A DNA stretch of 64,000 nt from Centroscyllium fabricii. Its lineage: Eukaryota. The stretch covers positions 123,876,001-123,940,000 of the forward strand of contig JBNRSN020000005.1 of assembly GCA_051313645.2 (NCBI GenBank). The letters are read 5' to 3'. The position numbers and the translations under genes are program-made. The notes beneath the pieces are model-generated. The model searched no databases. It was not told the DNA's origin and was given only the letters and a program-made list of their open reading frames with translations. Shown here piece by piece: positions 1 to 64,000 of the stretch. Every line of letters starts with the position of its first letter. The stretch's first letter is position 1.

Positions 1-71
1 AGATCAGGCATGATCTAATTGAATGGTGGAACAGGCTCGAGGGGCTGAATAGCCTACTCCTGTTCCTATGA
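1..71 (+). mobile_element. CR1 LINE 3' tail fragment
   Basis: gaatggtggaacaggctcgaggggctgaatagcctactcctgttcctatg matches the CR1-type tail seen repeatedly in this window (13355-13533, 32935-33218, 62100-62198). Confidence 0.8.
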
Positions 72-107
72 TTGAATTTGAAAACACAAGCTGGCCTGCC
101 TCCAGAC

Positions 108-231
108 CATGGTGATAGGGGCCTGTTGTTAAAAGTGCTGATGTAATAATAGGCTGTGTTCCATTACGTCTTCAAGATTCCCCCATTGACTTTGTTGCAA
201 TTGTTCCACCTTCGGTCAATATCCCGGATAT
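108..231 (-). pseudogene. Candidate exon, phase 0>1: ISGILTEGGTIATKSMGES*RRNGTQPIITSALLTTGPYHH
   Basis: Acceptor ttttattctttacttacaaag; weak donor gtctgg; in-frame TGA at 172-174; phase matches the 644-776 exon. Confidence 0.35.
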
Positions 232-643
232 CTTTGTAAGTAAAGAATAAAACTGCGGACGCCTTATTTTGAATGTTCTAGTAATTACATTCTTATTGAC
301 ATTGAAAATTAATCATTTTAATTGTATGTGGCTTTCAATTTATAAAATGTCATCCCAAAGTGAACGTTACAACTTTTAATAGTGTTTGTTTAATAGAAAA
401 ACTCAGATAAAGAAAACATGTTGCTTGTCTCATTAAGAAACTTCTACTGTCTGTAAAAGGAAACATCAGGGTAACTGACAATTTACTGGTACTTCCTCCT
501 CGTGTGTTGCTTTTATACACTATGGACAGTTGGCATCTGTCTTGTTTCAGTGATTGCGCAATCCGAGCACAAACAGTGCAGCTTAGCCTCATTTTACAAA
601 CTGCTTCCAATAATACTTGACTCTGTGGGATGCAAATTCTCAC

Positions 644-776
644 CTTCCCACTGTCAATCATCTTCGCACTCCTCTGCGTTCCCAGCAATTGGAGATGTTC
701 CCATGTTTGTGACCACATCATGCTGCTGTTACAAGAAGCGCTGCGAGACAACCCGGGGTTACTGTAACTGAGCAGC
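644..776 (-). pseudogene. Candidate exon, phase 2>0: (R)LLSYSNPGLSRSASCNSSMMWSQTWEHLQLLGTQRSAKMIDSGK
   Basis: Acceptor cgcacag, donor AAG|gtgaga; open frame (part of ORF 350-751); phase matches both neighbours. Confidence 0.45.
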
Positions 777-1055
777 CTGTGCGCGTGTGTTTTTATTATT
801 ATTTATGAAATTCCCCAAAGATATCAGATACTCTTTAACCCTTTGATAGGACTGCAGCAGTAGTTTTACATTCACGTACAAATGTACCAAATTATTTCAA
901 TCAAAGAAAATTGTGTATTTTTATTGAATCCTGTTGTGTGGAGTATCAAACATTAGAAATGTACAACAACCAAATATTTCTCCAAAACCACATTTATGAT
1001 CAAATGCAAGAAGTCACACAACACCAGATTATAGTCCAACGGTTTTATTTTAAAT

Positions 1056-1090
1056 CACAAGCTTTCGGAGCGCTGCTCCTTCCTCAGGTG
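1056..1090 (-). ncRNA. Minimal type-I hammerhead ribozyme motif (family A)
   Basis: Reverse complement of the 1247-1281 motif. Confidence 0.65.
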
Positions 1091-1246
1091 GACAGACAGA
1101 AGAGACTGACTTAAAGATCACACATATCGGAGGAAGGGAGAAATCCGACCTCTTCCACATCTCGCAGAGACTAGAGATGTGGAAGAGGTCGGATTTCTCC
1201 CTTCCTCCGATATGTGATATCTTTAAGTCAGTCTCTTCTGTCTGTC

Positions 1247-1281
1247 CACCTGAGGAAGGAGCAGCGCTCCGAAAGCTTGTG
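1247..1281 (+). ncRNA. Minimal type-I hammerhead ribozyme motif (family A)
   Basis: cac-CTGAGGA-a-GGAGC agc GCTCC-GAAA-gctt-gtg: CUGANGA and GAAA core, 5-bp stem II, palindromic stem III (AAGCTT), stem I cac/gtg. Confidence 0.7.
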
Positions 1282-1465
1282 ATTTAAAATAAAACCGTTG
1301 GACTATAATCTGGTGTTGTGTGACTTCTTGCATTTGTCCACCCCAGTCCAACACCGGCACCTCCACATTACATTTATGATCGGCATAGAGCTGATTACTT
1401 TGGAACGTTGCTTTGCCTGCCCAGAACTCAAGATTGGAATACTGAAACAAAATTCACCCCAGTAC

Positions 1466-1617
1466 CGTGAATGAGCAGCTTCAGGCAGAGGTCCAACCAG
1501 GGACCGAGCTGGGGAGACATCACAGGCAGTTGGCAAGGGGGGAGGGTCGGAAACAACCTGTAGGGGGAACTCCAGTGGCTGCTTCTATGGCTTCAAGAGT
1601 GTCAATTCCTTTAATAT
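1466..1617 (-). pseudogene. Candidate exon, phase 0>2: ILKELTLLKP*KQPLEFPLQVVSDPPPLPTACDVSPARSLVGPLPEAAHS(R)
   Basis: Acceptor aaacag, donor CG|gtact; TAG at 1585-1587; 152 bp, phases fit both neighbours. Confidence 0.45.
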
Positions 1618-2127
1618 CTGTTTCTATCAGCATGTATGAGTATTTATTTCATATAGCTAGTATAGAATACTCTTCACAGCTGAAAATTAATGTGCGCACT
1701 ATGTAAATAAATATTGCACAACTTGCATAACTGTGGCCATTTCTCGCTCTAGGTTTAATCTCAACACAGAACCTGCTGCTAGAAAGGACATGAAAAAAAA
1801 ACATTCTGCAGTCTCCGAACGGACATCCTAACCATTATAGTAGTACACCGTTTGTGTTGTAGCACGACATATTTTAAAATTCTTCAGTTATCAAAGAACT
1901 AAAGTAATCAATAAACTGCTTTACTCTTGAGAATTTTAAGTTTAGTTTCAATGCCACATAAAGCTTGTACATTATGCAGAACAAGTTGGTGACTGTGAGA
2001 CCTTTCTCCTGTACTTTTTTATTTGTATATTGAGAAGCTCTTACCTTCAGTCATACAAGGTACAAATAGTAATAAGGGGCACCATATGATAGAGCACTGG
2101 GAGTTTCAAACCACGTAGGTTGGTATA

Positions 2128-2436
2128 TCATAGAATCCCTACAGTGCAGATAGAGCCCATTTCGGCCCATCGAGCCTGCACCGACACATATCCCACCCTA
2201 TCCCCGTAACCCCACATATTCAATCCCCCCTAACACTAAGGGTCAATTTATCATGGCCAATCAATCTAACCCGCACATCTTTGGACTGTGGGAGGAAACC
2301 GGAGCACCCGGAGGAAACCCACGCAGACACGGGGAGAATGTGCAACCTCCACACAGATAGTCACCAGAGGCCGGATTTAAACCCGGACCCCTGGCGGTGA
2401 GGCAACAGTGCTAACCACTATGCCACCGTGCCGCCC
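2128..2436 (-). mobile_element. tRNA-derived V-SINE (HE1-like), full length
   Basis: Reverse strand starts gggcggcacggtggcatagtggttagcac (A box), has gggtttaaatcc (B-box-like) and the core ctgcgtgggtttcctccgggtgctccggtttcctcccac; tail ctgtagggattctatga. Confidence 0.9.
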
Positions 2437-2519
2437 TGGAAGAACTCACTCCAAACGGATTTGTACGCTTTTGAATAGTGTAAAACTTGTATATATCTAT
2501 TCCAATTTTCTCCCCGCCC

Positions 2520-2710
2520 CCCAAGAACGGGCCTTCTGGTACTTCATCCATTATTCACATGAACCTAGGCAGTATTTTTAGACTATTCAACTGTGGAGAC
2601 TATTACAGCTGAGCCCCATCATGGTCTAACCGACAGTTGCACACATGCTTGGTCACTGGATAGCAATGAGAAGTGGGAATCCTGGATAATTCTTTAGCTC
2701 CCTAGCTCAG
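2520..2710 (-). mobile_element. Diverged copy of an old SINE-like interspersed repeat
   Basis: Similar to 59705-60110 in reverse (cattattcacatgaacctaggcagt...actattcaactgtgg). Confidence 0.5.
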
Positions 2711-3484
2711 TTCCCCATCACTGGCCTGAAAAAACCTTCCCCAGATATTAATGAAGGTCCAGTGCCCAGAAATGAAGTCACAAATTGTAACACATTGCTT
2801 GCACACATGTGTTTGTTTTTCTGTTACTCCAGCACAATATTAAATGGGTTCAATTTCACAGCACCAGAAGCCTAAGGTATCATCGAAGCACTTACAAGGG
2901 AACATAAGATGACAACTCACCAATGTCAACCAAGACTAGAATATGCAGCTGGTTCTCCAGTAGAACAACAACAACTGGTATTTAACGTAGTAAAACATCC
3001 CAAGGTGCTTCACAGGAATATTATAAGACAAAACATTTGACACCGAGCCACATAAAGAGTAATTAGGGCAGGTGTAGGTTTTAAGGAACATTTTAAAGAA
3101 GGAAAGAGAGGTAGCGAGGCGGAGAGGTTTAGGCAGGGAATTCTAGAGCTTAGGGCCTCGACAACAGAAGGCACGGCCACCAATGGTTGGGCGATTATAA
3201 TCAGGGATACTCAAGAGGGCAGAATTAGAGGAGCGCAGATATCTCGGGGAGTTGTGGGGCTGAAGAAGATTACAGAGATAGGGAGGGGCGAGGCCATGGA
3301 GGGATTTGAAAACAAGGATGAGAATTTTGAATTCAAGGCGTTGCTTAACCGGGAGCCAATGTAGGTCAACAAGCACAGGGGTGATAGGTGAATGGGACTT
3401 GGTGCGAGTTAGGACACGGACAGCCGTGTTTTGGATGACCTCAAGTTTACATAGGGTAGAATGTGGGAGGCCAGCCAGGAGTGT

Positions 3485-4193
3485 TTCCGGTTCCGGTTCT
3501 GGCAGGACGGCCGCCATCGGGCGGCTGTACCTCGACTCCTCTTCGAGGAGTCAATTCGTTCTGTTCGACCGCCATTTAACGTCGGCGGCGCCGGGTGAGA
3601 GCCGGTGAGATGCGGGGCACAGTTCAGCCCCAGGACGCCGCATCAGTTCGGCCTCGGTCCAGAGTTCGGACCTCCGGGGTGTCGGGACGGCCTTGGCTTG
3701 GCGTTCCGAGGAGCCTGCGTCGTGCGCTGGAGCTCCGGGGAGCCTGTGTCGGGCACTGGAGCTCCGGGGAGCCTGTGTCGGGCGCTGGAGCTCCGGGGAC
3801 CCTGTGTCGGGCGCTGGAGTTCGGAGCTCAGGGGAGCTGGGACGGAGCACTCGGAGAGGGCTAGGCTTCAGGCCTCAGGACGCTGCGCCCGGAGATCGGA
3901 GCTCCGTGGATTCGGGGAGTCGGACTGAGAGCGGCCACGCTAGGAACAGTGGCAGGGCGAATTGACTGGGCGAGAGAGGACAATTTTACCAACGGTTGAG
4001 TGGCCAGAGCAGGAACGGGATACTCGATGATGGCGCCGTAGTTTGGCTGACGTCTTGCGGGCTCGTTCGCGCCGGGCAGCTTAATTGTTGCGCGGTTGTT
4101 GTTGTTGTTGCACGGTGTGTCGGGTAGCAGTAAGCATTTCGTTGTATGGTGTTTGTTCGCTGTACAATGACAAATAAAATTGAACTTGAACTT
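3485..4193 (+). mobile_element. GC-rich non-autonomous retroposon with a Rex1/Babar-like tail
   Basis: Inserted in L2 with TSD gagtgt (3479-3484 / 4194-4199); ends tgtacaatgacaaataaaattgaacttgaactt; CpG-rich; no RT coding. Confidence 0.65.
3702..3820 (+). repeat. 29-bp tandem repeat, ~4 copies
   Basis: ctggagctccggggagcctgtgtcgggc(a/g) units start at 3727, 3756, 3785 and 3814. Confidence 0.9.
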
Positions 4194-4742
4194 GAGTGTG
4201 TTGGAATAGTCAAGTCGAGAGCTAACAAAGGCATGGATGAGGGTTTCAGCAGCCGATGAGCTGAGGCAAGGGTGGAGACAGGCGATGTTACTGAGGTGGA
4301 AATAGACGGTCTTAGTTATGCTGTGGATATGGTTGGAAGCTCATTTCAGGATCAAATATGACACCAAGGATGTAGAAAATGGCACAGCACACACTAGACA
4401 ATCCTGGGATAGAGTTATGCTCTTAAGTGATGTGTGATATTATCAGTTACCTTCTCACTCCAGCCACTAAAACCAGAACAACTTCCAAACATCATTGTAC
4501 ACCTTAATTTTAATACAGCAAAAAAAACTTTATTGAAAGGAATACAAAATACATGTTTCTGAATCCATGGCGACTCGCTGAAACAGAATACATTTGATAG
4601 CAGCATATATACAGTGTCAGTACAATGTCTTAGTACAGCATTGTAGAAGGTTGACAAGGTGCTCAGTATTCTCATGGCAAGCTTAAATGATTGTTCAGAA
4701 AGATTAACGAATTATGATTAAAAAAACAATTTGTGATCTTAC

Positions 4743-4958
4743 AAGTTTATTTCTATGACTTTTTAAATGGAGAGAAATCTGTTTTGTTTTTACACTTGTG
4801 ACATAAAACGAGGGGATTTCACCAGGTTTTGACTGTACTTTATAATCATAGCAATACACAGAACTACTAAGAACACGCTGTAAATACTGTCCTTTTGATT
4901 TTGGTACAGAAACACTATGGATCATTCTCAGTTAATGAGCTGCCAATTCTGGTGTCAT
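4743..4958 (-). pseudogene. Candidate exon, phase 0>0: MTPELAAH*LRMIHSVSVPKSKGQYLQRVLSSSVYCYDYKVQSKPGEIPSFYVTSVKTKQISLHLKSHRNKL
   Basis: Acceptor ttttaatttcctgcag, donor CTT|gtaaga; exactly 72 codons with one TAA. Confidence 0.5.
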
Positions 4959-6703
4959 CTGCAGGAAATTAAAATTCTTTAAATACAGTAGAATCCATAC
5001 AAATGCAAACATGAGGCCAGCATATTCCTGAAAGATGTAAATTGTTCCTGTGTCCCAGTTCTGATTCTTACACTGTCAAAAATGGTGCAGTCAGACCTGT
5101 CATGGCCGAGTCTGATTCTGTTGTCCATCCTAATCTATTGCATAGTGTAGGATTCCATTGCATTTACCTTTCTGCAAAGGGAAGAATTGCATCAAGCGAA
5201 TTCAGTTTAATAAATATTGGCCTGCATCCATGATGGTGCATCATTGCTTGACAAATGATAGGACATGGGCTTATGCCTAGGAATCTTCACGTGACAAGTG
5301 GTAGGCAGTGAAAGGCAGGTAAGGTGCATTCCCTATGAGGAGGAAAGGAACATTAGCAGGTGAGTCACCCTGAGTTTTTCTCTCACACATGCAGGCGAAC
5401 CTCCTTGCTAGCCAGTCACAGAGTGGAATTAATGGAGTCCTGGTAATAGGCCACTTGCCCACTCTCAGCCAGGAGACTGATAATAGCCATAATACCTCAC
5501 CCACAGCACAGTGCAAGGCAGAACTGAGAGACGGAAGAAACTAATCCAAACAAAATGGGGCAACAAAAATAATTCATAAATATTCCCTCAGAATATGTGC
5601 AGGATTTGATGCTTTCCAATAATGAAATGGATGGAATCTTACTACCAGGTCCCCTTTTTAAAAAATGAAGCAGTTAAAAAGAATTCATATTAATTTTGAC
5701 ATTCCTTATTTCTATGTTTTGTTTTTTTAATTTGTTGTTTACACAGTGCATACTGATGATATCATCAAGGGTACGGCTTGCAGGAGTTACCAAGCCCAGT
5801 GGTATGATGGAGCTGAATGAACGCACGGACAGCTGAAGCTGCAGCACTCTGGGTTAATGATGGTATCAACTGATGTTAATTGAGCTCCAGCACACTGTCA
5901 GAATCAGTAAATACTCCAAGACACTGCTCCTGATGATGTCATCAGGACTAAATGCTTAAATAATTACAGTCAAAAAAAATTAACAGAAATAGCCACGGAT
6001 AAACAAACAGGCATTCAAGCAATCGTAGTCCTATGTAACGGTTTAATTTCTTTTTTAAAGTGTTTTTGACGATGAGACTCTCTCATTGACAACTCTCAAT
6101 GCATTCATTAATTTTGTTTAAAAAAAAGAATAATCTGTCACGTTATCATGAACACCGTAAAGCTTGTTTGTTGGCCAGCAGGAAGGGCAGAATGACCCAA
6201 CTGCAATCCTAAAGGGGCCAATTAAGAAGAATGGAAAATGAGTTGTCAGGAATTTCCAACTTACAAGCCAAAAATCCCTGAAAGGTAAAAAAAAAAAAAA
6301 AATCTGCTTGGCAGTATTCAAAAGAGTGGCAGGTGTGAGTGCACTGCAATCATTTCAATAACAATTTGAACAGTGAGGTCATCCTATAAAAACTAAGCTG
6401 CTCTAAGCAGTTACCAGAAGTGCTCACCTTCCCCTCCCCCAGATCATCAACAATGCCCCTTTAAGGTTTTGGGTGGGGGAAGGTCCTTATTTCTTATATG
6501 CATATATATTTGACACTGAATTTGTAATTTAGCTTTTAGCCCTAAAAAAAGGCATTGTCCTGTTTGTGTGGAATGTCTTCATTTGCTCTCATTGATCTGA
6601 CACTAGAGTTCAATTAACCCACAAAATTGCTCTCAGATGCTCTCAGACATGAGGCGCTCTCGCACGTCCTGCTTTAATTTCCTTCCAGCCATTCCAGTGC
6701 AAT

Positions 6704-6842
6704 CCCATACTAAAATCTCCATAAGAATTTGGAAATCTTACAGGATCCCATTAAATCCTATAAGACAATAAAAATCCTCTAAAATTCCTATAGGATCTGA
6801 TCGATTATTGAACAGGAGAGCCTTAGGGAATATTTTTATGGG
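6704..6842. mobile_element. Possible old small DNA-transposon derivative
   Basis: Ends cccatactaaaat...atttttatggg, flanked by AT/AT; internal cctata(a/g)g motifs. Confidence 0.3.
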
Positions 6843-7130
6843 ATTCTAACTATTGACTAGTGGAGATGTCTCACTGCATTGCACAGCTTCAAGTGTTACA
6901 TATGAAAATTCTATAGAAAAAACAGTGCATTGCACAGAGTAATTCTACGGGAAAAGTGCCTTACCAGAGAGCTTCTTTATATCAAATATTTAAATGTTTT
7001 TAAGTTATGAATCTCATACTTTTCAAGCACTAACTTTAGAAAAATTACATTACATTGTTTCCCTTCAAAAGGGAGAATGTCCACGTAGATTCCGTCGGTT
7101 GGAACTTCATCGATGGTGCTCCGGTCTCAC

Positions 7131-7250
7131 CTTGCTGAGCGGGTGAGGCAACCTGTGTCAGTTTTTACTCCAGTGGCTCTGTCCATCTGTCTGTCCAGCT
7201 GTGCATCACTGTGGCTGTAATTGAGACAGATAATAGCCGTAATACCTCAC
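7131..7250 (-). pseudogene. Candidate exon, phase 1>1: GEVLRLLSVSITATVMHSWTDRWTEPLE*KLTQVASPAQQ
   Basis: Acceptor atccttgtag, donor AAG|gtgaga; 120 bp; TAA at 7165-7167; phase matches the 14781-14884 exon. Confidence 0.45.
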
Positions 7251-7403
7251 CTACAAGGATAAGATTTGGCGAATTAATAGACAAATATAAATCAAAGCAA
7301 AAGTTTGAATTCCAAAGAATTCAGGAACAATTTTTTTTAAAGTGAAGCTTTACTAATTATAATCACTAGCATCAATAGTCCATTTGTTCATCACAGGTAT
7401 AGC

Positions 7404-7722
7404 TAGGGTTCCAACCCTCCAGGAATTAATCTCCAGGATACACAGGAGAAAAATCATAGGGATATTGAAAATAGTATTTTTTTAAATTTGAACACTTGTG
7501 TTTAATAGTTATAAAAAATATTGGACCTGGGGAAACGGCTGTTTAACTGACAGTCAAGAATCATCCAATCAGGTAATGAAGAGTCTGTTCGCTTTCCAAT
7601 TGGTTTGGGAAGGGGGTGCACCATGGGGATGGACGTGTCGGACAAACAATGCTGGGAGTGTGAGGTCAGGGTGGTTGAAGGCAGGCGTTCAGGAATATGT
7701 CCAGCCACAGTAGGCAGCCCTA
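7404..7722. mobile_element. hAT-type MITE
   Basis: Termini tagggttccaac...ggcagcccta and a perfect 8-bp TSD ggtatagc (7396-7403 / 7723-7730). Confidence 0.85.
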
Positions 7723-9835
7723 GGTATAGCAGCCAACATATGAACTCTTTAGCCTAGAAAGCAGCAGTAATCTATCAACTCCATAGCAATTGGTCTGGCA
7801 CTACTAGTGTGTTTCAGTAAAGCTCATCTTGCTCTTGCCTTCCACCTCTCCCAGCATCTCAGCTGGCAAGTGACCTAACATGTGCATCTGGCACATCAAA
7901 AGTTCCAGGCAGCAGCAGAACCTCAAACCCTACAACAAGATAGACGTGGTTTGCTTAATTCCAGTTCTGCATTACTGCTTTCACCTCAAAGTGTCACTGC
8001 TGATTGCATTCTGTGCAGCAAATCTTAATAAAGTATAGGTATGTGACACAAAAATCCAGCTTCACTCAACGATCAGGTTAGAGTTATGGGATTTTCAGTA
8101 CTCTCAGGAGTTTAATCATTTACATGAGCTAATTTCTGACCTGCTTTATTCTGTGCCTGATTTTAGTTATGTAGAATCAGCTGTAATGAATGAAAACAGT
8201 CCCTATTTCAAACTAAGTATTTCATGGTTGATGTTCCATCCTATTCAACTCAGTCTCCTCTGCAATTAGACACACATGGTCTACAAATGAAATATTAATA
8301 AGAGGTGACCCGACTATTTTCATGTAAACCTAAATAAATCGATAAAAGATTAACTGTTTTGTAGATTGCACATAAATACCACACAGCAGATTGTGCTGGA
8401 TAACATGATCTATTTAACTTGCCGTAGTTTGTTTGAAATTTAGTTTGGAAGACTGAGAGCTTTCAGAGTGGATGTTAGTTGTTCAATGTGTCATGGTGCT
8501 GACTTCAAACAAATATCACATGATCAGCTTCAGCTGTCCTACATCTTACTATTGTATCACTTTGATTTTAAATGGTATCTCAATAGGGTACTGTGCCCTT
8601 CTCAATACAGTACTCAGAGCTTGAATGCAGGGCTTATTTTGCTATTTAGCTTGTTTTTCAAATCCAGTATTTGATTTCCACAGGATTTTTGAACCTAATA
8701 GCACAATTAAATACCAAAAACCTAATTTGTAATTTTTCTTTTACAGAAACCTGTACTATTTGGGTGAGAAAAAAAAATTACAAAACGAAAACCCACAAAT
8801 ATAGCAGAACAGTATATCTGAGGATCATAGGAACAGGAGTAGGCCATTCAGCCCCTTGAGCCTGTTCTGTCACCCAGTTCGATTATGGCTGATCTGTACC
8901 TCAACTCCCTTTACCTGCCTTTGTTCCATATCACTTGATACCCTTGCCCAACAAAAATCTACCAATCTCAGTCTTGAAAATTCCAATTAGCACATTATCC
9001 ACAGCCTTTTTGGAAAAGAGTTGCAGATTTCCACTATCCTGTGTGAGAAAAAGTGCTGCCCGATTTTACTCCTAAATGATCTAGCTCTAATTTTAAGATT
9101 ATGCGTCTTTGTTCTGGATTCCCCCACGAGAACAGTTTCATTCTATCTACCCTAACGTAAACACCTCAATTAGCTCACCCCCTCAACCTTCTAAACGCAA
9201 GAGAACACAAACCAAGTTTGTGCAACCTGTCCTCATAATTTAACCTTGGAAACCTTGGTACCATTCTGGTGAGTCTGTGCTGTACCCCTTCCAAGGCCAA
9301 TATATCTTTCATGATTAAAACAGAAAATGCTGGAAAAACTCAGCAGGCCCGGCAGCATCCGCGGAGAGAGAAACACAGTTAACGTTTCAGTTTGAAGACC
9401 TTTCGTCAGAACTGGAAAAAAGCAGGAAATGGAATAGATTTTAAAGCAAGTTTAAGGGCTGGGAAAAGGGGGAGCGGATGAAAGAACAAAAGGGAAGGTC
9501 CGTGATAGGATAGAAAGCAGGAGGAATTAAGAGACATTGAGATGTTCAAGGCAAGAGGTGGTGGTAATGGGACAGGTTAAGGAACAAAGGATGGCTCCAG
9601 ATGAGGCGTGAATTGCGCTAGAATGAAAGACAGCTGCCATGTGGGAGGGGAAAAAAAGGTCAAACAAAATGTGTGGATAAAAAAATATATATATATGTGA
9701 TAGGGGCCGAGGTTATGATTTGAAATAGTTGAACTCTATGTTGAGTCCAGAGGGCTGTAGAGTGCCTAATCGAAAGATGAGGTGCTGTTCCTCGAGCTTA
9801 CGCTGAGCTTCCGTGGAGCAATGCAAGAGGCCGAG

Positions 9836-10341
9836 TGTGGTAAACCACTGTATTATATGTTTGTACCTGTTTGCATTGTGTGTATGACCTTCACTGTATG
9901 TACATAGTTTCTCATGTATAGCTTGTCTGGGCATGCCCGTGCTGACCCCACCTGTGGCTCCTCCTCCCCGGACCCAGGTATAAAGGTGACTGTCTCCCTC
10001 CCCCCAATCATTCTGGGATCAGTCAACTAGCTGGGGCATGCTCATGTCTTAGTGAATAAAATTGATGCCTTATCAATAACCTCGGAGACGAGAAGTTGTG
10101 AAGTGAACTAAAGGCTTTTATTCACTAAGACATGAGCATGCCCCAGCTAGTCGACTGATCCCAGAATGACTGGGGGGAGGGAGACAGTCACCTTTATACC
10201 TGGGTCCAGGGAGGAGGAGCCACAGGCGGAGTCAGCACGGGCATGCCCAGACAAGCTATACATGAGAAACTATGTACATACAGTGAAGGTCATACACACA
10301 ATGCAAACAGGTACAAACATATAATACAGTGGTTTACCACA
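9836..10341. mobile_element. Palindromic LTR-derived insertion (complete LTR on - plus inverted partial LTR on +)
   Basis: 226-bp inverted arms 9836-10061 / 10116-10341 with ~5 mismatches; termini TGTGGTAAACC...GGTTTACCACA; TATAAA and AATAAA in each arm; 5-bp TSD ccgag (9831-9835 / 10342-10346). Confidence 0.85.
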
Positions 10342-10555
10342 CCGAGGACGGTGAGATCTGAGTGGGAGTGGAGAATTAAAGTGACAGGCGACCGGGAGTT
10401 CAGGGTCCCCTTTAGTCCAGTCGCCTGTCATTTTTTTTGGCCTTTTTTTCTTCCCTCCCACATGGCAGCTGTCCTTCATTCTGCCAGCACAATTCATACC
10501 TCATCCAGAGCCATTCTTTGTTCCTTAACCTGTCCCATTACCACCTCCTCTTGCC

Positions 10556-10940
10556 GGTGGCACAGTGGTTAGCACTGTTGTCTCACAGCACTGGAGACCC
10601 GGGTTCAAATCCGGCCTCGGGTACTATCTGTGTGGAGTTTGCACATTCTCCCCGTGTCTGCGTGGGTTTCCTCCGGGTGCTCCGGTTTCCTCCCACAGTC
10701 CAAAGATGTGTGGGTTAGGTTGATTGGCCATGATAAATTGACCCTTAGTGTTAGGGGGATTAAATATGTGGGGTTACGGGGATAGGGTGGGATATGTGTT
10801 GATGCAGGCTCGATAGGAATCGAGGGATATGGGGAGAAGGCAGGGACAGGGTACTGAGTTTGGATGATCAGCCATGATCTCATTGAATGGCGGAGCAGGC
10901 TCGAAGGGCCGAATGTCCTACTCCTGCTCCTAGTTTCTAA
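10556..10940 (+). mobile_element. V-SINE (HE1-like) with long CR1 tail
   Basis: A box tggcacagtgg, B box ggttcaaatcc, V core, tail ggatgatcagccatgatc...ctactcctgctcctagtttcta. Confidence 0.9.
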
Positions 10941-11053
10941 TCTCTCCTGCTTTCTATCCTATCACTGACCTTCCCTTTTGTTCTTTTATCCCCTCCCCCT
11001 TTTCCCAGCCCTTAAACTTGCTTTAAAATCTATTCCATTTCCTGCTTTTTTCC

Positions 11054-11090
11054 AGTTCTGACGAAAGGTCTTCGACCTGAAAAGTTAACT
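11054..11090 (+). ncRNA. Minimal hammerhead ribozyme motif (family B)
   Basis: agtt-CTGACGA-a-AGGTC ttc GACCT-GAAA-agtt-aact; stem I agtt/aact; this copy has a C>A change in stem III; a sister copy lies on - at 9377-9413. Confidence 0.6.
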
Positions 11091-12148
11091 CTGTTTCTCT
11101 CTCCACCGATGCTGCCTGACCTGCTGAGTTTTTCCAGCATTTTCTGTTGTTATTTTGGATTTCCAGCATCCACAGTATTTTGCTATTATATCTTTCCTGA
11201 TGTTCGGTGCCCAAACCGTAACTCCAGTTGAGGTCTGACCAAAGCGCCGTACAACTAAAGCATAACTTTCTCACTTTTAAATTTCCAACCCCTTGAGATA
11301 AAGGCCAATATTCCATGATCGTTTTTGATTGCTTTTTGTACCTGTGTACTAGTTTTTAGTGATTTGTGTACCCATGGATCCCTTTGCTTATCCACAGCTC
11401 CTAGTCTCTCACCATTAAAAAAATATTCCGATGTCTTTCTCAGTTCCAAAGTGGATGATCTCACACTTCCCCACCTTGAACTCCATCTGCCATAGTTTCC
11501 CCACTCACTTAGCCTGTCTATGTTCCTTTTGCAACTTTCTGCTCCCATTAACACAACTTACTGTGCCGCTCAACTTAGTGTCATGTGCCAACTTAGATAA
11601 ACTCTATTCCTTCATCCAAGTTATTAATATATATGGTGAAAAGCTGAGGTCCCAGTACAGATCCCTGGGGAACACCACTTGTCATATCCCACCAATCAGA
11701 GTACAATCCCTATTTCCCTACTCTCTGTCTCCTATCTCCCAACCAATTACCGACCCATATCGCAAGGTTACCTCCAATTTTGTGCACTCTTATTTTTGCT
11801 TATAATCACTTGTGCACAGCCTTATTAATACCTTCTGGAAGTCCATATAGACAACATTCATAGACAATCCCCTATCCACCATGCCAGTGACCTCCTCAAA
11901 AAATTCAACTAGATTAGTCAGACATGACCTACCCGTCACAAAGGATCTTTGATCAACAGATGCTTGTCCAAGTGTTGTCACTCTGTCTCTGATAAGAAAT
12001 CCAGTAACTTTCACACATCTGATGTTAAACTGACAAGTCTGTAGTTACCTGGTGTCTCCTTCCTTTCCTTCTTAAATAATGAAGTAACATTTGCAATTTT
12101 CCAATCCAAAAACACAATTCCTGAATCTAGAGAGCTTTGGAAAATTAT

Positions 12149-12242
12149 AATGCGGAGGTGCCGGTGTTGGACTGGGGTGGACAAATGCAAAAAGTCACAC
12201 AACACCAGGTTTAAAGTCCAACGTTTTATTTTAAATCGCAAG
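12149..12242 (-). mobile_element. Truncated Penelope pseudo-LTR fragment (family A)
   Basis: Matches 1276-1369 in reverse; TSD gaaaattat on both sides. Confidence 0.8.
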
Positions 12243-13354
12243 AAAATTATGACTAATGCACCTGCAATTTCTTCACCCATTTCTTTTAATACCATGGAAT
12301 ACCATCAGGTCCTGGAGATTTGTCTATCTTAAGTCCCATTATTTCTCCATTACTTAAAAAAAAAAAAACTTATTCCCTCCCCTTGTCCCGCTGGTATTTT
12401 GTCCTCTTTCTCCATTGTGAAAACAGGTAGAAATGACTAATTTAACAAGTCTGCAATTTCCTTATTATTCATTACGGTCTCATCTGCATCTGTCTTTAAT
12501 GGGCCCACATTCCTCTTTACCACTCTCTATCTCTTAATATATTGGGGAAAAAAACTGTTAGTTTTGTTATCTCTTGCAAGTTTTTTTTCATTATTTTCTT
12601 TTTGCATCTCATTACATTCGTTGTATCCCTTTGTTGCCTTTTATAGCACTCCCAGTCCACTGGATTTCCAATTTTCCTTGCATTTGTGTAAACCTTTATT
12701 TCTAGCTTGATGCTGTCTCTTACCTCAATTGTTGACCATGGTTGCTTAACTACACAAGTGGAGCCTGTACCTTTATGCGATATGTACTGGTTTTGTATTG
12801 TACCAAATAATGCTTTAAATAATTCATCCATACTAAATGGTGTCGGAGCAATGGAGTCAATATATTCTTTTCACCTGCTGAGTATCTCCAGCATTTTCTG
12901 TTTTCATCTAGTCATTTTGTAGCATAAAAATTATTTCTGAAAGATATTTCAGCAGCACAAATAATATTTCATGAAAAGTCAAAGTCTCTGATATTAATAA
13001 AAAGGGATGAGCATGCAGCCTAGGAGCAGGGCCCAGTTCAGTTGGGCCAGCTTTCAGCCAAGCCCAAAGCTGGTCTGTTCACTCCTTGCATCTCAATGGC
13101 AGTAAATAAAACCTGGCTCTGTGCTAACAGATGTTGCCTACTAATATTTTCAAATGGTTATTGAAATAAGAAAAAAATAAGATAGCCCAGAAAAGAATTA
13201 AGTTAGAATGGTCCCACAATAACTGACTTTAGCTGAGCCAGAAATAACATCAGTGGCTCAGGAAAAATCAGCAAGTGTGTTGATTTTGGGTGAAGACAGC
13301 ATTGGACTCAGCTGTGATGCCTCCCAGTTGGAAGGTCTGATGATATTCACCATA

Positions 13355-13533
13355 TATTCAATATATTCAAGAAGGAATTAGATATATTTCTTAAAGCTAA
13401 AGGGATCAAGGGATATGGGGAGAAAACAGGTACAGGGTACTAAATTTGGATGATCAGCCATGATCTCATTAAATGGCGCAGCAGGCTCGAGGGGTCGAAT
13501 GGCCTCCTCCTGCTCCTATCTTCTATGTTTCTA
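13355..13533 (+). mobile_element. CR1 LINE 3' end
   Basis: atattcaagaaggaattagatatatttctt...cctgctcctatcttctatgtttcta. Confidence 0.85.
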
Positions 13534-13597
13534 TCTAGGTTGAACGTGAAGAATGACCAATTAGGCAAGATACCAATGAACTGCCAGCTCCATTACA

Positions 13598-14640
13598 GCA
13601 ACAACTTGCATTTATATAGTGCCTTCAACATAGTAAAGCATCACCAAGGTGAAAATGGACACTGGGCAGCAGCAGATGAGAGTTAGGGAACGTGAACAAA
13701 GGCAAGGTCGGAAAGGTAGGATCTGGCAAGGGTTTGGAAGGTGAGGAGAGAGGTAGGACAGTTGAGGGATTTTGGGGAGAAAGGTCTAGAGTGTTGAGCC
13801 AAGACAGTGAAGGCTCTGTCACTAGAATAGAGGAGAGCACACATTTGCACATAGAACTGCAGGTAGAGGTGGAGAGGCCAAGAATGATTGTAAATAAGGA
13901 CTGGGATCTTGAATTCAATGGGTTGGGGACAGAGAGCCAATTGAGGTTGGCAGGATGGGAATAGTCGTGGAGTGGGGCTCAGGGCAGGATCAGGTGGCAG
14001 AATTTTAGATGAGTTGGTATTTATGTAGGAAATGCTCAGCAGATCAAACAGAATTTGTGGAGAGAGAAACAGAGTTAACGTTTCAGGTCAATGACCTTTC
14101 GTCCTGAAACATTAACTCTAATTCTCTCTCCACAGATGCTGTCTGACCTGCTGAGCATTTCCAGCATTATCTGTTTTTATTTCAGATTTCCAGCATCCGC
14201 AGTATTTTGCTTTTGGAATTTATGTAGGGTGGAGCTTGGAATGTCATCAAGGAGAGTATTGGGGAAGTCAAGCCTGGAGGTGATGAAAGTATGGACGTGG
14301 GTTTAGTGGTAGGAGTGAGGTAAAAGCAGAGACAGAGGTGCAAATATGTGATCCTGGTAATGGATAAGATATTGATAGGGCTTGAAGTTCAGCTCAGGGT
14401 CAAACAGAAAAACAAGTTTGCACAGCTTCTGTGAGCAGCCAGGGAGGAAAAGGGCTATAGTGGGAGACAACAGGATAGTACTGGCCTTGCCAATGTTACG
14501 CTGGAGGAGATTCCACGACTTGATGTCAGACAAGCAGAATGGAGTCGAGGGTTGTGGCAGAGAGACAGAGCTGGATGTCATCAGCATACATATGAAAGCT
14601 TAGAACCATAGTCCAGAGTCAGTGCCCTTGGGAGATGTGA
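13598..14640 (-). mobile_element. Old L2 LINE fragment
   Basis: caacaacttgcatttatatagtgccttcaac L2 tail; degenerate LCPQPIEFKIPVLIY and FLFDPELNFKPY motifs. Confidence 0.7.
14030..14212. mobile_element. Penelope-derived fold-back (family B)
   Basis: Inverted arms turning at ~14090-14105 inside the hammerhead core; TSD ttgg(t/a)atttatgtagg at 14014-14029 / 14213-14228. Confidence 0.8.
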
Positions 14641-14780
14641 GGGAAAGAAAAATAATAAAAAAAACACTTTTTGTTAAATTCAAAGCGCTCCAAAAATTGA
14701 ACACAACGCAAGGAAAGGTCAGGAAATGGAGAGAGGGGAAGGATAAAGTATTTATGCTTTCACCCCAGCTCCACACTCAC

Positions 14781-14884
14781 CCTGCATAATAACCACTCAG
14801 TTATATGTTCATTCAGTTGATAGAATCCAATCCGTTATAATCTCCACTGGTGGGAACAGACTATTTGATTCACTGATTGAAGAG
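14781..14884 (-). pseudogene. Candidate exon, phase 2>1: SSISESNSLFPPVEIITDWILSTE*TYN*VVIMQ
   Basis: Acceptor ggctttcacccag, strong donor CAGG|gtgagt; 104 bp; two TGA. Confidence 0.45.
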
Positions 14885-15933
14885 CTGGGTGAAAGCCCGA
14901 ATAAAGAATGTGGTAGCGGGCGGCTCCCCTCACCTCACCTCATCATTTTACACGCTTTTTTAATGAAGTACCGAATCGTCGTGTCATTGCAAACTTTGTT
15001 ATTTTTACAAGTTTCGAATAACACTGAAGTTCTCCACGCTTTTCTTAATTGGCCTGAAGGCTGGCAGAGAATGGGGCCATTTAATGATCATGGAATGGAG
15101 TGAGAGGGAGGAGGGAAAAGGGAGAAAATAAAAGGACTTGTTATGTAAAGTTTAGTGATTCAGGAAAGGCCCCATATGTTGACTGCATTTGCTTTTTGAT
15201 TACCGTTTAATTAGTTTCTACAATTGATGGCACTGTTTCTCAAGGACATATATGTAGACGATTGTGCCATCTGCCTGTAACATGGCGCTCAAGAATTTCA
15301 ACTAGCTGCTTTATTTCTTCCTACAAGCAAGAAACCAGAAGCCGAGCCCCACCCTTCTGCTGTCGCCTTTATTGTTCGTCATCAAACTAAAAGTGGCGGG
15401 GTTTTGTGGGCCACAACTGCTGGACTATTCTATTTTGTAGCTGACATTGTTTGCTGTGCCTCCCACAGGCCACCAGACAAAATGCTTTTCAACCTTTGAA
15501 GACGGGTGTCGTGAAAATGCTTTCCGAACTGCCGGCTCTTAGCTCACGCTCGTCTCTCTGCTGGGGTAGTGGGCCCAACATCCAGGCTTGGACAGCTAGT
15601 CCTGAACTCTAGCTGTTCCAAAGGGTAAATAATAATAAAAAAGAGTCAAAGTGCTTTTGCTAACTTTATTCAGTTGTGAATTACTACTAAAGATAAATTG
15701 TTGTTTCAAAAAAACCTGAAAAAGAGTCTGAATAGATAAAACAGGTCAATTTAACAAAGCAAGGTGACTAAGATCTCTGGTTCCCATGCTTTGTTTTCCT
15801 GTTATAGTCTGATGTAAATGAGGTAGTCCCAAAGACAGTGCGGAAAATGGGGGGAACATGCTTTGGTTTAAATGTGTGTCTGTGCACCCATGCATCCATA
15901 CGGAACCTGCCTGCTGTTTAACTAATAAACGAG

Positions 15934-16178
15934 TGTGGCGGCACGCCCACTAAGACATCGAATCCGCCACGGGGACTCCGCGGAGCAAAGCACCGCTCAT
16001 CCGGGTGACGCGACGACGTCACCACGTCGGCCGACGCGATGACGTCACCAACCACGGGACTGTTTAAATACGATTGCTGCAAGTGGTTCACTCTCTTCCT
16101 TGTTTTGACTTAGTGTAATAAAGCTGTGTTTTCTCTAGCTCTGGCTCACGTGTGGTTCCTAGGCCTGCCGGCGCTACA
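15934..16178 (+). repeat. 5' LTR, element 1
   Basis: tgtggcggcac...gcgctaca with tttaaata and aataaa; repeated at 20138-20382. Confidence 0.97.
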
Positions 16179-16179
16179 G

Positions 16180-16191
16180 TGGTGACCCCGA
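16180..16191 (+). promoter_or_regulatory. Primer-binding site complementary to the tRNA-Trp 3' end
   Basis: tggtgaccccga 1 nt after the LTR; identical at 49545-49556. Confidence 0.85.
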
Positions 16192-16266
16192 ACTGGAACG
16201 ACTTCCAGAGAAGAAAAGCTGCCGCAGGATCTGGGACCACCAGCCAAAGACTTTTTGTTAGAAAAC

Positions 16267-19200
16267 ATGGTAAACCCAAGGAACCAAGCTCCACGAACGC
16301 AGGGAGCTGGACAGAACGCCGGACGTGGACTAACTCTACCCGAGTTCTGGGAGCAATGGCCAGTGGCCTGGTTTATGTGTATCGAGACCAGCTGCCGCAC
16401 ACATGGCATCCAAGGGGACGACCGCTACGACCTGGTGTTCTCAGTCCTACCACAGACGACGATTGATTGGATGTGGTCAAAAATACAGCGCGTGCCCGTC
16501 GCAGGCAGGTATGAAACGCTTAAGGCCGCGCTTATCAAAAAATTTACCCCCTCCCAATTCGAGCGCGACTGCCAGCTCCTCGACCTCCCCAAACTCGGGG
16601 ACGCAGACCCATCGGACCTCTTAGGTCAGATGCAAGCGCTCACACCCAACTCGGCAGCCCTCTTCCGCACCGTCTTCCTCCTTAAACTGCCCCGCGCCAT
16701 CAGACCGGCCTTGGCGGCCCTTGGCCATCGGAGCGATGACGAGCTCGGAGAGGAAGCCGACAGGCTCATGGAGGCCCAGTGCACCCGCTCAACCACGTGC
16801 GACCCTAACTCCGCATCGGTAGAGCGCAGCCAATCACCCCCCAGGCATAACTTTACGCCTGAACCTAGGGCCCCGCGCCCACCTAGACAACCGCGTCCCT
16901 CTAGCACCGGCTGGTGCTATTACCACACGCGGTTCGAACACAAAGCGCACCGCTGCGTCCAGCCATGCGCGTTCAAGCCACGGCCCAACCCAGCCCCCAC
17001 CATGTCTGTAGGCCACACAGGAGCACTGCTCTTTGCCACAAACAGCGGCACAGGCCTCAGGTTCCTCTGCGACACAGGCGCGCAGCACAGCATCGTGCCA
17101 GCCTCCCCTGCAGAAACCAAACGAGGTACCCGGGGCCCGCCACTAGCGGCAGCCAACGGCTCTAATATAAAAACGTACGGCACCCGCAAGTTAACTATTA
17201 CCCTTGCAAGCCACGCGTACACCTGGGATTTTGTAACGGCCCAGGTCACTTCACCCCTCCTCGGGGCAGACTTCCTCTGCGCCTACGGCCTACTGGTCGA
17301 TGTAACTTGGCGCCGCTTGGTAAATATAAATACCATGACGACCATCCCATGCTCCACAGGGCCCGCACTCCTGGCCCACGCGGCCGCCCAATGCCGCTCC
17401 AGGGACTCCGATGCCTACGGCACACTCCTGGCAGAGTTCCCCGCCCTTACCAACCCCACGTTCACCGCCCGCAAGGCCAAACACGGGGTAGAGCATTTTA
17501 TCACGACCACAGGCCCTCCCGTCCATGCCCAAGCCCGTAGGCTCGACCCGGCCAAGCAGGAGATCGCGCGCACCGAGTTCCGCACCATGGAGCAACTCGG
17601 TATAATCCGCCGCTCCAGCAGCCCCTGGTCCTCTCCGCTCCACATAGCCCCCAAGCCTGACGGAGGTTGGCGCCCCTGCGGCGACTACCGCCGCCTTAAC
17701 AACGCCACTACCCCGGATAGGTACCCCGTACCCCACATCCAGGATTTTTCCGCCAGATTAGCGGGTTGTACGATCTTTTCCAAGATCGACCTGGTGCGTG
17801 GCTACCACCAGGTTCCGGTGCACCCGGCGGACATTCCCAAAACGGCCGTCATTACCCCCTTCGGACTCTTCGAGTTCCTTAGGATGCCCTTCGGCCTTAA
17901 AAACGCGGCCCAGGCCTTCCAGCGCCTCATGGACTCGGTCCTACGGGACTTGAAGTTCATTTTCGTCTATTTAGACGACATCCTCGTGGCCAGCACCTCC
18001 CCCCAGGAACACCTCCTGCACCTCAGGACCCTGTTCGAACGCCTTACCGAACACGGCCTTATCTTAAGCCCCACCAAATGCAAATTCAGCCTCGAGACCA
18101 TTGACTTCCTCGGCCACCGCATTTCCCAAACAGGGGCCATACCCCTGCCCTCTAAGGTGCAGGCGGTACAAGAATTCCCCCGCCCGCACTCCATTAAGGG
18201 GCTGCAGGAATTCTTAGGCATGGTTAATTTTTATAACTGCTTTATCCCGGGAGCAGCCGCTCTCATGGCCCCCTGATACCAGGCCACCCGCGGGCAGTCC
18301 AATAAGGCTGCGGTCGAGTGGACGGCCGACGCCGCCACCGCCTTCACCGCAACTAAAACCGCCCTGGCAAACGCCACCCTCCTAGCCCACCCTAGGCCCA
18401 ACGCCAGAGTAGCCCTCACCACCGACGCCTCTGACCACGCAGTCGGGGCCGTATTTGAGCAGTGGACCGGCAACTCGTGGCAGCCCCTGGCCTTTTTCAG
18501 CCGGCAACTCCGACCCCCAGAGGTTAAATACAGCGCCTTTGATAGGGAGCTACTCGCTCTCCATCTGGCGGTGCGACATTTTCGTTTCCTCTTGGAGGGC
18601 CGCCACTTTACAGCCTTCAGCGACCACAAGCCACTCACGTTCACGATGGCTAAGGTCGCTGAACCCTGGTCGGCCAGGCAGCAGCGCCAACTCGCGGCCG
18701 TGTCGGAATTTACAACCGACATCCAGCACATTTCCGGCCGCGCCAACGTGGTCGCTGACTGCCTCTCACGCCCCACTATTAACGCCGCCCAAATGGCGGT
18801 CGATTACGCCCAGCTGGCCGCTGACCGGCTGGCCGACCCTGACCTACTCAACGCAGCAGCTAATCTCCCCGGCCTCCACTTGGCCAATATCGCGCACAGC
18901 CCCACTGCCACCGTCGTCTGCTGTGACGTATCCTTGCCGCAACCCAGGCAAGTCGTACCCCACGCTTGGAGGCGACACATATTTAGTACCCTTCATGACC
19001 TGTCCCACCCCGGCGCCCGCGCGTCCATTAAATTAATATCGGCCCGATTCGTATGGCGCGGCCTGCGCAAGGACGTTCGCGCCTGGGCCAGCTCCTGCAT
19101 AGCCTGCCAGCGCTCCAAAGTGCATAAGCACATCAGGGCACCGCTGGAAAATTTTAAAGTACCGGCCAGACGTTTTGACCATGTCCACATCGATCTCGTC

Positions 19201-20157
19201 GGGCCACTACCGCCATCCCGGGGCCACATGCACCTAATGACCATGGTCGACCGCAACACTCGCTGGCCAGAAGCAGTCCCCCTCACCGCCACCGGCACCA
19301 CGGACTTGGCCAGGGTGTTCATCGCCACCTGGGTCGCCCGCTTCGGCGTGCCCACAGACATCACCTCCGGCAGAGGACCCCAATTTACGTCGACATTATG
19401 GGCGGCCATCGCCCGTGACCTCGGGGTGACACTACAGCGAACCACCGCATACCACCCGCAGGCGAACGGCCTATGCGAACGGTTCCACCGCTCGATGAAG
19501 GCATCACTACGGGCCACGCTAAAAGATGCATCGTGGACCGACCGCCTTCCATGGGTCCTCCTCGGGCTGCGCTCGGCAGTCAAAGAAGACCTCAACGCCT
19601 CGGCAGCGGAGCTCGTCTACGGCCAAACTTTAACGGTGCCGGGCGAGTTCCTGGCTGAGCCCAACGCTCCCTGGTCAGCCGACCAGTATTTAAAAGATTT
19701 CGCCAACCCGGCACGAGCTTTCCAGCCACTACCAGTGGCCCGGCACGGAGAGCCAGCAGCTCGGGTACCTGACAACATTAAAAATGCGAAATTCGTGTTC
19801 GTCCGGCGCGACGGACACCGATCTCCACTACAGCCACCTTACGATGGCCCCTACAGAGTGCTTCGGGCGGGAGCTAAAGCTTTCGAGTTACAAATGGGCA
19901 ACAGGACTGACACTGTGACAATAGACCGGCTCAAGCCGGCACACGTGATAGCGGGTGAGACTACGGTCCCCGCACAACCACCACAACGTGGTCGCCCTCC
20001 CGCAACAAAGCCCACCCACACTCCACCGCAGAACCAGGAGCAACGAACAACACGGTCCGACCGCATCATCCGGCCGCCCCAACGGCACAACATAGACTCT
20101 GTCACTATTCCTCCCGGATGGATTCTGGGGGGAGCCGTGTGGCGGCACGCCCACTAA
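16267..20157 (+). pseudogene. Single-frame gag-pol (Gag CHCC, PR, RT, RNase H, IN) with one premature TGA at 18274-18276
   Basis: [18 protein letters not shown]; LCDTGAQ; FVYLDD; TDASD; HHCC zinc finger; IN HIDLVG..TSGRG (catalytic D>G)..CERFH; GPY motif. ORFs 16255-18276 and 18571-20157 share one frame. Confidence 0.93.
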
Positions 20158-20382
20158 GACATCGAATCCGCCACGGGGACTCCGCGGAGCAAAGCACCGC
20201 TCATCCGGGTGACGCGACGACGTCACCACGTCGGCCGACGCGATGACGTCACCAACCGCGGGACTGTTTAAATACGATTGCTGCGAGTGGTTCACTCTCT
20301 TCCTTGTTTTGACTTAGTGTAATAAAGCTGTGTTTTCTCTAGCTCTGGCTCACGTGTGGTTCCTAGGCCTGCCGGCGCTACA
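20138..20382 (+). repeat. 3' LTR, element 1
   Basis: 243/245 identical to the 5' LTR by eye. Confidence 0.97.
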
Positions 20383-20714
20383 CGAGCAATTTTAACGAGA
20401 GAAGGAGTCGGCTAAATTTTAGAGGCTGAAGCGGAGAAAAAAGAACGTTGCATACCAAACAACATCCCTGATTTTACGCCACCACAACCTGGCATTTTAA
20501 TGAACTTTATTTTTCAGAACAATTTGGTCAGTTATCTGTAAATCCATGATCGTGAAAATTTTTGTTTTATTTTTGCAGTGATTATTATCCTACTTTTTCT
20601 ATCCTATTTAGGTTCATTAAAGCAGCCCGTTTCATTTTGTCTCTTTACAAAACAGAACATGTTTGTCCTACTATTTTTTTTTTGGTTTCATCCCCCAGTG
20701 TCTAATTTTCGTCC

Positions 20715-21030
20715 CTCCTCTCTTGGCAGTGCTGAATCGTACCGGTCACCGGTACCTCACCCAAGTCACTATTCTTCACGTGTGAGTTGAGATGGTGTCA
20801 GCTGACTATTCGAACATGAGGGCCTGATCCTGCCCCCACCCAGCATCTTTTCACATGCACTTTCCAACAGCCATTACTGCATAGTGAGCAGAAGCAGGAA
20901 CGCTAGTTGATTCTTCCCCTCTGTAACCTAGGGGTACCGGTACTGACTATAGTGCCCCTCCAGCCACCTCAGCTAAAATCAGTTAGCTCAGCACTGGCCG
21001 GAGATCAAACCTTGATCTTCCTGACTGGGA
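20715..21030 (-). mobile_element. Diverged old SINE-like repeat
   Basis: Reverse similarity to 59705-60110 (ctattcttcacgtgtgag, cctgatcctgccccca, cagttagctcagcac). Confidence 0.55.
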
Positions 21031-21082
21031 GAGCAAAACGGGATTTTTCAAAGTGTCAGCTGTCAATATATAATACACTTAC

Positions 21083-21485
21083 TCAAGATGGTTGATTCTT
21101 GTACTGCACTCTGCCCTCTGCATACACTAAGTCTATCATGTTGGGGTGGGACAGTCCCATCCAAGGAATTGTCACTGTTATCAATGCTGCTTATTGGCTG
21201 ATCCACCAGGATGTGTGGGGGTGGACCTCCCAGCCAGTGCTCTCTGGCTCCCACTGACAGCTTAGCCTCAACTAACAAAACCTGTTCTCTCGAGGAAGTC
21301 TCAGTGTTAACAGCAGCAGATATGGGGATTGGAGTTCAGGTCTCTGAACTGGGAATTCTCTGTTCTTGCATTGGAATAACTCCTACCATTGGAATAACTC
21401 CTTGCACTGGAATAACTTCTTGCATTGGAATAACTCCTACCATTGGAATAACTCCTTGCATTGGAATAACTCCTACCATTGGCAA
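21083..21485 (-). pseudogene. Candidate exon, phase 0>1: LPMVGVIPMQGVIP...QEQRIPSSET*TPIPISAAV...QESTIL
   Basis: 134 codons with one TGA (21336-21338); consensus donor A|gtaagt; acceptor reads tttcctgctgg (AG>GG inferred). Confidence 0.45.
21366..21482. repeat. 18-bp tandem repeat, ~6.5 copies
   Basis: cattggaataactcct(ac/tg) units, largely alternating between two variants. Confidence 0.95.
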
Positions 21486-24149
21486 CCAGCAGGAAAGTTT
21501 AAAATATTAAATGCAATTTAAACAGTGCAATTATTGAAATGCTTTAAGGTATGTTTATTTACTGAAACGATGCACTAACTGAATTTTTTAAACTAGTTAT
21601 AGCAAAAAAAAATGCACATAGGAGAATCTGCATCTAAATAGTTAACAGGAAACACAGCACAGTCAGGGTTAAAGTGAAAAAATAACTAATGTCTACCCCA
21701 ACTATCATTTGGCTGACAACTGTAATTACAGGACTTGCTTATTACACCCAAGTCATTATTTATTTAAGTATATCTGGCCTTTTGCAGAGAATAGAGTCTC
21801 TCCAACACCCCCCTCCCCCAACCAACACCCCACCCTTCCCCCAACCCTTGACATAAAAGTTTTACAACTGAATCCAATCAAAACAAGTTCCACTGGTACA
21901 TTGGGCTACTGTCCAAGAAATATGTACATTTCATGAGCTTGGCTATTTTGCCTGAAGCTAGCAATGTGCCTGGACAGGAGTAGCTCATTTTTCTGACCAG
22001 GAAGTTTGAAATTACGAAGAAACCCTCCAAATCACATTGCATCCCTTTACGTAACAGCTTTCACTTTAGGCATCATCACCATTTAGATCAATCATTAATA
22101 ATAATTCCACGCTCAAGGGTTACAGTGTTAATTGACAGAGCTTCACTCAAAGTAGATCAAAAAAAGAATGCATACATAAGCAAGGGGATACTATGAACAG
22201 TTAAAAAAATGAAGATAAGCAGATAGCATGCAAGATATACTGCCAAGTTAAATAAAGGGCAAAGGGTACATAAAACCACAGCCAAGCATTCACATGCTTG
22301 GCTGCAAAAAAAAGGATCTTTAGAAGCATTAGCTCCACCTTGCCCCGCAGCGTGCTAACCTCAACTACAGCTGTACCATCTTTCACTCCAGTGGACTTGC
22401 CTTTCCATAGACAAATTGATTTGCAAAGGTTCAAACTGGCAGCTCTGTCTGCTTTGCATACAGAATGCTCCTCCGTGTCACAATAAAAGTAGCCTGGCAG
22501 ACAGTGGGACACAGCGGGAACTGGCCGGTTCAAAGTCCAAACGACACCCTCCCCTCACCCCAGTCTGGTTTGAAAGGTCACCGCATGTCTGGGAAAAAAG
22601 TGTCTCAGGATCTGAGCCTTTATTAAAGGTCAGTATTATTCAACAGCAGTTAACACACTGGTGCGCAGAAAGAGTGCACACACACAAAACGACCCCGGGG
22701 CTGCTTAGTGGCTACAACTGGAGAGGCTGGGCATTTGTGAACCAATCATTCCTCTGCCCAATGTACACTCACACAGCTACAATGGCAGGGATCAACAGAA
22801 GCCCGGAACGCCTTGGCGTAACCTTGTCACACCTTCGCAAGGTTACAGCAGCTCAAAAAGATTGAGAGTGGACTGCACACACTACTGGTCAGCTCTCTTA
22901 CAGTCACCTCCTATCCCTCTTGTTGCTCCAGTTCTTGATTGATTGGTTTCCAACCATGTTGTATCCTTTTGAAATTAAATTGTTGATCTTTGACTATTTT
23001 TGTTTTCATGTACATCTGCCCTTTATTCTTATTATCTTCACACACTAGTTTCACACTTTTATTCATAACATCCATGCTAGCAGTCACCGGAAAAAGTGAT
23101 TGCCATATCTTAGGTAATTTTTATTGTGAAATGGTTCATCTTGATATTTGGAGAGCGGAGTTACATTTTATCAAAATTAAATCTTATTATTGATACATTT
23201 TGCTTACAATCTATTTTTGAGGGGGGGGGGGGGGAGAATGTGCTTCATCAAAGTTATAGCTGTAATAATAAAAGGAATCCTCTATACAGTGGAAAGTGGG
23301 GGTGTGACTGTGTGGCCATTCAGCAGCTTAAGGGAGTGACGGGTGGCCATGCTTTACTGCGGCATTTGGTAGCGCCTTTAAAAAGCTATCAACTCAAAAG
23401 CAAAACGATGGCTGCCAGCAAAACCTCGAGCACGCTCGAGACCATGGCACATGTAGTCATCCTCGACTCGGTCCCAGCTAACTCAGCACTGCTTCAGGAC
23501 CAAGACAACCGAGTGGGACATGCTCGCTTAGGCCATTAAAAGGAGGCAAAGTATCCTTTTCTCCAGACCTGTTTACGTCAGAACATCCTTGAAGTGGCAT
23601 TATATAAAACCTAGGTAGACTAGTTTAGAAAAGAACTGTAATGTTGTGCCTTTAGGAGATTGCTGGCTGCCGCAGCAGCTGCCTTACAAGTTATACGACA
23701 AATTCACTTACTGAGTGACACGGGCTTTGTTGACAAGCCAATTCAATCAACTGCCGCAACCAACAAAGTAACAGGCTGCATTCTCTGAATAAAGAACATG
23801 GAATCATGCCTACATTTTCGAGTGCACTCAGACCTATCTATCCTACTACATGAGGCTGAAAAGGATGAATGAATTAGATGCAGTAGATTGTAATTAATGG
23901 CAAGGCTGTCACTGCATCTCTTCACAGAGTTCTGAGCATTAGCTGCCTTCATGTTCAGGGAGATTGGAACCTGCACGGAGTCCCAGGGCCATGCAGTAGT
24001 CTCTGCCAACAATGTCCGAGCCTCTCGTACTGAATGAAAAGAGGCAACGTTGAATTTGGCACAATTCTGATCTGTCCAGTAGCAACCCTCTGTTTGTCAA
24101 AAAAATACATTAAAATTATACTTACCAATTTTCTTTCAGACTTTCTCCC

Positions 24150-24470
24150 CTTCCTTATCCTGCCTCTCCTGAAGGCAGTGACTGGTGCTGGGGGATAGTT
24201 CCATAGGCACTAGTGGTCCTCTGATTCCTTGCCCAAGTGGCTGTCCTTCATGTGTGAACCTGGACAGTGACTGTCAGCAGGCCTCATGGTCAATGGCAAG
24301 AGGGGTCTGTTACAACTCAGTCTGACCCTGCCATCACCCAAGGGGCACAGAAGAGCTCACCAGCACAAGTACAGCAGCAGCATATCAATCAGGAGTGAGA
24401 ACCTGGGCAATTGTTCTCCTCCACAGCCCAGGGACAGCCAACGTTATTGTTTCCCACTACCAGTTAACTC
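24150..24470 (-). mobile_element. Diverged old SINE-like repeat
   Basis: ctctcctgaaggcagtgac...cttcatgtgtgaacctggacagtga...gttaactcagcaca, reverse of the 59705-60110 family. Confidence 0.55.
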
Positions 24471-25429
24471 AGCACAATCTGTGTCAGACTTTATGGAAAG
24501 GTACTTTCTTTGAATTCATGCAACACATTAAAACAAAATATTGTAACATGCAGAATCATTTCTGGATCAGAGCTGAACTAACTTAGATCTGCTCAGATCC
24601 TTCTCATGTCGCCCAGTTCAGATGAATTCAGAAATCTAAAACTTCCTATCTACAGTTCTTAGACCTTAGTTATTGGATTCTGAATCTGACAACCAGTTTC
24701 TGACCCATTTATTCAGAATATGTCAGCAAATCAATTCCTAATTTATTACACCATCATTTTGGAAAAGCGTGCGCATCAATAATGGCAAAACCAGTCACAG
24801 GATAAGGGTCAGCTTATTAGTGGAACTGAAAAGTATCCTGTAAAATATATATTTTTTAAGAATTTGATAGCAGCATCTTCATGATGCCTGCACAGTTAAA
24901 ACGCTTCAGAAAGGAAGTCCTTCACCATCTTGGTTCCTATCATGCAATTTATTTACTTTAGGTATTTATCACTTGCCAAACCAAGCCATGTCTGACACTA
25001 GAATCCCTTTAAATGTAAAGGTTTACTTTTGTCTACTTTTATTTCCTACTCCTGTCCATTCACAACAAACTACCTCCATCTTGCATTCCTGTTGGGAACA
25101 GATTCAAATGGCTGGCAGGTTCATCCAGAGTATCTGACATTGCTGCTAAGGCATATAATGCTCAAACGGAATTGTTCATTTTCCCCAAAGCCCTTTCCCC
25201 ACCACCCCTCCCCCACCTACACACATACAGGCATAGATGGTAAAGCAATTAATCAGTTTATGTGCCAGCCACTCTTCCCCAACAACAAACTTCTCTTTAT
25301 ATAGCACCCATCATCTAATGACACATCCTACAGTAACTTTCTATTAATAGAGTAAATTCTATTAATTGTGTGACTTCTTGCATTTGTCCACCCCGGTCCA
25401 ACACCAGCACCGTGTTTGGTGTCAATGGT

Positions 25430-26940
25430 GGAGCACAGGGGAAAGGACTGCACAGTAGACTGGAGTTGGAGGAGTGAATGCTGGGAAGTGCGACTGGAGA
25501 AGGTAGCAGAAATAGGGTGGACTAGGGCCCTGAAGTGATTTGAAGTTGCAGATGAGGATTTTAAAGTTTACACACTGGGGATAAGGAATAAGTGGAGTCG
25601 GCGAGGATAGGGTGCCTAGTACCGTGTGTTTGTGTGGTTGCAGAGTTATAGATCAGTTGGAGTTTGTGTAGGATGAAGCTGTTAAGACTGGTGAGGAAAA
25701 TGTTGGAGATGTTGATAAAAATGTGGATGAGGTTTTCAGCAGCAGTGAAAGTAAGGTGCTCCAGCGGTGAATGTACGGCGGTGGGCAGTGTTCCAGAGGT
25801 GAATGTACAGCGAGGACAGTGTTCCAGAGGTGAATGTACGGCGAGGACAGTGTTCCAGAGGTGAATGTACAGTGGGGGCAATGTTCCAGAGGTGAATGTA
25901 CGGTGGGGGCAGTGTTCCAGAGGTGAATGTACAGCGAGGACAGTGTTCCAGAGGTGAATGTACAGCGAGGACAGTGTTCCAGAGGTGAATGTACAGCGAG
26001 GACAGTGTTCCAGAGGTGAATGTACGGCGAGGACAGTGTTCCAGAGGTGAATGTACAGTGGGGGCAGTGTTCCAGAGGTGAATGTACAGTGAGGACAGTG
26101 TTCCAGAGGTGAATGTACAGTGGGGGCAATGTTCCAGAGGTGAATGTACGGTGGGGGCAATGTTCCAGAGGTGAATGTACAGTGGGGGCAGTGTTCCAGC
26201 GGTGAATATATGGTGGGGGCAATGTTCCAGAGGTGAATGTACAGTGGGGGTAGTGTTCCAGAGGTGAATGTACGGTGGGGGCAGTGTTCCAGAGGTGAAT
26301 GTACAGTGGGGGCAGTGTTCCAGAGGTGAATGCACGGTGGGGGCAATGTTCCAGAGGTGAATGTACGGTGGGGGCAATGTTCCAGAGGTGAATGTACAGT
26401 GGGGGCAGTGTTCCAGAGGTGAATGTACGGTGGGGGCAATGTTCCAGAGGTGAATGTACGGTGGGGGCAATGTTCCAGAGGTGAATGTGCGGTGGGGGCA
26501 GTGTTCCAGAGGTGAATGCACGGTGGGGGCAATGTTCCAGAGGTGAATGTACGGTGGGGGCAGTGTTCCAGAGGTGAATGTACAGTGGGGGCAATGTTCC
26601 AGAGGTGAATGTACGGTGGGGGCAATGTTCCAGAGGTGAATGTACAGTGGGGGCAATGTTCCAGAGGTGAATGTACAGTGGGGGCAGTGTTCCAGAGGTG
26701 AATGTACGGCGAGGATAGTGTTCCAGAGGTGAATGTACAGTGGGGGCAATGTTCCAGAGGTGAATGTACGGCGAGGATAGTGTTCCAGAGGTCAATGCAC
26801 AGTGGGGGCAGTGTTCCAGAGGTGAATGCACGGTGGGGGCAGTGTTCCAGAGGTGAATGTAAGTGGTCTCATTGATGGGCCAGATGTGTTATTTGAAACG
26901 TAGCTCACAGTCAAACAGAACACCAAGGATGCACACCTTT
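25430..26940 (-). mobile_element. Old L2 fragment hosting the minisatellite
   Basis: Minus-strand remnant AAENLIHIFI..SNIFLTSL..FILHKLQLIYNSA; continues after 26860 (gctcacagtcaaacagaacaccaagg). Confidence 0.6.
25757..26860. repeat. 31-bp minisatellite, ~35 copies
   Basis: Unit gttccagaggtgaatgtac(a/g)g(tgggg/cgag)...ca(a/g)t with period 31; explains the three 31-aa-repeat ORFs on -. Confidence 0.97.
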
Positions 26941-29900
26941 GGGGTCTATCTGAGTGAAATGGAATTGGTGCTTGAAGCACAAAGTTTTTGGTGAGAGGCA
27001 ATAATGATGCCAGCACAAAGCTGAAAAGTAAACATCTAAAGTGCAATACAATCCTATGAGATCAGTTAGACAAACACAGACTTCACAAATTGAAGGCAAA
27101 TGATAGCAATTTGTAGAAAAGTAAAAGACAGCATTTAGATAGCTACTAAAGTTCACTGATTGTTCATGCAAACATTACAGGACTTTAGTAGCTGCCATTT
27201 TGGGGCATACAGCCATCTGTATTTCAGACCAATTTACCTCAGCTCATCCTTATTCTTTGCCATGTATCTTGGGATACATAATACATGTGTGGACAGAAAT
27301 ATGCTGTTCAGACCTGGTCCCAGTGAGGTTTACTCCACACAGCAGTTTGTACCTGTCTGGATTGGAACAGGAACTTTTTGTCTGCACATTCATCATACAT
27401 TCCAAAATGCACTGCTTTAAGTAGAACTGAATGATTACCCTCGTTGGTCATTCAGAAGCAAGTTCAGGAGCATTATGGAAAGCAATATAGTGGAATAAAA
27501 TAATGTAAATAAACCAACAGCGGGCATTAATGTTACATTGTTCAACACATTTGAATGCTTTTCACAAATGTAATGTCTGCACCAAGATATTTAGAATGCG
27601 ATATTCCACCACATTAGAATGCCTGCCACGGACAGAGTACTGCTGAACAAACAGGAATTTTATATGTGTTTAACACAACAAGTGCTGTAACTAATACTCC
27701 AAGGGTTAAAAGCACTATGCAACTTGAGTTATTGCAAATTAAATTAAAACCTTTTTTGTAAACATAGACAGGTTATCAATCGATGCGATGTCTGGAATTA
27801 AGTAACCACAAAGCACCTCCCCAACATGGATATTTCAGTTATGTGCTCCCCAGACATTGCCATTAATATTGACAGCAAATCTATATTCAAAAACAGTTTG
27901 GGCAGCCTAAAAGTTACATTATTAAAAATTCCTTTTTATTACATTGTTTACTTTTCTCTCCATTTATTAATACCTCTCTGCCATTTCTAACTCTTCTGGT
28001 CAGTAGACCTTGCTCATATTTTCAGGTTACATTGTTTGCCATGGTACCTCTTCCCTGCAGCCATCTGTGGGTATAAATGCCCCATGCAGACTCATGGTTG
28101 ATGAGAAGGCAGCATTTGCACAGGGACTGACTCCTTAATTACAGTTTACCCAGAATCCTTAGCAATCCAAATGGTCTCCATAAGTGAGCACAGAATGCTC
28201 TGGCCATAGGAAAAAAAACAACTGAGGAACATTCAGAATAATAGAATAATTAAAGGCAAGGAATAAATCATGCAATGGCTGACCTGACTTCTACCACTCA
28301 ATGCCTTTAATTTGAAATAACTCAAGATCTATGGCACTATTAAAGTACAATTTTTGCCATCCATTTAAACATTTGGGGAATTGTAAGTGCGATGGAATAA
28401 ATAAGTAGTAGAAAATTACTGAGTTTAAAAGGGTGGTTTTCTGAACCATTGGCTTTTGCACTTATGTGAAATGGCCAAGCATATTTGCAATTTTCAACAC
28501 CTTCATCGGCTATTTTAAAAGTTACATATAGTCCACAGGCTTATTTTTCCCCACTAGAAAACTAAATGTGATTGTGCAAGGCCCTAGGCACTTTACATAC
28601 ATTACATAAAGACCTCACAATTCAGACGTCAGACTCCCAGACTACAAAATCCAGACAGCACTACTACACAGAAATGTTTGACAAAGGTGTCATGTGATGT
28701 TAAGCATGAAACCTAACACATGAACACTAACCTTTAGCCCTCTCTCAGTATTTGAAATTTAGATTTGGTTTAGTTACAGAATGCCTTCTATAGGTCTGAA
28801 CTGAAAGACTATGCACTGATACTTGTGCTGACAGTACTGTAAAAGGTCTCCGTCTCACACAAGAGATTTAGGCCACTAGACATAACACAGATTTGAATTT
28901 CTAAATGCCACTATGGGCACTGGGCTATGCTAAATCTCAAACTCGTTTAATCATCCCACATCTAATCTGGTTGTTTTAACTGAAACACGGTTTAGAAGCA
29001 GAGGCTCTTGAAGCTAGCAAGCAGATTTGCCATACACACACTTATACATGTGGTAAAGTACTTCTGCAAGAAACAAAGCATAACATTCTCTTAAAGTGAC
29101 TATAACCCTTGCTGCTGGCCTGTATTTCTACCCGACCATAACTAATTTCTCAGACATTTCTTCCATACTCCATTCTAGTCAATAAATGCCCATGTAGTTG
29201 CTTTGGAAATCAGGTTTCATTGCTGCAAAACAAACTTCAAGTGAATCTTCAAGGATGACATGCATGGTAAGCATTACATTTTATGATTAAAAATAAATGC
29301 AATACCTAAAGTAGGATAATGTGTGGAATTTACTTTTATAGTTGTTAAAGGGAGCAAGGGCCCAATTTTCATCCTTTGCCCTCTGTAAGGAGTATTATTT
29401 TGCTCCTGCATAGAGACAAAGCAGGGATTTGTGGCAGTACCTACGGAAAATGATTTCACCTATTATCTTAGTTAGGACTGCTGTCATGGAACATAAGATA
29501 AGGCAATCCCTGCAGCGCTCAGGGTAGGTCAAAGCTCCCGGTCTCTTACTGCAGAATTCTTAAATGTGGTTATTGCTGGAGAGTGGCTCTTGAATGTAAT
29601 GAAAGCATAGTACAGGTATGAAGTAACAGCCAAACTGGTGTGACACAAAATAAAATTTTCAACGCAGGAATCCAAAAAAGGCGGGAATCTCGATTTTGAG
29701 GAAAACCAGTCCTTCTACTTGCATGAGGTAGGCATCGGCTATTATATCCGTGATTGTGGGGCACAGCATATTCAGCAGTACAGAATGATTCAAGTGCCAT
29801 TTACATCTCATTGGCATGCAGTTGGATGGCCTAGTGGGACAGTGAGTTTTAGCACGAACACAATATACCACGTGCTGGTCACAATTTGTTATATGGGAGC

Positions 29901-32042
29901 TTTCCAGTTTAAGCTGGGTGGGACAGAATGACGAGACACTTCCTTTGAAGGGTAGAAAGCAAGTCATTCTGCTCTTGTGCACCTCCCAGTGGCTGGCCCA
30001 GAGCGGCAGTGACCAAAGCCTGGTTACAGGTTATCTGCCTGACTTCTCAGTTGGGGAAATCTTGCAAGACATGGGGTTGGGGTGCAAGAAAGAATCTAAA
30101 TAGGCAGGAAAATAAATGATTTACTAAATAAAGGGGGGAAAATAAACCTGTAACAGAGTATCAATAACGTTGCATTAGCATCGCAACAAATACTAAGGTG
30201 CAATTTTAAGTACAATTGGAACTGTGTTTGTGCCGATGTACAGGGAAACTGCTTTGCGAGGCTTATTTATCGATCAAGCATGGCTTTAAAAATTCAATAT
30301 TTCTGCATGCACAATAGTCCCTTTGTTATTGTAACTTTGTCAGAATATCTTGTACAATTTGCAAATCTCATGCACTGAAGTACACATACGTAACAATCTG
30401 CAGCACTTAAACCTAATTTTTAGAATGGCTGGGGCAGTCTTACTGCGATCATGCTCCTGTCACATCTGTTATTTTAACTGTAATCAACTTAGCCTTTTAT
30501 CTTGCTTACATAAATAAAAGTTCACCATTTGCTAAGTAAAATTTATTTGGTGTTCAATTAGAGCATTGTTTGATATTGGGACGCTACTTTCCCCGGTTCC
30601 CAAAAAGACTTAAAATTTTAATCAAGCTACATTAAATATTGTTCTGTCGGTAGCTCTTAATGCATGTCTGAACAATGCCTTTAATTCATTCATTTAAGCT
30701 TTACCTACAGTACAGTGTGTAAGGTAGAGCTTAAATGAGCTATAATCAGGCTTTGCAATAATGCTCCCCATGGTCACATAGTCTGCTGGCTCTCACTACT
30801 TCAGCTCACAGATAAAGAACGGGTATTTGACTGAGGTTCGGGGGGGGGGGGGGGGGCAGGGGGTAGCATTCCTGGCACCAATGGAATTGTACCTCAGTCT
30901 GAGTTAGCACCATAAGGAGAGAAGGGGGGGGGAAGGCAGAAGCAGAAAGGTTGGGGTAGATTAAAATGTATATTCTGAAGACTTGGCTTCTAATTGTTTT
31001 GATCAGGTAGCAAAAGAAAAGTAGACAGTGCCTGTGTTTAAAAAAAAGAAATCCTTGCAACCTCAGTAAAGTTGGTTTAAGAATAATGTCACAAGTTACA
31101 CGGCTTGCCACTGTATATTTTGTGGTGAAGTTACTGTTTATTGGCAGGGTAAGAGTTAAGTCACATAATACTAAGCTCCATTTTATTTTGGCTTCCTTGT
31201 ACTGTCTGTGCCAGTTAACCTTTGGTCTACAGTCCACTAAATGCAAATGTCAGATGAACTTCACCTTCTTCCCCTCCCCTTCAAAAAAAACCCAACAAAA
31301 CCAAAACACACAATAAAACATTATTATATAGACTTAGTTCTTGGGGAAAACTAAAGTCTCCTAATCTTTAAATTGTTCTCAAAGCCTTAAGGGCACTTGG
31401 AGACTGAATACTGTATTTATGAAGACCAGACTACTTCCCCTCCCCACAACCCCTTTTTCAGACTAATAGTTGACCTTTCATCCTTTAAAATGGACAAAAA
31501 GCAGACAAAACACATCAGTGTTCAGGCGCTTGTTTACCTCAGCTGTCCACACCTTGCATTCCAGGACCAACTATCTATAGACTTTAACCTTGTGTGTTTT
31601 ACAAACAGTTAGGTCCCGAGCAAGGGCATCGATATATAGTTTCATGTCATATATGTGAAAACAAGCGCTAAAAAGAAAAGATGCCCAGTAAAAGCCAGTT
31701 TTGTAAGCCTGTAAAAGACTCATCTTTGAGCACACAATGCTGCGGAAAAAGCAGTTTTAGCTGTAGATGTGTTTTGTGTTTCACTAGACTGACATCAAAG
31801 TATCTGATGGCATTAAAATGCGTTTAAAATCTGATCAAATACGCGTTATAAATGACCGATGGAAAATTTATTTTACTGTCTTTGAAGTTCTTAGGGTTTA
31901 AAGGCCAAAGTTCTATTTTTATTTTATTAGTTCTGTGGTTCTCACTCTAAATCAAGAAAACCATAATGGCGATTTAATGCTTTTAACACTTTCTAACTGG
32001 GCCACGTTCAAATTTGTGTCACTTCAAGAACCTAAAACATTT

Positions 32043-32074
<32 letters not shown>

Positions 32075-32710
32075 TAAAATACCAGAGGAACTCTTTGATA
32101 GTCACATTTCAACTTGGAAAACAAACTAGATCAGATCATTGAAACTGTTCAGAATATCTTATATTTATTATTAAAATTACTGAAGACTCCATGACCTTCA
32201 TCAGGTTGGAGACAAGCTCTTAACAAAAGAGCTAGGCCTCAACTGGCAATACCCTGTATTCTTTTGAATGACAATACCACCCGTTTAAATAAGGTACTTT
32301 CCAACAACTCAAATCATTTTCACCACAAACAACAACAAATTACACTGTAGCTTCCAATACCCATATTTGTAGCATTTAAGATCCATTCTCAATATGCCAT
32401 GGTGTGCCTCACGGACAAAAACATGTTTTTAAATGCTTCTCTCTTCCTGTCTCAGTGCTTGCTTGTATCTTCTCAAATTATTTCTGTCTTCCTTTCTGGG
32501 TTTTTTTCTCTCCTTGTCTTCCTTTCTCTCATTTTCATTCTCTCTCTCGCTCATGTGTACGCCTCGGGAACATTTTCTATTGTTGTCAGCTTTGTATCTG
32601 TTTGTCCATGATGCTTTTTTACTCTTTCTATAAACTCTTTATGTCATAAAACTGCAGTGTGGTTCTCTCACCATTAGCTGCATTCTGAAATATAAACTTA
32701 TCCCACTTAC

Positions 32711-32784
32711 TTTTCTAGCAGTGGCAGAGATCTACGTTTTTTGTTGAGGATATTGGATTCGTTGGCTCCAGTTCTGGCCAACAG
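32711..32784 (-). pseudogene. Candidate exon, phase 0>2: LLARTGANESNILNKKRRSLPLLE
   Basis: Acceptor ctgttcttcatcag, donor AA|gtaagt, open frame; no phase-linked neighbour identified. Confidence 0.3.
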
Positions 32785-32934
32785 CTGATGAAGAACAGCG
32801 CCAGGTAGAAATATCAACAGGTAAATCTAACACCAGGATACAAATATAATGCTACTATTCCAAAACCAGCACAGCCATTTAGCAACACCTCACGGTAGAC
32901 AATTGTTGTGGGTGGGAGAGCTAAATGGGTGGTA

Positions 32935-33218
32935 CATAGAAACATAGAAGATAGGAGCAGGAGTAGGCCATTCGGCCCCTCGAACCTGCTCCACCATTCA
33001 ATTAGATCATGACTGATCTTTCAGATTCAGTACCCTATCCCTGCCTTCTCCCCATATCCCTTGATCCCTTCAGCCTGAAGAAATATATCCAACTCCTTCT
33101 TGAATATATTCAATGAACCGGCCTCCACCGCCTTCTGTGGCAGAGAATTCCACAGGTTCACCACTCTCTGGGTGAAGAAATTCCCCCTCATCTCTGTCCT
33201 AAATGGCTTTCCCCTTAT
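32935..33218 (-). mobile_element. CR1 LINE 3' end
   Basis: IRGKPFRTEMRGNFFTQRVVNLWNSLPQKAVEAGSLNIFKKELDIFL plus (tttctatg) tail. Confidence 0.92.
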
Positions 33219-33399
33219 CCATAGGGCATCAGCCTCCCCGTATATGCCCCACCTGATATTCAGTTCCATTGAAGTCAACCGCCCAAGACAAATTCTTTAC
33301 CCCCTTAAGCCTCCCCTGCCCTCTCTGCTCTCTTCTGTCTTCCACTCGCTATGTGCTTCTCTCACACTTCTGCGTCAAAATGTTGTCAGGACTTGGCTG

Positions 33400-33625
33400 A
33401 CGTTCCAGAGCAGTAGTGAGGGAATGCTGCATTGTTGGAGGTGTCGTCTTTGGATGAACTATTAAAGCTAGGTCTATAGGTTCCGTGGTTCAGGTTGACA
33501 GTAAAATCTCTCCGCACTATTCAAAGAGCAGGGAATTCTCCCAGTTTCCTGGCTAAAATGCCTCCCTCGAATAATACCACCAAAAACAGATTTGCTGGTC
33601 ATTCAGCTTACTGCTCTTTGTGGAT
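33400..33625 (+). mobile_element. Deu-domain SINE remnant
   Basis: ttggaggtgtcgtctttggatga...taaaatc...gcactattcaaagagcagggaattctccc..cctggc resembles the DeuSINE central domain. Confidence 0.6.
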
Positions 33626-33888
33626 CAAGCTCTTTGGAATCGTTTTGGTGTTAAAGTCGTATACAGGTACAGGTATAAGCATTTTTACTTTTCATTAGTT
33701 CTCATTCTCCGTTTTCTCGCCGTCACTCACCTATTTCCTCCCATGAAAATCTGGAGCCAGTCTCAGTTTTCTGTAGAAAAGATTTAGTTTCTCCCTCAGT
33801 ACAAAGTGGGGAGTGGCACTGAGTCTGAGGCCAGGACCTGATTGATTGGAATGCACCTTTACCCTGAACAAAAGGTCTTTTTGATACT

Positions 33889-34053
33889 ATAGCAAAATAC
33901 TGCAGATGCTGGAAATCCGAAATAACAGAAAACGCTGGAGAAATTCAGCAGGCCAGGCAGCATCGGTGGAGAGAGAAACAGAGTTAACGTTAACTCTGTT
34001 TCTCTCTCCACCGATGTTGCCTGGCCTGCTGAATTTCTCCAGCGTTTTCTGTT
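33889..34053. mobile_element. Penelope-derived near-perfect palindrome (family B)
   Basis: ~64-bp arms with no spacer, centred on gttaac|gttaac (33988/33989); 14-bp TSD gtctttttgatact at 33875-33888 / 34054-34067. Confidence 0.88.
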
Positions 34054-34148
34054 GTCTTTTTGATACTGTTGTGCTGGATCTGGATTCACAGCCTCACCAG
34101 TACTGAATATTCTGGGAGGTACTGCAAAGCAGGCTGGTGAGAGAAAGT

Positions 34149-34237
34149 AGGAAGTCACACAACACCAGGTTATAGTCCAACAGTTTTATTTGAAATCACA
34201 AGCTTTCGGAGCGCTGCTCCTTCGTCAGGTGAAGTGG
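34149..34237 (-). mobile_element. Penelope pseudo-LTR fragment (family A) with an intact hammerhead motif at 34195-34232
   Basis: Reverse strand: tcac-CTGACGA-a-GGAGC agc GCTCC-GAAA-gctt-gtga. Confidence 0.8.
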
Positions 34238-35316
34238 AGAGTAGGGCTGCAGCCTGGAGCTGGGAGGGAATGTTTGGCCTGGGACTGGTCTAGACGGAGG
34301 GAGCACAGACACTAGGAAGGAGAAAGCAAGATTTTGGTGGGGGGCTCAGACTGGGGCCTGAGAGGAAGTGGGGGTCTGGGTTAAGAGTTAAGATACACCT
34401 TTATCCCAGGCAAGATGGTTTTTCTTACCACTGCATTGGATTCAGACTTTTAGACCCAACTAGTACTGGCACAACTACAGCACTCCTTCAGTGTAGCATT
34501 GGTACATCAGACCAAATGATGGGCTCAAGTCCTGCTGCAACACAGGAAGGCGAGAGGGAGAATGTGAAATAGGGACTGGTGTTAAGAAGAGGTTTTGGGA
34601 AGGTGCCTGGGCTTGGAGGGAGTAAGTGATGAGGGCAGAGCTGAGAGGCAACAGTGATGCCTGGATACTGAGGGGTCATTTTGAGTTATTCAGATATACA
34701 CATTATTAAATACAACTTTTTTTAAACTTTGCCTTATTTTGTGTCAGTAGTGTAATTTCATAATGATACAATTTAAATCTAAGTACTTTCCAAAGCATGT
34801 ATAAAGTAACAGTAGCAAAACTTGAATACCCCAGAAGGAAAAGCCTTTGGCATATAATTACATAAAATTACATTTGTCAGCCAATGCTGGGAATTCAATC
34901 TAAATTGCCCGCACACACTTTTACATATACACAATATACCGTTAATAATCTAGGTTCACATTATTATTTCAGTATTTTCTAAATCAGTGCCATAAACTCC
35001 CAGGGACCGTTTGCGCAGAAAAGCACAGGATGCAGGAGACAATGGCATGTTTCAGACCCTCTGACAGGAGTAGCACCTTCCCAGCCTTCCCTACCTGACC
35101 CTGAATGACATGTGCTGTACTGCTTTGCCTCCCCACCATCACTCCCTGGTCAACAGCCTTGAGCCTAACTTTAATTTTTTTCACTACTCAGTGAGAATAG
35201 GAGGTGAGAAAAAAAACACATATGAAAGTTGGTCTGGATGCTGGCTGAGCTGGAGGACACTGTACAATATTCTAGACATGTGGCATGCAATATTATTTTA
35301 CACACACAAGATATTC

Positions 35317-36010
35317 ACAATAACAACAGAAAATGCTGGAAAAACTCAGCAGGCAAGGCAGTATCGGTGGAGAGAAATAGAGTTGACGTTTCGGGTTCAG
35401 ACCCTTCATCAAAACTGCAGAATGAAACACAAGCAGGAAGGCAGGGGGTGGGGGGGGGCGAGGGGGGGGGGGAAAGGAACAAAGAGAGACAGCACAGAGA
35501 GAAAAGACTGAGACAAGATACTGTGGACAGGAGACAGTAGTTGATTAAATGTGAAAACGCTGGCAGAGCAAGAAGTGGCTGCCACAATAGAGAAAAGGCC
35601 AAATAAACATTGTAGATAAAAAAAGGTAAAAATATGATGGGGGCCAGAGTTATGATCTGAAATTGTTGAACTCGATATTGAGTCCGGAAGGCTGTAAAGT
35701 GCCTAATCGGAAGAGGAGGTGTTGTTCCTCGAGTCTACGCTGAGCTTCTGAGGAACAATGTAATAGGCCAAGGACAGAGAGATCAGAGTGGGAGTGAAAC
35801 GGAGAATTAAAGTGACAGGCGACCGGGAGCTTGGAGTCCCCCTCTATTTCTCTCCACCGATGCTGCCTGGCCTGCTGAGTTTTCCAGCATTTTCTGTTGT
35901 TATTTCGGATTTCCAGCATCTGCAGTATTTTGCTAATCATATCAACTCTCTTTCTCTCTCCGCAGATGCTGCCTGACCGGCTGAGTATTTACAGCATTTT
36001 CTGTTTTTAT
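35317..36010. mobile_element. Penelope-like element: GIY-YIG end plus inverted and tandem pseudo-LTR pieces
   Basis: ORF 35650-35940(-) LPVACHFNSPFHSHSDLSVLGLLHCSSEAQRRLEEQHLLFRLGTLQPSGLNIEFNNFRS; hammerhead remnant ttgatga-agggt..accc-gaaac-gtc on -. Confidence 0.85.
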
Positions 36011-36729
36011 TTTTTATTTCCATCAACTTCACTAAGATCCAGTTGCCCTCTTCCATCTCCCTTTCACCTCCCGCCGCCCGCCACCCCACCCCACCAAATA
36101 CCATTTTGAAAAGATAAACTTCTTTTCACATTCCCCATTTATCTCCCATGCATTTACACTATGCCCTTTGGTGAAGAGACTAGGGCAGTCCTGTTCACTG
36201 GTTCTACTTGAACAGTTTTCCAACTCTCCCACCCTCACCTATTTGTCCTTCCTTCTCATGGACAACTCAAGAAGTGAGAAAGCATGAATGTTATTCAAGA
36301 TTGGAATTCAAACAGGGGTTTCTTGATTTGGGAGTCCAATAATCCAGCATTGCAATTACCATCACCGAATCCCCCACCATCAACATCCTGGGGGTCAGCA
36401 TTGACCAGAAACTTAACTGGACCAGCCACACAAACACTGTGGCTATAAGAGCAGGCCAGAGGCTGGGTATTCTGCGGTGAGTATCTCACCTCCTGACTCC
36501 CCAAAGCCTTTCCACCATCTACAAGGCACAAGTAAGGAGTGTGATGGAATACTCTCCACTTGCCTGGCTGAGTGCAGCTCCAACAACACTCAAGAAGCTC
36601 GGCACCATCCAGGACAAAGCAGCCCGCTTGATTGGCACCCCGACCACCACCTTAAACATTCACTCCATCCACCACCGGCGCACCATGGCTGCAGTGTCTG
36701 CCATCCGCAAGATGCAATGCAGCAACTCT

Positions 36730-38397
36730 CAATTTGTGGATGATACCACATTGGGGGGGGGGGGGGATAGTCAATACTGAGGAGGACTGCAATAAATTAC
36801 AGGAGGACATTAATAAACTTGCAGAATGGGCATATAATTGGCAAATGAAGTTCAACACAGATAAATGTGAAGTATTACATTTTGGTAGGAAGAATAGGGT
36901 GGTCACTTATCACTTGGAGGGTGCGAGTCTAGGTAGGGTAGAGGAACAAAGGGATCTAGAGTACAAATACACAAATCACTAAAAGTTGCAACACAGGTTA
37001 GCAAGGCCATAAAAAAAGCAAACCAAGCACTAGGGTTTATTTCTAGAGGGATAAAATTAAAAAATAGGGAAGTTATGCTAAACTTGTATCGAACCTTGGT
37101 TAGACCACACTTGGAGAACTGCATACAGTTCTGGTCACCATATTATAAAAAGGATATAGAGGCACTGGAGAGGGTGCAGAGACGATTTACAAGGATAAAA
37201 CCAGAAATGCGAGAGTATACCTATCAGGAAAGAATGAACAGGCTGGGTCTCTTTTCTTTTGAAAAAAGGCTGAGGGCTGACCTAATAGAGGTCTTTAAAA
37301 TTATGAAAGGTTTTGATAGAATGGATAGAGAGAGAATGGGGGGGAATTTCATGTCCACGTGAGGCAGGGTTTTTGGCGGCTCGGCCAGCAAAATAGCGCA
37401 ACCAGTGGGTCGCGAACCCCCCCCCCCCGCCGGATCCCCGCCGCTTTATCATTTTCCCCCGCCCTGATTCCCCACCCCGAAACCTTCCTGCTGTCGGCCG
37501 GCAGGGATGTCACCTCGTTAAGGGCCCTTAATTGGCATGTTTAATGCCATTTTAAGGGCCCTCAGCCATTTTGAGCCGTTTCCCACCCTAACCCCGTCAC
37601 CTTTCCCCTTCAAGGTGTGAAGGACATGTTGCCAAATGCTTTGCATGCCTCCAGCACCTTAGAGGAGTAAGTTACTCCGTGTTGGCTGCACCAGCTGTGA
37701 GCAAAAACTGAGAAATCTCAGCTTTGCACATTTCCTGACAGCCAGTGCGAGCTGTCCAGGATTCGGAGCCCGCCCACCCACCTGTCAGTCACCAGCACTT
37801 GACCTTTCCCATTGGTTCCATTCGACTGTGATGTCACAGTGGAGTGTTTCCATGGGAACTGTCAACAACCAGTGCTGGAACTGTCAATCAAACTCCTCAC
37901 AGCCCCGATGCAGCCCGACTCGATTGAGTTAATTACCACCCGCTGCCGCCGGCAGGGATTTAACAACCCAATTGAATTAAAATTGCGTGGCCTTCCAATG
38001 TGTTTGGGCGGGCGGGACAGGAACCCACCCAGACCAATCCCCGCCAGGTTCCCGCACTTCCGGCAAAGTCCCCCCCTATGTTTCCACTTGTGGAGAAGAA
38101 CATAACTAGAGGCCATCAATATAAGATAGTGATCAAGAAATCCAATAGGTAATTCACAAGAAACGTCTTTACCCAGAGAGTGGTGAGAATGTGGAACTTG
38201 CTACCATGGAGTGGTTGAAGCGAATAGTATAGATGCATTTAAGGGGAGGCTAGACAAGCATATGAGGGAGAAGGGAATAGAAGGTTATGCTGATAGATTT
38301 AGAGGAGAAAAGACGGGAGGGGGCTAGAGTGAAGCATAAACACCGGCATGGACTGGTTGGGCCGAATGGCCTGTTTCTGTGTTGTATAGCCAATGTA
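36730..38397 (+). mobile_element. 5'-truncated CR1 LINE (RT C-terminus and tail)
   Basis: QFVDDT, LQEDINKLAEWAYNWQMKFNTDKCEVLHFG, LYRTLVRPHLENCIQFWSP..DIEALERVQRRFTR. Confidence 0.92.
37339..38077 (+). mobile_element. Non-autonomous DNA transposon (PIF/Harbinger-like), copy 1
   Basis: Termini ggggggaattt...aaagtccccccct; 3-bp TSD atg restores the host CR1 (gagagaatgtttccac). Confidence 0.8.
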
Positions 38398-39214
38398 AAC
38401 TCACCATGGCTTCTTCGGCAGCATCCCCCAAGCCCATGACCTCGATCACCTAGAAGGACCAGGACAGCAGATGCATGAGAATACCATCACCTCCATGTTC
38501 CCCTCCAAGTCACATACCATCCTGACTTGGAAATATATCGCCATTCCTTCATTGTCGCTGGATCAAAATCCTGGAACTCCCTCCCTAACAGCACTGTGGG
38601 AGTACCTTCATCACACGGACTGCAGTGGTTCAAGAAGGCGGCTCATCACCACCTTCTCCAGGGCAATTAGGGATGGGCAATAAATGCTGGCCTTGCCAGC
38701 GATGCTCACATCCCAGAAACAAATTTAAAAAACAACTGATAGGCATGAGCTTTTGGATCTTCAGATATGTATGGTGGAAGCTTCAAGTGCACTGAACATC
38801 TGCTTCAGAGGGTAAAACTCTAAATTCTGATTCAGGATCAGACCTGACTGAATCTCCACTAAAGGCAAATTTCAAAAGTGATCCCAAGGCAGGATTCTAA
38901 AGATTCATATTTACTGGACCACTATCTAATACCATTTAGTTTTCACCTAATTTGTAAGACTATGGGGATAGAGCAGGGGAGTGGGACTAATTGGATAGCT
39001 GTTTTGCAGGCATGGTGGTCTCCTTCTGTGCAGTATGATTCTATAATCAATGCAGAGGAGAATTTCTATATAACACTTTAGCAAAGAACTAATTCCAGGA
39101 TCAAAGCAAAGTTACAAAATGAACTGCAACTAATCCTCCTGAATAAAATTTGCAAATAAGAATGCTGAAAACACCTTTAATCAGTGCTTAAATTTAACAG
39201 AGCTGTAAAAGGTC

Positions 39215-39560
39215 TGCCAGCACAGGGAATGGGTGAGCAGGACATGGTGCAGGATAGGATAATGGGTAGCAGAATTTTGGACCAGCTCAAGTTTATGGCG
39301 GGTGAAGGATGGGAGGCTGGTATCATATAATCGAGTCTACATAAGACAAATGCATGTATAAGGGAGGCAGGGGCGGAGATGGGCGAAGTTAGGGAAGTGA
39401 AAGTAGGCAGTCTTTATAATGGAAAGGATAAGAGGTTGAAAGCCCAGCTTAAGGTCAAATAGGACGTCGAGGTTGCAAACAGTCTGGTTCAGCTGGCGAC
39501 AGTGGCCAAGGAGGGGGGTGGAATCGATGCGAGGGTGCAGAGTTTGTGATGGCGGCACTG
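39215..39560 (-). mobile_element. Old L2 fragment
   Basis: LNQTVCNLDVLFDLKLGFQPLILSIIKTAYFHFPNFAHLRP (ORF 39337-39582). Confidence 0.75.
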
Positions 39561-40228
39561 CACATATCTGCAGTCCAGGCATTAAGGTGCATTTTGGTGA
39601 TATTGTCAGTTTGGAAATTATGGCATAGGTTTGAAACAGTAAATCTATGGAGCAGTAAAATCAGTAATTTGGCCAGTTATTTTAGGGTTGATTTTTTTTG
39701 TTCTTTTCTCCTGAGAGTAGTGATTTATCATAGGGTACAAGTCCTGGGGCACTGTAACCCTTCAGTACCATCCCCAACTTAATATTCTTATAGAGAGTGA
39801 AGCTCGACAAAGGTCTAGATCATGACCCCATCACTTATGTTGGGATTGTGACCACCATTGCAGTGCCTTCCATTGCTGACCCCATTGGAATATGCAAGGT
39901 CAGGGGGATGCTATCTAAATTCCTTTCTAAGGGGATGTATTAACCTACCAACCTTCAGTAATTCTTCAGCAGGCCTAACCAGTTCCCTAGTTTGGATCAA
40001 CTTCCACCAGGGTAGCTGCTGGTTTCTCTCTTCTCGTTGGTCATACCGGGAGCCACTAAAGGGCAGGCCTCTGACAGGACAGGGTCAAGGAAATTCCAGC
40101 ACTCTCAGCCTCATCCTCCCTCACTTGAGGTTCAGTCCCAAACAAGGACCCCGGAAACTGAGAGCACACTCTAGGACGCAGTGTAAATGTGCCCCAGCCT
40201 ATTTCTTGGACCTACCCACCGCACTCTC

Positions 40229-40995
40229 TGGGGGGGATTTTGCCGGAAGTACGGGAACCTGGCGGGGATTGGTCTGGGCGGGTTCCTGTCCCGCCTTGCC
40301 AAAGACCTGGGAAGCCCACGCAATTTTCATTTAATTGAGTTGTTAAATCCCCGCCGGCGGCAGCGGGTGGTAATTGACTCAATCGAGTCAGGCTGCAGCG
40401 GGGCTGCGAGCAGTTTGATTGACAGTTCCAGCACTGGTTGTTGACAGTTCCCATGGAAATACTCCAGTGACATCACAGTCGAGTGGAACCAATGGGAAAG
40501 GTCAAGTGCTGGTGACTGACAGGTGGGCGGGCGGGCTCCGAATCCTTGACAGCTCGCACCGGCTGTGAGGAAATGTGCAAAGCTGAGATTTCTCAGCTTT
40601 TGCCCACAGCTGGTGCAGCCACCACGGAGTAACTTACTCCTCTAAGGTGCTGGAGGCATGCCAAGCATTTGGCAGCATGTCCGTCACACCTTGAAGGAGA
40701 AAGTAATGACCAGCACTGTGCTCCAGCGGGGTTTAAGGTGACGGGGTCAGGGTGGGAAACGGCTCAAAATGGCTGAGGGCCCTTAAAATGGCATTAAACA
40801 TGGCAATTAAGGGCCCTTAACGAGGTGACAATCCATCCCCACCAGCCGCCGGCAGGAAGGTTTCGGGGCGTGGAATCAGGGCGGGGGAAAATGATAAAGC
40901 GGCGGGGATCCGGCGGGCTCGTGACTCACTGGTTGCGCTATTTTGCCAGCCGAGCCGCCGAAAACCCCGCCACACGGGGACATGAAATTCCCCCG
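40229..40995 (-). mobile_element. Non-autonomous DNA transposon (PIF/Harbinger-like), copy 2, inverted
   Basis: Close reverse complement of 37339-38077 plus a ~28-bp extra segment near 40700; TSD ctc (40226-40228 / 40996-40998). Confidence 0.8.
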
Positions 40996-41238
40996 CTCTA
41001 TTTCTATTTGACCACAAAAGGGTATCACAGCCAAGCCTGATTCTGCCCTTCACCTGTAATCCACACACATGCACTTTCCAGCAAAAGTAATTGAATAGAT
41101 ATCAGTAGGAACCTTGCCTTATTTTTTTCCTTTTCTTGTGGCCAAATGTAAAACCCCTACTGCTGCCTAGACTGAGATCAGCTAAACCAGTAATGATGAG
41201 ACGATCAAACTGGGACCTTCCTGGTCTCTATGACCCAG

Positions 41239-41336
41239 TGCAAGAAGTCACACCACACCAGATTATAGTCCAACGGTTTTATTTTAAATCACAAGCTTTC
41301 GGAGCTTCTGCCCCTTCGTCAGGTGAAAGAGAACCA
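41239..41336 (-). mobile_element. Penelope pseudo-LTR fragment (family A) with hammerhead motif at 41289-41326
   Basis: Reverse strand tcac-CTGACGA-a-ggggc agaa gctcc-GAAA-gctt-gtga; 13-bp TSD ctctatgacccag; inserted in an old SINE-like copy (~41010-41238). Confidence 0.82.
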
Positions 41337-41549
41337 CTCTATGACCCAGAACCACTCTTTGTGCTCCATTTACTCACTAAGGCATTGGATAAGCAGGAGG
41401 GAGGAATTAGGTTTGGATTCAGATACTTTTAGTCATGCTGCAGATTGCAAATGATTGCACAGGGTAATGCTCTACTAGCACTCTCAGACCAACCCTTAAT
41501 GTAAGCCAACAATACCATACTGATATATGTGAAGAAACATCACTGATAC

Positions 41550-44500
41550 TGTAGCAGAGCCACTAGGGGGAGACATCCGATCTCCCCAGAGAGTCAGAAT
41601 CCACAACACAGTTGGTCCTGCCCCTGTTTCCCCATTGGTGAGTTGGACCAACATTTCTGATCCCTGATTGGTCCTGCGGGCTGTCAGTCAAAAGCCCCAT
41701 CATGCTTTGCGTTTTCGCATCTTTTGTTAGTCAGTCGTTTTCTGGATCGAACCAATAAAGACCTGTTTACGTTTGCTCTGCATTTCTCGACATTATTATT
41801 GATTTCGACGAGTAGGGAACTGCCGTTCCCTACAATTGCTGACCCCCTAATGTTAGCCCCTGAAGGTGCTGACCTGAACGCGAGCCCCGAGGCCGGGCAA
41901 TGCGATAGGCCGTCGACGATCAGCCTCCCTGCCTTTTGGGAGCACCAGGCAGCCGCTTGGTTTTTGCAGACAGAGGCCCAGTTCCAGCTCAAGCGCCTCG
42001 ATAGCGATGAGGACCGCTACCTCCTTGTCGTTTCGGCTCTGCCTAGCCACGTTGCCACTGACATCGTGGACCTGCTGCGGGACCCGCCTCAAACTAACAG
42101 GTACGCTGCCGTTTAGAGCCGACTGCTCCAGGCTCACGACTTACCAGAAGATGTAAGAGCCCGGCAACTCCTCGAACTATTGGAATTAGGCGAATCCACG
42201 CCTAATGAATCGCATGCTAGCCCTCCTCGGGGACCACAAAGACTGTCCTTTGTTTTGGGCGCTATTTATCAGTCTGCTCCCACAACCTGTGCAATTGGCT
42301 TTAGCGAACGTTAGAGGCGGGACTTACGCCGAACTGGCCACTGCCGCGGACCGCGTTTGCCTTTGCCCACCCATCCGGACGACGTCCAAAAGACGGCAGT
42401 GATTACACCTTTTGGACTTTCCGAATTCCTACGTATGCCCTTTGGTTTAAAGAATGCGGCACAGCTTTTCCAACGGTTGATGGACTCTGTCCTTCGGGAC
42501 TTTGACTTTTTATTTGTATATCTCGATGACATATTGGTTGCTAGCACGGATGAATCTCAGCATGTTGTGCATTTGCGTGCTCTTTTTCAGAGATTGGCCC
42601 ATCATGGCCTAATTGTAAACCCAGTTAAATATCAATTCGGCCTTGCAGCAATTGATTTTTTAGGGCATCACATCTCCCCGGCGGGAGCCATCCCCATACC
42701 CTCTAAAGGTTAAAGCGGTCACTGATTTCCCCCAGCCCAGCACGGTTAAGGCACTCCAGGAATTTCTGGGAATGGTAAATTTTTGTCACCAGTTCATTCC
42801 CAGGGCCACCTCCATCTTGCGCCCCCTGTACGAGGCCACCAGGGGCAAGACTGGCATGGATAGTCTTCAGTGGTCGGCCGAAATGGCTGAGGCATTTCAC
42901 CTCGCTAAGTCAGCCCTGGCTGAAGCCACCCTTTTGACCCACCCCATCCCGGGCGCCCCACTGTTGCTCACGACGGACGCCTCAGATCATGCCATTGGCG
43001 CCGTTCAGCAACAATGGGTTAACGGCGCCTGGCAGCCCTTCGCATTTTTTAGTCGCCAACTGCGGAAAAGTGAGCTCTCGTATAGCTCTTTTTCTTGCGG
43101 TGCTGCACTTTCGTTTTCTCCTGGAGGGCCGTCCGTTCACTGTTTACATGGACCATAAGCCCCTCATTTTCGCTATCTCCAAGGTCACAGAACCCTGGTC
43201 AGGTCGCCAACAGTGCCATCTGAATTTCATTTCCGAATTTACCACGGACATTCATCACGTGTCCGGTAAGGACAATGTCGTTGCCGACTGCCTCTCCCGT
43301 CCTACCATCTACGCGGTCCACGTTGGTGTCGATTACGCAGAGGTGGCGCGCGCCCAGCAGGCGGACGCCGAGCTGCAGGCTCTTCGTTCTGCCTCCACCA
43401 GCCTGACCCTAGCGGATGTTCATTTTCAGGCAGCCGGCACAACCCTCGTGTGACGTTTCCGTGCCCAACCCTCGGCCCTTAGTGCCCACCTCCAGGCGCA
43501 AGTACGTCTTTAGTTTGGTCCATGGGCTCTCCCACCCGGGCATGCAAGCTTCTCAGAAGCTCATGTCCGCCAAATTTGTCTGGCCAGGCCTACATAAAGA
43601 TGTGCGGAACTGGACTAACACCTGCCAGGACTGCCAACGCGCTAAGGTCCATCAGCACACTTAGGCTCCCCTGCAAAATTTTCCGGTGCCCGAGCAACGG
43701 TTCGATCATGTTCATGTTGACTTGGTTGGCCCCTTGCCCCCATCACAGGGTTTCACCCATCTCTTTACCATCGTGGACCACACTACCAGGTGGCCAGAGG
43801 TCGTACCCCTTACTTCCACGACTTCGGCCAATGTGGCACGTGTCTTTATTTTTTCATGGGTGGCCCGGTTTGGGGTCCCGTCGGACATGACCTCCGACAG
43901 GGGCCCACAGTTTACCTCCCAGCTGTGGAGCACAATTGCCACTGGCCTGGGGACGCAGCTGCACCGCACGACTGCTTATCATCCGCAGGCAAACGGTATT
44001 TGCGAGCGGTTCCACCGTGCCCTCAAGGCCTCACTTCGTGCCAGCCTGGTCGACGCCAACTGGTTAGACAGGCTCCCTTGGGTCCTTCTGGGATTATGCG
44101 CCGCCCCCAAGGACGACCTCGGCTTGTCTTCCGCCGAACTCGTGTTTGGACAACCCTTGCGCATTACAGGAGAGTTCCTCCCCTCCGTCACCGAGAATTG
44201 GTCAGCCGGTGAGCAGCTCGCTCGGCACAACAACGCTGCACATAGTTTCCTTCCTGTACCCACCTCTCGGCACCGGGCCCGCTCGTCCCACGTGCCCACT
44301 GAGCTCCGCCGAGCGCAATTTGTTTTTGTGCGTCGTGAAGCCCATAGAACCCCTTTATAGGCGCCTTAGACAGGCCCTTTCAGGGTGCTAGAGGCCGGTG
44401 ACAAGTCTTTTCTCCTCGCGGTTGGGGGCCGACAGGACCGCGTTTCCATTGACCGGCTTAAGCCGGCCCATTTGGACCCTGTTCCGCCTGAACAGGGTTC

Positions 44501-45065
44501 CTGGGTCATGCCTTAAGAGCGTTTCTTTGTCCCGGTCGTGCCCCCAGCGGGTCCCGCGTTAATTAGACCCTCGTGTACGGCTCCACCTCCTACTCTGCCT
44601 CCGGATTGCTCTCCGGTCTCACCCCCTGCTCCTGCGGAACATCCGCCCTCCAGTCCTGTTTGCGGATCGCCGCTGGCGCCCCCTGCACCAGCGGGCTATC
44701 GCACTCGCAGCGGCCACCTCGTCATGCCTCCTCGGAGGTTGACCTATCATGTCCATGCGGATTCTGGGGGGGGCGTATGTAGCAGAGCCACTAGGGGGAG
44801 ACATCCCGATCTCCCCAAAGAGTCAGAATCCACAACAGAGAGTTGGTCCCGCCCCTGTTTCTCCATTGGTGAATTGGACCAACATTTCTGGTCCCTGATT
44901 GGTCCTGCGGGCTGTCCATCAAAAGCCCCATCATGCTTTGCGGTTTTGCGCCTTTTGTTAGTCAGTCATTTTCTGGATCGAACCAATAAAGACCTGTTTA
45001 CGTTTGCTCTGCATTTCTCGACATTATTATTGATTTTGACGAGTAGGGAACTGCCGTTCCCTACA
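41550..45065 (+). mobile_element. Internally deleted Gypsy LTR retrotransposon (CsRn1-like), element 2
   Basis: LTRs 41550-41834 and 44778-45065 (tgtag..ctaca, roughly 15 differences); TSD atac; degenerate PBS ttgctgacccc; fragmented Gag, RT (YLDD), RNase H and IN. Confidence 0.95.
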
Positions 45066-45759
45066 ATACTGGTGAATTTCACCCACACTGGTGCACCCAA
45101 CAACAAACATGTACAGTGAACCACCTTTACACTGCATCATATTGGATAATGATGCTCGCACAACTTTTGCTGTTGCAACCAAAATAAATCAAGACACTTT
45201 CTACATGAATACAGCGACAGAACCGTAGCAGTAAAGAGTATTATGTGCACCTGACCATTCCAGAAACCATTGCAGTTACAGCCAGGAGGGTTCACAGGTA
45301 ACAGGCTGAATGTTACCACGCTGCACAAAAACTTGAATTTAAAAGTGCCAAGTACAAGGGAAACAACACTGGAGTGATAAATAGAACATATTATACTTCA
45401 ACACGCAGAAAAACATTGCAGATTAAGTAAATATTCCCTTTCACTTTAAAACCAGTACAAATCTAAATACATACTAATGTAGTCACCTTCTCTATAGTCT
45501 GAGATAGTGAATAACAATAAATAGAAAATACCGCAATAATGCATAAAAACTATTTCTGCACAATCTCTCTAGTGTCAGAATTATTCTGTGCAACAGTAAT
45601 AGGGTGATTGAAGATGAGAATACTGCTTGATCAATGTATAATATATTAGCGTGATCGCTTTCCACAGCTTTACAAAGTACCATGTTATTGGCAAGCTGTG
45701 AGAGGGCCTAGCACTGGAAGGATTCTCCACAAGGTGGTACTGTACTCTAATCAGGGGCT

Positions 45760-46307
45760 TTCAGGGGAAATTAGATGCTGTCTCCAGAACCCCAACAGAA
45801 AGACCTTCAGAGGACTTGAGAGCTCTGAATGGCAATATTGCAGAAGAAGGTGGTGGATTGTTGCTGATTATGTGTGAGTATAAGTACAGCAGCTTTCCAG
45901 TCAATCTGCTCCATAGCTTTGCACAGCCTAGTTGCTTACAATTAAGCAATATGACCAAGTCAGTGTGCATCTGGGTTTTACCAGACGCACACTGGAATGG
46001 ACATGACTCTCGGCTCAAAGTGGTAGTTCAAAGGCCCAGCATCCGATTTGTGTGGTTGCTGTGTCTCTGGGTTGTTGTTGCAGATCCATTGGCTTGTACA
46101 ATGTGCTCAGAAAAGGGCCTGTTGAGGATCTAATGATAGGCGAAGAGTATTCCTGCAACTCGGTTCCATGGTGGTATTTCTTTGGTGGCTGATGTTAATT
46201 CCCCTTTGCCCCAGATTCTGGCATCCCTTGTATCTCTTTGGTGTCCTCCCTGGAGAGCGTTATAGCCTCAGTAATGGACATAACAAATCAGGATGAAGAC
46301 AACTCCT
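45760..46307 (-). pseudogene. Candidate large exon, phase 1 start: EELSSS*FVMSITEAITLSREDTKEIQGMPESGAKGN*HQPPKK...; 3' boundary uncertain
   Basis: Acceptor ttcatgtatttgcag; ~97 codons with 2 internal stops; phase matches the 46553-46655 exon. Confidence 0.4.
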
Positions 46308-46552
46308 CTGCAAATACATGAAGGGCATTGCTGTTAATGACTTCAGACTAAACACAAACTGAAATTTCAGAAAGACTGTCATTGACATCAGAGAGGCATA
46401 GAAGATGTAAACAGAACTTTATTCAAATGATTTAATCTTTACAACTTTACACTTTAGCAAGCTGAGTAAGCTAGACATAATGAAGAGTGATTTCAAAATA
46501 CTTGTACTTTATAGGCTGATTGTTATTAAAGAACACATTATATCACACTTAC

Positions 46553-46655
46553 CAGACTGTTTAGACTCGAGAGATGCACTGTCTCCCTCATGGAGCAGAT
46601 GATAACGTTTAGTGATCGTACGCCAAGGCTGTTTTGGTTTGTTTTTGATACATGC
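46553..46655 (-). pseudogene. Candidate exon, phase 0>1: ACIKNKPKQPWRTITKRYHLLHEGDSASLESKQS
   Basis: Acceptor tttctttttaaaatag, consensus donor G|gtaagt; 103 bp open (a second frame is also open). Confidence 0.55.
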
Positions 46656-47094
46656 CTATTTTAAAAAGAAATATGGTATTCTGCTTTCTTTGCCATAATT
46701 TCGGCAATCCTGTGAACCGTGTAGTTTTTCAATGCTTTACTAGTTTTATTAGAAAGCATGGTCCATGCCCGTCTTTGACCTTCTGTGGTTGATAATATTG
46801 ATTTGTTTCCAAAGAAAACATCTTTGAATTTAATAAAATGCATTATAAAACAAAACAGTAAAGCCCCTGTATAAAGTGATCCTTTTGCAGTTTAGATTTG
46901 GTCTCCACTTTGTGTCTCAAGTCACCATTTCCTTTGGTCAGCTCACTGTCCAATACTCATGGAAATCCCATCACTATGATTAAGTGTCTCCAAATAAAAC
47001 TACGGAGAAATTCACACAGGTAGAATTTCTGTTTGCCCAGCATGGAATGCACAGGCTTTCCCCTCGGGGACACATTCCATTTAGCCAAGTCCAT

Positions 47095-47328
47095 GGGGTT
47101 TAGGTGCTGACGGCTATGTCTTCAGCTGCCTAGACCCTAAGTTCTGGAATTCCCCCTAAACTTCGCCACCTCTCTCTCCTCCTTTAGGACGTGTCCTAAA
47201 ATTTACCTCGTTGACTAAGCTTTTTGTCATCTGTCCTAATATGAGACTTGTTTAATAGCGCTCCTGTGAAGCACCTTGGGATGTTTTACTACGTTAAAGG
47301 TGCTGTATAAATGCTGATTGTTGTTGTT
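47095..47328 (+). mobile_element. L2 3' end
   Basis: ctgtgaagcaccttgggatgttttactacgttaaaggtgctgtataaatgc..ttgttgttgt. Confidence 0.8.
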
Positions 47329-48725
47329 TTCGTTGGTAGGTTCAGAACAGTCAAGACTTAGGGCCTCTTGAATATGTGCTAAGTTTAACCAGCTAGGCCC
47401 ACGCGATCCATTAGGACACTGGCTTACATAGATCTCTAGAGCTGAGTGGGAAGGGTCCCAGTTGCCGATCTACAATTTCAGATTCCATTAATGAGCTAGG
47501 CTGGCAGATCAACTATAAATGAGCTGGGGTACTGCAGACCTACCTGATTCAGGAATCGGATTAGCAAAACTGCCACAAAAGGTTGGCTCAATTCTAATTC
47601 TCCATTGCCAGGTACAGCATATCATCGTGCAGCCATCTTGACCCCAAAAAATAAACCATTTGCCTAGCTAGTCATTAGCAAACTAACAAACATTGTTTTG
47701 AGCCCTCATGAAGCAGACTGTCAAGAATTCCTTATGATTGGTATGGTGAACAATTCACACATTGAATCCTGGATATCACCTCCATTAGCTTTTCACCCTG
47801 TCCTGTCTCACTGGTTGAAATTTATACTCCTTTTCCCTCAGAATAAAACTAGAAAATCCATACAACATTCCCCACCCGCCCCAAGTTGCCTTACACATCC
47901 TGAGACAATGCAGGAGACCCAAAATCAAATTTACCGAGGGACTACAAGCTTGAGACTAAATTAGTTTAAATTTATTGAATCCCGGCAAAACTTTATGAGA
48001 ATATATAGTGAAATGTTTCCCTTTTGCCGCACAACAGAAGTAAAATGACCTCTATAGTCAAATCAGTGCAGTCTCCACACATAATGAAAACAGAGTGGCA
48101 GTGGGCTGTTTGACCATTGGAGCCACTCAGGTGCGTCATAGCAACCAGAGTATTATTTAAAAGATCCAGCCTGTGCTGCTAATCCTGGAGTGGTAACAGG
48201 TGACTAGCCACTGCCCTCACCCCACCCACCTACCCACCACCCCCCAAAAAAAATTGGTTTTTGAATGGGTATTAAGAACAAATTTCATTAAACTCCCACA
48301 CAGAGCGAAGATCACACAACAATCCAGGTTATCAGCTCCATTTCAAAACACCCATAGAAAATTCTAAAATAAAAGCTCCAGGGTCTGCATTCCGCAAAAT
48401 GATGTCCCATGACACGAATACATGATTTTTTAAAGAATTACTCACCTATAGCTAATGCTACCAGGCCGTTCCCTTAACAAAAATAAGTAAGAAAACGCTC
48501 AAATTCAGTACATCGGGAATATAGGATGGCTGCGGAAAATCATCAATAAAAGAATCTCTCTATAAACCAGCATGAACTATATTTAACACATTTTAATGGA
48601 TGAAAAATTGTGAACAACTTACGTCTGAGTTTGCTTCTGCCCAGCCAAATTCTTATGCCCCAGCACTGAAGAGAACAATCTACCCCTGGGTGTTTACAAA
48701 CATATAAATTAATAGCAAGGCGCAA

Positions 48726-49180
48726 TGGGGTTGATTTTAACTGCCAGCCTGTTTCTGGCGGGAAGCCACTGGGCTCAGTTAGTCTCTCACCCACCTGCAG
48801 CAGCAGCACAAGGCCACAGCGGTGTCACCGGTCCACTTCCCACCAAGAACGGGTGAAAATCGAACAGCCGACATGCAGGTAGGTGTGGGGAAGGGACTTC
48901 CCAGAGGGTCTTATGGCAGGGAATGGAGGGGGTAATTCCGGGGCAGGGGAGGCTAAAACTCCCTTGTGGGGCCTGGAGGAGCAATCTGGCTTAGCTTTCA
49001 GGACCTCTTCACATCCTGATCCTCCAGCCTGGCAGCAGTGATTTCCCCCCTCAGCCCCTAGTTAAAAAATGCTGCCGGGGTTCGATTGATGTCATCGGAC
49101 CCTGATTAGCATATTTAAAGATGCACCCTGCCGGCTTCAGATGGTTTTCACCCTGTCCTGTCCCACTGGTTGAAATTTAT
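48726..49180. mobile_element. Old MITE-like remnant
   Basis: Imperfect termini ggggttgattttaac...gttgaaatttatactc; GC-rich interior. Confidence 0.4.
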
Positions 49181-49295
49181 ACTCTTTCCCCCTCACAAAA
49201 ATACAAGAAAACCCACAGCGCAATTTCCCCCCACCCTACCCCCAAAATCAGGCACAGTGCATCCAGGCAGGTAAGTAAGCCAGGCTACAGCACCT

Positions 49296-52200
49296 TGTGG
49301 CGACACACCCACCAAAGACATCGAATCCGCCTCGGGAGTACTGCGGGGCACAGCCCCGCCCATCGGGTGACGTGATGACGTCACCGCGACTTCCGGCGTG
49401 ATGAGATCACCAACCGCAGGCGCTTTAAATAAGCCTGCTCCAGGTGGTTCAGTCTCTTTTCCACCTGGCCACGCAATGTAATAAAACAAGTGTTTTCTGT
49501 CCTTCTGGCTCCCGCGTGGTTCTTCAGGCCTGCATGCACTACAGTGGTGACCCCGAACTTGGAACATCTTCCAAGAGAAAAGAAAAGAAGCAGTTGCTGC
49601 AGGACTGAGGGCCAAGCTGCCTCAGAGCACTTCCACCAAACATGCCTTCAGGAAACCAAGCTTCTCGAACTCAAAGTCTTGGCCAGAACCCCGGGCACAG
49701 ATTAACTCTACCGGAGTTCTGGGAGCTACGCCCAGCAGCATGGTTCCTGTGTATCGAAACCAGCTGCCGCATCCATGACGTCCAGGGGGATGATCGCTAC
49801 GACCTGGTCTTCTCGGCCCTACCGCAGTCCACAGTCGATCAGATGTGGCTGACGTTACAGCGTGCAGCAGGCAGGTACGAATTCCTTAAGGCCGCGCTGC
49901 TTAAAAAATTCACCCCCTCCCAATTTGAGCGCGACTGCCAGCTCATCAACCTCCCCGAACTCGGGGACGCAGACCCATCGGACCTTTGGGCCCAAATGGA
50001 AGCGCTGAACTCAGACTCAGCCTCCCTCAAGCGCACCATGTTCCTCCTCAAACTGTCCCCCTCCATCAGACCGGCCCTGACGGCCCTCTGCCACCGGACA
50101 GGGGACCAGCTGGCTGAGGAGGCCGACAAGCTCATGATGGCCGAGCGCTCCCGCTCCGCTACGTGCGAGCTCTCTGCCACGGCAGCCGAGCCCCACTACG
50201 CACACCCCAGGTCCGACCCCAGGCCAACGCGACCCCGCAAAAGGCCGCGCACATCGGGCACCGGCTGGTGCTATTACCACATGCGGTTTGAGTCCAAAGC
50301 GCACCGCTGCGTCCAGCCCTGCACTTTCAAACCCCAGCCCGGCTCAAGCCCCACCATGTCTGTAGGCCACTCTGGAGCACTGCTCTACGCCACAGACAGC
50401 GGCACAGGCCTCCGGTTCCTCTGCGACACAGGCGCACAGCACAGCATTGTGCCAGCCTCCCCTGCAGAAGCCAAAAAAGGCACCCGGGGCCCGCCACTCG
50501 AAGCCGCAAACGGCTCAGAAATAAAGACGTACGGCACCCGCAAGCTCACCATCAAGCTCGCAGGCCACACGTACCACTGGGACTTTATCACCGCCCAGGT
50601 CAAACTACCCCTCCTCGGGGCAGATTTCCTCTGCGCCCACGGCCTCCTGGTCGACATGACCCGGTGCCGCCTGGTCGACATCCACAACATGTCGACCATC
50701 CCATGCTCCACAGGGCCGGCACACCAGGCCCACGCAGCGGCACACTGCCGAGCCCGGAACTCCGACACGTACGGCACGCTCCTCGCGGAGTTCCCAGCCC
50801 TCACCAACCCCACCTTCACAGCCCGCACGGCCAAACACGGGGTGGAGCATTTCATCACCACCACCGACCCTCCCGTCCATGCCCACGCCCGCAGGCTGGA
50901 CCCGGCCAAACTGGAGATCGCGCGTACCGAGTTCCGCACCATGGAACAACTCGGCATAATCCGCCGCTCCAACAGCCCCTGGGCCTCCCCCCTCCACATC
51001 GCCCCCAAGCCGGGCGGTGGTTGGCGCCCCTGCAGAGACTACCGCCGCCTCAACAACGCCACCACCCCAGACAGGTACCCCGTCCCCCACATCCAAGATT
51101 TCTCCGCCAGGCTAGCGGGCTGCACGATCTTCTCTCAGATCGACCTGGTACGGGGCTACCACCAGGTCCCGGTGCACCCGGCGGATGTCCCTAAGACAGC
51201 CGTCATCACCCCTTTCGGACTGTTCGAATTCCTCCGAATGCCCTTCGGACTTAAAAACGCGGCCCAGGCCTTCCAACGCCTCATGGACTCAGTCCTACGG
51301 GACTTGCAGTTCATGTTCGTCTACCTAGACTACATCCTCGTGGCCAGCAGCTCCCCCCATGAACACCTCCTGCACCTCAGGACCCTGTTCCAACGCCTGA
51401 CCGAACACGGTCTCATATTAAGCCCCTCTAAATGCCAATTTGGCCTCGAGACCATCGACTTCCTCGGCCACCGCATTTCCCAAACCGGGGCCATACCCCT
51501 GCCCTCCAAGGTGCAGGCGGTCCAGGAATTCCCCCACCCGCACTCCATCAAGGGGCTGCAGGAATTCCTAGGGATGGTTAATTTTTATAACCGCTTCATC
51601 CCAGGAGCAGCCGCTCTCATGGCACCCCTATACCAGGCCACACGCGGGCAGTCCGGCAAAACTGCGGTCGAGTGGACGGCCGAAGCCACCACCGCCTTCA
51701 CCGCAACCAAAACCGCCCTGGCCAACGCCACACTCCTAGCCCACCCTAGGCCCAACGCCAGAGTGGCCCTCACCACCGACGCCTCCGACCACGCGGTCGG
51801 AGCTGTCTTTGAGCAGTGGACCGGCAACTCCTGGCAATCCCTGGCCTTTTTCAGCCGGCAACTTCGGCCCCCAGAGGTTAAGTACAGCGCCTTCGATAGG
51901 GAGCTACTCGCTCTCTACCTCTCAGTGCACCACTTTCGCTTCCTCTTGGAGGGCCGCCATTTTACAGCCTTCGTCGATCACAAGCCACTCGTGTCCGCAA
52001 TGGCTAAGATCGCCGAACCCTGGTCGGCCAGGCAGCAGCGCCAGCTCGCGGCCGTGTCGTAATTTACCACCGACATACAGCACATCTCCGGCCGCGACAA
52101 CGTGGTTGCTGACTGCCTGTCACGTCCCACCATTAACGCCGTCCAAACGGCGGTCGACTACGCCAAACTGGCAACCGACCAACTGGCAGACCCAGACCTG

Positions 52201-53748
52201 CTCGACCCGGCTACCAACCTCCCCGGCCTGCGCTTGGCCAGCGTAGCACATGGGCCCGCAGCCACCGTAGTCTGCTGCGACGTCTCCTTACCGCAGCCCA
52301 GACCCGTCGTCCCCCACGCATGGAGGCGACACATTTTCGAGACCCTCCATGGCCTGTCCCACCCTGGCACCCGCGCGTCCATCAAGCTAATTTCGTCACG
52401 TTTCGTGTGGCGCGGCCTGCGCAAGGATGTCCGCGCCTGGACCGACGCCTGCACTGCCTGCCAGCGCGCCAAGGTGCACAAGCACATCAAGGCACCGCTG
52501 GAAACGTTCACCATGCCAGCTAGACGCTTCGACCACGTCCACATCGACCTGGTCGGACCACTACCGCCATCACGGGGCCACACACACGTCATGACCATGG
52601 TCGACCGCAGCACTCGCTGGCCAGAAGCGGTCCCCCTCGTTGCTACCAGCACCACGGACCTGGCCAGAGCTTTCATCACCACCTGGGTCGCTCATTTCGG
52701 CGTACCCACCGACATTACGTCGGACAGAGGCCCCCAATTCACGTCGACACTATGGGCGACCATCGCCCGCGACCTTGGGGTAACCCTACACCGAACCACC
52801 GCTTACCACCCACAGTCTAATGGACTCTGCGAACGGTTCCACCGCTCCATGAAAGCATCCCTACGGGCCAGTCTTAAGGACTCAACTTGGACAGACTGCC
52901 TGCCCTGGGTAATGCTCGGCCTACGCTCAGCGGCCAAAGAAGACCTGCACGCCTCAGCAGCGGAACTCGTCTACGGCCAAACACTAACGGTGCCAGGCGA
53001 GTTCCTCGCAGAGCCAAACGCTCCCTGGTCAGCTGACCAATACCTAAAGGACTTTACCAACCCGGCACGAGCGTTCAAGCCGCTACCGGTGGCCCGGCAC
53101 GGAGAGCCGGCAGCACGTGTACCGGACTGCATTAAAAACGCCAAGTATGTGTTTGTCCGGCACGACGCACATCGATCGCCACTACAGCCACCGTATGATG
53201 GACCCTACAGAGTGCTTCGGGCGGGAGCTAAAGCTTTCCAACTGCAAATGGGCAACAGGACTGAAACCGTTTCAATAGACCGGTTGAAACCGGCACACGT
53301 AATAGCGGGTGAGACAACAGTCCCCGCGCAACCACCGAAGCGCGGACGCCCTCCCGCACCAACACCCGCCCACACTCCACCGCAGAACAAGGAGCAGCGC
53401 ACGACACATGCCGGCCGCATCATCCGGCCACCACAACGCCTCTCATAAGACTCTTTTTTATTTTATTTTATTCTCCCGTACAGATTCTGGGGGGAAGCTA
53501 TATGGCGACACGCCCACCAAAGACATCGAATCCACCTCGGGAGTACTGCGGGGCACAGCCCCGCCCATCGGGTGATGTGATGACGTCACCGCGACTTCCG
53601 GCGTGATGAGATCACCAACCGCGGGCGCTTTAAATAAGCCTGCTCCAGGTGGTTCAGTCTCTTTTCCACCTGGCCACGCAATGTAATAAAACAAGTGTTT
53701 TCTGTCCTTCTGGCTCCCGCGTGGTTCTTCAGGCCTGCATGCACTACA
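49296..53748 (+). mobile_element. Full-length Gypsy LTR retrotransposon (CsRn1-like), element 3
   Basis: 248-bp LTRs 49296-49543 and 53501-53748 (5 differences; the 3' LTR starts TA); TSD acct; PBS tggtgaccccga at 49545; PPT ggggggaag. Confidence 0.97.
49642..53448 (+). pseudogene. Single-frame gag-pol with one premature TAA at 52060-52062
   Basis: [18 protein letters not shown]; LCDTGAQ; RT YLDY (catalytic D>Y); TAA where element 1 has GAA; IN D,D,E residues intact; the two ORFs share one frame. Confidence 0.93.
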
Positions 53749-53830
53749 ACCTCATCTTTCGCTTAGGCACTCTACAGCCCTCTAGACTAAACATAGAGTT
53801 CAACAATTTTAGATCATAACCTCGGGCCCG
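53749..53830 (+). mobile_element. Penelope GIY-YIG C-terminal fragment (target site of element 3)
   Basis: cagc|acct|catctttcgcttaggcactctacagccc... = QHLIFRLGTLQPSRLNIEFNNFRS*. Confidence 0.8.
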
Positions 53831-54717
53831 ATCACATTTTTATATATATATATATAAAATCCCCCATGTCTTATTATTGTATCAATTAAGTAAAATAATC
53901 GGATCACAATGGCACCCATACATAATGGGCATTGCCAGGCAATGAGCTGTACGATAAAGTAAGTTTAAAAGGCTTAGTAAGATTTATTCAGCACTATAAA
54001 AGCCATTTCTATAACAATTTTCTTCATTTAAAAAAATATATTTTTCTGCTTCTACTTTTATAATTCCTCTGCTTCCCCCCCCCCACCCTTCCAGCTTCAG
54101 CAGAGCTACCAATGGGAATTCTCCATCTCCGTTTTTTGAACAAAGAAGAAAAGCAACAGAGGGAGCTAGGGTCAACTTTGAGCCCACCTGCCAGCACCCA
54201 CACACCCATATCTACCAGCAGAGGAGGACATACCTTGCTTTGTGCTCCAGGGGTTCTGACTACCAAGGGAGGTTATGACAGAGGAAATAATGGCACAGAT
54301 ACAATAAGTGAAAGCTTGACTAACTGCAATGCTTGATGGCTCTTTGGAAGCACCCTAATCACAGTAGGTCATGTGTTCAGTGCCAGTACATGAAAGAAGA
54401 CATGCCAGGGTGATAACCACTCATTATAGCCTGTGGCTGTACCCGCCAACACATCAGCAGTCATATGCACAGGTATTGTCGCACCTACCTGATAATGAGA
54501 ATGGGTAGCTGACTTCACAGGGTCCAGGTTTGCAGAGCTGTGCCATCTGCTCTAAGGACACATTCACCATCAGGCTAGCACAAACAGTGGCGGTACCACA
54601 CAACTGCAGCTCCAAGCCTAGGCATACTGCAATAATGATCTGGAAATGGTACCGTGGAGTGGTAAACAGGGCTACTCTGCTTGCAACTACCTCCATTCCG
54701 CAGCCATGAAAAAGGTA

Positions 54718-55203
54718 TGATGTGGAGGTGCCGGTGTTGGACAAATGCAAGAAGTCACACAACACCAGGTTATAGTCCAACAGTTTTATTTTAAATCACA
54801 AGCTTTCGGAGCATCTGCCCTTTTGTCAGGCGAAAGAGAAGCTGACTTAAAGAACGCACATATGGAAGGGAGAGAGAAATCTGATCTCCCACATCTCACC
54901 TTAGCAGAGATAGACAGAGCACACAAAGGCGTATTAACATATTTTAATATTTTGCAGCACTTGACCCCTTGTGACTGTGCCTCATTGATCTCAGACAGAT
55001 ATGTTAAACTATGTTAATACGCCTTTGTGTGCTCTGTCTATCTCTGCTAAGGTGAGATGTGGGAGATCAGATTTCTCTCTCCCTTCCATATGTGTGTTCT
55101 TTAAGTCAGCTTCTCTTTCGCCTGACGAAGGGGCAGACGCTCCGAAAGCTTGTGATTTAAAATAAAACTGTTGGACTATAACCTGGTGTTGTGTGACTTC
55201 TTG
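54718..55203. mobile_element. Penelope-derived fold-back palindrome (family A); hammerhead motif at 55118-55155(+)
   Basis: ~195-bp inverted arms around a ~70-bp spacer; 13-bp TSD catgaaaaaggta at 54705-54717 / 55204-55216. Confidence 0.87.
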
Positions 55204-55259
55204 CATGAAAAAGGTAGTTGGATGCTGAGCTGCTCTATCACTTGTCTGGAAACTCATAC

Positions 55260-55445
55260 CTGCGCACTGGATTTACTGTCTCTTCATCTTTGACTCTCAC
55301 TTCTTTGCCCTCTCTTCCTTCAGGTCGAGAAAAGATTGGCATTTGGCGGAGATGCTTTTTAAGCTTTGCCAAGGCTCCAAGAATTTCCATCTTCTTATTC
55401 TGCCTTCGCCACTAGTGTGCTCTCTGAACCCACCCAAATCTGAAC
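55260..55445 (-). pseudogene. Candidate exon, phase 2>2: FRFGWVQRAH*WRRQNKKMEILGALAKLKKHLRQMPIFSRPEGREGKEVRVKDEETVNPVR
   Basis: Acceptor ctacag, donor CAG|gtatga; 186 bp; one TAG at 55412-55414; phase matches the 57807 exon. Confidence 0.5.
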
Positions 55446-55656
55446 CTGTAGCTGTCAATAATTATGCAAATGTAATTCCCCAAAGAATTGGCTGCTATCA
55501 GAACATTACCATTCTGTTGAGAATCACATCAATTAGAACTGACTTACACCAGTACATGAAAACTAGCCATCTTTTTCGTAAAAGCACTAGCAAATCATAA
55601 TTATAGAAACACATTTTGGATGAATTCTGGATGTCCTGCTTATGTCATTCTGCATA

Positions 55657-56050
55657 GGGCGGCACGGTGGCACAGTGGTTAGCACTGTTGTCTCACAGCA
55701 CTGGAGACCCGGGTTCAAATCCAACCTCAGCTACTACCTGTGTGGAGTTTGCACATTCTCCCTGTGTCTGTGTGGGTTTCCTCCAGGTGCTCCGGTTTCC
55801 TCCCACAGTCCAAAGATGTGCGGGTTAGGTTGATTGGCCATGATAAATTGACCCTTAGTGTTAGGGGGATTAAATATGTGGGGTTACGGGGATAGGGTGG
55901 GATATGTGTTGATGCAGGCTCGATAGGGATCGAGGGATATGGGGAGAGGGCAGGGGCGGGGTGCTGGGTTTGGATGATCAGCCATGATCTCATTGAATGG
56001 CGGAGCAGGCTCGAAGGGCCGAATGGCCTACTCCTGCTCCTAGTTTCTAT
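55657..56050 (+). mobile_element. V-SINE (HE1-like) with long CR1 tail, full length
   Basis: Near-identical to 10556-10940; tatgtcattc on both flanks. Confidence 0.92.
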
Positions 56051-56454
56051 GTCATTCATACTTTCCTCACATTCAGTTCTGAAGCAGAAGTGAATGTAAG
56101 AAGCATAGGAGATTAATGTAACATTGAACAGGTTGATATGCTGACAGAAGTGCAGACAGAGATTGTTCAAAAAGGTGCACAAAAGAGGATTGTCCATAAA
56201 CATAAGGATCCAGCAGAATAAAGCAGTTGTCTGCCCACTCCCATGGAAAGATGGGCAGCAACAACGATTTGTCATTGCATTTAAAATAATGTTGGACCTC
56301 TTAAATATGACAACTTTAAATTTCTTGGATGGTTTCATTAATTTTAAACTTGGGATATTTAATTCTACATTAACACTCGTTTCAGCAAGACTAAGCTCTC
56401 AGAGATAGGGATTATGAAAGGATTGGCTCCTGATTATCAGACTATCCTAGTCTA

Positions 56455-56697
56455 TTGAGGAAAACTTTTTCACCCAGAGGGTGGTTGGAATCTGGAACTC
56501 ACTGCCTGAAAGGGTGGTAGAGGCAGGAACCCTCACAACATGCAAGAAGCATTTAGATGAGCACTTGAAACGCCATAGCATACAAGGCTACGGACCAAGT
56601 GCTGGAAAATGGGATTAGAATAGACAGGGCTTGATGGCCGGCACGGATGCGATGGGCCGCAAGGGCCTCTTTCTGTGCTGTAAAACTCTATGACTAT
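56455..56697 (+). mobile_element. CR1 LINE 3' end (different subfamily)
   Basis: ttttcacccagagggtggttggaatctggaactcactgcctg...ctgtaaaactctatgactatg. Confidence 0.85.
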
Positions 56698-57806
56698 GCC
56701 TATTGGCCTTGCTGATTGAAGCACCCCTAACTTGCAAATGTCCATGCCTTCATTGGAAAAGGTAGATTTAATCTCAGACCCAATGGTGTTTAGTGTATTT
56801 GGACTATAGGATTACTAGCATAGACAGAATAATGTTTTCCATCTTTTTTCAGGAGCAGACTGATTGGTGTATATCTGCAAACAGATGAGCCAGCTGATTA
56901 ATGTTCTAACAGTTTCTTTACCAAATACAGGTGAAGACAAGTCACAGATATGTGGGTTTTAAAACTCCCAAGAGTAGCTCTTAGCCAAAAGGAACAGGAT
57001 GAAGAAAAAGATCACCTTTGGAAGGCTAAGATCTGAAACTCAAAAGATCAAGACTCAATACAAAGATTAGCTTGGGACTGACAGAATGAAAGCAAGACCA
57101 ATCAACAAACTCCATAAAGATCTAGTCATATGATCCATTAATGGGGACTCTTGCAAATGTCCTGTTTGAGAAGTAAATCCTTTGAATTAAGACAAGTAGT
57201 CAGAACCAGGTCACCCACAATGCAGAGAAGTAAAAAGGTATGGCACAGGACCTGGCCGTACAAGAATATGGTCTCCAGGGAGTCCACTGCCAATAATATA
57301 TTTTTCAATGATAATGAGGTCCCATTAAGAAATTCAGTGAAAATCTTGAATGCTATGGACATACCCAAAGATCATTATTGCCCCCACAGCAGAGAGTGAC
57401 TTTCCACCTTGACCAAAAGGCAATTCAAGTTCATCTTGTCTAGAAAGTTATTCCTAAGGACATTCACCTGCATAATTGTCAAGGAACCCATTATGAACAG
57501 ATATCTCCCATCTCTAAAGGAGAGAAACCCTCCACTTCATCAAAGGATAAACAAACTGGATTTCATTCTGGCCTGATACAAATGATGCTCAGACTTCAGG
57601 GAACGAACGACAAAAAGGCATCATCAAACCTTCGCTATAACAGAATCTAAATTGCGGACACCCAAGATAGAAAACAGGATATAGAAGTGAACAATTCTGT
57701 GGGGTAGATTCTCAACTTACCGCACAGATGTTGCGGATCGGCCGCCCGTTATTGAAACCATCTGATTGGACTGAAAATTTCTATTCCAGTAAATGAGCGG
57801 ACTTAC

Positions 57807-57990
57807 CTTCTCGACCTTGATATTGGTACAGGAGTTAATAGTCCAATGGTTTCCTCCTGTAAGTCGTTTCTCAATGTTACTTTGTCAAAGTCTCCTGCTA
57901 TCTCTAGACTGAGAAGACTGGAAACATGATCAAGAGGTAGACGAACTGAGGTAAACAATTTGATGGCCTCTTCTTGATTGTACAGAGGCT
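57807..57990 (-). pseudogene. Candidate exon, phase 1>2: EPLYNQEEAIKLFTSVRLPLDHVSSLLSLEIAGDFDKVTLRNDLQEETIGLLTPVPISRSRR
   Basis: Acceptor tgttctaaacacag, consensus donor AAG|gtaagt; 184 bp fully open; protein-like composition. Confidence 0.6.
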
Positions 57991-58797
57991 CTGTGTTTAG
58001 AACACAGTAAATCAATACACAAGAAAAATCTCTAGCATTCAGGATAATCTTTTTTTGAAGTTGTGTGCCTTTAGCAAATCAGCAAATTTTTAGCTGTTTC
58101 AGCAGTAAACCATACATGTGTCTGACCCACAATAAATAGAACTCTGCAGTAAGCTAGAACTAGGGTCTTAGTGCTAAGGCAACTTCTGCAGAGAGAAGGT
58201 CAAAAGTCAACTTGAATGCTAGTCAACTTACTAGTTTTGATAAGTTAAAGGGGCCCAACTCACATGTATCAATTTCTACTGAGCTATGCATATTACTAAA
58301 TCGAAGTCACCAAGTTTGGACTAATCTAAGAAAGATAAGGAATGGCACAACAAGGGCATTCACCTTTACAGCAGCAATTTACCCGCTGACTGACATATCC
58401 TAGCACTTTAGTATTGTAATATTAAATGCACAAGCCAATATTAAAACACCTGAAGATATCTGGTGTATAAACGTAAAATGATAAAATGTATACATCAAAT
58501 TAATCAGAAAGATGGATTAAGTATTTATGCTTCTTAAATTTTCTTCTCTAGCAAGTGAAGCATTGCGTCATCCAGCACTTAAACACCTCACACAGCACAA
58601 TATGTCAGAAGTCATTCACTTTTGAGAAATATGGTCCGATTGTTTCCGAAAAATAAATACAGTTCAGTTCACCGTATTGTTTTGTTTCTTGTTTCTAAGA
58701 AATTGCACTCAGGGCAAACAGGTATCTGAATTTATTAGGCAATAAAGTGCCCAAGGACTGACTGTACAAGGTAATAAAAGTTCATTTCAATGCATAC

Positions 58798-59526
58798 CTT
58801 TTCTATCTAGGACCTGATATTATACATCATACAGTCTCCTGGAGGTCATATCTCCATTAGTAAGCTGGAGAAGGTGGGGCATAGAATGTGCCATGGTGAT
58901 CAAAGTTAATGATGTTGGGTGGTAATAGTGTCATATTTTTGGAATCTCTCCAATATTGTTTATGTTTAACTTTTTGAATAAACTTTTTACCAAAGATAAA
59001 GTGAGCAGTTCCTTAATACAAATCAATCTCTTCATTTTGAAATGGGAGCCAAAAGAGTAAGACGTGAAGCTAGAATTGAATCGGTAACCCTGATATACAA
59101 GTAAGCTTACTAACCCTTGAAGGAACCCATCTGCTGTCATTTGTAGTTCTATTGTTTAGACCTTGATCCAAACTGAATTGTAACTTAGAGAACCCATTAT
59201 TTCCTATCTAGAACATGAGTATTGAGAGTTTTGACATTTAAAAAAATTTGAGTGGGGCTGATACAGAAATGAAATATTTATCTCAATGAGATCCTTGTAA
59301 ATAATCCTCTCTCTGTTCTGGTATAATAAATTCAGTATCTCTTTATATGGAAGAAAATAAACCATTTTCCCATCAACCACACTCCTTCCAGTAGAACATG
59401 CACAATTTGCACTTCCTGGCCCCAATTTATTTGAATAATCAACTTTCACCACAAATAGAACACGTTCACTGTACCAAGGCCACACAATTCTTCTATATCT
59501 TTATGATTACGTGATTTTCTGGGAGA
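58798..59526 (-). pseudogene. Candidate 729-bp exon, phase 1>1, single frame with 6 stops
   Basis: Acceptor gtgtatacag, donor AAG|gtatgc; ORFs 59204-59485 and 58931-59140 share one frame (..IVWPWYSERVLFVVKVDY...MTADGFLQGLVSLLVYQG...YQVLDRK). Confidence 0.5.
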
Positions 59527-59704
59527 CTGTATACACATTTCATCATATAAGCTGAGGGTGTCTATTAAAATTCCTGAAATTGCTAATCTTATTCATCATT
59601 CTCTCAACTGCCTGCCTATTAATGTAATGTGTGAGTCTATTAGAAGACCTTACAGGACCTTACAGGACCACCGCTTCTTCCTCCCCCCCCCCCCCCCCAT
59701 CGCA

Positions 59705-60110
59705 GTGGATAAATGCAGAATGTGGTGTGGTACTCAGGCATACAGGCCAGGAAGGATCCCAGGTCCAAGCCTTATTCTGTGCTGAACTAGTTGATCTCAG
59801 CCGGGTTAGAGGTGGGGCACTATGATTGGTCTGGGCACACCAGGCTGGGGAGGAGGTGAGAAATTCATCCAGGATTTCTACTCCTGATCGCTATCCAGCG
59901 ACCCCGACCATCATGGTGGCATAAGCGGTGCTTGGATGAGGACAGGATCAGGCTTAGCTGTGATGCTTTCCACAGTCAAAGAGCCTACCAGCACTCACTG
60001 TCTAGGCTCACACATGAAGAATGGCCGCATAGATGATGTACTGCAGGGCTGCCGGCGCTCATGGATCCGTATCCCAATATGAGTCACTGCCTTCAGGAGA
60101 TGAGGGGAAA
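59705..60110 (+). mobile_element. Old SINE-like interspersed repeat, best-preserved copy
   Basis: ctgtgctgaactagttgatctcagcc...gatgaggacaggatcaggcttagctgtgatgc...actcactgtctaggctcacacatgaagaatggcc; at least 4 other diverged copies in the window. Confidence 0.65.
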
Positions 60111-61249
60111 GGAGAGACAAATTGAAAGAAAGAGAGAGGTTAAAAAGAGCTTTACACTACTTTCAGGTAAATATGAATTGAGTTTAAAAATCAACACATC
60201 CTAAAAACAGCAAAGATAGACATGATAGAACTGCAAGGAAACAGAAACACCAATTGTACATGGAAATCATCAAGATTTCGGACTAAAATGGCAGTCACAA
60301 AAATTAGCAACAGTAATCGACATCACAAACGTTTAGAATCTCAACCCTCTCCCCACCCACCCCACCCCCATCCTTTAACGGTTTTACACTTTTAACGTAT
60401 AAAGTACCCAGGATAGGCCAGCAGCACTCATCACCGAACCTAATTTGCTTCGGAACAAATTAGACTGTATTGTGCCACTAAGCCCGCAAACTTACATGTC
60501 ATTTAAACACTTTATAAAATGCAACTTCGTTGAGTCTCAAAGCATACCAGCAAAACAGCACCATAATCAAGCTTAAATAAACCTTAAAACAAATATGCAA
60601 AATGCAAATCATATACAAGTATCATGCTACAATTTCGTTGTGATCCAAGATCCACGCGTTGTAAGAACATATGCATAATAGAAGCTCTATTTACAATTTG
60701 TAGCCATGCCATTCTCCAATGCAGTATTAATGCTTTGAGAATATTTATGTAAAGTAAAAGCACAGTACTTTATATCAAACAACATTTTGAAAAAGCTATT
60801 TAGAAAATGTTGTTGAGTAAAGGAAGGTTTGTAGTCAGTCACAATTCTCCAATTTTATCTAGGTCAAATAAACAGCAGAATCACAGTGTTGTTATGGATA
60901 GATTGAAAATGATTTTTTTCCCCCAAGTCTAGGTTGTAGTATAATTTACACAATTTAGTTCACTTTTTTTTTAACGAAATGCTCACAATGCAGGGAGATT
61001 TCCTCTGTGCACTGCATCCATTGAACTTATAAACCCATTTATAAAGAGACTGGTTTCCAATTTTGCTACACAGATAGAACCTTCCTCAATTTCTGCATAG
61101 GTCACAAATTAATGAGAAAAATTAGTTTAAAAATACGCAACATAATTTGAAATAGTCTTAAAATTAGATAAATATTTTTTAAATATGTTGTTCTGAAATT
61201 ACCTATATGATTTATGTGCTGTTAGCTGATGAATTCCACATCATTTTAC

Positions 61250-61452
61250 CTGGTTACAGCAACTTAATAAAGATTATTTTTTGCTCCAATGGATTATTCA
61301 ATATGTTGATGAGGTAGGTTGAAATGATCCGATTGCAGGTGGTGCAACTGGCAGGTGCTCCATTATATAGGACTGTGGGATGTAGAACATGGATTCCCAA
61401 TCTTGACTGTGTAGCCAGGAGTGGCACCCAGTTGAATCCAATGAGTTGTCCC
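61250..61452 (-). pseudogene. Candidate exon ending in phase 1: ..QLIGFNWVPLLATQSRLGIHVLHPTVLYNGAPASCTTCNRIISTYLINILNNPLEQKIIFIKLL*P; 5' boundary uncertain
   Basis: ORF 61254-61490 runs to TAA-CCA-G|gtaaaa; phase matches the 58798-59526 exon. Confidence 0.4.
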
Positions 61453-61869
61453 AAAGGAAATAAATACACAAACAACTCACCATAGGCCACTCCCTCACAC
61501 CTCTAATAGACCGGCTAAAGAACAGCTTCGACACAGGCCTAAGAGGTCAGCCATCTACCTGCTTGGAAGGGATTGGTGCATGGACTTGGATGACATAAAG
61601 AGGGGACCCAAGCCAAAAGATTACAATAAATTCGATAATTCAGATAAACAAATTGGTGAATTAACACGTCAAAATCGATTATTTAACCTGATCTGATAAA
61701 ATACATGATTGTGATTTTGATTTGGTCCCTTTAATAGGGGAGTAGGATGGACACAGCTTATTTCCTTAATTGGTAAAGGAAAAAAGAATCATAATCAGTC
61801 GATCTAAAAATGATTGTGTTTTTTTAACCACTGAATGCGCAACATTAGTGCAGTATTAGACAGTTTCCT

Positions 61870-62198
61870 GGAATTAAAGGGAATTAGGGGTTATGGTGAA
61901 CGGGCTGGTAAGTGGAAGTGAGGCTAGGTTCAGATCGGCCATGTGATCTCCTGGACCAGTTTTCGATCGCCTAGATGGGTCGGAGAGGAATTTTCCTGAT
62001 TTTTTTCTCCCAAATTGCCTACTGGTTTTTTTAATCTGGTTTTTCGCCTCTCCCAGGTGATCACATTGGTCTGGGCGGGGTGGAGAGTAAAAATAAAATT
62101 GAGGTTAGGATCAGATCAGCCATGATCTTGTTGAATGGCGGAGCAGGCTCGAGGGGCCGATTGGCCTACTCCTGCTCCTATTTCTTATGTTCTTATGT
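61870..62198 (+). mobile_element. CR1 3' end with internal hairpin segment
   Basis: ggaattaggggttatgg...gatcagccatgatc..gcctactcctgctcctatttcttatgttcttatg. Confidence 0.8.
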
Positions 62199-62794
62199 TA
62201 AAGGATTCATGTGCCACATTCTTTGCAGCACCAAGTTTACTGCATGTTGCCAAGATGCAGTAAAATCTAATTAAGTGAAGGTCAAATAGTTAGCACGATA
62301 AAGATACATTTCTAGTTGAAGTTAAAAACAGATCATTTCCATTTTATTATTCATTCAATATCTAAATAAAGGCTTCATTAATTACTAATGAAAAGTGATT
62401 TAGAACAAATATTATTAAAGGAAAATTTCAGGCTTCAAACAGCTTTTATTTACTACACAGAGCACCCTCCAGTACCTATTTTGCAGCAGTAAGTTCATTT
62501 TCATCATTTTATTTACATAGCAAAAGCAAGTTTCATTCTGAAGATTGTCCATTTACTGCACAGCAGTCATTAACTGCTTTGAAGAGATTCAGAGTTCGGT
62601 CACCAGGGAGCTGAAATATCTGCCACTAATTTTAGTAAAAAAAGAGACAGGAGTGAAAAGTGTTATTCTACTTTTTTTTGATAAAATTAGGGAAAACGGG
62701 AATTTTAACCCCTAGATGATGAAGTCAGAGTGTTCACAACAGCTATCTGAAATACAAGAAACCAGAAACACTAACAAAAGGAAAGCTTTATATG

Positions 62795-63740
62795 GAACAA
62801 GGGTCAGAAAACATTAGTGGGAGTGGTACACAGACCTCCAAACAGTAATATGGAGGTTGGGAATGGCATTAGAAAGGAAATTAGAGAAGCTTGCAGTAAG
62901 GGCACAGCAGTCATCATGGGGGACTTTAATTTACATATCGACTGGGCTAATCAAATTAGTAAAAATACTGTTGAGGAATAATTCCTAGAATGTCTACGGG
63001 ACGGTTTTTTTGGAACAATATGTCGAGGAACCAACCAGAGACCAGGCCATCCTAGACTGGGTATTATGTAACGAGGAAGGAGTAATTACCGATCTTGTGG
63101 TACGGGGCCCCTTGGGTCTGAGTGAACATAACATGATCGAATTCCTCATTAGGATGGAGAGTGAGGTAGTGGAATCAGAGACTAGGGTCCTGAATCTAAA
63201 TAAGGGAAACTATGATGGTATGAGGTGCGAATTAAGTAGGATTGACTGGGGAATGTCACTCAAAGGGTTGACAGTAAATAGGCAATGGCAAATATTCAAA
63301 GGCTGCATTGATGGACTACAGAAGTTGTTCATCCCAGTGTGGCACAAGAATAAAACAAAAAGGGTAACGCAACCGTGGCTGACAAGAGAAATTAGGGATA
63401 GCATAAGATCAAAGGAAAGGGCACATAAACTGGCCAAAAAAAGCAGTAACCCTGACGATTGGGAACAGTTTAGGATTCAACAAAGGAGGACAAAGGGATT
63501 AATTAAGAAGGGGAAAATAGAATATGAAAGTAAGCTTGCAGGGAATATAAAAACTGACTAAGAGCTTTTATAGATATGTGAAGAGAAAAAGATTAGTGAA
63601 ATCAAGTGTAGGTCCCTTACAGTCAGAAGCAGGGGAAGTGATAATGGGGAACAAAGAAATGGCAGACCAATTAAATGCATATTTTGGTTCTGTCTTCACA
63701 AAGGAGGACACAAGTAATCTCCCAGAGATATTGGGGAACG
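62795..63740 (+). mobile_element. CR1 ORF2 endonuclease/linker fragment
   Basis: VGVVHRPP..IMGDFN..IDW, then EQYVEEPTRDQAILDWVLCNE..LGLSEHNMIEF (ORF 63010-63561); internal stops. Confidence 0.92.
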
Positions 63741-64000
63741 TAGAAACATAGAAGATAGGAGCAGGAGTAGGCCATTCGGCCCTTCGAGCCTGCTCCGCCA
63801 TTCATTAATCCAAACCCAGCACCTCGCCCCTGCCCTCCCCCCATATCCCTATCGAGCCTGCACCGACACATATCCCACCCTATCCCCGTAACCCCACATA
63901 TTCAATCCCCCTAACACTAAGGGTCAATTTATCATGGCCAATCAACCTAACCCGCACATCTTTGGACTGTGGGAAGAAACCGGAGCACCCGGAGGAAACC
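63741..64000 (-). mobile_element. V-SINE with CR1 tail, runs off the window end
   Basis: Reverse of the V core plus tail cctactcctgctcctatcttctatgtttcta. Confidence 0.9.

Follow-up and report, generated by a model that had tools for sequence, protein, structure and literature searches.

A palindromic LTR insert with two U3 ends as a probable by-product of self-primed reverse transcription in a Ty3/gypsy lineage

How can an LTR come to lie in a genome as an inverted repeat, with the same U3-type end on both sides and one 5-bp TSD around the whole? The question is raised by a palindrome of 506 bases at positions 9836-10341 of the window, by which we mean the whole 64-kb stretch of DNA that was analyzed. 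It is built of two 226-nt arms and a 54-nt spacer (10062-10115). On the - strand, a complete 279-nt LTR, with TATAAA at position 144, an Inr-like TCATTC at 173 and AATAAA at 220, is followed by one A and then, save for the arm mismatches given below, by the exact complement of its own positions 226 back to 1. At either outer end, the insert stops exactly at the LTR start (U3-type). An earlier note on this DNA had described a snap-back palindrome with a 226+54+226 structure, in which a complete LTR with TATAAA and AATAAA is followed by 1 nt and an inverted copy; all of this is borne out by the arm coordinates and by the low number of mismatches between the arms (5/226). The features of the insert, and of the Penelope-like sequences needed to understand its insertion site, are:

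9308-11153, no strand assigned: host, a palindromic 3' fragment of a Penelope-like element
9831-9835, + strand: left TSD copy, CCGAG, with an empty site in the paralogue
9836-10061, + strand: left arm (the copied-back one), LTR 1-226, comprising U3 and the part of R that ends with the final A of AATAAAA
10048-10061, - strand: tract at the PBS position, complementary to LTR 213-226, the first 14 nt past the LTR end and the spacer base
10062, - strand: single spacer base between the LTR-terminal CA and the tract, likewise 1 nt in the relatives L002, L005 and L007
10063-10115, - strand: LTR 227-279 (distal R and U5), single-copy, forming the loop; a 5-bp helix (GCCTT/AAGGC) adjoins the arm
10063-10341 (read 10341 to 10063), - strand: complete LTR of 279 nt, TGTGG...GCATCA, its identity suggested by its architecture and a junction match; parent not found
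10116-10129, - strand: putative self-primer tract, LTR 213-226, including AATAAA (10122 to 10117)
10116-10341, - strand: right arm, positions 1-226 of the complete LTR
10164-10198, - strand: TATAAA (10198 to 10193) and Inr-like TCATTC (10169 to 10164), as motif matches only
10342-10346, + strand: right TSD copy, CCGAG
35593-35841, + strand: paralogous copy of the Penelope-like repeat; site empty, frame unbroken

Signs of a Ty3/gypsy LTR in the 279-nt unit are the TG...CA ends, AATAAA near the 3' end and a TATA-like box, following motif criteria given in PMC3601003. The distance from AATAAA to the LTR end is 54 nt, compared with 56 and 58 nt in two true LTRs of the window. The insert is short and non-coding, with TIRs and a TSD, and has the general form of a MITE; neither a PPT nor internal element sequence is present in it. 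With Rfam, the palindrome gave miRNA models only, far under the gathering score, as any long hairpin does. The 5-bp helix beside the arm reached P 0.009-0.03 in shuffles; in a relaxed test it was not significant (P 0.14-0.49). The insert is not a solo LTR, as the earlier note had also maintained, since it has two U3 outer ends and contains sequence from beyond the LTR.

The insertion site tells how many events are involved. The paralogous Penelope-like copy aligns with both flanks of the insert (81% and 82%) and carries the TSD 5-mer once, as CCAAG at 35768-35772, and so provides an independent empty site. Because the 5-mer is single there, CCGAG can be regarded as a true 5-bp duplication made by one insertion, and the former reading of a single unit with two U3 ends and one TSD stands. 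Its length falls within the 4-6 bp of integrase-type TSDs. Oppositely oriented LTRs have been proposed by Bao et al. as a source of TIRs (PMC2836005), and the arms of the insert do differ at 5/226 sites, as might be expected if two members of the same family had inserted separately at one site, in opposite orientation, with a subsequent deletion. Such a history is highly improbable, since there is just one TSD. Furthermore, the junction lies 1 nt past the CA and coincides with the final A of AATAAAA, which is the register of intact relatives (see below) and one that a chance deletion would not choose.

The host Penelope-like fragment has arms at about 9319-9671 and 10429-11148, which are 88-94% alike, and its palindrome is older than the insert. 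A coding remnant of the host is found on the - strand, from 10430 to 9716, and a separate repeat is inserted at 10555-10939. Removal of the insert had been said to restore a Penelope ORF. Locally this is correct, as the host frame is continuous over the insertion site, but a 5-nt gap relative to the paralogue, about 30 nt away, shifts the frame, and the host is only a short 3' fragment. The frame of the paralogue has one homologue, P0124 (60% identity), whose motifs we take to be an RT thumb and a GIY-YIG nuclease, hence the Penelope label of the host element. Pfam gave no GIY-YIG or Penelope match for P0124. Other palindromes of short Penelope-like or related repeat ends occur at 1001-1336, 14028-14162, 33924-34053 and 54745-55206, and the host at 9308-11153 is of the same kind.

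The five mismatches between the arms are all transitions (9947, 9950, 9969, 10007 and 10025) and correspond to a divergence of 2.2% (95% interval 0.7-5.1). Three of the five are at CpG, and the arms contain just four CpG sites. These mismatches are relevant to the possibility that a fold-back artefact of the assembly or the library was laid over a solo LTR. Palindromes are error-prone in assembly, and this structure is known from assembled sequence alone. Yet the five transitions, with their share of CpG sites, resemble decay in a genome, the host element continues correctly on either side of the insert, and a solo LTR would possess neither the additional nucleotide nor the tract at the PBS position. 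The chance that we are dealing with an artefact is thus very small. All five mismatches are G.T pairs on the - strand, at arm positions 112-190 (9947-10025 and 10152-10230 of the window). This one-sided pattern (two-sided P 0.06) is not seen in seven other inverted repeats of the window (18 versus 20), and is probably due to chance.

Within the 64-kb window, neither a second copy of the arm nor a parent of the 279-nt LTR was found. The exact 22-nt junction had 0 matches in the GTDB contigs, and natural stop-to-stop frames of the LTR, used as protein queries, yielded no candidate parent. Three weak protein matches to these frames (32-43% identity) were dismissed, the one inspected being an unrelated repeat protein. 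The three gypsy elements of the window were also rejected as parents: they show no DNA match to the arm, and two of them have a TGG-type PBS and 4-bp TSDs. These two are near-complete Ty3/gypsy elements (15934-20382 and 49296-53748), about 82% alike, with LTR pairs at 99% and 98%, and their 5' end resembles the CsRN1 motif of PMC3601003. The third is decayed (approximately 41550-45067), and the reading frames of the window's gypsy elements are interrupted. No tRNA genes were detected in the window. Among its other repeats are a sequence of about 750 bp with G-run ends, present as two copies in opposite orientation (37329-38076 and 40230-41005) that lie 2.1 kb apart and are probably two MITE insertions, and a 31-bp tandem array of at least 35 units (25659-26900).

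Evidence on the junction comes from a related gypsy lineage. We scanned GTDB contigs with a short motif from the RNase H of a gypsy group in which such self-complementary junctions were expected. The choice of the group was guided by this expectation, but loci were selected by the protein motif, not by LTR sequence. The scan gave eight loci (L001-L008), which are eukaryotic Ty3/gypsy elements mis-binned in bacterial assemblies. A gag start with upstream DNA, and with it a readable 5' end, is available in three of the eight, and these three represent three different families. In each of them, the LTR-terminal CA is followed by 1 nt, by 13-14 nt that can pair with the poly(A)-signal region of the same element, and then by gag:

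L002, 3216-3360, + strand: LTR/tract junction region, exact self-complement of 13 nt, loop of 50 nt
L005, 3713 to 3486, - strand: LTR/tract junction region, exact self-complement of 14 nt, loop of 51 nt
L007, 10691 to 10470, - strand: LTR/tract junction region, exact self-complement of 14 nt, loop of 39 nt

The complement falls on the AATAAA/ATTAAA region of the LTR, the corresponding loop of the palindrome is 54 nt, and the gag-side ATG lies 22-29 nt past the LTR in the three relatives. As a control, the self-complement past the LTR is just 5-8 nt long in the window's three other gypsy elements. When all CA positions of the GTDB loci and the window were considered, 12 out of 15,736 had a 13-nt self-complement upstream: three are the junctions, five lie in the palindrome, two in a long inverted repeat of L008, and two were unplaced. 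L007 is full length, with 195-nt LTRs (TGATG...CATCA), a PPT and a 5-bp TSD (ATGAT). Because this TSD bounds the element, the end of its LTR can be set at CATCA. The 20-nt junction of L007 (up to 2 edits) has a single match on both strands of the 64-kb window, at 10067, which is the junction of the palindrome; matches were found in 0 of 60 shuffled windows. As the relatives carry the tract at this place and the L007 junction matches, the palindrome junction likely copies a natural primer-site tract. The length of 14 nt that we give for the tract at 10048-10061 was borrowed from the 13-14 nt of the relatives.

BLASTN revealed no LTR-wide similarity between the window LTR and these relatives, and its membership in the lineage therefore rests on the layout and the junction of about 20 nt. 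The former expectation that parents carry a self-complementary tract at the PBS position holds for the related lineage, in all three testable loci of the eight; the parent family itself was not found. The same junction bears on the idea that the insert is a non-autonomous DNA transposon of the Ginger/TDD type, that is, a MITE with 226-bp TIRs whose LTR-like motifs are due to coincidence or old ancestry. Ginger1 has TIRs of 40-270 bp and TGTNR termini (PMC2836005), and both the arm length and the ends of the insert would fit. However, metazoan Ginger TSDs are 4 bp long (CCGG or CCGT, AT-rich for Ginger2), in contrast to the 5-bp CCGAG found here, and within Ginger/TDD 5-bp TSDs are described in the same source from Dictyostelium TDD-4/5 only. 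Moreover, the spacer ends in a gypsy LTR/PBS junction and there is one copy in the window, so that a Ginger-type origin has hardly any probability.

The elements L002, L005 and L007 are approximately 3.8-4.1 kb long and have one long gag-protease-RT-RNase H-integrase frame with the RT motif YLDN. The post-LTR sequence does not start with TGG, and is complementary to the element's own LTR. A search of three frames of the relatives, including the complete pol frame of L002, gave no Chromo hit at E 0.05. The link to the Tf1/sushi group drawn in the earlier note is therefore not supported and is kept as an analogy only, the chromodomain test having been applied to the relatives of the parent. With about 27-31% identity to the L005 pol, the window's three gypsy elements belong to a separate lineage. 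At E 1e-50, 788 protein relatives of the lineage were counted among 8000 scored. The 120 listed of these 788 include four species names (a sea anemone, an isopod, a damselfly and a tunicate) and no fish-named relatives. In the literature covered, including PMC6238403 and PMC8556966, we found neither a published clade name for this lineage nor work on its priming mode. From the complementarity, we infer that these elements may be self-priming; additionally or alternatively, the tract might serve to hide the poly(A) signal at the 5' end. The bacterial assemblies of GTDB contain repeat-rich DNA besides these eukaryotic gypsy elements. Among the scanned loci, the L005 polyprotein bears the NCBI name of a DDE-type integrase from bacteria (P0004), the ends of L002 and of L005 overlap, as happens in circular or collapsed contigs, and L008 holds two copies of an unrelated, MITE-like palindromic element of about 500-600 bp (2381-2880 and approximately 10819-11400).

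Taken together, the palindrome is probably a reverse-transcription by-product of a self-priming, non-chromovirus Ty3/gypsy element, inserted by the element's own integrase. The tract would act as the PBS for a self-primer ending at the last A of AATAAAA. Plus-strand strong-stop DNA would then consist of U3-R-U5, 1 nt and a copy of the primer and, because the tract would be the PBS for a self-primer, its 3' tail would be complementary to its own R, 54 nt upstream. In place of the second strand transfer, this tail could prime on R, either that of the same molecule, which would form a hairpin with a loop of 54 nt (in cis), or that of another strong-stop molecule (in trans). RT would copy back to the PPT-defined U3 end and yield the - strand that is observed. 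Subsequently, two strands might pair into a duplex that has U3 at both ends and a bubble in its centre; alternatively, each of two hairpins might supply one end. Two molecules would be needed at this step, since a single hairpin has one 3' end. Integrase would join the ends with a 5-bp stagger, and replication or repair would fix one strand. Tf1 is primed by the 5' end of its RNA, whereas the promoter motifs (TATA/Inr) of the palindrome LTR place the start at LTR 173-175, about 40 nt upstream of the tract (at about 213). The Tf1 primer is reportedly not removed during reverse transcription.

Short inverted repeats also permit fold-back priming in DNA repair, a recognised route, and the same natural inverted repeat could have been used, with the same product, in a chromosomal rearrangement after a normal insertion. 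A break just inside the element would be followed by fold-back at the 14-nt inverted repeat, a repair polymerase would copy the LTR backwards and rejoin at the far TSD, and the internal region and the 3' LTR would be deleted. At the return point there is a 3-nt microhomology, made up of CA and the first TSD base, that would suit such a rearrangement. Nevertheless, copying would have to halt exactly at the U3 end and the deletion exactly at the far CA; neither a duplicated flank nor filler is seen, and integrase accounts for both exact ends together. We therefore consider a chromosomal origin unlikely.

If reverse transcription is indeed the source, the palindrome would be a fossil of a reverse-transcription intermediate in a little-studied group of animal retrotransposons. 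The 3' end of the primer would be fixed to the nucleotide, a primer copy in plus-strand DNA would be implied, and a gypsy integrase would be able to insert a substrate with two U3 ends in the germ line. The insert itself is probably a dead end, because a PPT and internal sequence are absent from it and it is not known to have a way of being excised; having neither PPT nor 3' R, it should be unable to retrotranspose by the usual path. Such by-products are expected to recur in the lineage rather than to amplify. Given one copy in the window and the lack of a PPT or internal sequence, a one-off or recurrent by-product is more likely than a mobile MITE family.

A bolder reading is that a widespread non-chromovirus animal gypsy lineage primes itself with a poly(A)-signal tract, and, as a regular side reaction, gives rise to integrated LTR palindromes that have U3 at both ends. 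We consider this possible but rather doubtful. If true, there would be an overlooked class of TIR-bearing, MITE-shaped elements of retrotransposon make, which are probably filed as unclassified DNA transposons with 5-bp TSDs. The palindromes would also be sources of hairpin RNA against their own family, and would show concretely how the terminal inverted repeats of Ginger-type DNA transposons could arise from LTRs in a single step. According to Bao et al., it is unclear how LTR retrotransposons turned into DNA transposons with TIRs, and two chance insertions were offered as a solution (PMC2836005). Fold-back at a self-priming site would give inverted LTR ends in one step; the palindrome copy holds no integrase gene. 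LTRs may be the source of some "MITEs" that have TG...CA ends and TSDs of 5 bp, which calls for caution in classifying them. If the palindrome is a single accident, its value lies mainly in being evidence for the priming mode. In general terms, it is an aberrant LTR-retrotransposon integration product, and the indirect support for its origin by self-priming is good. In literature that covered subscription journals thinly, we found no description of an LTR palindrome that had been integrated with U3 at both ends, nor of poly(A)-signal self-priming in a non-chromovirus animal gypsy lineage; this silence is weak evidence of absence.

Among known structures, a solo LTR resembles the insert in having LTR sequence inside one 5-bp TSD and no internal genes. 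It differs in its outer ends, one U3 and one U5, whereas the insert has two U3 ends and a junction from the PBS position. Ginger1 and Ginger2/TDD share the TG...CA termini, the long TIRs and a gypsy-type integrase chemistry (PMC2836005), but they encode a transposase and are multi-copy, in contrast to this non-coding insert with one copy seen. Penelope-like elements with inverted terminal repeats are a further parallel, as their palindromes are ascribed to self-priming in reverse transcription (PMC3846280); the insert, however, contains no Penelope sequence and has integrase-type ends.

The closest likeness is to L002, L005 and L007, with which the insert shares the LTR end, the 1-nt spacer, the register of the tract, the loop size and the 5-bp TSD, as well as, in the case of L007, near-identical junction letters. 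Unlike the insert, these are ordinary elements with direct LTRs. Self-priming from a PBS right after the LTR-terminal CA is established for Tf1 (PMC10085805, PMC4600332), and outside the Tf1/sushi group plant Copia TAR elements have been predicted to prime themselves (PMC6317226). In Tf1, Tf2, Tj1 and sushi-ichi, as here, the PBS lies just past the LTR-terminal CA, and its complement is found in the LTR transcript of the same element instead of a tRNA (PMC10085805, PMC4600332). In Tf1, a three-duplex "pretzel" surrounds the PBS; the palindrome has one flanking helix of 5 bp, and because L002, L005 and L007 have only 1-2 bp at the corresponding place, its position is not conserved. The differences from Tf1/sushi are that these relatives have no chromodomain, and that the partner of the tract spans the poly(A) signal.
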